A DNA stretch of 39,584 nucleotides, taken from NCBI GenBank assembly GCA_043820105.1, contig JBDREC010000096.1:1-39584 (forward strand). Reading direction: 5' to 3'. Both the position numbers and the translations under genes were made by a program. How positions within the stretch are numbered: the first letter of the stretch is position 1; each line of letters opens with the position of its first letter. Below, piece after piece: positions 1 to 39,584 of this stretch. The DNA comes from Pseudomonadota bacterium (GTDB lineage: Bacteria; Bdellovibrionota_F; JAHFAK01; JBDREC01). Below the pieces are notes generated by a model that did not search any database, had not been told where the DNA came from, and saw only the letters and a program-made list of their open reading frames with translations.

Positions 1-47
1 AAAGTTATTGACTTTGAATGCAAATCTGCTCCAATATAACTATTCAT
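1..47 (-). mobile_element. 5' end of an IS110-family (DEDD) transposase/recombinase, running off the window edge
   Basis: Manual minus-strand translation from ATG at 47 gives MNSYIGADLHSKSIT, matching the IS110 N-terminal 'Y(I/V)GxDLHK' motif with the first catalytic Asp. AAGGAG RBS at 55-60. Not in the ORF track because it is too short. Confidence 0.75.
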
Positions 48-48
48 T

Positions 49-116
49 GCGTCTCTCCTTCTTGTATCTTAATAATAATATTGTTATACAACAATTTATA
101 CAGAAGCGAGAGATGC
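49..116 (-). promoter_or_regulatory. Imperfect inverted repeat covering the RBS of the IS110 gene (probable IS left-end structure)
   Basis: GCGTCTCTCCTTCTTGTAT (49-67) pairs with ATACAGAAGCGAGAGATGC (98-116). The palindrome CATTATAATG (121-130), containing TATAAT, lies just outside. Confidence 0.55.
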
Positions 117-144
117 TTTTCATTATAATGGCACTAATTTCCTA

Positions 145-405
145 ATTTGTAAATCAAGAGCTATCTCATTTAAAGGCTTGAAAACAAGAAGATTCAAAGC
201 AGTGCCTTTTGGTAGAAAAAGTATCTTTATCGAAACAGATATTCCAAGAATTGAATGCAAAAAGTGTAAAATAATAAGACAAGCCAATGTTAATTTTGCT
301 GATCCTTTTAAACGATATACAAAGCAATTTGAACGATATGTTTTGGATCTTTTGAAATTCATGACAATGAAGGATGTTTCAGTAAAAAGGTTATTAATTT
401 TTTAA
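145..405 (+). pseudogene. ISL3-family transposase fragment (zinc-finger and HTH start)
   Basis: The frame reads ICKSRAISFKGLKTRRFKAVPFGRKSIFIETDIPRIECKKCKIIRQANVNFADPFKRYTKQFERYVLDLLKFMTMKDVS, the typical ISL3 zf/HTH segment. Truncated on both sides; no DDE domain. Confidence 0.8.
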
Positions 406-596
406 GTTCAGGTCTGACGAGCAGAAGACATTAACTTAAATAAAATTAAAAACTTTTTGCGACTGAATAGGGAGGCTCTAGCATTTGCTTTTTGAAAAAT
501 AGTTTTCGGAGGGCTTTTTTATATACTTGGTTTAATGTTTAGGTATTCAAATTGGAGATGATCCAAAAATAATAATATGACCATGTTAGTATCTGT

Positions 597-2792
597 TTAT
601 TTTCTGTTTCTAAAAATCATTGCCCAATCAAAATATAGCTCATTTTCATCAAATCCTCTCATTCCAAAGGACTCTATAGTGCTTCTAATATTGGTTTGAA
701 TAGATGAAAGAGCTTCACTGCTTCCTTGTTTTTTTTCTTCCTCATGATACTTATGTATTCTATTTTTCACATAGTCATTTATTCTTTCAACCTTTACAAT
801 TTCTTTTTTAATCATAATACAATCAGCCAGTTCAATATCAGGGCTAAAACCAGCTGAACGATAAAACTTTGCACATGAAAAATCAGCATCAGTTGTAATT
901 GATGGATTAAAACTAAATCCTGATAAATCAGGCATGCTTTCATCTTCTGTTGAAGCATCTATGGTAAAGCTTTTTTCTTCTATTGAGCCAAAGTTATCAT
1001 CATCTAGACAACTTATATATTCTCTTACCTCTCGATCTCTAGGATAGCATTCCATTGTGGTATATAGCTCTTTCATGTTTCTATTTTGATATGAAAAATA
1101 TTCAATTAATTTACGTTCAACATTAACAATACCATAAAAACTATCACCATTGGAGTTCTTGTAGCCATATTTGTAAACATGTACAAGCTCTTCAAATTTT
1201 TCAATTCTTGAAACTAAATCTTTGATAACAGCTTCTTTTGTATTTTCTTTTAATTTGACACCTGAAAACCCAGCGGTTTTTAACTCTGTTTCAGTTGCTT
1301 TTGCTTCTCCTTCATCAAAATGTTCTGTTCCTGCGATAAGTAAATCAATATTATCCACATCATCTTCTTCGTTGTATTCTTCTTTTCGAGTTCTTTGTAA
1401 TTTTTTGATTGTTTCTTTAGCTATACTTTTTTTCATAGAAATTTCTTCTAATCTTTCATGGTAAAGTTGATATCTTTCAAATAAAAGTGTTGCAACTTTA
1501 TTTCTTCTTTGGCTTGCATTATACAAATAGTTTTCTAGATCTTCATAAGGCGTAATTGTAGACTCATCAAAGTGTCTTTCAAGGGTTTCGATTGTGACAT
1601 AACGACCTTCTTGTAAAGCTACAGTTATCCAGTCTTTTTGATTTTGTGGTATAAAACAGGCAACAAGACCTCCTGAAAGTCCTGCTATAAATCCTGAGAT
1701 CCATCCAATTGCAGCTCCTGGAAGAGATCCTGGTCCTGCGCCAATTAAAGCCCCACCATATGCACCGATTGCTGATCCTGCCCATGCAGCAGTTGACATG
1801 CAAATTACAATTGCCACAAAATCACCACGCAAAATTCTCAAACGCCAGGTGTTGTAAATCCAAGCTTTTCTATGTGAATCGCTTTTCAAAACTATCATTA
1901 GCATATTTTCAAGGATTGTTTTGAAAAGCTGAGCTTTTTTTGTATCGCCATTAAAATTTCCTCTTGTTAAGCTTTTTGCATAGGCTAAAAAATTGGGCCA
2001 TAGTTTTCTTGCCATTGTGCGTTCTTCATTTGATTCTATTAAATATAAGCTTTCTTCCCACAACTGTGCACCAAGTTCCCAGCCCATAAAAGTTACAAGA
2101 GACAGCATGTTTGAGCTCAAGAGTGATTTAAAATTTAATCTTTGCATCAAAATTTGATGTGGAGTTAGTCCTCTTACCTTAGGCATAAGAGCTTGTGCTG
2201 CAAGCTCTTCTTGTGTAAAAAGAATTTCACCGCCAGTATTAGCTAAGACTCTAATCATTTCAGCTGGAGCTCCAAAAATAGTTCCACCTAGCATTGCAGT
2301 ATAGATATCGCCACTATTTAGGAGTTCTCCTGCTGTTTGATTGAGTTCGCTTTTAACATCACTCCAATTCATTGGTTCATTTCCCAAAACTGCGTTTTCA
2401 TGATTGGCTTTTACTATTTCAATTCCCGATAGAATTAATATTAATGTTAAAGTTGTAAAAGTATGCCCCATTGCAGAGCCTGCTTTTTTTAATGCTGAAA
2501 ATGAAATGTTTTTAGTAGTTTGTGCAGCAGAAGTTTCAGCTAGGCTTGTTTTTAAATCAGCTCTTTTTACATCTCTTTCTCTTGGAGACATAAATGGAAG
2601 TTTAGTTATGCTAGGTCTATATTTTGTCCACATTTTAGAGAGAGCATCTCTTGTTGTACCAAAATATGGAGGATTGTATCTGCCTTTAGAATCTAAGCCT
2701 GCATTTGAATATGCAAAATTTGGTAAAAGAAATAGTATTATTATGCCTGTTAATATAATTTTTTTAAATTTTAAAATTCTTGATTTAATCAT
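597..2792 (-). CDS. Exported/membrane hypothetical protein with a glycine-zipper segment
   Basis: 731 aa ORF with a Sec-type signal (IILTGIIILFLLPNFAYS), a glycine zipper (AWAGSAIGAYGGALIGAGPGSLPGAAIGWISGFIAGLSGG) and a charged helical C-terminal half. Confidence 0.75.
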   Translation of the reverse strand: MIKSRILKFKKIILTGIIILFLLPNFAYSNAGLDSKGRYNPPYFGTTRDALSKMWTKYRPSITKLPFMSPRERDVKRADLKTSLAETSAAQTTKNISFSALKKAGSAMGHTFTTLTLILILSGIEIVKANHENAVLGNEPMNWSDVKSELNQTAGELLNSGDIYTAMLGGTIFGAPAEMIRVLANTGGEILFTQEELAAQALMPKVRGLTPHQILMQRLNFKSLLSSNMLSLVTFMGWELGAQLWEESLYLIESNEERTMARKLWPNFLAYAKSLTRGNFNGDTKKAQLFKTILENMLMIVLKSDSHRKAWIYNTWRLRILRGDFVAIVICMSTAAWAGSAIGAYGGALIGAGPGSLPGAAIGWISGFIAGLSGGLVACFIPQNQKDWITVALQEGRYVTIETLERHFDESTITPYEDLENYLYNASQRRNKVATLLFERYQLYHERLEEISMKKSIAKETIKKLQRTRKEEYNEEDDVDNIDLLIAGTEHFDEGEAKATETELKTAGFSGVKLKENTKEAVIKDLVSRIEKFEELVHVYKYGYKNSNGDSFYGIVNVERKLIEYFSYQNRNMKELYTTMECYPRDREVREYISCLDDDNFGSIEEKSFTIDASTEDESMPDLSGFSFNPSITTDADFSCAKFYRSAGFSPDIELADCIMIKKEIVKVERINDYVKNRIHKYHEEEKKQGSSEALSSIQTNIRSTIESFGMRGFDENELYFDWAMIFRNRK

Positions 2793-2838
2793 TTTAAACT
2801 ATCCCAAAACCATTTTTATTAATATAACAATATCCATC

Positions 2839-5079
2839 TTATCTTGACCTCTTTGCTTTAGCTTTTGAAGCTTTTACTCTTGCTATTCTAAGTTTCAATG
2901 CTTTTGGCACACATATTTCACCAGCAATTATAGTTGAGTGAATACTTGAATAACCTGATCTTAAAAGAGTGTCTGTATGTGTCTTCATATCCATTCTTTC
3001 AAGTCTTGCCGATAATCTAGAGCTCAATGATTTTCTGATTTCGTATATATAGCTTGGTGGTGATTTTATTTCAGGAAATTCGCTTCTTAAATAAGAAATG
3101 GCTGCTGCTTCACCGCCTCGCAAATAGCATTCTGCAATTTCTGTAATTTGAGCTTCTGTTAGTTGCCTTGATGTGGAATCTTTTCCAATTATATCTCGTA
3201 TTTCTTCTCTGATTTTATCCTGCATTTCTCTTGAAAATTCTTCTCTGTTTTCTGTTAATATAGAATGATCGAGCATAGGTCTTGCTCGATCAACTGCTCT
3301 TTCATCCATTTGATCGTAAACATCAGTTTCGGACTTTTCCCTAGATCTTTGTTGCATGGCTTCTGCCTTGGCTCTGCTTATTTCCAGTGATTTTTCGAGG
3401 CTTTTAATAACTTCTCTGTCGCCATGTTCTTTTTTTTTCTCTTTTTCTAAAGCACTTTCAAGGTCATTTATTATTTCATCAATATAATAGCTTTCTAAAA
3501 ACACATCTGATGCCAGTGCTTCTGCAGCTGCCTGCCTGACTCCCCAGTCAGTATTGTTTCTAAGTTGCCTTTCAATCAGGTTATATATTTCAATATCAAA
3601 ATCTACTATAGTATCTTTAATCCCATATATTGCTGCAAATATTGTTTCACTGCTTGTTGAACGAGATCCATCTAAGAATTCTTTAAAAAGTTGAAATTTT
3701 TCAGATCTAGGTATGTCAGTGATGGTTCTAATTAAGCCTAATGCTGTAGCCCTTATTTCAGAACTTTTATCACTAAGTAAATTTCTTAATGTTTGATTAG
3801 TGCTTGTGCATGGATACTCTGAAGCTAAAAGTCTTAGTGCGTGGTCTCGGATTCTTTCTTGATGTTCACTGCCTGTCAGTCTTGACAAATAGTCTTGAGC
3901 TTTTAGAGATCGATTGTTTTTATGGCCTAGTGAGTTTAATGCAGCTTGTGCTTCAATTATTGTACTAGTATCCGTTCTTGTTTGCCATTTTTTTAAATAT
4001 TCGTAGAGATATTCAACTGCTCTTTCTCCAGCTAAGCCATCTTTACTAAGTGCTTTTGCTGCGTCAATTCTAATTAGGTAGTCTGAGCTTGCAAGACCTT
4101 CAGTGGCAATTGCAAAAGTTCCAAAACCAGTTTCGCCAGGATTTGATACGATATGGGCAATTGCGTCTTTTATATTTCTTCCAGCTCTTAGGTCTTGAAA
4201 AGCTTTTAGTTGTACGTCTGTTGTGCCAAAGTGTTTTGCAACAGCTTTTTCATAAAAAATATCAATTTTACCTGAATGCTTTGAAGTGACTATCTGACGC
4301 ATCTTTGCAAGCTCGCTGCGTAAGTAATCTAAAAATTTAGCATCCTTTTTTGTTGCAAAATCAACAATTTCAAGAGCTCTTCCTTCAAGATCATGGTAAG
4401 AAGCTACTTCAAAAAGTTTTGCAAAATCACTTCTGTCGTATTCTATTCTTTCAAAATCCATTTTTTCAAAAGCAATATCAACAGTCTCTTTTTTAAGAAC
4501 TTGGCCCCAACTGTTTTCTGTGAATAGTTCTAGTAACTTATTTGAGTCTCTAAATTCTGGGTTTTCTATCCATTCGTGTACAAATTCTTTTATTTCTCTA
4601 TTATGTAATAATATTGGATTATCTATTAAGGCTTTCTCTAATATTTTATGTGCAATTTCTGTGGATACTTCTCTTGCAGATCTTAGAAGGTCTTTGATTT
4701 CTCCTTCTGAGAGATCAAGTCGATAAAAATCTCTTTCGATTCTTTTTAGTGTTTCAAGTGCTTTTTCATTTAGTTCAGGATTTGCAAAAGCATCAGGTGC
4801 ACTTTCTGTTATTTTATTAAGAATATTTCCTGCTCTTTCTAAAGATTGTGATTTTGCAATATCCAAAAGTCTACTTAATTGAGAGTCAGTCAATTCCATT
4901 ACAAAATTGCGACTTTCAATTTCACTTAAAAGAACATCCACTTCTAGCATATTTCTAGTTTGTTCATGTTCATGAACTAAGAATTCAAATAATTCTTCAG
5001 TTGTAGGATCTGCAAAAAGATTGATAGAAATTATTAGTAAAATTGATAAAATTAAATATAAAACATTTGATTTTTTCAT
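2839..5079 (-). CDS. Secreted alpha-helical HEAT-repeat protein
   Basis: 746 aa ORF with a GGAGG RBS and signal peptide (LYLILSILLIISINLFA). HEAT-like units include LASSDYLIRIDAAKALS, LLSDKSSEIRATALGLI and NNTDWGVRQAAAEALA. Confidence 0.75.
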   Translation of the reverse strand: MKKSNVLYLILSILLIISINLFADPTTEELFEFLVHEHEQTRNMLEVDVLLSEIESRNFVMELTDSQLSRLLDIAKSQSLERAGNILNKITESAPDAFANPELNEKALETLKRIERDFYRLDLSEGEIKDLLRSAREVSTEIAHKILEKALIDNPILLHNREIKEFVHEWIENPEFRDSNKLLELFTENSWGQVLKKETVDIAFEKMDFERIEYDRSDFAKLFEVASYHDLEGRALEIVDFATKKDAKFLDYLRSELAKMRQIVTSKHSGKIDIFYEKAVAKHFGTTDVQLKAFQDLRAGRNIKDAIAHIVSNPGETGFGTFAIATEGLASSDYLIRIDAAKALSKDGLAGERAVEYLYEYLKKWQTRTDTSTIIEAQAALNSLGHKNNRSLKAQDYLSRLTGSEHQERIRDHALRLLASEYPCTSTNQTLRNLLSDKSSEIRATALGLIRTITDIPRSEKFQLFKEFLDGSRSTSSETIFAAIYGIKDTIVDFDIEIYNLIERQLRNNTDWGVRQAAAEALASDVFLESYYIDEIINDLESALEKEKKKEHGDREVIKSLEKSLEISRAKAEAMQQRSREKSETDVYDQMDERAVDRARPMLDHSILTENREEFSREMQDKIREEIRDIIGKDSTSRQLTEAQITEIAECYLRGGEAAAISYLRSEFPEIKSPPSYIYEIRKSLSSRLSARLERMDMKTHTDTLLRSGYSSIHSTIIAGEICVPKALKLRIARVKASKAKAKRSR

Positions 5080-5127
5080 GTTCCCTCCATTAAATTTAAC
5101 ATTCTGAACAACATTAATTCTAGATTA

Positions 5128-5143
5128 TGCATTTATTACGCCA
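5128..5143 (-). promoter_or_regulatory. Sigma54 -24/-12 promoter for the 5079-597 gene pair
   Basis: Minus strand TGGCGTAATAAATGCA (GG-N10-GC), about 49 nt upstream of ATG 5079. Confidence 0.55.
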
Positions 5144-5482
5144 AAGCGGAGCGATCCCAAAATATGTTTCGATAACAGCAGGTTGCGATCAATCGAGCTT
5201 GTTATTATTAAGTTAAAACGAGTACATTATTTGCTGCTTTCGTCAATTTTTGGGTCTGAACCGAACATATAGTATACAAAATAGACAGGGGGAAAGTGGA
5301 CATTTTTTGATGCAGGATTCATGACTTCTCATGACTATAATTCTAATAAAAAGGTGCAAACCATGCCCTGGAAAGATAAGATATTGTACGGAGGTATATT
5401 ATTATTGTTAGTGAAATTATAATTCTAAAATTGGATTAAAGATAACACCGCATTAATAAATTTGAGACATTTTCAAGTCATA

Positions 5483-5938
5483 TTACAAATTTACAAGCGG
5501 AATTTCATGTGAATACATTGGACCAAATTCTTCAATCAGTTCAACATAAACTGCCATAAAATCCATGGCTCTTTTAAGTTCAAAATCGTATTTTAAACGC
5601 GGATCATTACTTTCTTCAAACAGGTATCCTTTTTGAAAATCAAGCTCTTCAATTAAGCTAGCTGCTTGTTTTAAAGAAGTTGGAAGATTTATATTATAAT
5701 TCTTTAGGCCCATTTCAAATTGCTTACTTGTATTTTCAAGCATATCCTCAATTTGTCTTTCATATACAATATTTCTATTTTTGTAATCGTTATAGTAATA
5801 ATCTGACATATAAAATGGATATTCTTTTTGTTTCTCTTCTAACTGAGTTTTAAAACTAGGATCAATAAACTCAAAATCAGGAGAAATTCCAAATGGAAAA
5901 CATGAAAAAAATAGTGCGTCCGTCTTACACTTTTCTCT
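5483..5938 (-). pseudogene. Hypothetical protein, probably a 5'-truncated gene remnant
   Basis: The ORF-track start is ATG 5809, but the frame stays open to 5938 (...DALFFSCFPFGISPDFEFIDPSFKTQLEEKQKEYPFYM) with no upstream ATG/GTG/TTG or RBS. No family recognised. Confidence 0.45.
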
Positions 5939-5967
5939 TTAATGGAAATAATTACTTATAAAATTAG

Positions 5968-5996
5968 TTGAAATGTTTGATTAATATTTGTATGAT
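5968..5996 (+). promoter_or_regulatory. Sigma70-type promoter of the PilZ-SPT operon
   Basis: TTGAAA (5968-5973), 17 nt spacer, TATGAT (5991-5996), 31 nt upstream of ATG 6028. Confidence 0.55.
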
Positions 5997-6027
5997 TGCA
6001 CAACTTAAATAATGAGAGTGTGATTAT

Positions 6028-7611
6028 ATGAAAGAATCAAGGCAGCACGAGAGAAAAAAGTTCTTTCCAAATATTAAAGTAAAATCAACTTTGAATCAAA
6101 AATCATATCAAGTAAATAATATTAGCCTTGGTGGTCTCTCATTAACTGGAGATGATAATTTTTCATTAAAAAACATCTATGAATTAGATCTTTTCCTGCC
6201 ATTTACAAAAGAAACAATTAATTTTAAAGGTGAAGTAGTATACAATAGTCAAATTGAAACTGAATTAAATGAAACTGAAAACCAACAACACCTAATAGGA
6301 ATAAAGTTTACTGAAATTGCACACTACAATGAATTACATGATTTTTTCGAAAAATATAATTTAGATCCATATTGTAATTTCCTGGATTATGTTGAAAATG
6401 AAAATGCTTTATCAGATAAAACTGTTTCCAATTTATCAGATGCTCGAAGAGTATTAAAAATAATTAAAAATGATTTAAAAAATGATGTCTATCCATTTCA
6501 TCAGCCAATTGATCAAATTAGTGGTACAAAAGTAATAATTAGAGGTGAGGAAAGGTTAAACTTAGCTTCATATAACTATTTAAGCCTAGGTCAAGATCCT
6601 AGATTCCTTGATGTCATCACAAGTGCAGTCAAAGAATATGGAACAACTGCTAGTGGATCACGATTATTGAGTGGCACTTTTAATCTTCATTTGAAATTAG
6701 AAAAATTAATAGCTGACTATAAACAAACAGAAGCAGCTACAATTTTCTCAAGTGGCTACGTTGCAAATATTTCAACAATATCATCAATAATGGGAAAAAA
6801 GGATTTAATAATTGTGGATAAATTCGACCACATGAGCATACTTGATGGCTGTAAATTGTCTGGATCAACTGTTGTTAAATTTGACCATAATAATCTTGAT
6901 GAACTTGAAGAAATTTTAAAAACATCCCAAGACTATGAAAAGAAGTTAATAATTGTAGATGCTATTTATAGCATGGGTGGTGACATTGCTCCAATTAAAG
7001 AAATTTTAGACTTAAAGAAAAAATATGATGCTTTACTAATGATAGATGAAGCACACGCCTTTGGTATTTTAGGAAAAACAGGAAGAGGACTAAGTGAACA
7101 TTTCAATCTAGATGTTAAAGATATTGATATTTATATGGGAACATTAAGCAAAGCTGTCCCATCTGTTGGCGGATATATTGCAGGCAGCAAGGATCTTGTT
7201 TATTATTTACAACATTCTTCAAATGCTTACATATTCTCAGGCTCATTATCCCCACAAGATGTTGCAGTTTCAACTAAAGCCCTCGAAATTATGAGAAGTG
7301 AACCAGAAAGAATTGAAAAGCTCTGGGAAAATATAAACTTCTTTAAAAAAGGAATACAAGAAATCGGCTTTGATACACAAGAATCAAACAGTGCTATAAT
7401 TCCCGCTGTTATTGGTTTTTCTGAAGAAACATTAAAATTTGCAAAAAGACTCAATGAAAATGGATTATTTGTTTGTTCTGTGACCTATCCAGCTGTGCCT
7501 ATAGATAAATGCATAATAAGGAATTGCGTTCAAACAAATCATTCCAAAGAGGACTTAGAAAAAGCTATTGATATATTTTCAAAAATTGGCAAGGAAATGA
7601 AATTAATTTAA
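6028..7611 (+). CDS. spt: PilZ domain fused to a serine palmitoyltransferase-like PLP alpha-oxoamine synthase
   Basis: N-terminal PilZ motifs RQHER (RxxxR) and NISLGG (D/NxSxxG). AOS motifs NLASYNYLSLG, SGSRLLSGT, HMSILDG, DEAH and GTLSKA (PLP Lys). SYNYL resembles SPT more than BioF (SNDYL) or Kbl (ANNYL). Adjacent to a bCerS-like gene. Confidence 0.8.
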   Translation: MKESRQHERKKFFPNIKVKSTLNQKSYQVNNISLGGLSLTGDDNFSLKNIYELDLFLPFTKETINFKGEVVYNSQIETELNETENQQHLIGIKFTEIAHYNELHDFFEKYNLDPYCNFLDYVENENALSDKTVSNLSDARRVLKIIKNDLKNDVYPFHQPIDQISGTKVIIRGEERLNLASYNYLSLGQDPRFLDVITSAVKEYGTTASGSRLLSGTFNLHLKLEKLIADYKQTEAATIFSSGYVANISTISSIMGKKDLIIVDKFDHMSILDGCKLSGSTVVKFDHNNLDELEEILKTSQDYEKKLIIVDAIYSMGGDIAPIKEILDLKKKYDALLMIDEAHAFGILGKTGRGLSEHFNLDVKDIDIYMGTLSKAVPSVGGYIAGSKDLVYYLQHSSNAYIFSGSLSPQDVAVSTKALEIMRSEPERIEKLWENINFFKKGIQEIGFDTQESNSAIIPAVIGFSEETLKFAKRLNENGLFVCSVTYPAVPIDKCIIRNCVQTNHSKEDLEKAIDIFSKIGKEMKLI

Positions 7612-7628
7612 CTTGAAAACTACAACTT

Positions 7629-9095
7629 ATGTCTAAAAATAATAGAAAACACACAAGATCAATATGTAATCTAGAAATAAATATTAAGGATAATTATTCA
7701 GAAAATAAAATATCTGGAGTATCATTTGATATAAGCGATAATGGATTATTTTTAGAATTAAATTCAAACTTACAATCTCATGAACAATTTAAAGGTAATA
7801 TAATACTACCAAACAATGTTAAGTTAGATTTTTCAGGACAACCGGTTTACTTTAATAACAATGAAGTGAATGAAAAAAACATAAAAAATATTGGTTATGG
7901 CATTTCAATTGAAAATTTAAATCTCAAATCACACAAAGTATTTAAGGAGTTTCTTAGCAGCATAAATCAACAAAATTCAATTGAAACTGTCAATATCCTT
8001 GAAGCGAACACTTCATCTCTATTAAAAAAATTCATTAATTTTCCTTTCCAGCTTTACAACCCTCAAAGTAATTGGATTGCACCTCTAAAAAAAGACCTAA
8101 TTAAACTACTTTCAAAAGATAGTTCTTTTTCAAAACATAGTGAATTAAAATTATTTTTGGCAGTTCATAATAACAAGTTGGTAGGAAGAATAGCAGCTAT
8201 AATCGATCATAATTATAATACTTTCAATAATTCAAATATTGGCTTTTGGGGATTTTATGAATGTATTGGGAACATCAATGTTTCTAATAAGCTTTTTCAA
8301 AATGTAGTTTCTTTTTCGAAAACACGCGGTTTATCAAAAATAGTAGGCCCACTAAATCCTTCATTTAACCATGATTTAGGTTTCCTCAGCAGTGGATATC
8401 CAAATCTTCCAAATATGCAAATGCCTTATAACTTTATATATTATAATAATTTTGCTATCAATTTTGGGTTCAAAAAACTAAAGGATATTTACAGTTATAA
8501 TATTGATATTACAGATAAACTTAGCTCTAAAATCGACAAATTAGATATAGTGAAAGATGATGATATTAAAATCAGATCAATCAACAAAAAAAACTTTTGG
8601 AGTGACGCAAAAATATTAAGGTATTTATTTAACGAAAGCTATTCCGCTGCAAATCATTGGGGTTTTGCGCCTGTTACAGAAGATGAATGGCTTGACCTTG
8701 CAAAGCATTTAAAAGAAATCATGGATTATGATTTAGTTTTAATAGCTGAATACAAATCAAAACCTATTGGTTATTTGATTTGTGTTCCTAACATAAGTGA
8801 AATTTTACACTCTATTAGAGGTTCAATTAGCTTAATTGATATTATTAAATTCCCATTTCAGATGAAAAAAGTTAATAATATAAGAGCATTAAGCATCGGT
8901 GTTTTAAAACCTTATTGGAAAAAGTTTGTTGGTTTAAAACTTCTAAAAGAAGGGGTAACAAGGATAAAGGAAAAAGGTTACTCCACAATGGAATATGGTT
9001 GGGTTTTAGATGATAATTATCCATCTATTTACTTAGCAAAACAATTGAAAGGAAAACTTTCAAATTCTTATAGTGTATATGAACTTGATATTTAA
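7629..9095 (+). CDS. PilZ domain fused to a GNAT-fold bacterial ceramide synthase (bCerS/YghO-like)
   Basis: PilZ motifs RKHTR and DISDNG. Then FINFPFQLY..W, FLA..VGRIAAIID, GFWGFYEC, IVGPLN, PYN..YY, HWGFAP and EYGWVLDDN, the characteristic motif series of the YghO/bCerS double-GNAT family. Confidence 0.8.
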   Translation: MSKNNRKHTRSICNLEINIKDNYSENKISGVSFDISDNGLFLELNSNLQSHEQFKGNIILPNNVKLDFSGQPVYFNNNEVNEKNIKNIGYGISIENLNLKSHKVFKEFLSSINQQNSIETVNILEANTSSLLKKFINFPFQLYNPQSNWIAPLKKDLIKLLSKDSSFSKHSELKLFLAVHNNKLVGRIAAIIDHNYNTFNNSNIGFWGFYECIGNINVSNKLFQNVVSFSKTRGLSKIVGPLNPSFNHDLGFLSSGYPNLPNMQMPYNFIYYNNFAINFGFKKLKDIYSYNIDITDKLSSKIDKLDIVKDDDIKIRSINKKNFWSDAKILRYLFNESYSAANHWGFAPVTEDEWLDLAKHLKEIMDYDLVLIAEYKSKPIGYLICVPNISEILHSIRGSISLIDIIKFPFQMKKVNNIRALSIGVLKPYWKKFVGLKLLKEGVTRIKEKGYSTMEYGWVLDDNYPSIYLAKQLKGKLSNSYSVYELDI

Positions 9096-9119
9096 TTTTT
9101 TGAGAATAGAATAATTTTT

Positions 9120-12100
9120 ATGCTTATTCAATTTTATAGTTTTTCATATTTAATTACATTAATTTGTGGATTCCTTCTCGGGTTTTATATTTTTACTAGG
9201 GAAAAGAACAAGCAAAACATAATATGGGGAATAATGCACCTTGGTGTAGTTTTATGGAGCTTTGGAAGATATATTCAAATAAATACAAACTCTCATCAAA
9301 CTGCTATTTTAGCTTCGCACGTCTTATTAATAGGTTCACTAATAATTTATCCAACATTATTTCATACAACTTTCATTTTTATAAAAAGAGATTTATTAAA
9401 AAAATGGAAAATATTATTAAGTGTGCTCTATGTAAATTCGCTAATATTAATAGCTATTGAATTTTGGGATATATTTAATGGTGGAAACACATTAATTATT
9501 GAAGTTATACCAAAATTAGACTTCAAGTATTATGAAACCTTTGGTGTATTTTTAACATCACATTTAATAGTGCAACTTTTATTTCCAGTCATTGGTATAT
9601 ATGAATTAATAGATTATTACTTAAAAGCTGATAAATCTGAAAAAAATAGAGTTAAGTATTTTTTATTAGCAATAGTGTTTGGCATAGTTGGATCCACAAC
9701 TGTCCTTGGACTATCTTACAATATCCCAATTACACCATTTGGAGTGTTATTAATCCCTCTCTACCTCATCATGATCAGCTTCGCAATCTACAAACATCGC
9801 TTAATGGACATAAATTATTTTGTTTCCAAGTCAGCAAGTTTTATTTTTCTTTTGTTATTATATGTTGTGCCAGTTTTATTAGTAATAATTTATTTAAATA
9901 AATTCCTGTTTAGTGATTCTATTTCTTGGGGAACAGGAACTTTACTCTTTTTAGCTTTGGCGTTGTCTGGATGGGTTATTCCAAAACTAAAACAATGGAC
10001 AGAATCAACAATAAGTAAAAGCTTTTTTAAAAGAAAAATTGAATATGACAGGGTTTTATCACACCTATCACAATTTATAAATTCAACTTTGAATCTTAAA
10101 AATGTAATTACTGAGATAATGGAAAACCTTGAAAGGGTTTTAAAGCCAGAACAATATGCTTTTTATATATATAACGAATCAAAAGATAGTTTTTCTTTGC
10201 AAACAGAACTTAATTTTAAAAAAGAAAGTGAATATAAAAACATATCATGTGATAATCCAATAATTAAATATTTTTTACAAAATACGAATGAAATTTATTT
10301 AGTTGTTGAAGAGGCAATAAGGACTGAACTTTTTAAACAGTTTCAAGATTTAGAAATAGAGAGCAAGAAATTTGGAATGGAAGTAATTTTACCATTAAGA
10401 ACTGAAGGAAGATTAATCGGCTTAATGTCTTTGGGTATGAAAAAGTCAGGTTTTTATTCTGAAGAAGATTTAGACCTATTATTCAGCGTTTCTAACAATG
10501 CAGGAATGGCGATTAACAATGCTATTTCTTACAAAAAGATTGAAGACCTGAGTATAAATCTTGAAAATAAGGTAAAAGAAAGAACTATTGAATTAGAAGA
10601 CGCCTATGACAAACTAAAAGAGCTTGATGAAGTTAAAACAAACTTTCTATCCAACATTTCACATGAACTGCGCACACCGCTCACAGCCATCAGCAATCCG
10701 GTTGAAATGATACTTGCTGGGGATTTGGGTACGATTAATGATGAGGTTTATGATTATTTGGATGTTGTTAAGAATAATGCTTATCGTTTGTTAAGATTAA
10801 TTAATGACCTTTTGGATATTTCTAAACTGGAATCTAATAAGATGGAACTTAAATATTATAAAGTGGCTGTTGTTCCTTATGTTGATTATCTTGTTAAGTC
10901 TATTGAGCCACTTGTGACAAATAAAAACATTACCTTAAAGAAAGATTATCAAATCGATAATTTTGATGAATTTTTTGATCCTAATAAAATTGAAAAGGTC
11001 ATTATTAACTTACTTTCAAATGCCATAAAGTTCACTGATAATGATGGTGAGATCATTATATCCCTTAAAAAAGAAAATGAATCTTTTTGCTTATCAGTTA
11101 AAGATTCTGGCATTGGCATTGATCCCAAAGATCACAACAAAGTTTTTGATCGTTTCAGCCAAGTTGATTCGACTTTTTCTAGAAAGCATGAAGGAACAGG
11201 CATTGGGCTTGCTCTGGTCAAAGAGCTTGTTGAGCTTCATAAGGGTAAAATTTCGCTTGCTAGTGATATTGGCAAAGGATCTACATTCACTGTTGAGCTT
11301 CCTAGAGTTAATCAGGATGAAATAACTGTTTGGACAGAATATGCAATTGATGATACTGACAGGCGAAAAGAAGAAAGAAGAAAAAATTATGATCGCCGTT
11401 TAAATGACAGGCGTGATAATGAAGACAGACGTGTTGCAACTAGCAAAGAAAATCTTTTAAAAGCAGTAATGGCTGAAAAAGGCTTGTCAAATATTGACAA
11501 AGAAAAGGAAAGCTTAAAACTTACAAAGCATATTAAAATCTTAGAAGGCCGCCCTAACCTTTTATTAGTTGACGACAACCCAGATATCCTCCGTGTTCTA
11601 ATCACAACTTTAAAAGACGATTACAATATAAGTTTCGCTTTTAATGGTGCAGAAGGTTTTGAAAAACTTAATAATGAAAGATTTGACATTGTGCTTTCTG
11701 ATATCATGATGCCAAAAATGAATGGAATCCAGCTTTGTGAAAAAATAAAACTTGATGATAAGTTAAAATATATTCCAGTAATATTATTAACATCAAAATC
11801 AGACATTGAATCAAAAATTCTTGGATATGAAACAGGTGCTGATGATTATGTTACCAAACCATTTAATGCTAATGAATTAAAAGCCAAAGTCAAAGCACTT
11901 CTAAAACTCAAAATGATAATTGATGAATTCAATCAAAATGAAAGAATGATTTCTGTTGGTCGCCTGGCAGCTGGAATTGCACATGAAATAAACAATCCAC
12001 TGAATTATGTTATTAACAGCATAAGACCATTAAAACAAAATATCGCAGAATTAACTTCTCAAACGGATTTTATTGAAAATGAAGCTAATAAAGAAACTAT

Positions 12101-12704
12101 AACTGATATTTCAAAATGCGTTGATCTAATTAAAGATGGTTGTGAACGCACAATTAAAATTGTCAAAGACCTAAGAATGTTTTCACGAATTGATGAGTCA
12201 GTTTATATTGCTGTATGTGTAAATGAAGGAATCGATTTATCTTTATCATTACTTGAACATTTAACTAAAAGCAAAATCACGATCCACAAAAATTATAGAA
12301 CTAATAATCCTATCTTTTGCTATTCTACATTAATTAATCAAGTGTTCATGAACATTCTAACAAACGCAAGTCAAGCGATCACAGATAATCAGGAAAAAGG
12401 AAACATTTGGATTGAAACATATGAAGAAAATGATTTTACCTATATTAAAATAAAAAATGATGGGCCCAAAATACCTGATGAACTTTTAAAAAGAATCTTT
12501 GATCCCTTTTTTACAACAAAAGAAATCGGTGTTGGCTCAGGTCTTGGTCTTTCAATAAGCCATGGAATAATTGCTAAACATGATGGAAAAATTACAGCCC
12601 AAAACCAAAAAGATGGTGTTTTATTTACAATGAGCTTACCAGCTTTAAAACACAATCCAATAGAAAATCAAAACAAGATTTTATCCCAGGAGGTCAATTT
12701 ATGA
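9120..12704 (+). CDS. Membrane hybrid sensor kinase: 7TM-GAF-HisKA-HATPase-REC-HisKA-HATPase
   Basis: Hydrophobic N-terminus ending FAIYKHRLMDI (HisKA_7TM-like), GAF (LPLRTEGRLIGLMSLG..YSEEDLDLL), H-box SHELRTP, N/G boxes NLLSNAIKF, DSGIGI and GTGIGL, REC (LLVDD, DIMMP, KPF), second H-box AHEINNPL and second HATPase (GSGLGL). Confidence 0.92.
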   Translation: MLIQFYSFSYLITLICGFLLGFYIFTREKNKQNIIWGIMHLGVVLWSFGRYIQINTNSHQTAILASHVLLIGSLIIYPTLFHTTFIFIKRDLLKKWKILLSVLYVNSLILIAIEFWDIFNGGNTLIIEVIPKLDFKYYETFGVFLTSHLIVQLLFPVIGIYELIDYYLKADKSEKNRVKYFLLAIVFGIVGSTTVLGLSYNIPITPFGVLLIPLYLIMISFAIYKHRLMDINYFVSKSASFIFLLLLYVVPVLLVIIYLNKFLFSDSISWGTGTLLFLALALSGWVIPKLKQWTESTISKSFFKRKIEYDRVLSHLSQFINSTLNLKNVITEIMENLERVLKPEQYAFYIYNESKDSFSLQTELNFKKESEYKNISCDNPIIKYFLQNTNEIYLVVEEAIRTELFKQFQDLEIESKKFGMEVILPLRTEGRLIGLMSLGMKKSGFYSEEDLDLLFSVSNNAGMAINNAISYKKIEDLSINLENKVKERTIELEDAYDKLKELDEVKTNFLSNISHELRTPLTAISNPVEMILAGDLGTINDEVYDYLDVVKNNAYRLLRLINDLLDISKLESNKMELKYYKVAVVPYVDYLVKSIEPLVTNKNITLKKDYQIDNFDEFFDPNKIEKVIINLLSNAIKFTDNDGEIIISLKKENESFCLSVKDSGIGIDPKDHNKVFDRFSQVDSTFSRKHEGTGIGLALVKELVELHKGKISLASDIGKGSTFTVELPRVNQDEITVWTEYAIDDTDRRKEERRKNYDRRLNDRRDNEDRRVATSKENLLKAVMAEKGLSNIDKEKESLKLTKHIKILEGRPNLLLVDDNPDILRVLITTLKDDYNISFAFNGAEGFEKLNNERFDIVLSDIMMPKMNGIQLCEKIKLDDKLKYIPVILLTSKSDIESKILGYETGADDYVTKPFNANELKAKVKALLKLKMIIDEFNQNERMISVGRLAAGIAHEINNPLNYVINSIRPLKQNIAELTSQTDFIENEANKETITDISKCVDLIKDGCERTIKIVKDLRMFSRIDESVYIAVCVNEGIDLSLSLLEHLTKSKITIHKNYRTNNPIFCYSTLINQVFMNILTNASQAITDNQEKGNIWIETYEENDFTYIKIKNDGPKIPDELLKRIFDPFFTTKEIGVGSGLGLSISHGIIAKHDGKITAQNQKDGVLFTMSLPALKHNPIENQNKILSQEVNL

Positions 12705-13870
12705 ACGATTTAGATTATAAGGATTATCGAGTAATTATTGTTGATGATGAGAGTGGAAACCTTGAATCTTTTGAGCTATGTTATAAAAAAACTTTTAATG
12801 TTATTACGTGTGATAATGCCACTACTGCTCTTGAAAAAGTTAAGGCATATGATAATGTAGCATGTGTTGTTTCTGATCAAAGAATGCCAGACATTTCAGG
12901 GATTGAACTCTTAGCAAAGGTTAAAGAAATCAATCCATCTATTCAAAGATTTATAATCACAGGATATTCAGACATCTCTGTATGTATTGAAGGTATAAAC
13001 AATGGCCTCATTAATAAATATTTTCAAAAACCTTATGATGTTGAAAATCTTGAAAGTGAGATAAAAGGTGCTATTTATACATACTTAAAAAAGATAGAAA
13101 ATGAAAAACTAACAACGCTTTTAATGGAAAAAGTAAGTCAACTAGTAAAACTTAAAAATCAAGGTTCAGACGAAGATGTTAATACTTTAATTAATTCTTT
13201 AGTATCAGAAGTTTCAGCGTTTGAAGAATTTTCAAAGATTGACCAGTTAGAAGAGAATAATATTAATAATAAAGAAGATATAAATACACAAAACGCAAAA
13301 GCAAGTTTCTTTTCTGAAGAAGTAATGGATTTAATAAGGACAAAAGAAGACAAATCCTATGTGAAAATACTAATTTTAAACCCATCTAATTATAAGGAAA
13401 TCGTTAATTTCTGTGATATGCACCATGAAACTTTATCAAACTATTCCTTAGTTTTTGAAATTATAAGTTCTGATGAAAACATTATTCAAGCAAGCAAAAA
13501 ATGCTTTCATGAATGCCAAAGCAAATATAATCTCAATATAACCGTCAAAACAAAGCTTCAACAGCTGAAGGATGTTCTCAATTCAGGCTTAAATGATCTT
13601 TTTGATATTATTTATGTACCATATTTATATAATCATTTTTCCACACCTGTTGCTAAATTCATAACAAATCAACTCCTGCTAGGTCTTTTTGTAAATGGAA
13701 AACTAGTATTTTCCAATTATTCTCATGCTTGTTCAAACACTGCAGATCCACAAAGAGTTGTAGTAAGAACTGAGGCTGATATTAATGATCTTTTAGAAAT
13801 AGCTGATGAAGCACCAAAGATAATTGTCGATAATTCTAGCAATATTATTTTTGCTTCTATAAAAAAATAA
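12701..13870 (+). CDS. Response regulator with a C-terminal degenerate class I SAM-methyltransferase-like domain
   Basis: REC motifs IIVDDE, SDQRMP, ITGY and KPY. C-terminal KILILNPS...FDIIYVPYLYNHFS...LFVNGKLVFSNY follows the class I MTase layout but lacks the Gly-rich motif I. ATGA overlap with the kinase stop codon. Confidence 0.8.
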   Translation: MNDLDYKDYRVIIVDDESGNLESFELCYKKTFNVITCDNATTALEKVKAYDNVACVVSDQRMPDISGIELLAKVKEINPSIQRFIITGYSDISVCIEGINNGLINKYFQKPYDVENLESEIKGAIYTYLKKIENEKLTTLLMEKVSQLVKLKNQGSDEDVNTLINSLVSEVSAFEEFSKIDQLEENNINNKEDINTQNAKASFFSEEVMDLIRTKEDKSYVKILILNPSNYKEIVNFCDMHHETLSNYSLVFEIISSDENIIQASKKCFHECQSKYNLNITVKTKLQQLKDVLNSGLNDLFDIIYVPYLYNHFSTPVAKFITNQLLLGLFVNGKLVFSNYSHACSNTADPQRVVVRTEADINDLLEIADEAPKIIVDNSSNIIFASIKK

Positions 13871-13878
13871 TTGATATT

Positions 13879-16449
13879 CTATCTTCCACTATACCTTCCA
13901 CAATGAAATTCCACTCTAAAGGTATCAACATTATTATCTTCCCTCTGAGAAAAGGCCGTTATATTTGCAATAAAAGAAGGTTTTTGGCCCGCTTTTACAA
14001 CAACAGTAAATAGGCCTTCTTGTCTCAAATTTTGCACTCCATTACTTACGTATTCTTGCTGTGCCCAATTCATATTAGAAACTCGATATACTTGATTATC
14101 AAATAAAACTGAATTTTGCTGGAGCCAATAATCATAGTTTCCTTTTTTTCCTAATACACTACCATAGTGTTTATTTATTGTAGACTTTGAAAATCCAGTC
14201 TGCTGTACAAAAAGATCAGTTAAAGACTCAACTTTATATTCAGCGGCCATTTGAGAACTCAAAGGACAATATCTTTTTAAGAAATTCATTAAAGATTTAT
14301 CTATTCCAGATGGTCTATATTGAACACTTGCACCTGCTTCTTCTTCATTATCATCACCTTCCTCAGCATTTTGTTCATCTTGATTTTCCTCTCCTAGCTC
14401 AAGTTCGGGTTCGGGTGTTAGCTCAAAGTCATCTTCATCTTCTAAGACTTCTTTTATTTCTCCTTCCTGAGGTTCTAAAACTTCCAAGACTTCTTCAGGT
14501 TCTTGAGGCTCTACATTCATTACTTCTTGAATTACTTGTTCAACTTCATCATCAACATCCCCTGGAACTTCTTGACCTTCAAGCCCATCCCAAACCGACT
14601 CATTTCCCTCAAGCCTTTCAAGCACATCTTCATTTTCAATTTCTAAATCATCCTGAACATCATCTAATTCTTCTTCATCTAAAACCTTTTCGTCTTCAAA
14701 ATTTTCATATGACATAATTTTTAAAAGTTTATTTTTAAAACTTTTTTTGTATAATCTAGATTCTTCAAGCAAAGCTTCTTTTTTATTTGTTGATATCTTA
14801 ATAAGATAATTATCCATAGTAGCGATTTTTAACAAGCTGCGTGCAGTTACATTATATTCAACAAGAATCCTTCTTCCTTCCATATTTAAAAGAACCTCTT
14901 CTTGCATCAAAACATTAATAAGATCATCATAACGTCTTGGAGGATAGTTTTCAGGATCAATTACTCTAATATCTGCATAAAAAAGATCAATATACTGCTC
15001 AGCTCTTTTTTCCCCATATACATCAAGATCACTGCTACCAAATTGACCTCTTTTCTTGTATATTAAAAGATAATTTTCCCAAGCTTCTATGGCAGCACTA
15101 TCATTTTCTTTAATTGCAGTTAAAAATCTTTTAAGATGTGGTCTATTTAATTTTGAAATTTGCTTATAAACAGAAGCTTGTTTCGCTTTTTTACTCAACT
15201 CTGCTTCACTTGTAAGATCATCTGTAAAAATTTCACTTATAATAGTTGTCATTACAACAGGATCACTTTTGAAAGATGAATAAAAACTTGAAAAACAAAT
15301 ATCATTATTAACATTAGATTCTACATTACATAGAGCAATTATTTTCTTTTTACCATCTTCATCATTTAAAACAAGTTTTGCACCGTCAAAACATAAAGCA
15401 AGTTTATCTTTACTATCACTTGTTGAAATGCAATTTCTAAATCCCTTACTTGCAAATTGATTATTATCATTTCCAGAATAAGCATTTTCCAATGCTTCCA
15501 GGTATTTTGCTTCGACCTTATTAAGATGATTAATATTTGAGAAATCAAGCTTTGCAAATTCTTTGGAAATCCTTTCAAAATCACTATCTAAAATTGAATC
15601 TATTTCTCTTCTATATGCGGCTTCTTCAAAACTTAACATCTCTCCTTTATATTCTTCCATACATGCTTGTTCTAAAGATTTGTCAAAATTACTAAGCTTC
15701 TCGTCAAGATATCTAAGCCCATCTTCAACATAATGACAACTTTTATAATAATAACTTTCTTTTTCCGCTGCAACAAGTTTACCATTAAGTTTAAGTACAG
15801 TTAGCTCAGCGACATTTCTTCCACCTTTAATTATTTTTATTTTGCCATCACTTAACTTATAAGCCAAATCATATTCAATTTGCATATCATCAATAGCTAA
15901 AGTAGCGGCTATTGGTGGTGGATCCAGGAGTGTTTTATACTGTTTTTGTCCTTCCAAAGCTCTCCATATTTTAAGCTTATTATCTTCCAAATAAGCATTT
16001 ATTTCAACAATAACATCTGGAGCCATTTCAGCATCTATATCTAAACCATCTGCAACATTCATAATTTGAGCATCATTTAATGAATTTGAAGAGTTTTTTA
16101 AACAGTATTGTTTTCTATTTTTATGAATTTTTTCAGATTCCTTGAGCAGATATTGAAACATGCTTTCTCTACAATTTTCATATCTTTCATTATCAATATT
16201 TTTTAAAGGTTTTGCATCTGAAAATATATAATACCAATCAACATCTACATTATTATTCTTATCTAATTTATAAATGCCTTTTTTCTTTGCCTCTTGAGTA
16301 CATTCATAATTAGGACCTAAAATTCCCTTATATGGTTTCCTTGTATTTGCAAATAATGTATTTAAACTTAAAATAAGAATAATTAAGATTATAAATAAAA
16401 ACTTGCATCTAAGGCAATTAATTTTGTTTGGTTTTAATTTAAAACACAT
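13879..16449 (-). CDS. Large secreted hypothetical protein with a long acidic linker
   Basis: 856 aa ORF with a signal-like segment (FLFIILIILILSLNTLFA), several Cys, and a roughly 125 aa Glu/Asp-rich low-complexity tract before a C-terminal globular domain. Confidence 0.75.
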   Translation of the reverse strand: MCFKLKPNKINCLRCKFLFIILIILILSLNTLFANTRKPYKGILGPNYECTQEAKKKGIYKLDKNNNVDVDWYYIFSDAKPLKNIDNERYENCRESMFQYLLKESEKIHKNRKQYCLKNSSNSLNDAQIMNVADGLDIDAEMAPDVIVEINAYLEDNKLKIWRALEGQKQYKTLLDPPPIAATLAIDDMQIEYDLAYKLSDGKIKIIKGGRNVAELTVLKLNGKLVAAEKESYYYKSCHYVEDGLRYLDEKLSNFDKSLEQACMEEYKGEMLSFEEAAYRREIDSILDSDFERISKEFAKLDFSNINHLNKVEAKYLEALENAYSGNDNNQFASKGFRNCISTSDSKDKLALCFDGAKLVLNDEDGKKKIIALCNVESNVNNDICFSSFYSSFKSDPVVMTTIISEIFTDDLTSEAELSKKAKQASVYKQISKLNRPHLKRFLTAIKENDSAAIEAWENYLLIYKKRGQFGSSDLDVYGEKRAEQYIDLFYADIRVIDPENYPPRRYDDLINVLMQEEVLLNMEGRRILVEYNVTARSLLKIATMDNYLIKISTNKKEALLEESRLYKKSFKNKLLKIMSYENFEDEKVLDEEELDDVQDDLEIENEDVLERLEGNESVWDGLEGQEVPGDVDDEVEQVIQEVMNVEPQEPEEVLEVLEPQEGEIKEVLEDEDDFELTPEPELELGEENQDEQNAEEGDDNEEEAGASVQYRPSGIDKSLMNFLKRYCPLSSQMAAEYKVESLTDLFVQQTGFSKSTINKHYGSVLGKKGNYDYWLQQNSVLFDNQVYRVSNMNWAQQEYVSNGVQNLRQEGLFTVVVKAGQKPSFIANITAFSQREDNNVDTFRVEFHCGRYSGR

Positions 16450-16496
16450 AGTAACTCCGAATTTTAATTAAAAAATTAATATATAATGCAATATTG

Positions 16497-16512
16497 TGCA
16501 TATTTGGTGCCA
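16497..16512 (-). promoter_or_regulatory. Sigma54 -24/-12 promoter for the 16449 gene
   Basis: Minus strand TGGCACCAAATATGCA, 48 nt upstream of the ATG. Confidence 0.65.
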
Positions 16513-16708
16513 TCCTAAAAAACAAGGTTTTTTCTATCATAACAACAGATTAATCAAACAAAAACTGTATTTTTTATGTTAAAGTGAATGATTGTTGTAA
16601 TATATAAGATGACATATGCGACTTTATATTCTCAATTCAAATTAATCCTAATAAATAAAGAAATCAAGAATATGAATTTTAGGAATTTAAAATCAAGAAT
16701 TTGATAAA

Positions 16709-16737
16709 TTGACTATTTTCAATTAAATAACTAAAAT
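16709..16737 (+). promoter_or_regulatory. Sigma70-type promoter of pilT
   Basis: TTGACT, 17 nt spacer, TAAAAT; GAGG RBS before ATG 16767. Confidence 0.55.
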
Positions 16738-16766
16738 TTTCCAACATTTCAAAACATGAGGACCAC

Positions 16767-17807
16767 ATGTCAGAATTTTTAGATATTTTCAGATACGCTG
16801 GTAAGATTAATGCAAGTGATGTTTTAATAATCGCTAATTCTCCACCTGTTTATAGAGTTAATGGTGATTTAACTCCTGCAAATATGAGTGTTCTAAGTGC
16901 TGAGCAAACAAAAAAATATCTTTATTCTTTAATTGATGAAGATAAAATTAAGAAGTTTGAAAAAACTAAAGAACTGGATTTTTCATTTTCTGTTGATGAT
17001 AAGTTTAGATTTAGGGTTAATTATTACTGGCAAAGAGAAACTGTTTCAGCTGCTTTTAGATTAATCCCTTATGCAATTCCCAGTTTTGAAGATTTGGGAA
17101 TACCTGAGATCGCTAAGAACTTAACAAAATTTCAACATGGTCTTGTTTTAGTAACAGGACCAACTGGCCATGGCAAATCAACAACTCAAGCCTGCCTGAT
17201 TAACCATATAAATTTGAACAGGAAAAAACATATTATCACAATTGAAGATCCAATTGAATATATACACAAAAATATAAACTCTTTCATTGAACAAAGGGAG
17301 GTCTTGCAAGACACTTTAACCTTTGCAAATGGCCTGAAATACGCATTAAGACAAAATCCTGATGTCTTGCTTGTTGGAGAAATGAGAGATCTTGAAACTA
17401 TTTCCTCAGCCCTAACAGCCGCTGAGACGGGTCACTTAGTTTTTGCAACTCTGCATACAAATGATGCCACACAAAGTATAACAAGAATCATCGACGTCTT
17501 CCCGCAGAGCCAGCAAAAGCAGATTACAATTCAGCTAGCTTTCACACTCAAAGCAGTACTATCTCAAAGGTTGATTCCTGGAATAGATAAAAGAAGATAC
17601 TTAGCAAGTGAAGTGCTAATTCAAACCCCTGCTCTATCAAATATGATACGTGAACAAAAACTCACTCAAGTCTTCTCAATGATAGAAACTCAAGGTGCTT
17701 TAGGTATGCATACAATGGATAGTTCGATTTTGGAATTAGTTAAGAATAAAAAGATCACAAAGAACACAGCTCAGCTTTATCTGAAAAAACAGGATACAGA
17801 TATTTAA
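16767..17807 (+). CDS. pilT: Type IV pilus retraction ATPase PilT
   Basis: ASD.., Walker A GPTGHGKST, Asp box TIEDPIE, Walker B LLVGEMRD, His box AETGHLVFATLHT and an AIRNLIRE-like ALSNMIRE. Confidence 0.95.
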   Translation: MSEFLDIFRYAGKINASDVLIIANSPPVYRVNGDLTPANMSVLSAEQTKKYLYSLIDEDKIKKFEKTKELDFSFSVDDKFRFRVNYYWQRETVSAAFRLIPYAIPSFEDLGIPEIAKNLTKFQHGLVLVTGPTGHGKSTTQACLINHINLNRKKHIITIEDPIEYIHKNINSFIEQREVLQDTLTFANGLKYALRQNPDVLLVGEMRDLETISSALTAAETGHLVFATLHTNDATQSITRIIDVFPQSQQKQITIQLAFTLKAVLSQRLIPGIDKRRYLASEVLIQTPALSNMIREQKLTQVFSMIETQGALGMHTMDSSILELVKNKKITKNTAQLYLKKQDTDI

Positions 17808-17819
17808 ATTTGAAATAAA

Positions 17820-17843
17820 GGAGGGGACAAGCCCCTCCCCTAC
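17820..17843 (-). repeat. GTAG-type REP-like palindrome between convergent genes (may also act as a terminator)
   Basis: Minus strand GTAG-GGGAGGGG-CTTGT-CCCCTCC: a GTAG tetranucleotide followed by a GC-rich hairpin. Confidence 0.55.
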
Positions 17844-17874
17844 ATTATTATCAGCTTATTCCCTTGTTCCCACT

Positions 17875-19287
17875 TTACTCAAATCTCGAATTAACAACAT
17901 TATTCTTCTTAGATCCAAACTCATAAGCAATAAAGAAGGACCCACTAGCTTCCCAGGTTGTTGCTGTTGCTGAACTTCTTAGCAAAAGTTCTTCTTCAGT
18001 TAGTTCACCCTTTGCTAAATAAACCTGATCCCTGATATAATCAAATGATCCTGAAATCCCAAAGGAAAAACCATTACCAAGATTCAATTCAACATAAGGA
18101 TTAAAGCTGGTTCTATATTTTGTAAACTCATCTAAATAATTTGAAGCAGATAAAGTCACTCCCGCATTTCCCCATTGTTTAATCACGCCAAGATTCATCT
18201 GCAGTTGCTGCTGATATAAAACTTCCCAATATTTATCATACACTGTTTCCTCAATATAGTTGGAATATATTCCCATAACTGAATAAAGAAAAGAGAACCT
18301 CTTTTCCTGAGAATCAGCATATTTAAAAACATTGTACTCAATGGCTGGTCCCAGCCCTGCCATATAATCAATATTCTTGTAAGTAGATCTGTAAGCTCCA
18401 CTACTAAAACCTAATGAAAAATGATCATCAAGTCCCCAAACAAATAAGTTGGAAAGATTTAACCAGTTATAGGAGTTTTTCAGGGTCTCATCACTATCCT
18501 CATAGGAATAGATGGTCTCAGAAAAAGCTCCTGAAAGTGCTAGAATTATTTTATTCAGTTCTGTTACTCTTTGCGCAGTAAAAGAGCCTGATGTTTCATA
18601 ATATTTATACAAAGATTCCGCGTAAAATTCACCCCCAAGTTCAGCCTTAAATACCCATGAATCCCATTGATCATCGAGCTCTTCTGCTTTTTCAGGAAAC
18701 TTGTATTTAAGCTCAATATATTTAGCAAGTGGTGTTACCAGGTAAAACGTCGCCAGACCTTTTTTTATGTATTGGGCGATATCAGAGCGTTCACAATCAT
18801 CAGACAAAGTATTGGCTATAAAGAATTTTAATTCAAACTCTTCAATTCCATTTTTCTTCAACGGAATAAATTTCAAAACGTATTCAATGCTGGCAGCAGC
18901 ATTTTGCGTAAGTACCATAATAAAAACATCTGCTGCATCCTTTGTTAGAACCCAATTCACAAATTTCACATTTCCTCTTAAATAGTCATAGCATTTAAAA
19001 CTCTTATCCATGTAAACATTAACTTTTTTAAATCCCAATTCATCCTTTTTTTCTTTTTCTAAAGACAGTTCTTTATTTGGAATAATTTCTTCGAAAACTT
19101 CATTGCCGGTTTTTCCTTCTAAAACATTTTGTGCTAAAAGTGTCTCATCAGATACTTCAACCTTCTCCTTTGTTTCCATGCTTTCCTTATTTTCTTCTTC
19201 TAAAGAAAATAATGTGGTTTGAATAAATATAGTAATGAGTATAATGGCTAAGCTTGCCTTTAATTCCTTTTGATATCTGGTTTTCAT
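17875..19287 (-). CDS. Probable outer-membrane beta-barrel protein
   Basis: Start reassigned to ATG 19287 (GGAGG at 19296-19300). Signal peptide, alternating aromatic/hydrophobic beta strands in the C-terminal ~260 aa, ending FIAYEFGSKKNNVVNSRFE. Confidence 0.7.
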   Translation of the reverse strand: MKTRYQKELKASLAIILITIFIQTTLFSLEEENKESMETKEKVEVSDETLLAQNVLEGKTGNEVFEEIIPNKELSLEKEKKDELGFKKVNVYMDKSFKCYDYLRGNVKFVNWVLTKDAADVFIMVLTQNAAASIEYVLKFIPLKKNGIEEFELKFFIANTLSDDCERSDIAQYIKKGLATFYLVTPLAKYIELKYKFPEKAEELDDQWDSWVFKAELGGEFYAESLYKYYETSGSFTAQRVTELNKIILALSGAFSETIYSYEDSDETLKNSYNWLNLSNLFVWGLDDHFSLGFSSGAYRSTYKNIDYMAGLGPAIEYNVFKYADSQEKRFSFLYSVMGIYSNYIEETVYDKYWEVLYQQQLQMNLGVIKQWGNAGVTLSASNYLDEFTKYRTSFNPYVELNLGNGFSFGISGSFDYIRDQVYLAKGELTEEELLLRSSATATTWEASGSFFIAYEFGSKKNNVVNSRFE

Positions 19288-19337
19288 CTTAAAAGCCTCC
19301 AAGGTAATCCTTAATTAAATTCTATATGCTTTTCTTT

Positions 19338-19353
19338 AGCAAGGTCTGTGCCA
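19338..19353 (-). promoter_or_regulatory. Sigma54 -24/-12 promoter for the outer-membrane protein gene
   Basis: Minus strand TGGCACAGACCTTGCT, a near-perfect TGGCAC-N5-TTGCW, 51 nt upstream of ATG 19287. Confidence 0.75.
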
Positions 19354-19609
19354 AAGTTAGCCTCTCGTTAAATTCTTTAATATCGTGGGCTTAACAAATA
19401 TCACTGATATTTTATTCAGTAGTAAATTGTATAATCTTACTCATAACGTGTAAAACAGATTTGTTCCAGCGGAGTCAAAGATGTCTCTGCCTTGGGAACT
19501 TGCTGTCTGAATAAAGCAGCAATGCTAACAAAAACGAAAATACTTGTGTTTTTATTATTAGGTATTGTTAATTAATTTTTATTGAAAAGTTTAATTCGGG
19601 CTTTAGGTT

Positions 19610-20007
19610 CTATATAAATCTCGAATTAACATAATTATTTTTCTTTGATCCAAATTCATAGGCTATGAAAAAGGCCCCGCTAAGCTCTGCCATGTGGTCG
19701 CGGTTGCAGAGCTTCTTAACAATAGTTCTTCTGCTGATAGGTCCTGCTTTGCTAAATATATCTGATTACGTATGTAATCAAAAGACCCCGAAACTCCAAA
19801 TGAAAACCCATTGCCTAAACTTAATTCAACATAGGGATTAAAACTTATTTTATATTTTGAAAAATCATCAAGATAGTTCGCTGCACTTAATACAACCCCT
19901 GTGTTTCCCCACTGCTTTATCATTTCAAATTTTACTGTAAGTTCCTGCTCCAAAACAAGCTCCCAGTATTTATCATAAACAGTCTCTGCAATATAATTCA
20001 AATACAT
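19610..20007 (-). pseudogene. 5'-truncated, frameshifted paralog of the C-terminus of the 17875-19287 OMP
   Basis: ETVYDKYWE...FNPYVEL.LGNGFSFG.SGSFDYIR.Q.YLAK..EELLLRSSATATTW matches the neighbour. After a frameshift near 19688 the other frame continues ELSGAFFIAYEFGSKKNNYVNSRFI* (stop 19610-19612). Confidence 0.85.
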
Positions 20008-20037
20008 TTCTTCCAGGACATAGCAGCGATTCCCTTA

Positions 20038-20066
20038 TTGATTAATTTCTTAAAATCGTGTATAAT
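20038..20066 (+). promoter_or_regulatory. Sigma70-type promoter of the lipoprotein gene
   Basis: TTGATT (20038-20043), 17 nt spacer, TATAAT (20061-20066). Confidence 0.6.
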
Positions 20067-20087
20067 ATAAAGATCTATGGAGGGCAG

Positions 20088-22373
20088 ATGTACATAAAGA
20101 AACTTTTCATTCAAGTAACTTTAATTATTATGTTTTTCACATTATTAGGCTGTTTAAGCAGTGATGATAATAATAATGGTCCTTCTTCCACAACTCAAGG
20201 TTCTGGCGATACAGAGCAAGAAGGTGATCAAACTACAGATGCTGTAGATTCCAACTCTGAAACAGGGATCACTGATAGCAACACAAGTGATAACTTATCC
20301 ACATCCTCCACATCGGATATTGTAGATAGCTTAACTGACACTTCTGGTTCTTTGACATTAGAGGACGCAAGCTATGCAACAATTACAGGAAGCTTTGATG
20401 TGGATACAATTATTACAAGAAATGACCTTGCTTCATATAACATTCTCACCAGAAATGATCTCATTGATGAAGGTATAAATTTAAATAACACAGGTGCAAG
20501 TTCTTTGACTGAAAATTCAGGAATAAAACTATCTCAGGTTGCAAGTGCATCAACTTCAAATGTGCTGATAATTGCAGCTTTTGCCTTTAATAATTTTGAA
20601 ATCGATACCTATGCAACTTTCACATCATCTGATTCAAGTTTTGAGCTTGAACTTGATGAAGCAGCCTTAGGTGGCTTTTTATTAATAAATGTCTATGTGG
20701 CCATTGAAGATGGTGACTCCTATTCATTATATAATACAGGAAGCATTTATATTGATGACTCTTCACCAATGCTTGCATTTTCAAATATAAGCCAAGGAAG
20801 CGAGTTTGATTTAGGAGAATTGATAAATGCAGAAGCAGACAGCAATGAACAGAGAAAATATTACAGCACAAATACTTATGATGCCCTGATACCAGAATCA
20901 GATGAAGAAGATGAGGCCCCCGATTTTACAGCAGCTTCAAAGGTTTTAAAAGATTACACATATGTTGCAGGAAGTGGAGAATATGAAATTGAAATAACAG
21001 CAAGTGACATTAATGGAGATCCTATATTTTTGTATGTCACTGATGCAAGTAGTGATATGAATATTAGTGCAAGTGGCCAGGAAGAAGGCCTGGGTGTTTT
21101 AACATTCACAATAGATACAGCAGATGATGTAGAGGGCGTTTTTTATCCAACTATTGTGGTTACCAATGAAGATGGAAACCTGCAAAATTCAATGGAAATA
21201 GCCATTCACATAATACCTCCTGATGACATTGACCTAGATAATCCTACTAACTTAGCTCCATCTGGAACATCATATTCCTATACAACACCATCTTCCTTCC
21301 CTCGCCTAACAACTTACAGTGCAAGAAAAAACAGACTAATGCTTGCCTGGGATACGAATATTGGGGGTAATAATTTTGGTGTAGCCACAGGCATTGGTTC
21401 ACTTGGTCAGGCAATTCATGATAATATTTATGCAATTTCTCCTTTAGACACTGGAAAACAGCAAGGATTACAAGATATTGATTCTGATGGCTCTAAAATA
21501 GCTTATGGCTTGATTCTATATGAGTATGGACAACGGCTCGTAATAACTGACTCAGATCTAAATATAGAAGTGAGCCAGGACTTTTTAATAAGTGAGGCAA
21601 CAGGGGTTCTGTGCACTGAGGACCATAAGGTCACAGTTAATAACAATGGAACAGGAATCTTTGCCTGGGGTGAATGGACAAATGATGAATATTGCATTGG
21701 TTATGCTGACCAAATAGCATATGTTGTGTTTGATATTAACTCAGGTGAATTTGGTGAAAGGCAAGTGCTGCAAATTGATCAAGCCTTACCTACTTTAGCA
21801 CATGATATGGATATAAGCCTATTAGACGATAATACAGTTGGAATCACAGGTATTGTCCATAATGAACAAAATGGCTGGATAACAGGGACCCTTGAAAATG
21901 GAAGCATAACAAATGCAACAACAAGATATATAGATAGTGTTAACTGTGTTGAAACAGCTACTGTAATTACAGATCTATATAATGGAAAATATTTTGTAAT
22001 TGTTTATAGAATAAACAATTATGCTGCTGGTTATTGGATGTTTTATAGAGTTTTCAATAGCTCTGGACAATCAATAACAACTCAAGGAACTAACATTCTT
22101 GAAGGAGAAGCCATAAGAGCTGATATCTATGCTACAACAGATGCTCATGGAAGAATCCTGGTTGTTTGGGGTCAGGGTGAGCTCGAAGGAAGTGCACACT
22201 ATTATGCCCAAAGATGGCTTCCTGACGCTAGAGAAATAGACGATGAACCATTTCAGGTATCTGATAATCCAGGCACTGTTTTTCATGTTGAAGCTGCCTT
22301 TTATGGAAATGGTGCTTTTGCAGTTGCTTATTTGATGAGGTGGGATGCAAATTATTTAAAACTGTTTAAATAG
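20088..22373 (+). CDS. Surface lipoprotein: S/T/D-rich linker, Ig/cadherin-like module, C-terminal beta-rich (propeller-like) domain
   Basis: Start reassigned to ATG 20088 (GGAGG at 20079-20083). Lipobox LLGC, low-complexity SSDDNNNGPSSTTQ... linker, EAPDF...ITASDINGDPI cadherin-like pattern, repeated 'I/VxxW' blades. Confidence 0.75.
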   Translation: MYIKKLFIQVTLIIMFFTLLGCLSSDDNNNGPSSTTQGSGDTEQEGDQTTDAVDSNSETGITDSNTSDNLSTSSTSDIVDSLTDTSGSLTLEDASYATITGSFDVDTIITRNDLASYNILTRNDLIDEGINLNNTGASSLTENSGIKLSQVASASTSNVLIIAAFAFNNFEIDTYATFTSSDSSFELELDEAALGGFLLINVYVAIEDGDSYSLYNTGSIYIDDSSPMLAFSNISQGSEFDLGELINAEADSNEQRKYYSTNTYDALIPESDEEDEAPDFTAASKVLKDYTYVAGSGEYEIEITASDINGDPIFLYVTDASSDMNISASGQEEGLGVLTFTIDTADDVEGVFYPTIVVTNEDGNLQNSMEIAIHIIPPDDIDLDNPTNLAPSGTSYSYTTPSSFPRLTTYSARKNRLMLAWDTNIGGNNFGVATGIGSLGQAIHDNIYAISPLDTGKQQGLQDIDSDGSKIAYGLILYEYGQRLVITDSDLNIEVSQDFLISEATGVLCTEDHKVTVNNNGTGIFAWGEWTNDEYCIGYADQIAYVVFDINSGEFGERQVLQIDQALPTLAHDMDISLLDDNTVGITGIVHNEQNGWITGTLENGSITNATTRYIDSVNCVETATVITDLYNGKYFVIVYRINNYAAGYWMFYRVFNSSGQSITTQGTNILEGEAIRADIYATTDAHGRILVVWGQGELEGSAHYYAQRWLPDAREIDDEPFQVSDNPGTVFHVEAAFYGNGAFAVAYLMRWDANYLKLFK

Positions 22374-22534
22374 CGCACTGAGTGGCATTCTTTTTGAGAA
22401 AGTTGGACACCACATTTAGCTTATAGATCCACAATTGTCTCAATTTTTCATTATAATCACAATCCTATCCACAGCAGCTACCATCTAACATACTAATCTT
22501 TTTAATCTTTTAATCTTTACATATTTTTTTAATC

Positions 22535-22550
22535 TGGTACAAAGCTTGCA
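22535..22550 (+). promoter_or_regulatory. Sigma54 -24/-12 promoter for the 22575 gene
   Basis: TGGTACAAAGCTTGCA (GG-N10-GC), about 25 nt upstream of the ORF. Confidence 0.65.
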
Positions 22551-22574
22551 TATATTTAGAAAGTTCAAACTATT

Positions 22575-24059
22575 TTGGTGCATATTTTGAAACGACAAAT
22601 TTTCTTCATCTTAATCCTAATCTCAATCCTAATCAATTCTTCCTATGCCTGTATTGACTTATTTGATGCAAAAAAACAAACACCTGATTATATAAAATAT
22701 ATTGATAAACCTTTTGAACCATTAGAAAGCTTAGAAAATTTAGATTTTATCCAAGAACTGCCAGAGATTTCAGGATTAGAATTAGGTAAAAAATTAAGTA
22801 CAAATGATAGATTATCAAGACATAAAAATGCCCATGCTGTTAAAACAATTAATTCTGAAAACCTTCCATCATCTATACCAAGTGATCCTTCAAAACTAGT
22901 TGTTCTAATACCAAAACCTGAGTTTGTTAAGCAAATGCAAATAATGATTGTATCTTTTGAGCGGTTAAAATATTTAGGAATTGATCCTAAATATATCCCC
23001 AAGTTTTATGCAAAAACTTACATTGATGGACAAATTGCCATTGTTATGAAAAAATATGAAATTGGTAGCAAAGAAGTAAGAGAGCTCTTAATAACTAACA
23101 ATTTCAGAGAACTTTTTCAAACTCCAATAAATAATAAAACATTAGATGATCTTCTAGAAATCCAAGGATTCCTTTTATTAAATCGTGTAAAAGTATTTGA
23201 TTTGCAGTTTTTAATAGACAAGGATGGCTCAATTGTAATTTCAGATCCTGGTCAATGTTTTAAACCTAAATATATTGGACTTCGGGATTATGTAAGAATT
23301 GGATCATTAACAAGAGCAACTGAAATAACAATGAAAATCAGGAAAATGGCTCAGGGTTTGTATGATGATATTACACTAGCAATGCAAAGTGGGGAATATG
23401 ATACAGAGATCCAAGAACAGCTTGCTCTAACTCCAAAATCAAGTGAAGATGTGCCTGAATGTCGTATTATTAAATATTCAAACATTTATGAAAGCACAAG
23501 TTTACAGTATAGAAAAGATATATTAAAAGCTGTTATAGGTCTATATAATAAAAATACAAATCCAAATAGGTATGCACTTGTAATCCACTCAATGACAGGT
23601 AATTTTGCTTATGATCAAACTTTAAAAGACCTGGCCTTTTTACAAAGCATAGGATTCAATGTTGCTATAAATTTTGCCAAATCAACACACCAATTTGATG
23701 ATGTATTAGTTTCAATTTTAGGCTCTGAAATAAGCCCTTCAAATTTAAATATTTTTATAATACAAAGTTTTATTAAAATGGATTTTTTTATTAGAGTTGA
23801 AGAAAAAGATGAAGAACTTTTAATAAAAAGTCCACTTAACCTAAGAACTCAAAATGATTTATTTGAAATAGTGCAATTAATGTTTTTAAATAAAATCAGG
23901 CTTTATAATCCTTTATTCCTGATTAAAAATAATGGTTCAATTGTTATTCAGGATGTTGATAAAGTTGAAACTGGTGAAATTAGACCAGAAGATTTGATTG
24001 ATATTGTTTTGCTACTTGAAGCAAGTGAATTTGTTTATGGAGTAGATTTAACAAGATAA
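22575..24059 (+). CDS. Secreted protein with a minimal HopBF1-like kinase domain plus a degenerate second copy
   Basis: Signal peptide (FFILILISILINSSYA). Motif TLDDLLEIQ....RVKVFDLQFLIDKDGSIVISDP, with an internal repeat TQNDLFEIVQ....KIRLYNPLFLIKNNGSIVIQDV. Exact start uncertain (TTG 22575 or 22587). Confidence 0.6.
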   Translation: MVHILKRQIFFILILISILINSSYACIDLFDAKKQTPDYIKYIDKPFEPLESLENLDFIQELPEISGLELGKKLSTNDRLSRHKNAHAVKTINSENLPSSIPSDPSKLVVLIPKPEFVKQMQIMIVSFERLKYLGIDPKYIPKFYAKTYIDGQIAIVMKKYEIGSKEVRELLITNNFRELFQTPINNKTLDDLLEIQGFLLLNRVKVFDLQFLIDKDGSIVISDPGQCFKPKYIGLRDYVRIGSLTRATEITMKIRKMAQGLYDDITLAMQSGEYDTEIQEQLALTPKSSEDVPECRIIKYSNIYESTSLQYRKDILKAVIGLYNKNTNPNRYALVIHSMTGNFAYDQTLKDLAFLQSIGFNVAINFAKSTHQFDDVLVSILGSEISPSNLNIFIIQSFIKMDFFIRVEEKDEELLIKSPLNLRTQNDLFEIVQLMFLNKIRLYNPLFLIKNNGSIVIQDVDKVETGEIRPEDLIDIVLLLEASEFVYGVDLTR

Positions 24060-24077
24060 TATGATTGCTTAATCAAA

Positions 24078-25079
24078 TTATTCAGCAGCCAACTTATTAA
24101 AAGCAGATTTTAATTCATTGTGAAGTTTTGAAACTTCATCAGCTTCCCAGTTGTCTTTTCCTTTTCTAATAAAAGTTGTTTTATCGTCTCTATTATCAAA
24201 TTTACCAACAGGTAGATACCAGGTTTTCATTTCATATTTAGCATTTCCTGTTTCATTAGAAATCAAAACTGGTCTTTCATATTTAACAGTATTAGGTTTA
24301 TCTGATAAGCTAATTAAATAATCCATATCATCACAACCATATTCACCAAGCATAACTTCTGATGGCACGCAGTGATGCAAGATTGAACCTTGAGCATCTG
24401 GTTTTGCTCTTTCCTGATTTTTCTTTCTTGATTCTTCAGGTGTAACCCAAATGTATAAAATAGAAGCTCCATCTAGAATTCTTTCATCAAGTTGTGAAAA
24501 AGCATAAGCATAGCCTTGAGGAGGAGTTACTGGAAAAGGGGATCCATTTACAGCGCCTCGAGCTGCTTCGATTACAACTGTTTTTCCTTCTAAGCCTTGT
24601 GAATTTGTAGCATTTAATTCATCAAGATGTTCTCTAATTTCATTTTCCATTTTAGCAGCTATATCCATTCTTACGCCATAAGGAACTTCTTCAAGATATC
24701 TTGGAAGTCCGACTTTTTCATGAGCATTATCCATTCTATCAAAAAGATAGTTAGCAGCTGATTCTGGATTAAAGGTTCTCTGATTCATTAAGTTATCATA
24801 ATCTTCATTTAATAAATGAATTAATGTTCCCCATTCGAAATTGTCGATAAAAGGTCTTTGAGGGCCTTTAAAAAAGACATAGTCAAAACCTCTTTCATAA
24901 AGCTCATCATCAATTCTATGCATAAAATGAACATAAGGATAGTCATCAAGTTGCAGGGTTTTTCCCATCTTGAATTCTTCCATACATTGTTCAGATGACA
25001 TTGAATCGAGGTAGGTTCTAACTTCTGATTTTCCTGAAGCAGGAAGGGCAAATAATAAAACGTTTTTGAGAAGTTTCAT
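24078..25079 (-). CDS. Uncharacterised P-loop kinase/NTPase-like protein
   Basis: N-terminal Walker-A variant LLFALPASGKSE, Walker-B-like VVIEAARG, lid-like PEESRKKNQER; AAGGAG RBS. Confidence 0.7.
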   Translation of the reverse strand: MKLLKNVLLFALPASGKSEVRTYLDSMSSEQCMEEFKMGKTLQLDDYPYVHFMHRIDDELYERGFDYVFFKGPQRPFIDNFEWGTLIHLLNEDYDNLMNQRTFNPESAANYLFDRMDNAHEKVGLPRYLEEVPYGVRMDIAAKMENEIREHLDELNATNSQGLEGKTVVIEAARGAVNGSPFPVTPPQGYAYAFSQLDERILDGASILYIWVTPEESRKKNQERAKPDAQGSILHHCVPSEVMLGEYGCDDMDYLISLSDKPNTVKYERPVLISNETGNAKYEMKTWYLPVGKFDNRDDKTTFIRKGKDNWEADEVSKLHNELKSAFNKLAAE

Positions 25080-25100
25080 CTTTTGGACTCCTTTTTGTAA

Positions 25101-25131
25101 TAGCTATAAGCTGTAAGCTACAAGCTGTAAG
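25101..25131. repeat. Heptamer tandem array (AAGCT-RY-type)
   Basis: TAGCTAT AAGCTGT AAGCTAC AAGCTGT AAG, just 5' of the RBS of the 25079 gene. Confidence 0.8.
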
Positions 25132-25255
25132 TTAATGATGACATTATTAACCATAACAATACCTTAAAAACATGTGAATCGTGGTGAGTCAAGTGATAAA
25201 ATAAGGGGACAAAATTAGTATTTCGTCGCTCGTGTCCAGTATTTCATATGCCTCC

Positions 25256-25287
25256 ACGAAATACGTAATACGTAATACGAAATACGA
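25256..25287. repeat. Heptamer tandem array (ACGWAAT)
   Basis: ACGAAAT ACGTAAT ACGTAAT ACGAAAT ACGA; complementary GTATTTC copies at about 25218-25245. Confidence 0.8.
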
Positions 25288-25293
25288 TCCTTT

Positions 25294-25491
25294 TCAGCTA
25301 TTTTTAAGACGATAAACCTTTGGTTGGCGGCATGGAGCATAGTCTGACCAGTCGGCCTTTTTTATCACATCTTTCCAAGTGAGCATAGTTTTCACCCCTG
25401 CCCTTTCTCCATAGCGGATTTCGATTATATTTTTATTTATTGAAACATGAAATTTTTCATCATCTATAGTTAAATGTATGTGTCTTCGCAT
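25294..25491 (-). CDS. Small hypothetical protein
   Basis: 65 aa non-overlapping ORF with an ATG start and protein-like composition, followed by a heptamer array like other genes here. Weak RBS. Confidence 0.4.
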   Translation of the reverse strand: MRRHIHLTIDDEKFHVSINKNIIEIRYGERAGVKTMLTWKDVIKKADWSDYAPCRQPKVYRLKNS

Positions 25492-25738
25492 TTTGTCTAC
25501 CCGAAGTATGATTAAAAGGAAGTAATTTATAACAAAAGCATAAAGAATTAATCAAGAGTAAAGATACATAAAACATATTGGCCGAATTTACTTAAAACCC
25601 TAAGCAAATATTTTCAATTGCTTTATTTAAAATATTTTACTATAAATGTAAGTAAGTCACCTCTCCAAAACTGAAACATCTACCTCCAAAAACGCTAATT
25701 GTTCTGAAACAATATAAACCTTTAATCTGGAGTCTATT

Positions 25739-27514
25739 ATGTCTGTAAACAAAGAATATGACGCCATAATTGGTGGTTCCGGTCTTTCAGGACTTACATC
25801 TGCCTATTATCTCAAAAAAATGAATCCCGAGTGGAAGATCCTAATCATCGAAAGAGCAGGAAGGCCAGGTGGTCTAACAGGCAACTGGTTTGATCATAGA
25901 GAAAATCCAATTGCTGAAAAGCTCAAGCTTCAAACACCAATGCATATGGTATTTCGCAATAAATATCCCAATTTAGTTAATCTTGTTACTGAAATTTCTG
26001 GTCGCCTTTCCCCCTTATATAAAGGATATGATATTATCACCAGTGATGGCACACGACACAAGCTGGAAATGAATGACTGGACAGCTAGAAACCTCCCGGC
26101 CCCTTTTCATGGTCTTGGTATGTTTATGAAACTAAAAATGCCCTTGCTGGCTAAATGGGATTTGATGAAGCTGGCTTTAGTTTCTTCTTATTGTGCTAAA
26201 GAATTGATGAATGGAAAACAAGAACCAAAGCTTATTCCCAACACCTTGAGCATGGAAAGCCTGGAAATACTCTTAAATGTTGGGCAGTACACCAGAGACT
26301 TTATTGAAACAGTTACTCCCAGCATCTTCAACCTCCATCCATGGTACACAGCTGCCCCGAGAATGGCTGCTGTTATAGCTGGCACTATGATGCTTGAACG
26401 CAACTCACTTCATTATCATGTTTTTGGAAAAAATTATAATGATGCATTTATTGATGATTTTGTAAGTAAGCTAAAAGAAATGGGACTTCATTTCAAGTTT
26501 TTCACAGAGATAAAAAAAATCCAAAGCAATGAAAATGGTTCTGAAGTTGAAAACATTTGGATAAACTCATTTGGTCCAGAAAACAAAGAAAGCACAAGAT
26601 ACATTTGCAATAATTGTGGAGCTGAAAACTACTGTCTTGATCGCGCCTTTTGTGCCCACTGTGGTCTTGATACAAGTCTTGATAAAATAAGAGACGGTCT
26701 TATAAAGTTTCCCCAGGGCAATGATGCGTGGAAGGATCCTGAAAAATCCGGATATGAAAACATAAAAACTCCCATATTAATTACTGCAATGTATCCACAT
26801 ATGATAGCCAGACTCATTCCAATAGATTCACCACTTAGAAGCCATCCATATGTTAGATCCTTCTTTTCATCAAGGGGAAACAGGACCCAGCTTTCTATAG
26901 CCAGAGTCTATTACAAAAAGCAGGTTACACAAGATCAAAGGTTTATTACTGGTACACATAATCATACATTGTGCTTCAATGGTTGCCAATCAGTTAGAAA
27001 TAACTTCGGCTTTGAAGACCTATATGTTCCTGAAGAAAAAGATGTTGTAGATGTATTAATGGATGTTGGAATTATACGAGATGCCCATTCCAGACAAAAT
27101 CATATAAAAAGAATAGTAAGAGATTTAAACAAGGTATATCCAGAAGCTGATCCTTCCTTAGTTGAACATGTTTCCTTTGCAAATATTTATCCCAATGCAC
27201 TTTATTTAAGTGATCAACCCTCAATCGCAGGACTTCATAGGATTTATAATACTCATAGAACTGGAGCTAAAAACTGGTATGTAGCAGGCTGCCATAGCGG
27301 CCTGATCGGGATTGGAATGGAATCAGCTGTTGAGTCGGCGATGTCAACTGTTAACTGTATCCAGGAAGATAATAGATCAAAAGAAAAAGTTAAAATCAAG
27401 CCATACAATATTTCAGCCGGAACCAAGTTAGCTGCCATAACTGGAAGCCTTTTATTGCGATGGAAATCAAGATTTCATAACATTAATCGACTATCAGGAA
27501 ACAGATACTCATAA
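25739..27514 (+). CDS. FAD-dependent oxidoreductase (amine-oxidase/carotenoid-desaturase superfamily) with an inserted double zinc ribbon
   Basis: GGSGLSGLTSAYYL and ERAGRPGG (Rossmann fold), PMHMVF..YPNL, C-terminal NWYVAGCH..GMESAVES; insert CNNCG..CLDRAFCAHCG; GGAG RBS. Confidence 0.8.
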   Translation: MSVNKEYDAIIGGSGLSGLTSAYYLKKMNPEWKILIIERAGRPGGLTGNWFDHRENPIAEKLKLQTPMHMVFRNKYPNLVNLVTEISGRLSPLYKGYDIITSDGTRHKLEMNDWTARNLPAPFHGLGMFMKLKMPLLAKWDLMKLALVSSYCAKELMNGKQEPKLIPNTLSMESLEILLNVGQYTRDFIETVTPSIFNLHPWYTAAPRMAAVIAGTMMLERNSLHYHVFGKNYNDAFIDDFVSKLKEMGLHFKFFTEIKKIQSNENGSEVENIWINSFGPENKESTRYICNNCGAENYCLDRAFCAHCGLDTSLDKIRDGLIKFPQGNDAWKDPEKSGYENIKTPILITAMYPHMIARLIPIDSPLRSHPYVRSFFSSRGNRTQLSIARVYYKKQVTQDQRFITGTHNHTLCFNGCQSVRNNFGFEDLYVPEEKDVVDVLMDVGIIRDAHSRQNHIKRIVRDLNKVYPEADPSLVEHVSFANIYPNALYLSDQPSIAGLHRIYNTHRTGAKNWYVAGCHSGLIGIGMESAVESAMSTVNCIQEDNRSKEKVKIKPYNISAGTKLAAITGSLLLRWKSRFHNINRLSGNRYS

Positions 27515-27523
27515 TTAGTATTA

Positions 27524-28744
27524 CTAATTTTTATATATTATTTCCCCACTTTTAATCACAATTTTCTCATGATTCGTAGCAAAGTGATAAATAAAATATT
27601 CATAACTTGGAATTTTCAACAATAATATATCAGCTTTTTTATCTATTTCTAATGATCCTGCTTGATCATCCATATCAAGTGCTTTTGCAGCATTAATTGT
27701 TATTGCCTTCATTACTTCATCTATAGTCATATTCATATTAAGAGCTGAAAGTGTTGCAATGAAAGGTAAGTTTTCAGTCATTGATGAACCAGGATTAAAG
27801 TCAGTAGCAATGGCTACATCCAATCCAAGATCTATCATGTCACGAGCATTAGCATAGTTTTTATCTTTTAAGAAGAAGCTGGCTCCAGGCAAAAGTACTG
27901 GGATTACTGATGCATCTTTCATTGCCAGCATTCCCTCAGACCCAACGTGATGTAGGTGTTCAGCTGAAACTGCATCTAGCTTTGCCGCAAGTTTAGCAGC
28001 ACCTATATCATAAAGCTGATCTGCATGGATTTTTGGTTTTAAGCCATTATCAAGTGCGGCTTTTAAGATTTTTTCCGATTCTTTAACAGAAAAAGCCACT
28101 TTATCGCAAAAAACATCGCAAAACTCGGCTAAGCCATCTTCTCTCACCGCTGGTAACATTTCATTAATAACAATATTAATGTATTGATCCTTATTTCCTC
28201 GATATTCGATTGGATAAGCATGAGCTCCAAGAAAGCTTGCTTTAATGTCTATTGGACATTCTTTTGCTAGCCTCCTAATAACTCTTAGTATTTTAAGTTC
28301 AGTTTCAGTATTAAGACCATAGCCAGATTTGATTTCAATAGTTGTAACACCATTTGAAATAACTGAAGCAATTCGCTTTTTTGCTAGGTCAAAAAGCTCA
28401 TCTTCTGATGCCTTACGAGTTGCATTGACTGTTGATAATATTCCACCCCCAGCTTCTAAAATTTCTTCATAAGATTTCCCAGCCAAGCGCATTGCAAACT
28501 CATTTTCACGAGTTCCAGCAAAAACAAGGTGTGTGTGACAATCAATAAGACCTGGTATAGCTACATATTCGAAAGCATCTATTTTATCTATGTTTTCTTG
28601 ATTCTTAATATCTTTTTCTATTTTCTTAATCTTTCCATCTTCAATTAAGATATCCACATTTTCAAGTAGGCCTAAAGGATGAGAATTGATTTCTTTTAGA
28701 GTTAGGCAGGATTTTATATTTTTTAGCAAGAGTGATTTTTTCAT
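27524..28744 (-). CDS. hutI: Imidazolonepropionase
   Basis: PGLIDCHTHLVFAG, GGGILSTV, EIKSGYGL, FLGAHA, HADQL and ATDFNPGSS. Confidence 0.95.
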   Translation of the reverse strand: MKKSLLLKNIKSCLTLKEINSHPLGLLENVDILIEDGKIKKIEKDIKNQENIDKIDAFEYVAIPGLIDCHTHLVFAGTRENEFAMRLAGKSYEEILEAGGGILSTVNATRKASEDELFDLAKKRIASVISNGVTTIEIKSGYGLNTETELKILRVIRRLAKECPIDIKASFLGAHAYPIEYRGNKDQYINIVINEMLPAVREDGLAEFCDVFCDKVAFSVKESEKILKAALDNGLKPKIHADQLYDIGAAKLAAKLDAVSAEHLHHVGSEGMLAMKDASVIPVLLPGASFFLKDKNYANARDMIDLGLDVAIATDFNPGSSMTENLPFIATLSALNMNMTIDEVMKAITINAAKALDMDDQAGSLEIDKKADILLLKIPSYEYFIYHFATNHEKIVIKSGEIIYKN

Positions 28745-28763
28745 TTTAGCCTTTATTTTTTTT

Positions 28764-28789
28764 CGTTTACGTTTACGTGTACGAGCACG
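28764..28789. repeat. Hexamer tandem array
   Basis: CGTTTA CGTTTA CGTGTA CGAGCA CG, just upstream of hutI. Confidence 0.6.
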
Positions 28790-28818
28790 TTAAAGATGAA
28801 TATCATTTTAAATCAAAC

Positions 28819-28851
28819 ACGCTGTACGCTGTACGCCTTACGCTGTACGCT
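28819..28851. repeat. Heptamer tandem array (ACGCTGT)
   Basis: ACGCTGT ACGCTGT ACGCCTT ACGCTGT ACGCT, abutting the nif3 stop codon. Confidence 0.85.
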
Positions 28852-28852
28852 C

Positions 28853-29617
28853 TCATACATCATTCGGAATATCAACAAACTCAACATCGATATTAAATTT
28901 ATCTTTCAAACGCCTACCAAGAGCTATAACACCAACCTTCTCAGTATTGTAATGTCCTGCTGCAATAAAATTAACACCTACCTCTTTTGCCATATTCATA
29001 ATCGGCTCACCTACTTCGCCAGTAATAAATACATCAAGGTCATCTTTGGTAACTTGATAATAGATGTCTGAAGCACCGCCTGAAACAACAGCAATTTTAC
29101 TTATTTTTTCTTTTCCAAAATTATAAACTTTTAAGTTTGATTTATAATATGTTTTTATTTTTTCTTGAAATTCTTTAAAACATATTTCTTTTTTTAATTC
29201 GCCGATGCAACCAAGTTTTTTGCCTCTATAATCGCCAAATCCATTTAAAGCAACTGCACCCAGATCTTTTGCCGCCACAAAATTGTTGCCAACTTCTTCA
29301 TGCATATCAAGAGGAAGATGATAGGCAAACAAAGAGAGATTACTTTTTATTAAGGTTTCAATCCGAGTTTTTTTCCAGCCTTTGATAACTTTTATTTCAT
29401 TATCCCAAAGCATTCCATGATGAACAAGTATTGCATCTGCATCTTTTTCAATAGCTTTTTCAAAAAGCTCTAAAGAAGCTGAAACAGCAATAACAACTTT
29501 CTTTATCTCATCTTTACCTTCAACCTGTAGACCATTTGGAACATAGTCACGAATTTCATTTACTTTAAGATATTCGTTTAGATAACTTTCAAGATCTATT
29601 CTGTTGATTTTAGGCAT
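28853..29617 (-). CDS. ybgI: NIF3/YbgI dinuclear metal-centre hexameric protein (DUF34)
   Basis: DYVPNGLQVEG, LVHHG, AYHLPLDMH..GNN, FITGE and AAGHYNTE. Start reassigned to ATG 29617 (AGGAG at 29623-29627). Confidence 0.92.
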   Translation of the reverse strand: MPKINRIDLESYLNEYLKVNEIRDYVPNGLQVEGKDEIKKVVIAVSASLELFEKAIEKDADAILVHHGMLWDNEIKVIKGWKKTRIETLIKSNLSLFAYHLPLDMHEEVGNNFVAAKDLGAVALNGFGDYRGKKLGCIGELKKEICFKEFQEKIKTYYKSNLKVYNFGKEKISKIAVVSGGASDIYYQVTKDDLDVFITGEVGEPIMNMAKEVGVNFIAAGHYNTEKVGVIALGRRLKDKFNIDVEFVDIPNDV

Positions 29618-29638
29618 TATTACTCCTGGTTTAATTTG

Positions 29639-29715
29639 GTCACCAGAGCACCAGAGCACTAGTCACCAGGTTTTGTATTTTAATCACCAGCAACTAGCAA
29701 CCAGCAACCAGCAAC
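29639..29715. repeat. Two short 7/8-mer tandem arrays between ftcD and nif3
   Basis: GTCACCA GAGCACCA GAGCACTA GTCACCA (29639-29668) and TCACCAG CAACTAG CAACCAG CAACCAG CAAC (29684-29715). Confidence 0.8.
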
Positions 29716-29730
29716 AAAATTTTTCGCTTA

Positions 29731-31404
29731 TTATAAGGAAGCAATTCTCTCCCGGGTCACCTTCTCAATTTCATCACAAGCACCACTAACCTTAGCCAAA
29801 ATCTCATCTGATTCACATCTCATTTTTTCAACATATTCCTTATTTTTGATTCCGGCTAAATTAATTAAAACATTATAATACGCACCTTTTGCACAAGCCA
29901 GAGCACATAATCCGGCCACTCCAGCATCTGATGCTGAATTAATATTTCCAACTTTAGCGATTTCTTTTACTGCATCTACAATTTCCAGGGTATCTTTTAG
30001 CACTGAAAATGGAACTTCTGTAGCTCCTTTTGTTGCATTTAATAAGGCTTCATCTTTTATTTGTTTTTCTAAATCAGTTGCAGAAGGCATGGAAAAGCAT
30101 TCCATAACCCTGGTAAATGCAAAGGTATCATCATCAATTGCTTTAAGCATTTTATCTTTAATGATTTGAAGAGGGGGGGCAATTTTTCTTAATGTTAAAG
30201 AGGCTTCTATATAACCTTTTTTTCCAATAGTTAAATTTGCAACCATTGCACCAAGGGCTGCTGAAAGCGAACCACAAAGTGCAGCTACAGATCCTCCACC
30301 AGGAGCTGGAGCATCTGTTGATAGTAAGTCAGCGAACTCATCAAGTTTCATGCTAACAAGAGGAGTTTCAGCCTTTATTTTATATTCAATGATTTTTTCA
30401 TTAATATTAAATGCAGAAATTTCACTTAAGCCTAGAGATTGAACAGCTGTTTCAATCACATCTTTTTCAGGAATAGCCCTTGATGCTTTTGCTTTTCTAA
30501 GATAATGCATTCCAGCTTGTATCATCGCGTCTTTTGGTATTAACCCAACGAGCTCACTTCCAGTAATTCTCACACCATTTTTATCTGCAATTTTACAAGC
30601 TTCATCATAAACTTTATGTATTGAAGATACTTTGTAATTTGTAAAATTAATTGATATTTGAGCTCTCTTATATTCATCAATATACCAACCAACAGCCTTA
30701 ACACATTTAAACTTTCCTGGCACCATTACATTTTCGCCAAAGTCATCTTTAACAAGTTTTCCTTTTTCATCTCTTTTAGCAAAACCTGCTTCTCTTAATT
30801 CATAGGCAATTTTATTAGCGAGTTTTGTGTTTTTTGTATTTAAATTTAAATTATATGCAATCAAGAATTCTCTAACGCCCATTGCTGTAGCCCCTGATTT
30901 TGCGTTAAATTCACAAGGTCCAAAGTCAGGTTTCCAATTTGGGTCTTTAAACTTTTCTGAAAGACCTTCGTATTCTCCTTTTCTAACAACAGCTAGATTT
31001 CGCCTGTCTTCTTTTTGAGCAGATAGTTCATAAAGATAGATTGGAATTCCAAGTTCTTCTCCAACTTTTTTCCCAACTCTTTTTGACAGCTCAATAGCAT
31101 CCTCAGTTGTCATGCCTGAAATTGGAACAAATGGGCAAACATCACAAGCTCCCATCCTAGCGTGAGCCCCAGTATGCTTTTTCATATCTATTACTTCAGA
31201 AGCCTTTTTAATGCAAGCAAACGCAGCTTCAGCCACAGCATCTGGAGATCCAACAAAAGTAACAACAGTTCTATTTGTATCCTTACCAGGATCAACATCA
31301 AGTAAAGTAACACCTTCGCAGGCTTCAATTTGATCAGTTATTTGCTTAATAATATTTAGGTCTCTACCTTCAGAAAAGTTAGGAACACATTCAACTAATT
31401 GCAT
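29731..31404 (-). CDS. ftcD: Bifunctional glutamate formimidoyltransferase / formimino-THF cyclodeaminase
   Basis: MQLVECVPNFSEGR, NRTVVT, HxGxHARMGACDVCPFVP and GSELVGL; cyclodeaminase part APAPGGGSVAAL, GNINSASDAGV and YNVLINL. Confidence 0.95.
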   Translation of the reverse strand: MQLVECVPNFSEGRDLNIIKQITDQIEACEGVTLLDVDPGKDTNRTVVTFVGSPDAVAEAAFACIKKASEVIDMKKHTGAHARMGACDVCPFVPISGMTTEDAIELSKRVGKKVGEELGIPIYLYELSAQKEDRRNLAVVRKGEYEGLSEKFKDPNWKPDFGPCEFNAKSGATAMGVREFLIAYNLNLNTKNTKLANKIAYELREAGFAKRDEKGKLVKDDFGENVMVPGKFKCVKAVGWYIDEYKRAQISINFTNYKVSSIHKVYDEACKIADKNGVRITGSELVGLIPKDAMIQAGMHYLRKAKASRAIPEKDVIETAVQSLGLSEISAFNINEKIIEYKIKAETPLVSMKLDEFADLLSTDAPAPGGGSVAALCGSLSAALGAMVANLTIGKKGYIEASLTLRKIAPPLQIIKDKMLKAIDDDTFAFTRVMECFSMPSATDLEKQIKDEALLNATKGATEVPFSVLKDTLEIVDAVKEIAKVGNINSASDAGVAGLCALACAKGAYYNVLINLAGIKNKEYVEKMRCESDEILAKVSGACDEIEKVTRERIASL

Positions 31405-31422
31405 TTTTACCTCCAGAGAATT

Positions 31423-31461
31423 GCGTACAGCGTACAGCTTATAGCGTACAGAATACGGCGT
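31423..31461. repeat. Heptamer tandem array (GCGTACA), reverse complement of the 28819 and 34242 arrays
   Basis: GCGTACA GCGTACA GCTTATA GCGTACA GAATACG GCGT, just 5' of the ftcD RBS. Confidence 0.85.
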
Positions 31462-31518
31462 TTAAATACTAAGAATATCTATTGATAAATCATAAATTAG
31501 TCAAGTCCTGTTCACTTC

Positions 31519-31549
31519 CTACAAACTACAAGCTACCAGCTACAAGCTA
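31519..31549. repeat. Heptamer tandem array (CTACAAG)
   Basis: CTACAAA CTACAAG CTACCAG CTACAAG CTA; the last CTA is the TAG stop codon of the Omp85-fusion gene. Confidence 0.8.
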
Positions 31550-34291
31550 AAAAGATTGATCCAATGCAAAATAAAACCTCGGCGCAGTCTCTGTAATATG
31601 ATCAAGTCTTTGAGCAATATCAAAACGGAAAAGGGTTTCACGAATACCTAAAGCATCAATAAAAAGTCTTAAACTATATCCTGCTGAATAGTTAATTGGA
31701 TCTTTATAAAAGAGTTCATGAAAGCCCTGGCTATGCTCATAAGCTGGATCATTATCTGTATTAATCAAATCCTGATAAGTATTGTTAACTTTTCCTGAGT
31801 CAAAAAGAATCGCTCCTTGAATTTTGGTAAGTCTGAAAATATTCAAAAAATTAAGATTTAGATTTGAAATTAGTCTATGTCTATATTCACAACTTAATAA
31901 AATTCGATTTTTTCCAATTGCTTCAGCGTCTGAATAGTCAAGACCTCTAACACCGCTTAAGCCTCCAATGGAAAAATATTTTTGTTCTGGCAGATCATCT
32001 GATATTGCGCTAGATAATTTTGCCCGTATCACTAAAAGCTGCTCATTTGCAATTTGAATTATTTTTAAGCCAGATAAACCAACTCTATAAATTTCAAAAT
32101 CACTGAGTGTGTATTTTGACCCATACTCAAAGTAACTACCAAGTGCCCATCCTCCTTGAGGATTTTTGTAACTTAAAGTTGATGAAAAACCGTAATACAG
32201 CATAATAGTGTTAGCAATACCGCTTGAGGGAACCAAGGTGTCATCAGAATCCACAAATCCAGGGTTGAGCCAGAGAAAATTATTTGAAATTTCTGCGTAG
32301 TGATTCATTCTTAAAAAATCCACAAGTCTTCCAAATTGGCGTCCATAGCCAGCTGATATTAAAGTTCCAGCTGGATAGTAATAGCCATACAAATTATACC
32401 GATTTTTGGGATCATAAATTCTTCTAAGCTGCAAATCTAATAAAGCAGAAATCTCCCCTGAATTAATATCTAAAGAACCATTTATTTCTCTAACAAGCAA
32501 AACATATTTACTTGGATCTCGATTATCCTTTAAAGTTGTTTCATTTAATCTTTGTTCTGGATCAATTTCAATCAGATTTATTTTATGCTCAGTTGTGAGT
32601 TCTAAAGTATCTTCTTGAGCCTTACCATCCCACTTCAGATAAAGATCCTCAGAATTCTCAAGCTTAATAAAAACAGGTTCCAAAATATCTTCTTTGCTTT
32701 CTTTTGATATTGTAAGCTTTGTTTTATGTAAACCATTTTTCAGCTTTGTTTTTTTGATATCTTTTAAGGCATAGTTTATCTTAGACAAAGGTTTTAGCCA
32801 TTGCTTATAAAACCACTTTAAATCAATACCAGTAAAGTCCTGGCTATATTTATAAAATGATTCTTTTGTAGCGAATTCATTGCTCATTTTAATTATAAAG
32901 TTCCTAAAAAGATCATCATATTCTTCATTACCAATTAGATCTTTTAGCTTTTCTGCAATTACCCTGCCAGAAGGAATATTTCTTGTATAAGTTGAAAAAT
33001 CAGTTTTTAAATAATCATCAGAATAAATTTTATTAAAATAAACAGATGAAAAGGGATATTGAGGTGTAAAAATAACTTCTTGAACTGCAGGAATGAAACT
33101 AAAAAGTTTCACGAGTAACAAATCTTTGGCATTTTCGATTTCGTTAAATTCAACTTTTCTAAATGCTCTATACTTATCTGTGATATACCAACCGAGAGCT
33201 TCAGATACCAAAATATTCTCATCCCCAGGTAATAAACCTTTCAATTTCTGCCTAAATATTTGGGTTGCCAAGCCATTAATAAAACCAAACTCATGAAAAT
33301 ACCTGACAAAATTAAAAATCTGAAATGCACGATCAGATAAAAAAAGCATATCATCAGAGTTCATTGTAAGCAAATGCCGAAGCCGGATTTCGGAAACAAT
33401 AACTTGCTGCCTAGGTATTTGCATTCCGTAGCTTGATAAAAACTCATTAAACTTTTTTAAGGTATCATTAATATATTCTATCTGTTTCTTATTTTCCCTT
33501 GGCTTTAGAAATATAAGATCCAGATAATCACTTTTATAAGTTGTTAAATAAAAATCCTTTGATAAAACTAGTGAAGGATAATAAGCTTCAAATTTAAAAA
33601 TTTTTACCCTTAATTTTGTGCACATAATTCCATTTGCTATGCCAACTAAGTCCTCATCTGTGTTTAAAGATATGTTAAATATTGATCTCTGAGGATATAA
33701 ATTAGAATAAGCACCATCTGAAAGCTCTTCAATATAAAAAGGAAAAAAGTAACCATTTAGATTAATATCTTTTCCATAGTAGCCAAAAGTTCCAAAACGA
33801 TGAGGAATAAGCGTAGTAAAATATAGCTTAAGGTTTATTTTATCATCTTTTTGAATTATTTTTCCGAGTTTAATTTCTGTAACAGTATCATTAATAATTT
33901 CGTTTTTAGGCCTTTCTTTATTAATAGCAAAAGAATACTCTAGCTTATCATTAACTAGAATTTCATCTATTTCAAAAGAAATACTGCCTGCATTAAAATC
34001 TTTTGGAAAAATCCATTCATAATTAATATCATTAAGCTGGTCAGATTGTTTTAAAAAAGCATTTGGAAATAAACCAAGCTTAATGCTATCTCTATCTACA
34101 TTATTAATAAATTCTATATCAACCTTCCCATGAATTTGCATATGTTCACTATCAAGATATGCGTTAATTTTATAAGTAGGAATAGAAAAGACATTTTGTG
34201 CAAAAAAGATTAAAGTAAAATTGAATAGAATAGAAAAGATATACGCCGTACGCTGTATGCTGTACGCTCTACGCCTACAAGTCTTTTGCAT
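31547..34291 (-). CDS. M1-aminopeptidase-like domain fused to a C-terminal Omp85/BamA-family beta-barrel
   Basis: M1 N-domain pattern (YKINAYLD..IHG.VDIEFIN, LFPNAF, RFG), degenerate Zn site FHEFGF...SEAL, DLKWFYKQWL and IEIDPEQRLNE. Barrel with FSIGGLSGVRG and a terminal Phe (ALDQSF). Start uncertain. Confidence 0.75.
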   Translation of the reverse strand: MQKTCRRRAYSIQRTAYIFSILFNFTLIFFAQNVFSIPTYKINAYLDSEHMQIHGKVDIEFINNVDRDSIKLGLFPNAFLKQSDQLNDINYEWIFPKDFNAGSISFEIDEILVNDKLEYSFAINKERPKNEIINDTVTEIKLGKIIQKDDKINLKLYFTTLIPHRFGTFGYYGKDINLNGYFFPFYIEELSDGAYSNLYPQRSIFNISLNTDEDLVGIANGIMCTKLRVKIFKFEAYYPSLVLSKDFYLTTYKSDYLDLIFLKPRENKKQIEYINDTLKKFNEFLSSYGMQIPRQQVIVSEIRLRHLLTMNSDDMLFLSDRAFQIFNFVRYFHEFGFINGLATQIFRQKLKGLLPGDENILVSEALGWYITDKYRAFRKVEFNEIENAKDLLLVKLFSFIPAVQEVIFTPQYPFSSVYFNKIYSDDYLKTDFSTYTRNIPSGRVIAEKLKDLIGNEEYDDLFRNFIIKMSNEFATKESFYKYSQDFTGIDLKWFYKQWLKPLSKINYALKDIKKTKLKNGLHKTKLTISKESKEDILEPVFIKLENSEDLYLKWDGKAQEDTLELTTEHKINLIEIDPEQRLNETTLKDNRDPSKYVLLVREINGSLDINSGEISALLDLQLRRIYDPKNRYNLYGYYYPAGTLISAGYGRQFGRLVDFLRMNHYAEISNNFLWLNPGFVDSDDTLVPSSGIANTIMLYYGFSSTLSYKNPQGGWALGSYFEYGSKYTLSDFEIYRVGLSGLKIIQIANEQLLVIRAKLSSAISDDLPEQKYFSIGGLSGVRGLDYSDAEAIGKNRILLSCEYRHRLISNLNLNFLNIFRLTKIQGAILFDSGKVNNTYQDLINTDNDPAYEHSQGFHELFYKDPINYSAGYSLRLFIDALGIRETLFRFDIAQRLDHITETAPRFYFALDQSF
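34242..34276. repeat. Heptamer tandem array (TACGCTG)
   Basis: TACGCCG TACGCTG TATGCTG TACGCTC TACGCCT, abutting the stop codon of the sigma54 activator gene. Confidence 0.85.
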
Positions 34292-35663
34292 TTAAATTAT
34301 ATTTTTTCAAAAGTCTCTGAATTGATTTTCTATCTATATGAGCTTCTTTTGCAGCTTTGGAAATATTTAGATTATTTCGTTTCAATAAATTCACTAAATA
34401 TTCCTTTTCAAAGGATTCAACCCATTTATCTTTTGCTTCTTTAAATGGTAAAGATTCATCAATTTGAACATGAGGACCTTCAACAGAAACCTTGAATCTG
34501 ATGTTATCAGGTAAATCAGTAACAGATATTCTATCACTAGAACAAAAAGTAATAGCTCTTTCAATTGCGTTTTTTAATTCTCTAACATTACCTGGCCAGT
34601 TATAATTCATTAATATTGATAGGGCATCTGGCTCAATACCTGCAATTTTTGGCTGGTCTTCATCAAGTTTAGCGTTATGTCTACTAACAAAATGCTCGGC
34701 TAGCAGAGCTATATCTTCTCTTCTTTCTTTTAGTTGCGGAATTCTAATAGAAACAACGGAAAGTCTAAAATATAAATCTTCTCTAAAACGATTTTCTTTA
34801 ACTTCTGTTTCAAGGTTTCTATTTGTTGCACAAATAACCCTAACATCAACTTTGGTATGTCTATCACCACCAACACGTTTTACAGTTCTTTGTTCCAAAG
34901 CCCTAAGTAATTTAGGTTGAAGATCAAGATTAAGCTCTCCAATTTCATCAAGGAAAATGGTTCCCCCATTTGCAAGTTCAAAGGCTCCTTGCCTTGAACT
35001 AACTGCTCCTGTAAAAGCACCTTTTTCATGGCCAAAAAGTTCTGATTCAATTAAATTATCAGCAACAGCAGAACAATCAAAAACAATAAATGGTTTTTTA
35101 ATTCTTCTTGAATTCTTGTGAATCGCTTCAGCTACCATTTCCTTACCGGAACCAGTTTCACCTTCAATAATTACAGTCACATCTGTAGGTGAAATCTTTT
35201 CTAAAATTCCGTAAATTCTTCTCATTGAAAGATGTTGACCAATAATATCCCCAAATTTTTTCTTTTTTGATGGAAAAATTTCTATTTTCTCATCAATTGG
35301 TAAAAATTTTATTTCAGTTTTACCCAGTTTTATGACAGCTCCAGGATGTAAAAAAGCCTCCATTACCCTGATATCATTTAGAAATGTACCATTAGTGCTT
35401 TCATGGTCTCTTAAAATATAAGTCCTTTGATCTTGGTAAACTTTATGTATTATTTCACAATGAACCCTGGAAATAGTTTCATCTTCTAAAACCAGATCAC
35501 AATCTTTTTTTGATCCAATCTTAATATTCGCTTTATCTAGAATAAATGATTTACCCTTACTTATACCTTCAACAACAACAAGTCTACATTTATGCAGAGT
35601 TAAGGTTGTTGGCATTTCGTCAAATTTAACTACTTTGGTCCCAGCTGGTTCTGTTTTGCTCAT
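34275..35663 (-). CDS. FHA-domain sigma54-dependent enhancer-binding protein (FHA-AAA+-Fis HTH)
   Basis: FHA motifs IGS..CDL..D..ISRVH and [35 protein letters not shown] and WPGNVREL; C-terminal [18 protein letters not shown]. Confidence 0.95.
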
Positions 35664-35780
35664 AGCAATTCACCTTTTTTATTTCATTTTTTTATGTTTA
35701 ATATTATTTATATTTAGCCACTTAAGTCAAGAGAGTATTTTTATAAAGGAGCATATAGCAAGAGTTTGAGTAGTGTTTTT

Positions 35781-37238
35781 TTATTCGGATATAAAAGTGC
35801 CAAAATCAGAAACAGCTTCCGCATTAACAGTTTGAATTCTTCCAAGCACTTGATAGGCTCTAGCAGTAATAGCTGAATCTGAGGAAGGAGCGAAAAAATG
35901 AAGCTTAGCGAGGCCATGGCCATTGGCATCTATTGGGCTAGCCAGATCTGCTTCATAATCATCTTCATACAATATATTCGAATAAACTGTAATTGAAGCT
36001 GATTCTTCACTTACATCAGCATCATCAATAACATCGAGTAATCCTGAATAAACATCATAAGCAGCTTCTGCTGGCTTAGCAGTTCTTATCGCAGCAATAA
36101 CGGAGCCATCTAAATCAATCATATATCCTGCTGCAAATGGTGTTAGCTCGTCTCTATTAATTCCCAAGAACAATTTGAAATATCCAGCCAATTGTGCGTT
36201 TTGAACTAATTTTCCCAGGCAGGCAACTTTAGGCTTTCCTTGTGATATACCACCAAGCTTAGCTGGTCTCCTAAAGCACCTTCCATGAAGGTGATAATCA
36301 TTATCTGAATATGGAGTTGATATTAAAGAAAAATTATTTCCATATTCATCAGCAGCTGATTTAATGATACCGCCATCTTCAAGATTTAGTTCACCAGTAT
36401 CTGGATTAAATAAATAAGCGTCTAAAATTGATTGGACGTATTCTAAAGATTCAGATGCTGCTTCTGTTTCTTCTTCACTTTCTTCTGCTGCTTCTGCGGG
36501 GTCTATGCTTTCTTCTTCAGTTGTTTCGTCTGCTTCTTCTGAAGCTTTAAAAGCAGAATTGTCAATTGTTACAGTATCATAATCTTTAACTACTTCTAAA
36601 GAAATCAATGAATCTGAGTATTCATATTCAGCTTTTACTGCTAAATCAATTACTGCAACATCATTAGCTGGAACTGTCTTATAAGTGGCTGTAACAGACC
36701 CATCTGCAGCGATTTCTAAAGCAGTATCATGTTTTTCAACAATTGCTTCCCATGTTTCAAAAACTTCAACATTTTCTGCTGGAGTATAAGTCTGATCCCA
36801 AGTGGTTTCATAAAATGTAGCACTTGCTGTTAAGGCAGAACCCAATATGTCTTTAAATCTAAGCGGTGGCAATTGACCCATACAAGCTACAAGCTCAATA
36901 TTTAATAAAGAATCTTCAGGCACCTCACTTGAGTGCTCGCTAGCTCTTGCTTTTCGACCTCTATGCTCATCAAGTTCAAAGGCTTGCATAAAGGCTGCAG
37001 CGTCATCACCAAACATGTCTTCTTGATCTTCAAAGTCTACAAATTCACTGTCAGCATCATCTTCAAATAACTTAGTATAAAGTTCTTCTGTATCAATATC
37101 AGCGATATCAACAGCATCGTTATTATAGGCATCAGCTGTTATCCCTGTTGTGTTATCAATCGAAGCTTCTTCTGGGTTTAATAGACATCCAAATAGGAAA
37201 AGAATTGAAAAAAGTGATAATGTGATCCGTATATTCAT
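35781..37238 (-). CDS. Acidic lipoprotein of unknown function
   Basis: AGGAGG RBS, lipobox LFGC, Asp/Glu-rich with an internal acidic linker. Confidence 0.75.
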   Translation of the reverse strand: MNIRITLSLFSILFLFGCLLNPEEASIDNTTGITADAYNNDAVDIADIDTEELYTKLFEDDADSEFVDFEDQEDMFGDDAAAFMQAFELDEHRGRKARASEHSSEVPEDSLLNIELVACMGQLPPLRFKDILGSALTASATFYETTWDQTYTPAENVEVFETWEAIVEKHDTALEIAADGSVTATYKTVPANDVAVIDLAVKAEYEYSDSLISLEVVKDYDTVTIDNSAFKASEEADETTEEESIDPAEAAEESEEETEAASESLEYVQSILDAYLFNPDTGELNLEDGGIIKSAADEYGNNFSLISTPYSDNDYHLHGRCFRRPAKLGGISQGKPKVACLGKLVQNAQLAGYFKLFLGINRDELTPFAAGYMIDLDGSVIAAIRTAKPAEAAYDVYSGLLDVIDDADVSEESASITVYSNILYEDDYEADLASPIDANGHGLAKLHFFAPSSDSAITARAYQVLGRIQTVNAEAVSDFGTFISE

Positions 37239-37394
37239 AGGTCCCTCCTTAACACAGCGTTTTTAGCTCTAAAAAATATACAATAAGTAAAAACATCATC
37301 AAAAGCTAAAATGCCAAATTCACATATATTATTTCATTATAGTATATTTAACACTAAAGTTCAAGAAAGGTTTCGATTATTAAAAATAATTTTT

Positions 37395-39452
37395 CTAATA
37401 ATCAATTTTAGCATATTTTAAGGTCTGATTATCAGCATCATGATAGGAAATATGAATATCATTGTTTATATCAGCAGCAATTTTAGGACCAAGTCCTACA
37501 TTACCTGCCTCATCCAACACATATTCTTCCCATGAATTGTCAAGATTTGTAATATAATTTAAATCCCCATTGCCCGCATTATAATAAACAACATGTGCTT
37601 TATCATTGCTATCAAGCACAAGATCAGGCCTAGAATCTCCTGTATCAACATTCATGGCAATATTATCAATTAACCAGACACCTAACTGATCTTTATGAGC
37701 ATATTTCAAGGTTCCAGTATTATTATCAATATAGACAATATGAGGCAATTTCAAGGAATCAGTATAAATTGCTGTATATAAAACATCAACACTGTCAACA
37801 GTTTCCATATCATTAAGATCTAGATCAACATGCCCTATCTCGCCTGTGATATATCTTAATTCGCCGTCATAAGAAAAACTAATATGAGGATGACTATCAG
37901 CGTCTACGTCAACTGATGGCCACAATCCATCATCAAAAACATCATCTGTGTGATGACCTCCTTCATCAGAAACTACAGTATGATAAAGATTACCTCTCCA
38001 ATAATAAGTATAGTGAATATCATTAGCGCCATCAATATCAATATCAATATTATTTGATTCTATAGCCTCACTACTTCCAAGTGATGAAACATCATAAGTT
38101 CCATCAGGGTTTAAAATCGTATGCCCCCACCTAGTGTTATTTGTATAAAAAGATGTTTTAACTTTATTATCAGAACCTATTGCAATTACCGCATGATCTC
38201 CACCATTTGAATTATAATCATAATAAAGTTCTTGCTGGATTTTCCTTATTCTTAAAACACCTGAACCTGTGTCATATCTAACTACGGGTTCGTTATTTTG
38301 TGGATCAATTGCTATAGCACTAAATTCACCTCCAGCATCAAGAGTTTCTATTGTTAATGGCAATGGTTCTGGTTCTGGATCTGGATCACCATCTCCATCA
38401 CCTTCTGGTGGATTTTCAATCTCTACGCTCATATAGTAAATTGTATCATCTCCTGGAATGGGGAAAATATTTTGTTCATGAAAAGCAATATGAGCTAAAG
38501 CAGTTTTTTGATTTACTACCATATCAAATGAACTTGTATTAAAAACACTTACTAATGGAGTAAAAGACCAACCCAAATTGTTATTAACGAATAATGAGAT
38601 ATTATCCAAAAAGGCTGGGTGCCTAACAAGAAATAAAGGATTGTCATTGTTTAAGGACATTGCGATCTGAGAAATTCCACCAATAGTCGTAATAATCAGG
38701 CTGTCATTAAAACTTCCAGGTTGGCCAACAGCATATCTTAAGTCATCCCCTGCCAAGCTATCAGCTGAATACAATATTTGCAAATTATCTTGTGAATCTA
38801 CCATTACATCAAAGCCATTTGCATAACCACCTTCTGGTGTATCAACTGTATTTATTACAGTTTCTGTAAAAGTAAGACTTTGAAAATCTCCCTGAGCAAC
38901 TGTTAGCTTATGTGTAAGGTCGTTAATATAAGCAAGAAATATTTCCCCTGCAATATCAAAAGCTTTTAGTTTATCGGTAATTAATACATCATTTAATGCT
39001 TCACGGAAACGCCAATTCCCTCCATTTATCCTTCTTGACCCATGCTTTACAATATTTGAATCATGTTCACAAAAAAAGATATGCATTCTAGCTTCTTGAA
39101 AGAAAATTGCTGAAACTACTGTTACTTCACTTGGTCTTATCATTTCAACTTCTTGATTAACAGCTTCTTCAGGATTTAGAGTTGGGTCTATAATTTTTAT
39201 ATAATATAAATCACCCTTTGACACTTGTGCTTCATCCTCATTTACCATAGGATTTTGAATATCAATAGCAGTAATATGAAGAGATCCCCTTCTGTCTATA
39301 TACATTTGAGTACTATCTAATACATTAATATTTGCATATAGCGTAAAAATTTCCCAACTTGAACCAATAAGTTTTCGAGCTAACATTAAATTATTATTAA
39401 CAATATCTTGATAAGCAATAAAGATATTTCCCCTATATTCTTTAATTGAACT
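37395..39452 (-). CDS. Beta-propeller repeat surface protein, 5'-truncated (possible pseudogene)
   Basis: Repeated blades 'S(I/L)x(I/V)DxxxxxHIxYxDxxxxxLxY' and a PPEGDGDGDPDPEPEP linker. The frame continues upstream of ATG 39386 as another blade (SSIKEYRGNIFIAYQD) to about 39452, with no signal peptide or RBS. Confidence 0.7.
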   Translation of the reverse strand, partial: SSIKEYRGNIFIAYQDIVNNNLMLARKLIGSSWEIFTLYANINVLDSTQMYIDRRGSLHITAIDIQNPMVNEDEAQVSKGDLYYIKIIDPTLNPEEAVNQEVEMIRPSEVTVVSAIFFQEARMHIFFCEHDSNIVKHGSRRINGGNWRFREALNDVLITDKLKAFDIAGEIFLAYINDLTHKLTVAQGDFQSLTFTETVINTVDTPEGGYANGFDVMVDSQDNLQILYSADSLAGDDLRYAVGQPGSFNDSLIITTIGGISQIAMSLNNDNPLFLVRHPAFLDNISLFVNNNLGWSFTPLVSVFNTSSFDMVVNQKTALAHIAFHEQNIFPIPGDDTIYYMSVEIENPPEGDGDGDPDPEPEPLPLTIETLDAGGEFSAIAIDPQNNEPVVRYDTGSGVLRIRKIQQELYYDYNSNGGDHAVIAIGSDNKVKTSFYTNNTRWGHTILNPDGTYDVSSLGSSEAIESNNIDIDIDGANDIHYTYYWRGNLYHTVVSDEGGHHTDDVFDDGLWPSVDVDADSHPHISFSYDGELRYITGEIGHVDLDLNDMETVDSVDVLYTAIYTDSLKLPHIVYIDNNTGTLKYAHKDQLGVWLIDNIAMNVDTGDSRPDLVLDSNDKAHVVYYNAGNGDLNYITNLDNSWEEYVLDEAGNVGLGPKIAADINNDIHISYHDADNQTLKYAKIDY

Positions 39453-39584
39453 AACCCGCTTCGCGGGAGTTTTCAGTTAGATCGAAGAAGCGAAAAACCA
39501 CCAATCAAAAACACACATCAAAAAAAACAAAAAGAAGATTCTAAAAATAGTGAAAAAGTAGGATACCTCCGTAGTCTACTAACT
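39453..39584. mobile_element. Probable end of an inserted element interrupting the propeller gene (family not identified)
   Basis: Abrupt loss of coding pattern, CCCGC-TTC-GCGGG hairpin at 39455-39467, non-coding A-rich tract, window edge. Confidence 0.4.

Follow-up and report, generated by a model that had tools for sequence, protein, structure and literature searches.

Why two predicted biosynthetic enzymes, each carrying a PilZ domain, should be encoded in a tight row with a membrane histidine kinase and a response regulator is the question raised by a contig of 39,584 nucleotides (the window) from a Pseudomonadota bacterium whose genome is 93% complete. The features of the locus are as follows.

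5968..5996, + strand: sigma-70-like hexamer pair TTGAAA-17-TATGAT, 5' of gene 1, from position only
6028..7611, + strand: gene 1 (P0001, 527 aa), PilZ-AOS, predicted PLP-dependent alpha-oxoamine synthase (AOS) with N-terminal PilZ, from domain matches
6037..6321, + strand: PilZ of gene 1, residues 4-98 (PF07238, 30.0 bits against a cut-off of 22.5; RQHER, NISLGG)
6478..7608, + strand: AOS catalytic domain of gene 1, residues about 151-527, from solved relatives and NCBIfam
7629..9095, + strand: gene 2 (P0002, 488 aa), PilZ-GNAT, predicted tandem-GNAT N-acyltransferase of a bCerS-like family, from domains and family
7641..7955, + strand: PilZ of gene 2, residues 5-109 (Pfam, 31.2 bits; RKHTR, DISDNG)
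7986..9092, + strand: tandem-GNAT acyltransferase core of gene 2, residues about 120-488, from a model and solved folds
9120..12704, + strand: gene 3 (P0003, 1194 aa), predicted membrane sensor and double hybrid histidine kinase, from domain matches
9147..9812, + strand: HisKA_7TM of gene 3, residues 10-231 (PF16927, 56 bits against a cut-off of 28.6)
10092..10514, + strand: GAF of gene 3, residues 325-465 (GAF_2, 29.6 bits)
10635..11306, + strand: first kinase core of gene 3, HisKA 506-572 plus HATPase_c 620-729 (Pfam)
11355..11444, + strand: Arg-rich linker of gene 3, about residues 746-775, with five [DE]RR repeats by motif count
11562..11894, + strand: receiver domain of gene 3, residues 815-925 (Response_reg, 93 bits)
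11922..12659, + strand: second kinase core of gene 3, about residues 935-1180 (second HisKA and HATPase_c stretches; HATPase_c_5 1072-1173; AtoS-like match 935-1177)
12701..13870, + strand: gene 4 (P0004, 389 aa), response regulator with methyltransferase-like output, from domains and fold
12731..13063, + strand: receiver domain of gene 4, residues 11-121 (Response_reg, 61.9 bits)
13268..13867, + strand: class I methyltransferase-like fold of gene 4, residues 190-389, from an ESM Atlas structure search

By their ORF coordinates the four genes lie on the plus strand with gaps of 17, 24 and -4 nt, exactly as a preliminary description of this DNA had claimed. The last gap is an ATGA in which the stop of gene 3 overlaps the start of gene 4, an AGGAGG stands upstream of gene 4, and no terminator-like site was found within 6028-13870. 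The architecture given in that description (PilZ-SPT-like, PilZ-bCerS-like, 7TM-GAF twin hybrid kinase and REC-methyltransferase-like) was likewise recovered at the level of Pfam domains, with the methyltransferase part recognized by fold only. Its sigma-70-like promoter fared less well, as the hexamers are indeed present at 5968-5996 but the region holds 64 such pairs as compared to 66.6 +/- 9.3 in shuffles. Because such sites are not commoner than in shuffled sequence, this pair is no better than chance as a promoter and constitutes no promoter evidence.

Both PilZ domains keep the RxxxR and (D/N)xSxxG motifs, so that the earlier statement that each enzyme carries a canonical PilZ stands, and the genome possesses c-di-GMP machinery in the form of eight GGDEF matches above the cut-off. 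Binding of c-di-GMP by the two domains is thus predicted from their sequences. A PilZ domain on or beside an enzyme is what makes product formation c-di-GMP-dependent in cellulose synthase (BcsA) and in alginate synthesis (Alg44), systems that often have a cyclase or phosphodiesterase gene of their own close by. The enzymes of the window resemble these in carrying PilZ, here N-terminally, but neither is a polysaccharide synthase, the first being a soluble, acyl-condensing PLP enzyme and the second an acyltransferase of the GNAT type.

In gene 1 the Pfam domain Aminotran_1_2 spans residues 177-515, and the protein conserves DEAH, DH and the GTLSKA motif with its catalytic Lys. The closest solved structure to its AOS domain is a Sphingobacterium SPT (8guh/3a2b, E 5.9e-91). 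The NCBIfam scores (BioF/Kbl-family model TIGR01825 401 bits, SerpalmtaseCFB 395, bioF 382) are all below their cut-offs, as are those on every Spt model, and the models for the BioF/Kbl family, for SPT, for bioF and for Kbl score the protein about equally. In an AOS tree that left out seven Elusimicrobiota-sample proteins, P0001 falls in clade A, outside the Spt-like clade linked to GNAT and CerR genes. Given this placement and the near-equal scores on several models, any assignment of its amino-acid and acyl substrates is tentative.

The core of gene 2 yields a predicted structure with pLDDT mostly above 90, contains a Pfam GNAT domain at residues 353-471, and has tandem GNATs as its closest solved folds (MAB_4324, glucosamine N-acetyltransferase and MshD). 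It retains all seven invariant columns of a family alignment of 36 sequences. Among loci of GNAT homologs in the sampled genomes an AOS adjoins in 11/18 and an epimerase-type SDR in 7/18, while among family loci in named genomes a Spt-like AOS lies within 6 kb in 54/80 and a CerR-like, epimerase-type SDR in 46/80. P0002 is called bCerS-like because its family clusters with these Spt-like and CerR-like genes. Natural fusions of the family include AOS+GNAT (P0281, P0283), GNAT+AMP-binding (P0267) and FA_hydroxylase+GNAT (P0048), and the PilZ-GNAT fusion itself recurs in P0171 and P0181.

This arrangement recalls the Spt-bCerS-CerR system of Caulobacter crescentus (CC_1162/CC_1154/CC_1164), in which an AOS likewise precedes an N-acyltransferase of about 370 aa. 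In the published model of the bacterial ceramide pathway the keto intermediate is acylated and then reduced (PMC11087976, PMC11324152). The locus in the window departs from that pathway in having PilZ on both enzymes, as compared to 0/80 canonical GNAT-family loci, in an AOS that is placed apart from the Spt-like clade and scores below every Spt cut-off, and in that no CerR-like gene was found in its genome. The best SDR match of the genome reaches only 74 bits at 26% identity, whereas SDRs linked to the clusters give E values as low as 1e-88. In G001-G003, the three closest genomes, there is no GNAT homolog and no AOS match at E<=1e-100.

Gene 3 has seven hydrophobic 19-mers within residues 1-260, ahead of its GAF domain. 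The receiver and linker of gene 4 best match a REC-HD-GYP model ('NosR family'), over residues 11-172 only, and HD-GYP is absent from the protein. Its C-terminal part has no Pfam match, visual inspection of residues 190-389 showed no glycine-rich SAM motif, and a single-sequence structure model is poor (pLDDT 50). An ESM Atlas model of this part nevertheless matches class I methyltransferase clusters with TM 0.77-0.85 by query, and weak paralogs in the same genome carry methyltransferase Pfam matches, which supports a methyltransferase-like assignment at fold level only. Some of the matched methyltransferase clusters are fused to PilZ or cNMP-binding domains.

Whether this neighbourhood is conserved elsewhere was addressed in a survey of 14 loci with an N-terminally extended (long-form) AOS, from 13 genomes in four phylum-level groups. 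A multi-pass membrane GAF sensor lies just 3' of the AOS in all 14 loci, with one intervening gene in the window (PilZ-GNAT) and two in L190 (a SAM methyltransferase and an adh_short reductase). PilZ is found by Pfam in 10/14 of these synthases and goes undetected in 4/14. The outputs of the sensors differ, with HD-GYP (HD_5) in four, GGDEF in three and a histidine kinase (HATPase_c) in seven, and L187 and L188 have two further REC-HD_5 genes each. In a control of 401 sampled genomes, an AOS at E<=1e-100 occurs in 111 and HisKA_7TM in 99, but the two are adjacent only in G000, G272 and G011, each time with a long-form AOS. The PilZ-AOS fusion recurs in P0052 and P0054, and the best 120 matches to the G272 protein include about 22 long-form clusters, 16 of them with PF07238. 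Conservation does not extend to the whole putative operon, as none of the other 13 loci has the GNAT, which is thus outside the conserved AOS-sensor core. The AOS-linked sensors do not group in a single clade, long branches separating P0003 from the rest, so that the pairing may have several independent origins; the clade of six sensor-linked PilZ-AOS included in the AOS tree does not contain P0001, and a single origin of P0001 and these proteins is not rejected (AU p = 0.179). A literature search centred on PilZ returned no PilZ-AOS or PilZ-GNAT protein and no pairing of PilZ-AOS with a sensor, and within that search the system is undescribed, as had been supposed. The pairing points to an undescribed link between c-di-GMP and lipid or signal synthesis.

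We consider it somewhat probable that c-di-GMP gates a pathway to an N-acylated amino-ketone lipid at this locus and that the pathway is wired to a dedicated membrane sensor. Gene 1 would join an amino acid and an acyl thioester into an alpha-amino ketone that gene 2 would N-acylate, and as no CerR-like reductase was found the likely end product, if no distant reductase takes part, is a 3-oxo-ceramide-like lipid, the unreduced N-acyl amino-ketone. Since each enzyme has an N-terminal PilZ with intact binding motifs, both steps would respond to c-di-GMP. Gene 3 would serve as a seven-helix membrane and GAF sensor with gene 4 as its receiver protein, the two being a putative lineage-specific form of the sensor that accompanies PilZ-AOS. 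Elsewhere this sensor would make c-di-GMP (GGDEF), break it (HD-GYP) or act as a kinase beside REC-HD-GYP, and given these outputs the most economical order is one in which the sensor would set the signal, c-di-GMP would act on PilZ and PilZ would control the enzyme. In the window the output would have been turned into a phosphorelay that has a methyltransferase-like domain at its end; a c-di-GMP-turnover output is missing from this sensor, and the link from kinase to c-di-GMP is a proposal here. The N-acylated (oxo)sphingoid product put forward earlier agrees with a GNAT from the Spt/CerR-linked family but less well with an AOS outside the Spt-like clade; this placement, the Spt cut-offs and the missing CerR-like gene leave the label "sphingolipid" only partly supported. 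"Ceramide-type" applies at most to the lineage of the window, as the other 13 loci do not have the GNAT.

The preliminary description also had the kinase sensing the product. This would be a closed loop of the autoinducer or homeostat kind, in which the product of genes 1 and 2 (in other lineages that of the AOS alone) would be the ligand of the 7TM or GAF part of the neighbouring sensor, with c-di-GMP as an extra gate. We regard this as possible though doubtful, and it is compatible with the c-di-GMP-gated pathway as its feedback arm. The alpha-hydroxyketone quorum-sensing pairs CqsA/CqsS and LqsA/LqsS similarly place an AOS-family enzyme beside a polytopic membrane sensor kinase; to our knowledge they have no PilZ domains or c-di-GMP-turnover outputs. 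Across the 14 loci the membrane and GAF input is constant beside the AOS while the output varies, as would be expected of a neighbour that produces the ligand. In the 98%-complete genome of G272 the pair is present and a GNAT is not, so that the AOS product alone would suffice, and the two intervening genes of L190 resemble a small signal-tailoring cluster. Two reviews treat HisKA_7TM purely as a sensor domain, and their passages on it mention no ligand. In contrast, P0001 was rejected as a CqsA/LqsA-type synthase (NF005526, 223 bits against a cut-off of 428), and the HisKA_7TM-GAF sensor is of a different type from CqsS. Additionally, outputs that make or break the ligand of PilZ are more simply read as sensor-to-enzyme control, so that the sensors elsewhere favour setting of c-di-GMP at least as strongly as sensing of a product. 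A single feedback logic would moreover not lead one to expect both GGDEF and HD-GYP, whose signs are opposite, and the operon has no export or uptake gene for a product whose role as ligand is putative.

Bulk synthesis of membrane sphingolipid by Spt and bCerS, with incidental PilZ domains and an unrelated kinase and response regulator as neighbours, is improbable. The Sphingobacterium SPT relationship of gene 1 and the family of gene 2 would fit it, as would the canonical GNAT-family loci, 0/80 of which have a 7TM-GAF match. It is opposed by the clade and scores of the AOS and by the lack of a CerR-like SDR; furthermore, a pairing seen in 14/14 loci cannot be incidental, and genes 2-4 are tied by gaps of 24 and -4 nt. 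A BioF/Kbl-type cofactor or amino-acid enzyme beside an unrelated acetyltransferase, with c-di-GMP regulating a small-molecule pathway, is very improbable: although TIGR01825 is the top NCBIfam match of gene 1 with bioF not far below, and the bioF cut-off is exceeded by P0106, an unfused protein of clade A, the genome has no bioB, bioD or bioA match above cut-off and a separate Kbl on contig C4 (557 bits against a cut-off of 460), which argues that gene 1 is neither, and natural fusions join the family of gene 2 to AOS, to acyl-activating and to fatty-acid hydroxylase domains. The contexts of the unfused clade A genes are uninformative, which leaves some room for such an enzyme.

A minor feature of gene 3 is its Arg-rich linker. 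At least three [DE]RR per 45 residues occur in only 2/3365 ORFs of at least 100 aa in this genome, and similar xRR clusters are also present in the linkers of five clade S PilZ-AOS among those listed.

The four tightly spaced, co-oriented genes of the preliminary description are present in the window as open reading frames (ORFs) separated by gaps of 17, 24 and -4 nt, and Pfam and NCBIfam searches assign their products the following domains.

Genes of the operon and the domains of their products (Pfam, NCBIfam)
Gene 1, 6028-7611, + strand: PilZ (residues 4-98) and a class I/II aminotransferase fold of the alpha-oxoamine synthase (AOS) kind
Gene 2, 7629-9095, + strand: PilZ (residues 5-109) and GNAT
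Gene 3, 9120-12704, + strand: HisKA_7TM (residues 10-231), GAF, HisKA/HATPase_c, REC and a second kinase core
Gene 4, 12701-13870, + strand: REC and about 200 residues without a family match

No terminator-like sites were found within the operon, and an AGGAGG lies upstream of gene 4, whose ATG overlaps the gene 3 stop. The proposed promoter in front of gene 1 did not hold up, as its sequence is present at 5968-5996, yet such sites occur at chance level (64 versus 66.6 +/- 9.3 in shuffles). A 108-aa ORF oriented divergently to gene 1 (5483-5809, - strand) has a faint PilZN3 match that falls under the cut-off (E 0.045), and an 856-aa ORF without a Pfam match ends on the opposite strand 8 nt past gene 4. 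Large Pfam-less ORFs of the window (475-856 aa) are located at 13879-16449 (-), 597-2792 (-), 17875-19302 (-), 20058-24059 (+) and 35781-39386 (-). The contig belongs to a 3.8-Mb assembly that is 93% complete, contains eight GGDEF matches over cut-off and is listed for three groundwater DNA runs, each with a small share, and for no RNA run. Close relatives are few, with two genomes of the same order and one of the same class among 40 sampled.

The c-di-GMP-binding motifs of PilZ domains are RxxxR and (D/N)xSxxG. Both PilZ domains of the operon exceed the PF07238 gathering score of 22.5 (30.0 bits in gene 1 and 31.2 bits in gene 2) and both keep the motifs intact, as RQHER and NISLGG in gene 1 and as RKHTR and DISDNG in gene 2, with about 25 residues between them. 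Judged by these motifs, both domains are putative c-di-GMP binders. PilZ-GNAT fusions are rare but real, as two additional proteins with intact motifs were recovered, namely P0171 (494 aa), which is 34% identical along its whole length, and P0181 (503 aa).

In a survey of 401 sampled genomes, an AOS was detected at E<=1e-100 in 111 and HisKA_7TM in at least 99. Among the matches listed, the two adjoin in at least three genomes, which are the window's own genome, G272 and G011, and all three AOS are N-terminally extended. Follow-up sampling covered the small phyla of G272 and G011 (9 and 7 genomes, respectively) as well as 401 genomes sampled from the phylum of an Elusimicrobium locus. With the window included, at least 14 loci in 13 genomes encode such a long-form AOS among the matches listed, and at every one of the 14 a multi-pass membrane GAF protein is encoded just downstream, with one intervening gene in the window and two at L190, an Elusimicrobiota-phylum locus. 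A sensor was counted when a crude Kyte-Doolittle scan gave at least five hydrophobic segments in the first ~260 residues, followed by GAF. By Pfam, 10 of the 14 AOS have a PilZ match and 11 of the 14 sensors a HisKA_7TM match; the sensors have three kinds of output.

Output domains of the sensors paired with a long-form AOS
HD_5 (HD-GYP type), 4 loci: L136, L160 (one copy on either side of the AOS), L161 and L189
GGDEF, 3 loci: L164, L165 and L145 (gene interrupted by a stop codon and a frameshift)
HATPase_c kinase, 7 loci: the window, L187, L188, L190, two in L191, and L192

Two REC-HD_5 genes each are additionally present at L187 and L188. At L160 (4440-10390) a single PilZ-AOS is flanked by two paralogous membrane GAF-HD-GYP sensors, while at L145 (9016-11817, genome G011) the sensor is in pieces, with an in-frame stop in HisKA_7TM, a frame change to GAF and a separate GGDEF ORF; this may represent a pseudogene or an assembly error. 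At L190 (264-5697, found in one genome) genes for a class I SAM methyltransferase and an adh_short reductase, which look like tailoring steps for an amino-ketone, lie between the PilZ-AOS and the downstream GAF kinase.

The neighbourhood conservation that was expected for the operon is therefore seen for one part of it only, since the AOS-sensor pair occurs at 14 of 14 loci and GNAT is absent from the other 13. GNAT was also not found anywhere in G272, which is 98% complete, and unfused AOS from the G272 phylum occur in ordinary SDR-AOS-GNAT clusters with no sensor (L162, L163). It is the sensor rather than the GNAT that is the conserved partner of the PilZ-AOS. When the G272 protein was used as a word-index query, the best 120 matches included about 22 long-form clusters, 16 of them with PF07238, from sources that include Desantisbacteria, Elusimicrobiota and Endomicrobiales.

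Gene 1 had been described as a serine palmitoyltransferase (Spt)-like enzyme. It retains the catalytic Lys, His and Asp, with GTLSKA, DEAH and DHMS aligned to every reference row, and the closest solved structure is the Sphingobacterium SPT 8guh (E 5.9e-91). NCBIfam models show no preference, with TIGR01825 at 401 bits, SPT-CFB at 395, bioF at 382 and Kbl at 367, all below their cut-offs, and the Spt equivalog cut-offs are missed throughout (NF047600, 395 versus 640; NF047599, 338 versus 500; NF047603, 282 versus 670). All 21 GNAT-linked AOS that were tested likewise fall below 640 on NF047600, yet they favour this model by 71-227 bits. In an AOS tree of 94 rows, AOS linked to GNAT and SDR (bCerS-like and CerR-like) genes form clade B (60 rows, support 100), and the window AOS is placed separately in clade A (support 99) with the PilZ-AOS P0052 and P0054 and with unfused proteins from Atribacteria-type and other lineages; Kbl stands apart from both clades. 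On sequence grounds gene 1 is a predicted AOS but not a canonical Spt. Nor is gene 1 a synthase of the CqsA/LqsA type, which had been raised as a parallel, with NF005526 at 223 bits versus a cut-off of 428 and solved CqsA chains matching only at E 5e-31. A biotin pathway role was rejected and a threonine role is also unlikely, because the genome has its own Kbl over cut-off on contig C4 and contains no bioB, bioD or bioA over cut-offs.

Seven cluster-linked SDR queries returned no CerR-like SDR from the window's genome, only generic epimerases of at most 74 bits (26% identity for the best), and the same queries matched cluster SDRs elsewhere with E values down to 1e-88. When metagenomes were scanned for a motif that marks the window AOS subclade, the single return was the unrelated Spt-like locus L166, and neighbourhoods of unfused clade A AOS (L125, L126, L139) contain nothing consistent.

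Six sensor-linked PilZ-AOS in the tree, which left out seven proteins of the Elusimicrobiota sample, form clade S (support 98) with the window AOS outside of it. Constraining the nine PilZ-type AOS to one group lowers the log-likelihood by 47 units, but this arrangement is not rejected (p-AU 0.179). The 7TM-GAF parts of the sensors also form no common clade; each is found near other HisKA_7TM-GAF proteins, with the gene 3 product apart and branches long. The AOS-sensor pairing may go back to an ancestor or may have come together more than once, and either origin argues for a functional link.

Gene 2 is a bCerS-like ACYLTRANSFERASE with PilZ added, and its membership in the bCerS family, as originally proposed, rests on gene context. 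The protein has an Acetyltransf_1 match, no matching NCBIfam model and a GNAT-type core of about 370 aa that is modelled confidently as a tandem GNAT (mostly pLDDT >90), with MAB_4324, glucosamine N-acetyltransferase and MshD as the top solved folds. Relatives of this core (residues ~120-488) are 334-401 aa long and occur in many phyla, with 48 word-index matches, 4797 HMMER matches at E<=1e-3 and, when a 12-row alignment was used as the query, at least 569 stretches in species genomes. Among 18 GNAT homolog loci in the sampled genomes, 11 have a directly adjoining AOS and 7 an NAD-epimerase-type SDR, and lipid genes nearby include those for a desaturase, CDP-alcohol transferase, PAP2 and a DAGK-like protein. 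Within 6 kb, 54 of the best 80 named loci have an AOS (Spt-like) and 46 an NAD-epimerase-type (CerR-like) SDR. These neighbours match the published Caulobacter set of Spt, N-acyltransferase and dehydrogenase (PMC11087976, PMC11324152, PMC11334938), and the bacterial pathway order given in one of these reports places N-acylation at the amino-ketone, which matches the proposed role of gene 2 (PMC11087976). Unlike these canonical Spt/bCerS/CerR clusters, the window has PilZ on both enzymes; no PilZ match was found in any of the best 80 named loci. The family also includes AOS+GNAT fusions (P0281, 780 aa; P0283, 648 aa), a GNAT+AMP-binding fusion (P0267, 940 aa), a fatty-acid hydroxylase+GNAT fusion (P0048, 577 aa) and a protein with two tandem GNAT copies (P0172, 784 aa).

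Gene 4 had been called a REC-methyltransferase-like protein, of which the fold stands, with matches to class I methyltransferase clusters in the ESM Atlas (TM 0.77-0.85 by query), and the sequence signatures do not. Motif I of class I SAM methyltransferases is glycine-rich, and by eye the first strand of gene 4 (VKILILNPSNY) contains no GxGxG; no Pfam methyltransferase matches even at E<=10. The single-sequence fold of the gene 4 protein is poor (pLDDT 50), and some of the matching ESM Atlas clusters carry PilZ or cNMP-binding inputs. The REC domain and linker have a REC-HD-GYP response-regulator model as their top match, covering residues 11-172 only, and true REC-HD-GYP proteins are found beside HisKA_7TM kinases at L167, L168, L187 and L188. 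From the modelled fold, gene 4 is predicted to have a methyltransferase-like domain in place of HD-GYP. A search of 101 genomes for homologs of its C-terminus recovered only two weak paralogs from the same genome. These are encoded on contig C49 (L123, 571-2088; L124, 643-2085), are 480-505 aa long, have weak methyltransferase Pfam matches and are each directly followed by a gene with an adenylate/guanylate cyclase domain.

Taken as a pathway, gene 1 would condense an amino acid with an acyl thioester and gene 2 would then N-acylate the amino-ketone, with a product that may stay at the keto level without CerR. Binding of c-di-GMP to the two PilZ domains would gate both enzymatic steps. The simplest logic for the family is that membrane and GAF input would alter the c-di-GMP level, which would act through PilZ on enzyme activity, since most of the paired sensors make or break c-di-GMP or have REC-HD-GYP partners. 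The window sensor has only a putative tie to c-di-GMP, as its route ends in a phosphorelay to the methyltransferase-like protein. In the CqsA/CqsS system a sensor reads the product of the neighbouring enzyme, and by analogy an alternative is that the sensor in these loci would read the lipid product of the AOS. Product sensing would fit the constancy of the sensor input module as well as the extra tailoring genes of L190 (methyltransferase and adh_short), and it may constitute a feedback arm of the same c-di-GMP circuit. A fuller combination, which we consider rather unlikely, is that the module is a self-contained c-di-GMP-gated lipid circuit in which an N-acyl amino-ketone (oxo-ceramide-like) would be the HisKA_7TM-GAF ligand and the sensor would feed back on the messenger or, in the window, on a phosphorelay. 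If this were true, the product would be a ceramide-type autoinducer or part of a membrane homeostat, and HisKA_7TM sensors would thereby have their first assigned ligand.

Cyclic di-GMP gates polysaccharide synthesis, motility and transcription, and PilZ on acyl-condensing and N-acylating lipid-type enzymes would extend its reach to the synthesis of lipids or lipid signals. Additionally, the pairing with PilZ-AOS gives the widespread HisKA_7TM-GAF sensor family a concrete partner enzyme and makes the sensor input directly testable. Literature searches on PilZ with oxoamine synthase, serine palmitoyltransferase, sphingolipid or domain architectures found nothing relevant, and in the review passages that treat HisKA_7TM it is given as a sensor domain with no ligand named. 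The window is the richest version of the module seen, and PilZ on both steps raises the prospect of c-di-GMP coordinating two consecutive enzymes. New in the window are this second PilZ enzyme, the bCerS-like GNAT, as well as the double hybrid kinase output, the REC-methyltransferase-like partner and the placement of the AOS in a clade other than clade S. Hosts of the module are little-known lineages, most of them uncultured (Elusimicrobiota, Desantisbacteria and the deep-branching groundwater-type genome of the window) in which signalling biology is almost unexplored.

Two related genomes encode a REC-HD-GYP protein directly beside a 1185-aa HisKA_7TM-PAS-kinase with no AOS nearby (L167, 6467-11154; L168, 5492-10155), and Response_reg matches these kinases in three stretches. 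Within gene 3, the stretch that joins the first kinase core to the receiver contains an Arg-rich run with five [DE]RR motifs (11355-11444, residues ~746-775); at least three [DE]RR within 45 residues occur in 2 of the 3365 ORFs of at least 100 aa in this genome. The PilZ-AOS linkers of five clade S proteins (L145, L160, L161, L164, L165) have a similar conserved pattern, xRR...xRR...xRR...F-x-KC.

Follow-up and report, generated by a model that had tools for sequence, protein, structure and literature searches.

A PilZ-fused alpha-oxoamine synthase beside a PilZ-fused acyltransferase: a candidate c-di-GMP-gated module for ceramide-like lipid synthesis

Two adjacent genes in the window (the whole 39.6-kb stretch of DNA that was analysed) each join an N-terminal PilZ domain to a putative lipid enzyme. 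The first encodes P0001 (527 aa; positions 6028..7611, plus strand), in which the PilZ domain precedes an alpha-oxoamine synthase (AOS). The second lies 17 nt downstream and encodes P0121 (488 aa; 7629..9095, plus strand), in which PilZ precedes an acyltransferase. We propose, giving the idea an even chance, that the pair is a c-di-GMP-gated two-step module that makes an N-acylated keto-amine (ceramide-like) lipid and shares a transcript with the genes of a 7TM hybrid kinase and a response regulator. The occurrence of PilZ on each of two neighbouring putative lipid enzymes suggests that c-di-GMP directly switches membrane-lipid synthesis.

P0001 was delimited by open-reading-frame listing and translation and characterised with Pfam, NCBIfam and fold searches. 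Its gene is a single open frame, and the opposite strand is rich in stops. The protein consists of a PilZ domain (6037..6363; Pfam residues 4-98, with a C-terminal helix up to residue 112), a helical linker (6364..6504; residues ~113-159, from the AlphaFold2 model and alignments) and an AOS catalytic body of PLP fold type I (6505..7608), all on the plus strand. The first-pass annotation had reported a PilZ domain fused to a complete PLP enzyme, and this fusion is real: Pfam assigns 30.0 bits to PilZ and 179 bits to Aminotran_1_2 (residues 177-515), every catalytic residue is present, and the AlphaFold2 model has a mean pLDDT of 88.2. The four motifs named there are also in place, namely RQHER (residues 5-9, positions 6040-6054), NISLGG (31-36, 6118-6135), DEAH (340-343) and GTLSKA (371-376), the last of which contains the Schiff-base lysine K375 (7150-7152). 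A sigma-70-like promoter candidate (TTGAAA-17-TATGAT; 5968..5996, plus strand) is located some 30 nt before the start codon. It has 10 of 12 matches and is a weak candidate, because the region holds 48 such sites, compared with 51.3 expected from shuffles, and is thus no richer in them.

Membership of P0001 in the AOS family is clear from Foldseek comparisons with SPT, KBL and AONS structures (target-normalised TM 0.92-0.96). The catalytic set of this family comprises a Schiff-base Lys, a PLP-stacking His, an Asp at the pyridine N, a His at O3' and phosphate-binding Ser/Thr residues. In P0001, K375, H268, D340, H343 and S315 align with K244, H138, D210, H213 and S185 of Sphingobacterium SPT, and T372, S374 and S404 align with T241, S243 and S273 (residue roles from PMC10196870). 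R498 is invariant in a 40-row alignment. The first-pass annotation held that the substrate is not readable from the sequence, and our comparison agrees, in that the active-site residues gave no substrate for P0001 and we found no verified residue pattern that separates Ser-, Gly- and Ala-using AOS enzymes. Sphingobacterium SPT contacts serine mainly through its backbone or through water (PMC10196870). The G210-S211 loop of P0001 looks like the SPT loop, which is a weak pointer to substrate.

The linker runs on into the N-terminal AOS helix. Its helices (117-128, 131-134 and 137-151) are modelled at pLDDT 65-78, and its P..F and R motifs are conserved in an alignment of three fusions. Alignment of P0001 with Sphingobacterium SPT begins at residue 143, which corresponds to SPT residue 13, and the N-terminal AOS helix aligns with SPT residues 13-30.

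Both PilZ domains exceed the Pfam cut-off of 22.5 bits for PF07238, at 30.0 bits in P0001 (E 6.8e-07) and 31.2 bits in P0121 (residues 5-109; 7641-7955, plus strand). The motif sought in each was RxxxR followed by [D/N]hSxxG, a refined form taken from bioRxiv 10.1101/814665. P0121 carries RKHTR (residues 6-10) and DISDNG (34-39), and the hydrophobic "h" residue is present in both proteins. When the first 110 residues of P0001 were shuffled 200,000 times, the motif pair at a spacing of 15-35 residues arose 6 times; the count for P0121 was 28 of 200,000, so the pair is very unlikely to occur by chance. The canonical PilZ core is a six-stranded beta-barrel followed by one long helix (bioRxiv 10.1101/814665). 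The P0001 model has this core, with strands at residues 17-20, 26-32, 36-41, 50-56, 63-76 and 87-97 and a helix at 100-112 (pLDDT 71-91), and the RxxxR-bearing residues 1-10 are disordered in it. For P0121, the model has low confidence in the PilZ part (pLDDT 29-60). In sequence searches of solved structures, the PilZ N-terminus of P0001 had no significant match (best E 0.52) and P0121 had none at E <= 1. On the strength of the motifs, the PilZ domains of both proteins are predicted to bind c-di-GMP. Recent tandem duplication was considered as the origin of the two domains and was rejected, their mutual similarity reaching only E 0.35.

The fusion of PilZ to an AOS is not unique to this window. 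A profile of three such fusions was searched against 1.84 billion representatives, and 30 of the top 150 matches, picked by length and N-terminal coverage, were scanned with Pfam. PilZ was found at or above the cut-off in 13 of these 30 and below it in three, while nine carry an ACP instead and five have nothing recognisable. Thus, at least 13 further clusters at 50% identity are PilZ-AOS proteins, which form a small family. A single shared AOS ancestry for these fusions was rejected by an AU test on their AOS parts (p 0.0015; IQ-TREE with a simpler model and fast search, a set-up that can over-reject), which implies that PilZ is found on at least two AOS lineages. A search of genome contigs with P0001 alone located no relative of it. 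A literature search, with most subscription journals outside its coverage, found no publication on any PilZ-AOS or PilZ-GNAT protein, and neither "aminotransferase" nor "acetyltransferase" appears in the main text of the PilZ survey bioRxiv 10.1101/814665.

The PilZ domains might instead be localisation or protein-protein adaptors rather than c-di-GMP switches of catalysis, or might have lost ligand binding despite their motifs. One or both motifs are missing in 5 of 16 PilZ-AOS proteins, the two PilZ domains of the window are dissimilar, and the 39.6-kb window contains no GGDEF, EAL or HD-GYP gene for c-di-GMP turnover. However, such enzymes may be encoded elsewhere, and both motifs stand at canonical spacing in P0001, in P0121 and in the other 11 of the 16 PilZ-AOS proteins, where chance would very rarely place them. 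We therefore regard adaptors as quite unlikely and retain c-di-GMP binding as the preferred reading.

One of the proteins that retain both motifs is P0290 (919 aa), a single chain with the architecture PilZ-AOS-GNAT. Its residues 9-531 align with the entire P0001 (E 6e-91), and its residues 543-911 align with residues 119-484 of P0121 (E 4e-43). The AOS and GNAT enzymes are tied together by this protein because it carries both in one chain. The AOS part of P0290 scores 405.7 bits with TIGR01825 and 377.3 bits with SPT-CFB, and so its best match is the same generic NCBIfam profile as that of P0001. The absence of an SPT signature therefore does not exclude that P0001 works with this type of GNAT.

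The acyltransferase part of P0121 (residues ~120-488; 7986-9092, plus strand) has a tandem-GNAT fold resembling amine N-acyltransferases such as glucosamine N-acetyltransferase and MshD (Foldseek E 3e-14 and below), and names in the ESM Atlas are limited to a generic "GNAT". The PilZ start of this gene is absent from the first-pass annotation. Among the 80 best genome loci of its GNAT family, 58 contain an AOS gene, which is directly upstream on the same strand in 50, directly downstream in five and within a few kb in three. The other 22 loci lack an AOS, including 13 in which 6 kb or more of sequence lies upstream; the pairing is thus frequent and not obligatory. Among the 28 loci whose neighbours were examined, epimerase/3beta-HSD-type reductases occur in 13 and PAP2_3 in five.

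Members of this GNAT family occur in recognisable sphingolipid clusters. Residues 120-488 of P0121 align end to end with an N-acetyltransferase of Sphingomonas parapaucimobilis (28% identity, E 1e-55), whose cluster encodes an NAD(P)H-binding protein, an ACP, an AOS, LptF, LptG, a desaturase and the GNAT. The AOS encoded there is the S. paucimobilis SPT whose crystal structure has been solved (907 bits to 2jg2; NCBIfam SPT score 833, cut-off 670). Similarly, a Klebsiella plasmid cluster combines an SPT (613 bits, cut-off 500), an ACP, an epimerase and a fatty acyl-AMP ligase with a GNAT that matches P0121 at E 1e-46. The location of this GNAT family beside SPT-like AOS genes, the Sphingomonas SPT cluster included, suggests that it is probably a family of bacterial ceramide synthases (bCerS), an assignment resting on synteny and on papers that cite the work defining bCerS. 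Experimentally defined bCerS genes are CCNA_01212 of Caulobacter and BF9343_4218 of B. fragilis (PMC10865984, bioRxiv 10.1101/2023.05.23.541633). The spt, bCerS and cerR genes are often clustered (PMC11334938), and Spt and bCerS are cytoplasmic and act sequentially (PMC11087976). P0001 thus has a genomic partnership with a bCerS-type acyltransferase, as seen in the 17-nt spacing, in the 58 of 80 loci and in P0290. Prediction of a complex between the AOS and GNAT bodies gave a score of 0.00 (mark 0.32), which counts neither for nor against their association.

The first-pass annotation called the AOS SPT-like, and this holds for structure and not for clade. The best solved relatives of P0001 are SPTs, both by sequence (309 bits) and by fold (Foldseek E 1e-43, TM 0.95). 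However, P0001 misses the cut-offs of the NCBIfam SPT equivalogs, scoring 395.3 bits with the CFB model (cut-off 640), 338.0 with BetaP (500) and 281.6 with AlphaP (670). Control enzymes pass these cut-offs (Mucilaginibacter, 746.7 bits; Sphingomonas, 833.4 bits; the Klebsiella plasmid enzyme, 613.4 bits). All 55 SPT-type AOS enzymes that are paired with GNATs score at least about 70 bits higher with SPT-CFB than with any other model, and P0001 does not. Its top NCBIfam model is TIGR01825, "BioF/Kbl family", at 401 bits, below the family cut-off of 535.

In three trees, P0001 and the SPT clade share a super-clade (SH-aLRT 88, 91 and 87-91) from which the reference BioF, Kbl and HemA enzymes are excluded; the BioF references are from E. 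coli and Acinetobacter and the Kbl references from E. coli and Ralstonia, with no TIGR01825-type reference among them. Within the super-clade, P0001 lies outside the SPT clade in a separate clade (supports 99 vs 97). In one tree, the P0001 clade is sister to the SPT clade, Sphingomonas SPT included, with support 74; deep-node supports in these quick searches are moderate (74-91). It contains ACP-AOS fusions and stand-alone enzymes that their sources name BioF or Kbl, and the TIGR01825 group, with its Thermus or Bacillus "BioF/Kbl" enzymes, may be its home. SPT activity has been reported for one AOS outside the canonical SPTs (PMC12134224). Because P0001 lies outside the SPT clade and below the SPT cut-offs, its proposed place at the committed step of sphingolipid synthesis is one that we infer. 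A sphingolipid-type role for P0001 gains support, beyond that in the first-pass annotation, from its PilZ-GNAT neighbour, from the GNAT in the Sphingomonas SPT cluster and from the triple fusion P0290.

These same comparisons bear on the idea that P0001 works on small molecules as a BioF/Kbl-type (TIGR01825) AOS, which would join glycine or alanine to a short acyl-CoA in threonine catabolism, biotin synthesis or another cofactor route. PilZ would then tie this metabolism to c-di-GMP, and the GNAT would acetylate the amino-ketone or be unrelated. Besides the top rank of TIGR01825, the scores with bioF (382 bits) and Kbl (367 bits) nearly equal that with SPT-CFB. The nearest relatives of P0001 are stand-alone proteins of ~396 aa with 48-50% identity that carry the names BioF or Kbl, and one stand-alone relative, P0056, passes the bioF cut-off. 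The Thermus BioF/Kbl enzyme matches P0001 at 272 bits, against 309 for SPT, and in the fold search it (E about 3e-41) and KBLs are close behind the SPTs. However, P0001 itself reaches none of the cut-offs of the BioF/Kbl models (426.45 for bioF, 460 for Kbl, and 493 for a third model with which it scores 300), the reference BioF and Kbl enzymes fall outside its super-clade with SPTs, and its own clade includes ACP-AOS fusions. No tdh or bio gene is present within the window. The GNAT partner comes from a family that accompanies SPT-type AOS genes (58 of 80 loci) and that, in P0290, shares a chain with an AOS whose best profile is that of P0001. We consider a BioF/Kbl-type function improbable, the least likely of the readings discussed here, and favour the two-step lipid module.

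The gene that follows P0121 after 24 nt encodes a hybrid sensor kinase (1194 aa; 9120..12704, plus strand) with the layout 7TM (HisKA_7TM), GAF, HisKA-HATPase, REC and a second HisKA/HATPase, there being two stretches of each of these last domains. It overlaps by 4 nt the gene of a response regulator, P0122 (389 aa; 12701..13870, plus strand), which consists of REC and a C-terminal domain resembling a class I methyltransferase fold, the latter being a lead only. Given the spacing of 17 nt, 24 nt and -4 nt, the four genes from 6028 to 13870, encoding the synthases, the 7TM kinase and the response regulator, are probably one transcript and thus probably one operon. No kinase is found beside the AOS-GNAT pair in the 28 other loci examined, which indicates that the kinase linkage is special to this window. 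In tblastn searches of the 39.6-kb window, no homologue of a CerR-like reductase, ACP, acyl-AMP ligase, PAP2, hydroxylase or head-group enzyme was detected (nothing below E 0.1). The PilT protein gave no taxonomic placement, as its best match has 58% identity and its named matches are spread across Hydrogenedentes, Planctomycetes, Omnitrophica and Bacillus.

In the Cqs and Lqs systems, the gene of an AOS-family synthase lies beside those of a sensor kinase and a response regulator. The window resembles CqsA/CqsS and LqsA/LqsS in this respect, in that its AOS-family synthase adjoins a membrane sensor kinase and a response regulator. Perhaps, then, the product of the AOS and the GNAT is not a bulk lipid but an N-acyl amino-ketone signal, either diffusible or membrane-borne, which the adjoining 7TM hybrid kinase senses, with PilZ coupling signal output to c-di-GMP. 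The probable single transcript, the kinase linkage particular to this locus, the lack of a reductase, ACP or head-group gene in the window and the position of P0001 outside the SPT clade all fit such a signal, and CqsA is an AOS-family enzyme whose structures (PDB 2wk8, 3hqt) are among the matches of P0001. However, CqsA-type similarity is the weakest among the AOS subfamilies: P0001 scores 223.2 bits with the CqsA/LqsA equivalog NF005526 (cut-off 428), and 111 bits against the CAI-1 synthase structures, compared with 309 bits against SPT. The GNAT of P0121 belongs to a family of sphingolipid clusters, and adjacency of a kinase does not by itself demonstrate that it senses the product. The window also differs from Cqs and Lqs in adding a GNAT and two PilZ domains and in having a 7TM-GAF hybrid kinase with two kinase cores. 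We know of no Cqs or Lqs system with a GNAT partner, which also counts against a signal. Signal synthesis is thus unlikely, and synthesis of a ceramide-like lipid is preferred.

In the preferred two-step module, the PLP-dependent P0001 dimer would condense an amino acid (serine, as a default guess) with the thioester of an acyl-CoA or acyl-ACP to yield a 3-keto-amine "long-chain base". The tandem GNAT of P0121 would then N-acylate this amine to give a 3-keto-dihydroceramide-like lipid. We infer these substrates and the product of P0001 and P0121, as well as the control that follows. Within each PilZ domain, c-di-GMP would bind at RxxxR and [DN]hSxxG. In P0001, PilZ is connected through the helical linker to the N-terminal AOS helix. 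The N-terminal segment of Sphingobacterium SPT contacts a substrate-pocket loop across the dimer (PMC10196870), and since this helix packs on the pocket loop, ordering of the PilZ N-terminus by ligand could be relayed to the active-site entrance. This relay would turn the enzyme up or down. N-terminal regions do affect catalysis in this enzyme family, since truncation of the N-terminus of a cysteate acyltransferase lowered its activity (PMC13692747). Because both enzymes bear a sensor, one messenger would govern the flux through both steps. The 7TM hybrid kinase and REC protein might set expression, or might sense the membrane state or the product.

The order of the genes, an AOS followed by a GNAT of ~370 aa from the family of SPT clusters, parallels the bacterial ceramide pathway of Spt, bCerS and CerR in Caulobacter, Sphingomonas and Bacteroides, and, like Spt and bCerS, the window enzymes are proposed to be cytoplasmic and to act in sequence (PMC11087976). 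Unlike in Spt/bCerS loci, both enzymes carry an N-terminal PilZ domain. None of 56 AOS open reading frames from the GNAT loci is long enough for a PilZ-type extension, the GNAT frames of these loci are 367-423 aa long, apart from that of L057 (630 aa), and tblastn with the PilZ N-terminus of P0001 or P0121 found nothing in the 80 loci. The window also departs from the ceramide pathway in that its AOS groups outside the SPT clade and reaches no SPT cut-off, in that it has no CerR, ACP or head-group genes, and in that the pair is co-operonic with a two-component system. P0001 resembles TIGR01825 enzymes, such as the promiscuous Thermus AOS (PDB 7poa, 8s1y), in its highest NCBIfam score and its close fold. 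It differs from them in being below the cut-off of 535, in its fusion to PilZ and in its partnership with a GNAT of SPT clusters.

Other known systems invite comparison. In cellulose synthase BcsA and in Alg44 of alginate synthesis, c-di-GMP acts on the enzyme itself via PilZ. Caulobacter HfsK, which is not known to contain a PilZ domain, modifies a polysaccharide adhesin. In eukaryotes, ORM/ORMDL proteins are separate membrane subunits that respond to ceramide. The window proteins are like BcsA and Alg44 in that a biosynthetic enzyme contains PilZ or is fused to it (bioRxiv 10.1101/814665). BcsA and Alg44 are membrane polysaccharide synthases, whereas in the window PilZ forms the N-terminus of PLP and GNAT enzymes that are of soluble type and act in lipid or amine chemistry. 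The likeness to HfsK, a c-di-GMP effector of the N-acyltransferase family, is that acyltransferase action is tied to c-di-GMP (PMC5362036). As in ORM/ORMDL control, post-translational regulation would fall on the first enzyme of sphingolipid synthesis, and SPT-ORMDL3 and SPT-Orm1 structures are among the structure matches of P0001. Unlike ORM/ORMDL, control in the window would use a fused second-messenger receptor.

A broader hypothesis, which we put forward tentatively and doubt more than the module itself, is that c-di-GMP gates the making of a ceramide-like membrane lipid directly and at the post-translational level, acting on two consecutive enzymes via the PilZ domain that each of them carries. 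At least two AOS lineages would have arrived at this arrangement, which elsewhere is fused as PilZ-AOS-GNAT, and here it would be wired to a lipid- or membrane-sensing 7TM hybrid kinase that closes a loop between envelope and messenger.

The actions of c-di-GMP on exopolysaccharide-making enzymes, motility and transcription are known. A hold on membrane-lipid synthesis would extend the reach of this messenger to the envelope itself, and, if true, would be the first second-messenger allosteric control of bacterial sphingolipid-type synthesis. Regulation of bacterial sphingolipids is largely unexplored, and the biosynthetic genes have been defined only recently (PMC11334938, PMC11087976). The fused sensor offers a directly testable handle, with two soluble-type enzymes, one commercial ligand and clear RxxxR mutants. 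In addition, P0290 and the ACP-AOS relatives suggest that the same family of acyltransferases is supplied by AOS enzymes from beyond the canonical SPT clade. If so, more organisms would be predicted to make such lipids.

The PilZ-AOS gene (6028..7611, forward strand) is a single long open frame encoding a protein of 527 aa, here called P0001, and the strand opposite it is closed by stop codons. A PilZ domain (residues 4-98; 30.0 bits, with a Pfam gathering score of 22.5) precedes an Aminotran_1_2 domain (residues 177-515; 179 bits). The motifs reported in the first-pass annotation are present, with RQHER at residues 5-9 and NISLGG at 31-36 in the PilZ part, and DEAH at 340-343 and GTLSKA at 371-376 in the PLP enzyme. 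Shuffling the first 110 residues 200,000 times produced a canonically spaced pair of RxxxR and [DN]hSxxG 6 times. In a sequence alignment, H268, S315, D340, H343, T372, S374, K375 and S404 match the active site of the Sphingobacterium serine palmitoyltransferase (SPT), as listed in the available text of PMC10196870. An AlphaFold2 model based on a 40-row alignment (mean pLDDT 88.2) has, in the PilZ part, six beta-strands (17-97) followed by a helix (100-112), matching the canonical PilZ core of six beta-strands plus a helix (bioRxiv 10.1101/814665, available portion). The RxxxR motif sits in the disordered N-terminus of this model, and three linker helices (117-151) lie between PilZ and the alpha-oxoamine synthase (AOS) fold. 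Frame, Pfam domains, motifs and catalytic residues thus confirm that PilZ and a complete AOS are joined in one chain.

This gene is the first of four consecutive genes separated by 17, 24 and -4 nucleotides. The second (7629..9095, forward) encodes P0121, a 488-aa protein with its own PilZ domain (residues 5-109; 31.2 bits; motifs RKHTR and DISDNG) and a GNAT region at residues ~120-488. Comparison of the PilZ domains of P0001 and P0121 ruled out that they are recent copies of each other. The third gene (9120-12704, forward) encodes a hybrid kinase of 1194 aa with 7TM (HisKA_7TM), GAF, HisKA-HATPase and REC domains and then a second HisKA/HATPase core (two stretches of each); this double-kinase layout is unusual. 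The fourth (12701-13870, forward) encodes a 389-aa response regulator, P0122, whose C-terminal ~250 residues match no Pfam or NCBIfam family. The ESM Atlas puts this region close to SAM methyltransferases of class I (Methyltransf_20; with feature scores of 0.85-0.86 and TM 0.63-0.72), which is a lead only, and some of the nearest clusters have a PilZ or cNMP-binding domain where P0122 has REC. No terminator-like site occurs within the four-gene stretch. A promoter-like site precedes it, and such sites are no commoner here than in shuffled sequence. The P0001 and P0121 genes are probably co-transcribed. Upstream and divergent is a 108-aa acidic ORF (P0123; 5483-5809, reverse) with no Pfam or NCBIfam family.

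The enzyme part of P0121 has a predicted tandem GNAT fold, which among solved structures most resembles those of amine N-acyltransferases (glucosamine N-acetyltransferase, tandem GNATs and MshD). A collection of 5.8 billion clusters yielded 47 relatives, all of 334-401 aa except one of 577 aa, and none of the 47 has PilZ. In the 577-aa protein (P0167), a GNAT of this type is joined with a fatty-acid hydroxylase domain (PF04116), and in a Bdellovibrionota MAG, a hydroxylase gene (L041:6983-7624) lies ~1 kb downstream of an Spt-GNAT pair, past a phosphofructokinase gene; both are further lipid context for the family. The family also includes E. coli YghO (28% identity, E ~5e-29).

An eight-row alignment searched against 185,579 species genomes gave 592 confirmed loci, of which the best 80, from many phyla, were analysed. 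An AOS gene is present in 58 of these 80: directly upstream on the same strand in 50, directly downstream in 5, and within a few kb in 3. In nine of the 22 loci lacking AOS, the upstream sequence is shorter than 3 kb. Among 89 ORFs adjoining the pair in 28 AOS-bearing loci picked for long flanks, epimerase/3beta-HSD-type reductases occur in 13 loci (one resembles an ordinary sugar epimerase), PAP2_3 in 5, glycosyltransferases in 2, and a fatty-acid hydroxylase in 1. A class IV aminotransferase gene lies downstream of the pair in five of the 28 (L001, L033, L042, L052 and L058; Bacteroidota and Ignavibacteriota), followed in three by a gene for a small cNMP-binding protein, a possible further nucleotide-messenger link.

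Two members of the family lie in sphingolipid clusters. On a Sphingomonas parapaucimobilis replicon, genes for an NAD(P)H-binding protein, ACP, AOS, an ATP-binding protein, LptF, LptG and a desaturase accompany an N-acetyltransferase whose end-to-end alignment with P0121 covers residues 120-488 (E 1e-55). The AOS in this cluster is the S. paucimobilis SPT of known crystal structure (907 bits; NCBIfam 833, cut-off 670). On an IncFIB plasmid of Klebsiella michiganensis (NZ_CP106839.1, 115876-122422), a P0121-type GNAT is encoded with an SPT (NCBIfam 613, cut-off 500), ACP, epimerase, fatty acyl-AMP ligase and diacylglycerol kinase, which together look like a full and mobile set of ceramide-type genes. 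According to the available text of two reports, Spt, the bacterial ceramide synthase bCerS, and the reductase CerR are frequently clustered (PMC11334938), and Spt and bCerS are cytoplasmic and act first (PMC11087976). Because of these reports, the two clusters and the GNAT-AOS loci, we read P0121 as a putative PilZ-fused member of the bCerS family, by comparison with the GNATs of these clusters and loci.

Of all the arguments that an AOS like P0001 may feed an acyltransferase like P0121, the strongest is a Rosetta-stone fusion, P0290 (919 aa), in which PilZ, AOS and GNAT form a single protein. Its first 531 residues match the whole of P0001 (E 6e-91), its C-terminal part matches the enzyme part of P0121 (E 4e-43), and the NCBIfam profile of its AOS is generic in the same way as that of P0001. 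This protein shows that one PilZ can serve an AOS-GNAT pair. PilZ-AOS proteins themselves recur. A profile of three fusions gave 31,168 matches among 1.84 billion representatives, and among the best 150, several proteins of 500-580 aa align from the N-terminus of the profile. In 30 of these 150 scanned with Pfam, PilZ reaches the cut-off in 13 and falls below it in 3, an ACP (PP-binding) domain takes its place in 9, and no N-terminal domain is recognisable in 5. Both PilZ motifs are retained in 11 of 16 PilZ-AOS proteins. A single AOS clade for all 20 proteins with PilZ or weak PilZ was rejected (p-AU 0.0015; simple model, fast search), and therefore PilZ occurs on at least two AOS lineages.

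In both sequence and fold, the solved structures closest to P0001 are SPTs. The Sphingobacterium SPT scores 309 bits (with a Foldseek E of 1e-43), against 272 for a Thermus BioF/Kbl enzyme, 225-247 for KBLs, 240 for S. paucimobilis SPT, ~170 for AONS and 111 for CAI-1 synthase. P0001 reached no cut-off among the NCBIfam models scored: TIGR01825 gave 401 bits (cut-off 535), SPT-CFB 395 (640), bioF 382 (426), Kbl 367 (460) and CqsA 223 (428). SPT-CFB leads by at least ~70 bits in 55 of 56 scanned AOS proteins adjoining GNAT genes, the exception being a distant cyanobacterial enzyme, and one of the 56 passes its cut-off. This margin is absent in P0001, in two further fusions and in 23 stand-alone relatives of P0001; these relatives share 48-50% identity with it, and those named are from Atribacteria, Caldisericia and Woesearchaeota.

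In a first tree (88 rows), the three PilZ-AOS fusions known at that point form a clade (support 97) nested in a clade with stand-alone relatives (99), 55 GNAT-paired AOS proteins form a separate clade (97), and the two unite (88), leaving out reference BioF, Kbl and HemA. A second tree, of 80 rows with more fusions, also places ACP-AOS fusions within the P0001 clade (P0178, P0193, P0194, P0198, P0200, P0214, P0250, P0304 and P0318). In a third (82 rows, fast search), the Sphingomonas and Klebsiella SPTs fall inside the paired clade (96.6), the P0001 clade is sister to it (74), and Kbl, BioF and HemA lie outside the whole set (87-91). Grouping with BioF or Kbl, which would speak against the SPT-like enzyme of the first-pass annotation, was thus not seen for the reference enzymes in these trees, which were built without TIGR01825-type references. 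By the NCBIfam cut-offs and the trees, P0001 is not a bona fide SPT. Its clade is also close to AOS domains inside very large, presumably PKS-like, multidomain proteins (many matches of 1000-2500 aa). In the first tree, the AOS of a locus titled Eggerthellaceae (L053) is nearly identical to those of Elusimicrobiales MAGs (L045 and L070; branch lengths 0.02-0.04), which may reflect a binning or labelling error or recent transfer.

The two adjoining enzymes have intact catalytic and PilZ motifs, their families are linked, and the fusion recurs. An AOS dimer would condense an amino acid with an acyl thioester to give a keto-amine base, which the GNAT would then N-acylate, and c-di-GMP bound by each PilZ would alter enzyme activity; this binding, the substrates and the product are all inferred. 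Helices tie the PilZ of P0001 straight to the AOS fold at its N-terminal helix (residues 143-160, corresponding to SPT 13-30). In the Sphingobacterium SPT, that helix is part of a hydrophobic core in contact with the opposite subunit's substrate-pocket loop (PMC10196870), and a related cysteate acyltransferase is less active after N-terminal truncation (PMC13692747, available text). The helical joint and these data provide a structural rationale by which PilZ could act on the AOS. The kinase and regulator might control the operon, or they might sense the product. In the main rival explanation, the AOS-GNAT pair may be a signal synthase and the kinase the cognate sensor of its product. Within the window, there are no genes for GGDEF, EAL or HD-GYP proteins, and no homologues of CerR-type reductase, ACP, acyl-AMP ligase, PAP2 or fatty-acid hydroxylase.

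The window looks like part of a poorly sampled lineage. Its G+C content is 29-35%, neither Pfam nor NCBIfam has a family for many of its long ORFs (731, 856, 771, 663, 494, 485, 475 and 333 aa), and the best relatives of a PilT protein (16767-17807) share at most 58% identity with it. An FHA-domain sigma-54 activator gene (34275-35663, reverse) overlaps by 17 nucleotides the start of a gene for a 914-aa C-terminal-Omp85 protein (31547-34291, reverse), with formiminotransferase-cyclodeaminase and NIF3 genes farther along; these appear unrelated to the PilZ-AOS finding.

PilZ, AOS, SPT-cluster GNAT and two-component systems are each already known. We found no description of their combination in the searchable literature, and the PilZ fusions named in the available portion of a PilZ survey are polysaccharide synthases and regulators (bioRxiv 10.1101/814665). 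The proposed control of a PilZ-AOS and PilZ-GNAT pair is directly testable, and the pair should be of interest to researchers of both c-di-GMP and bacterial sphingolipids.
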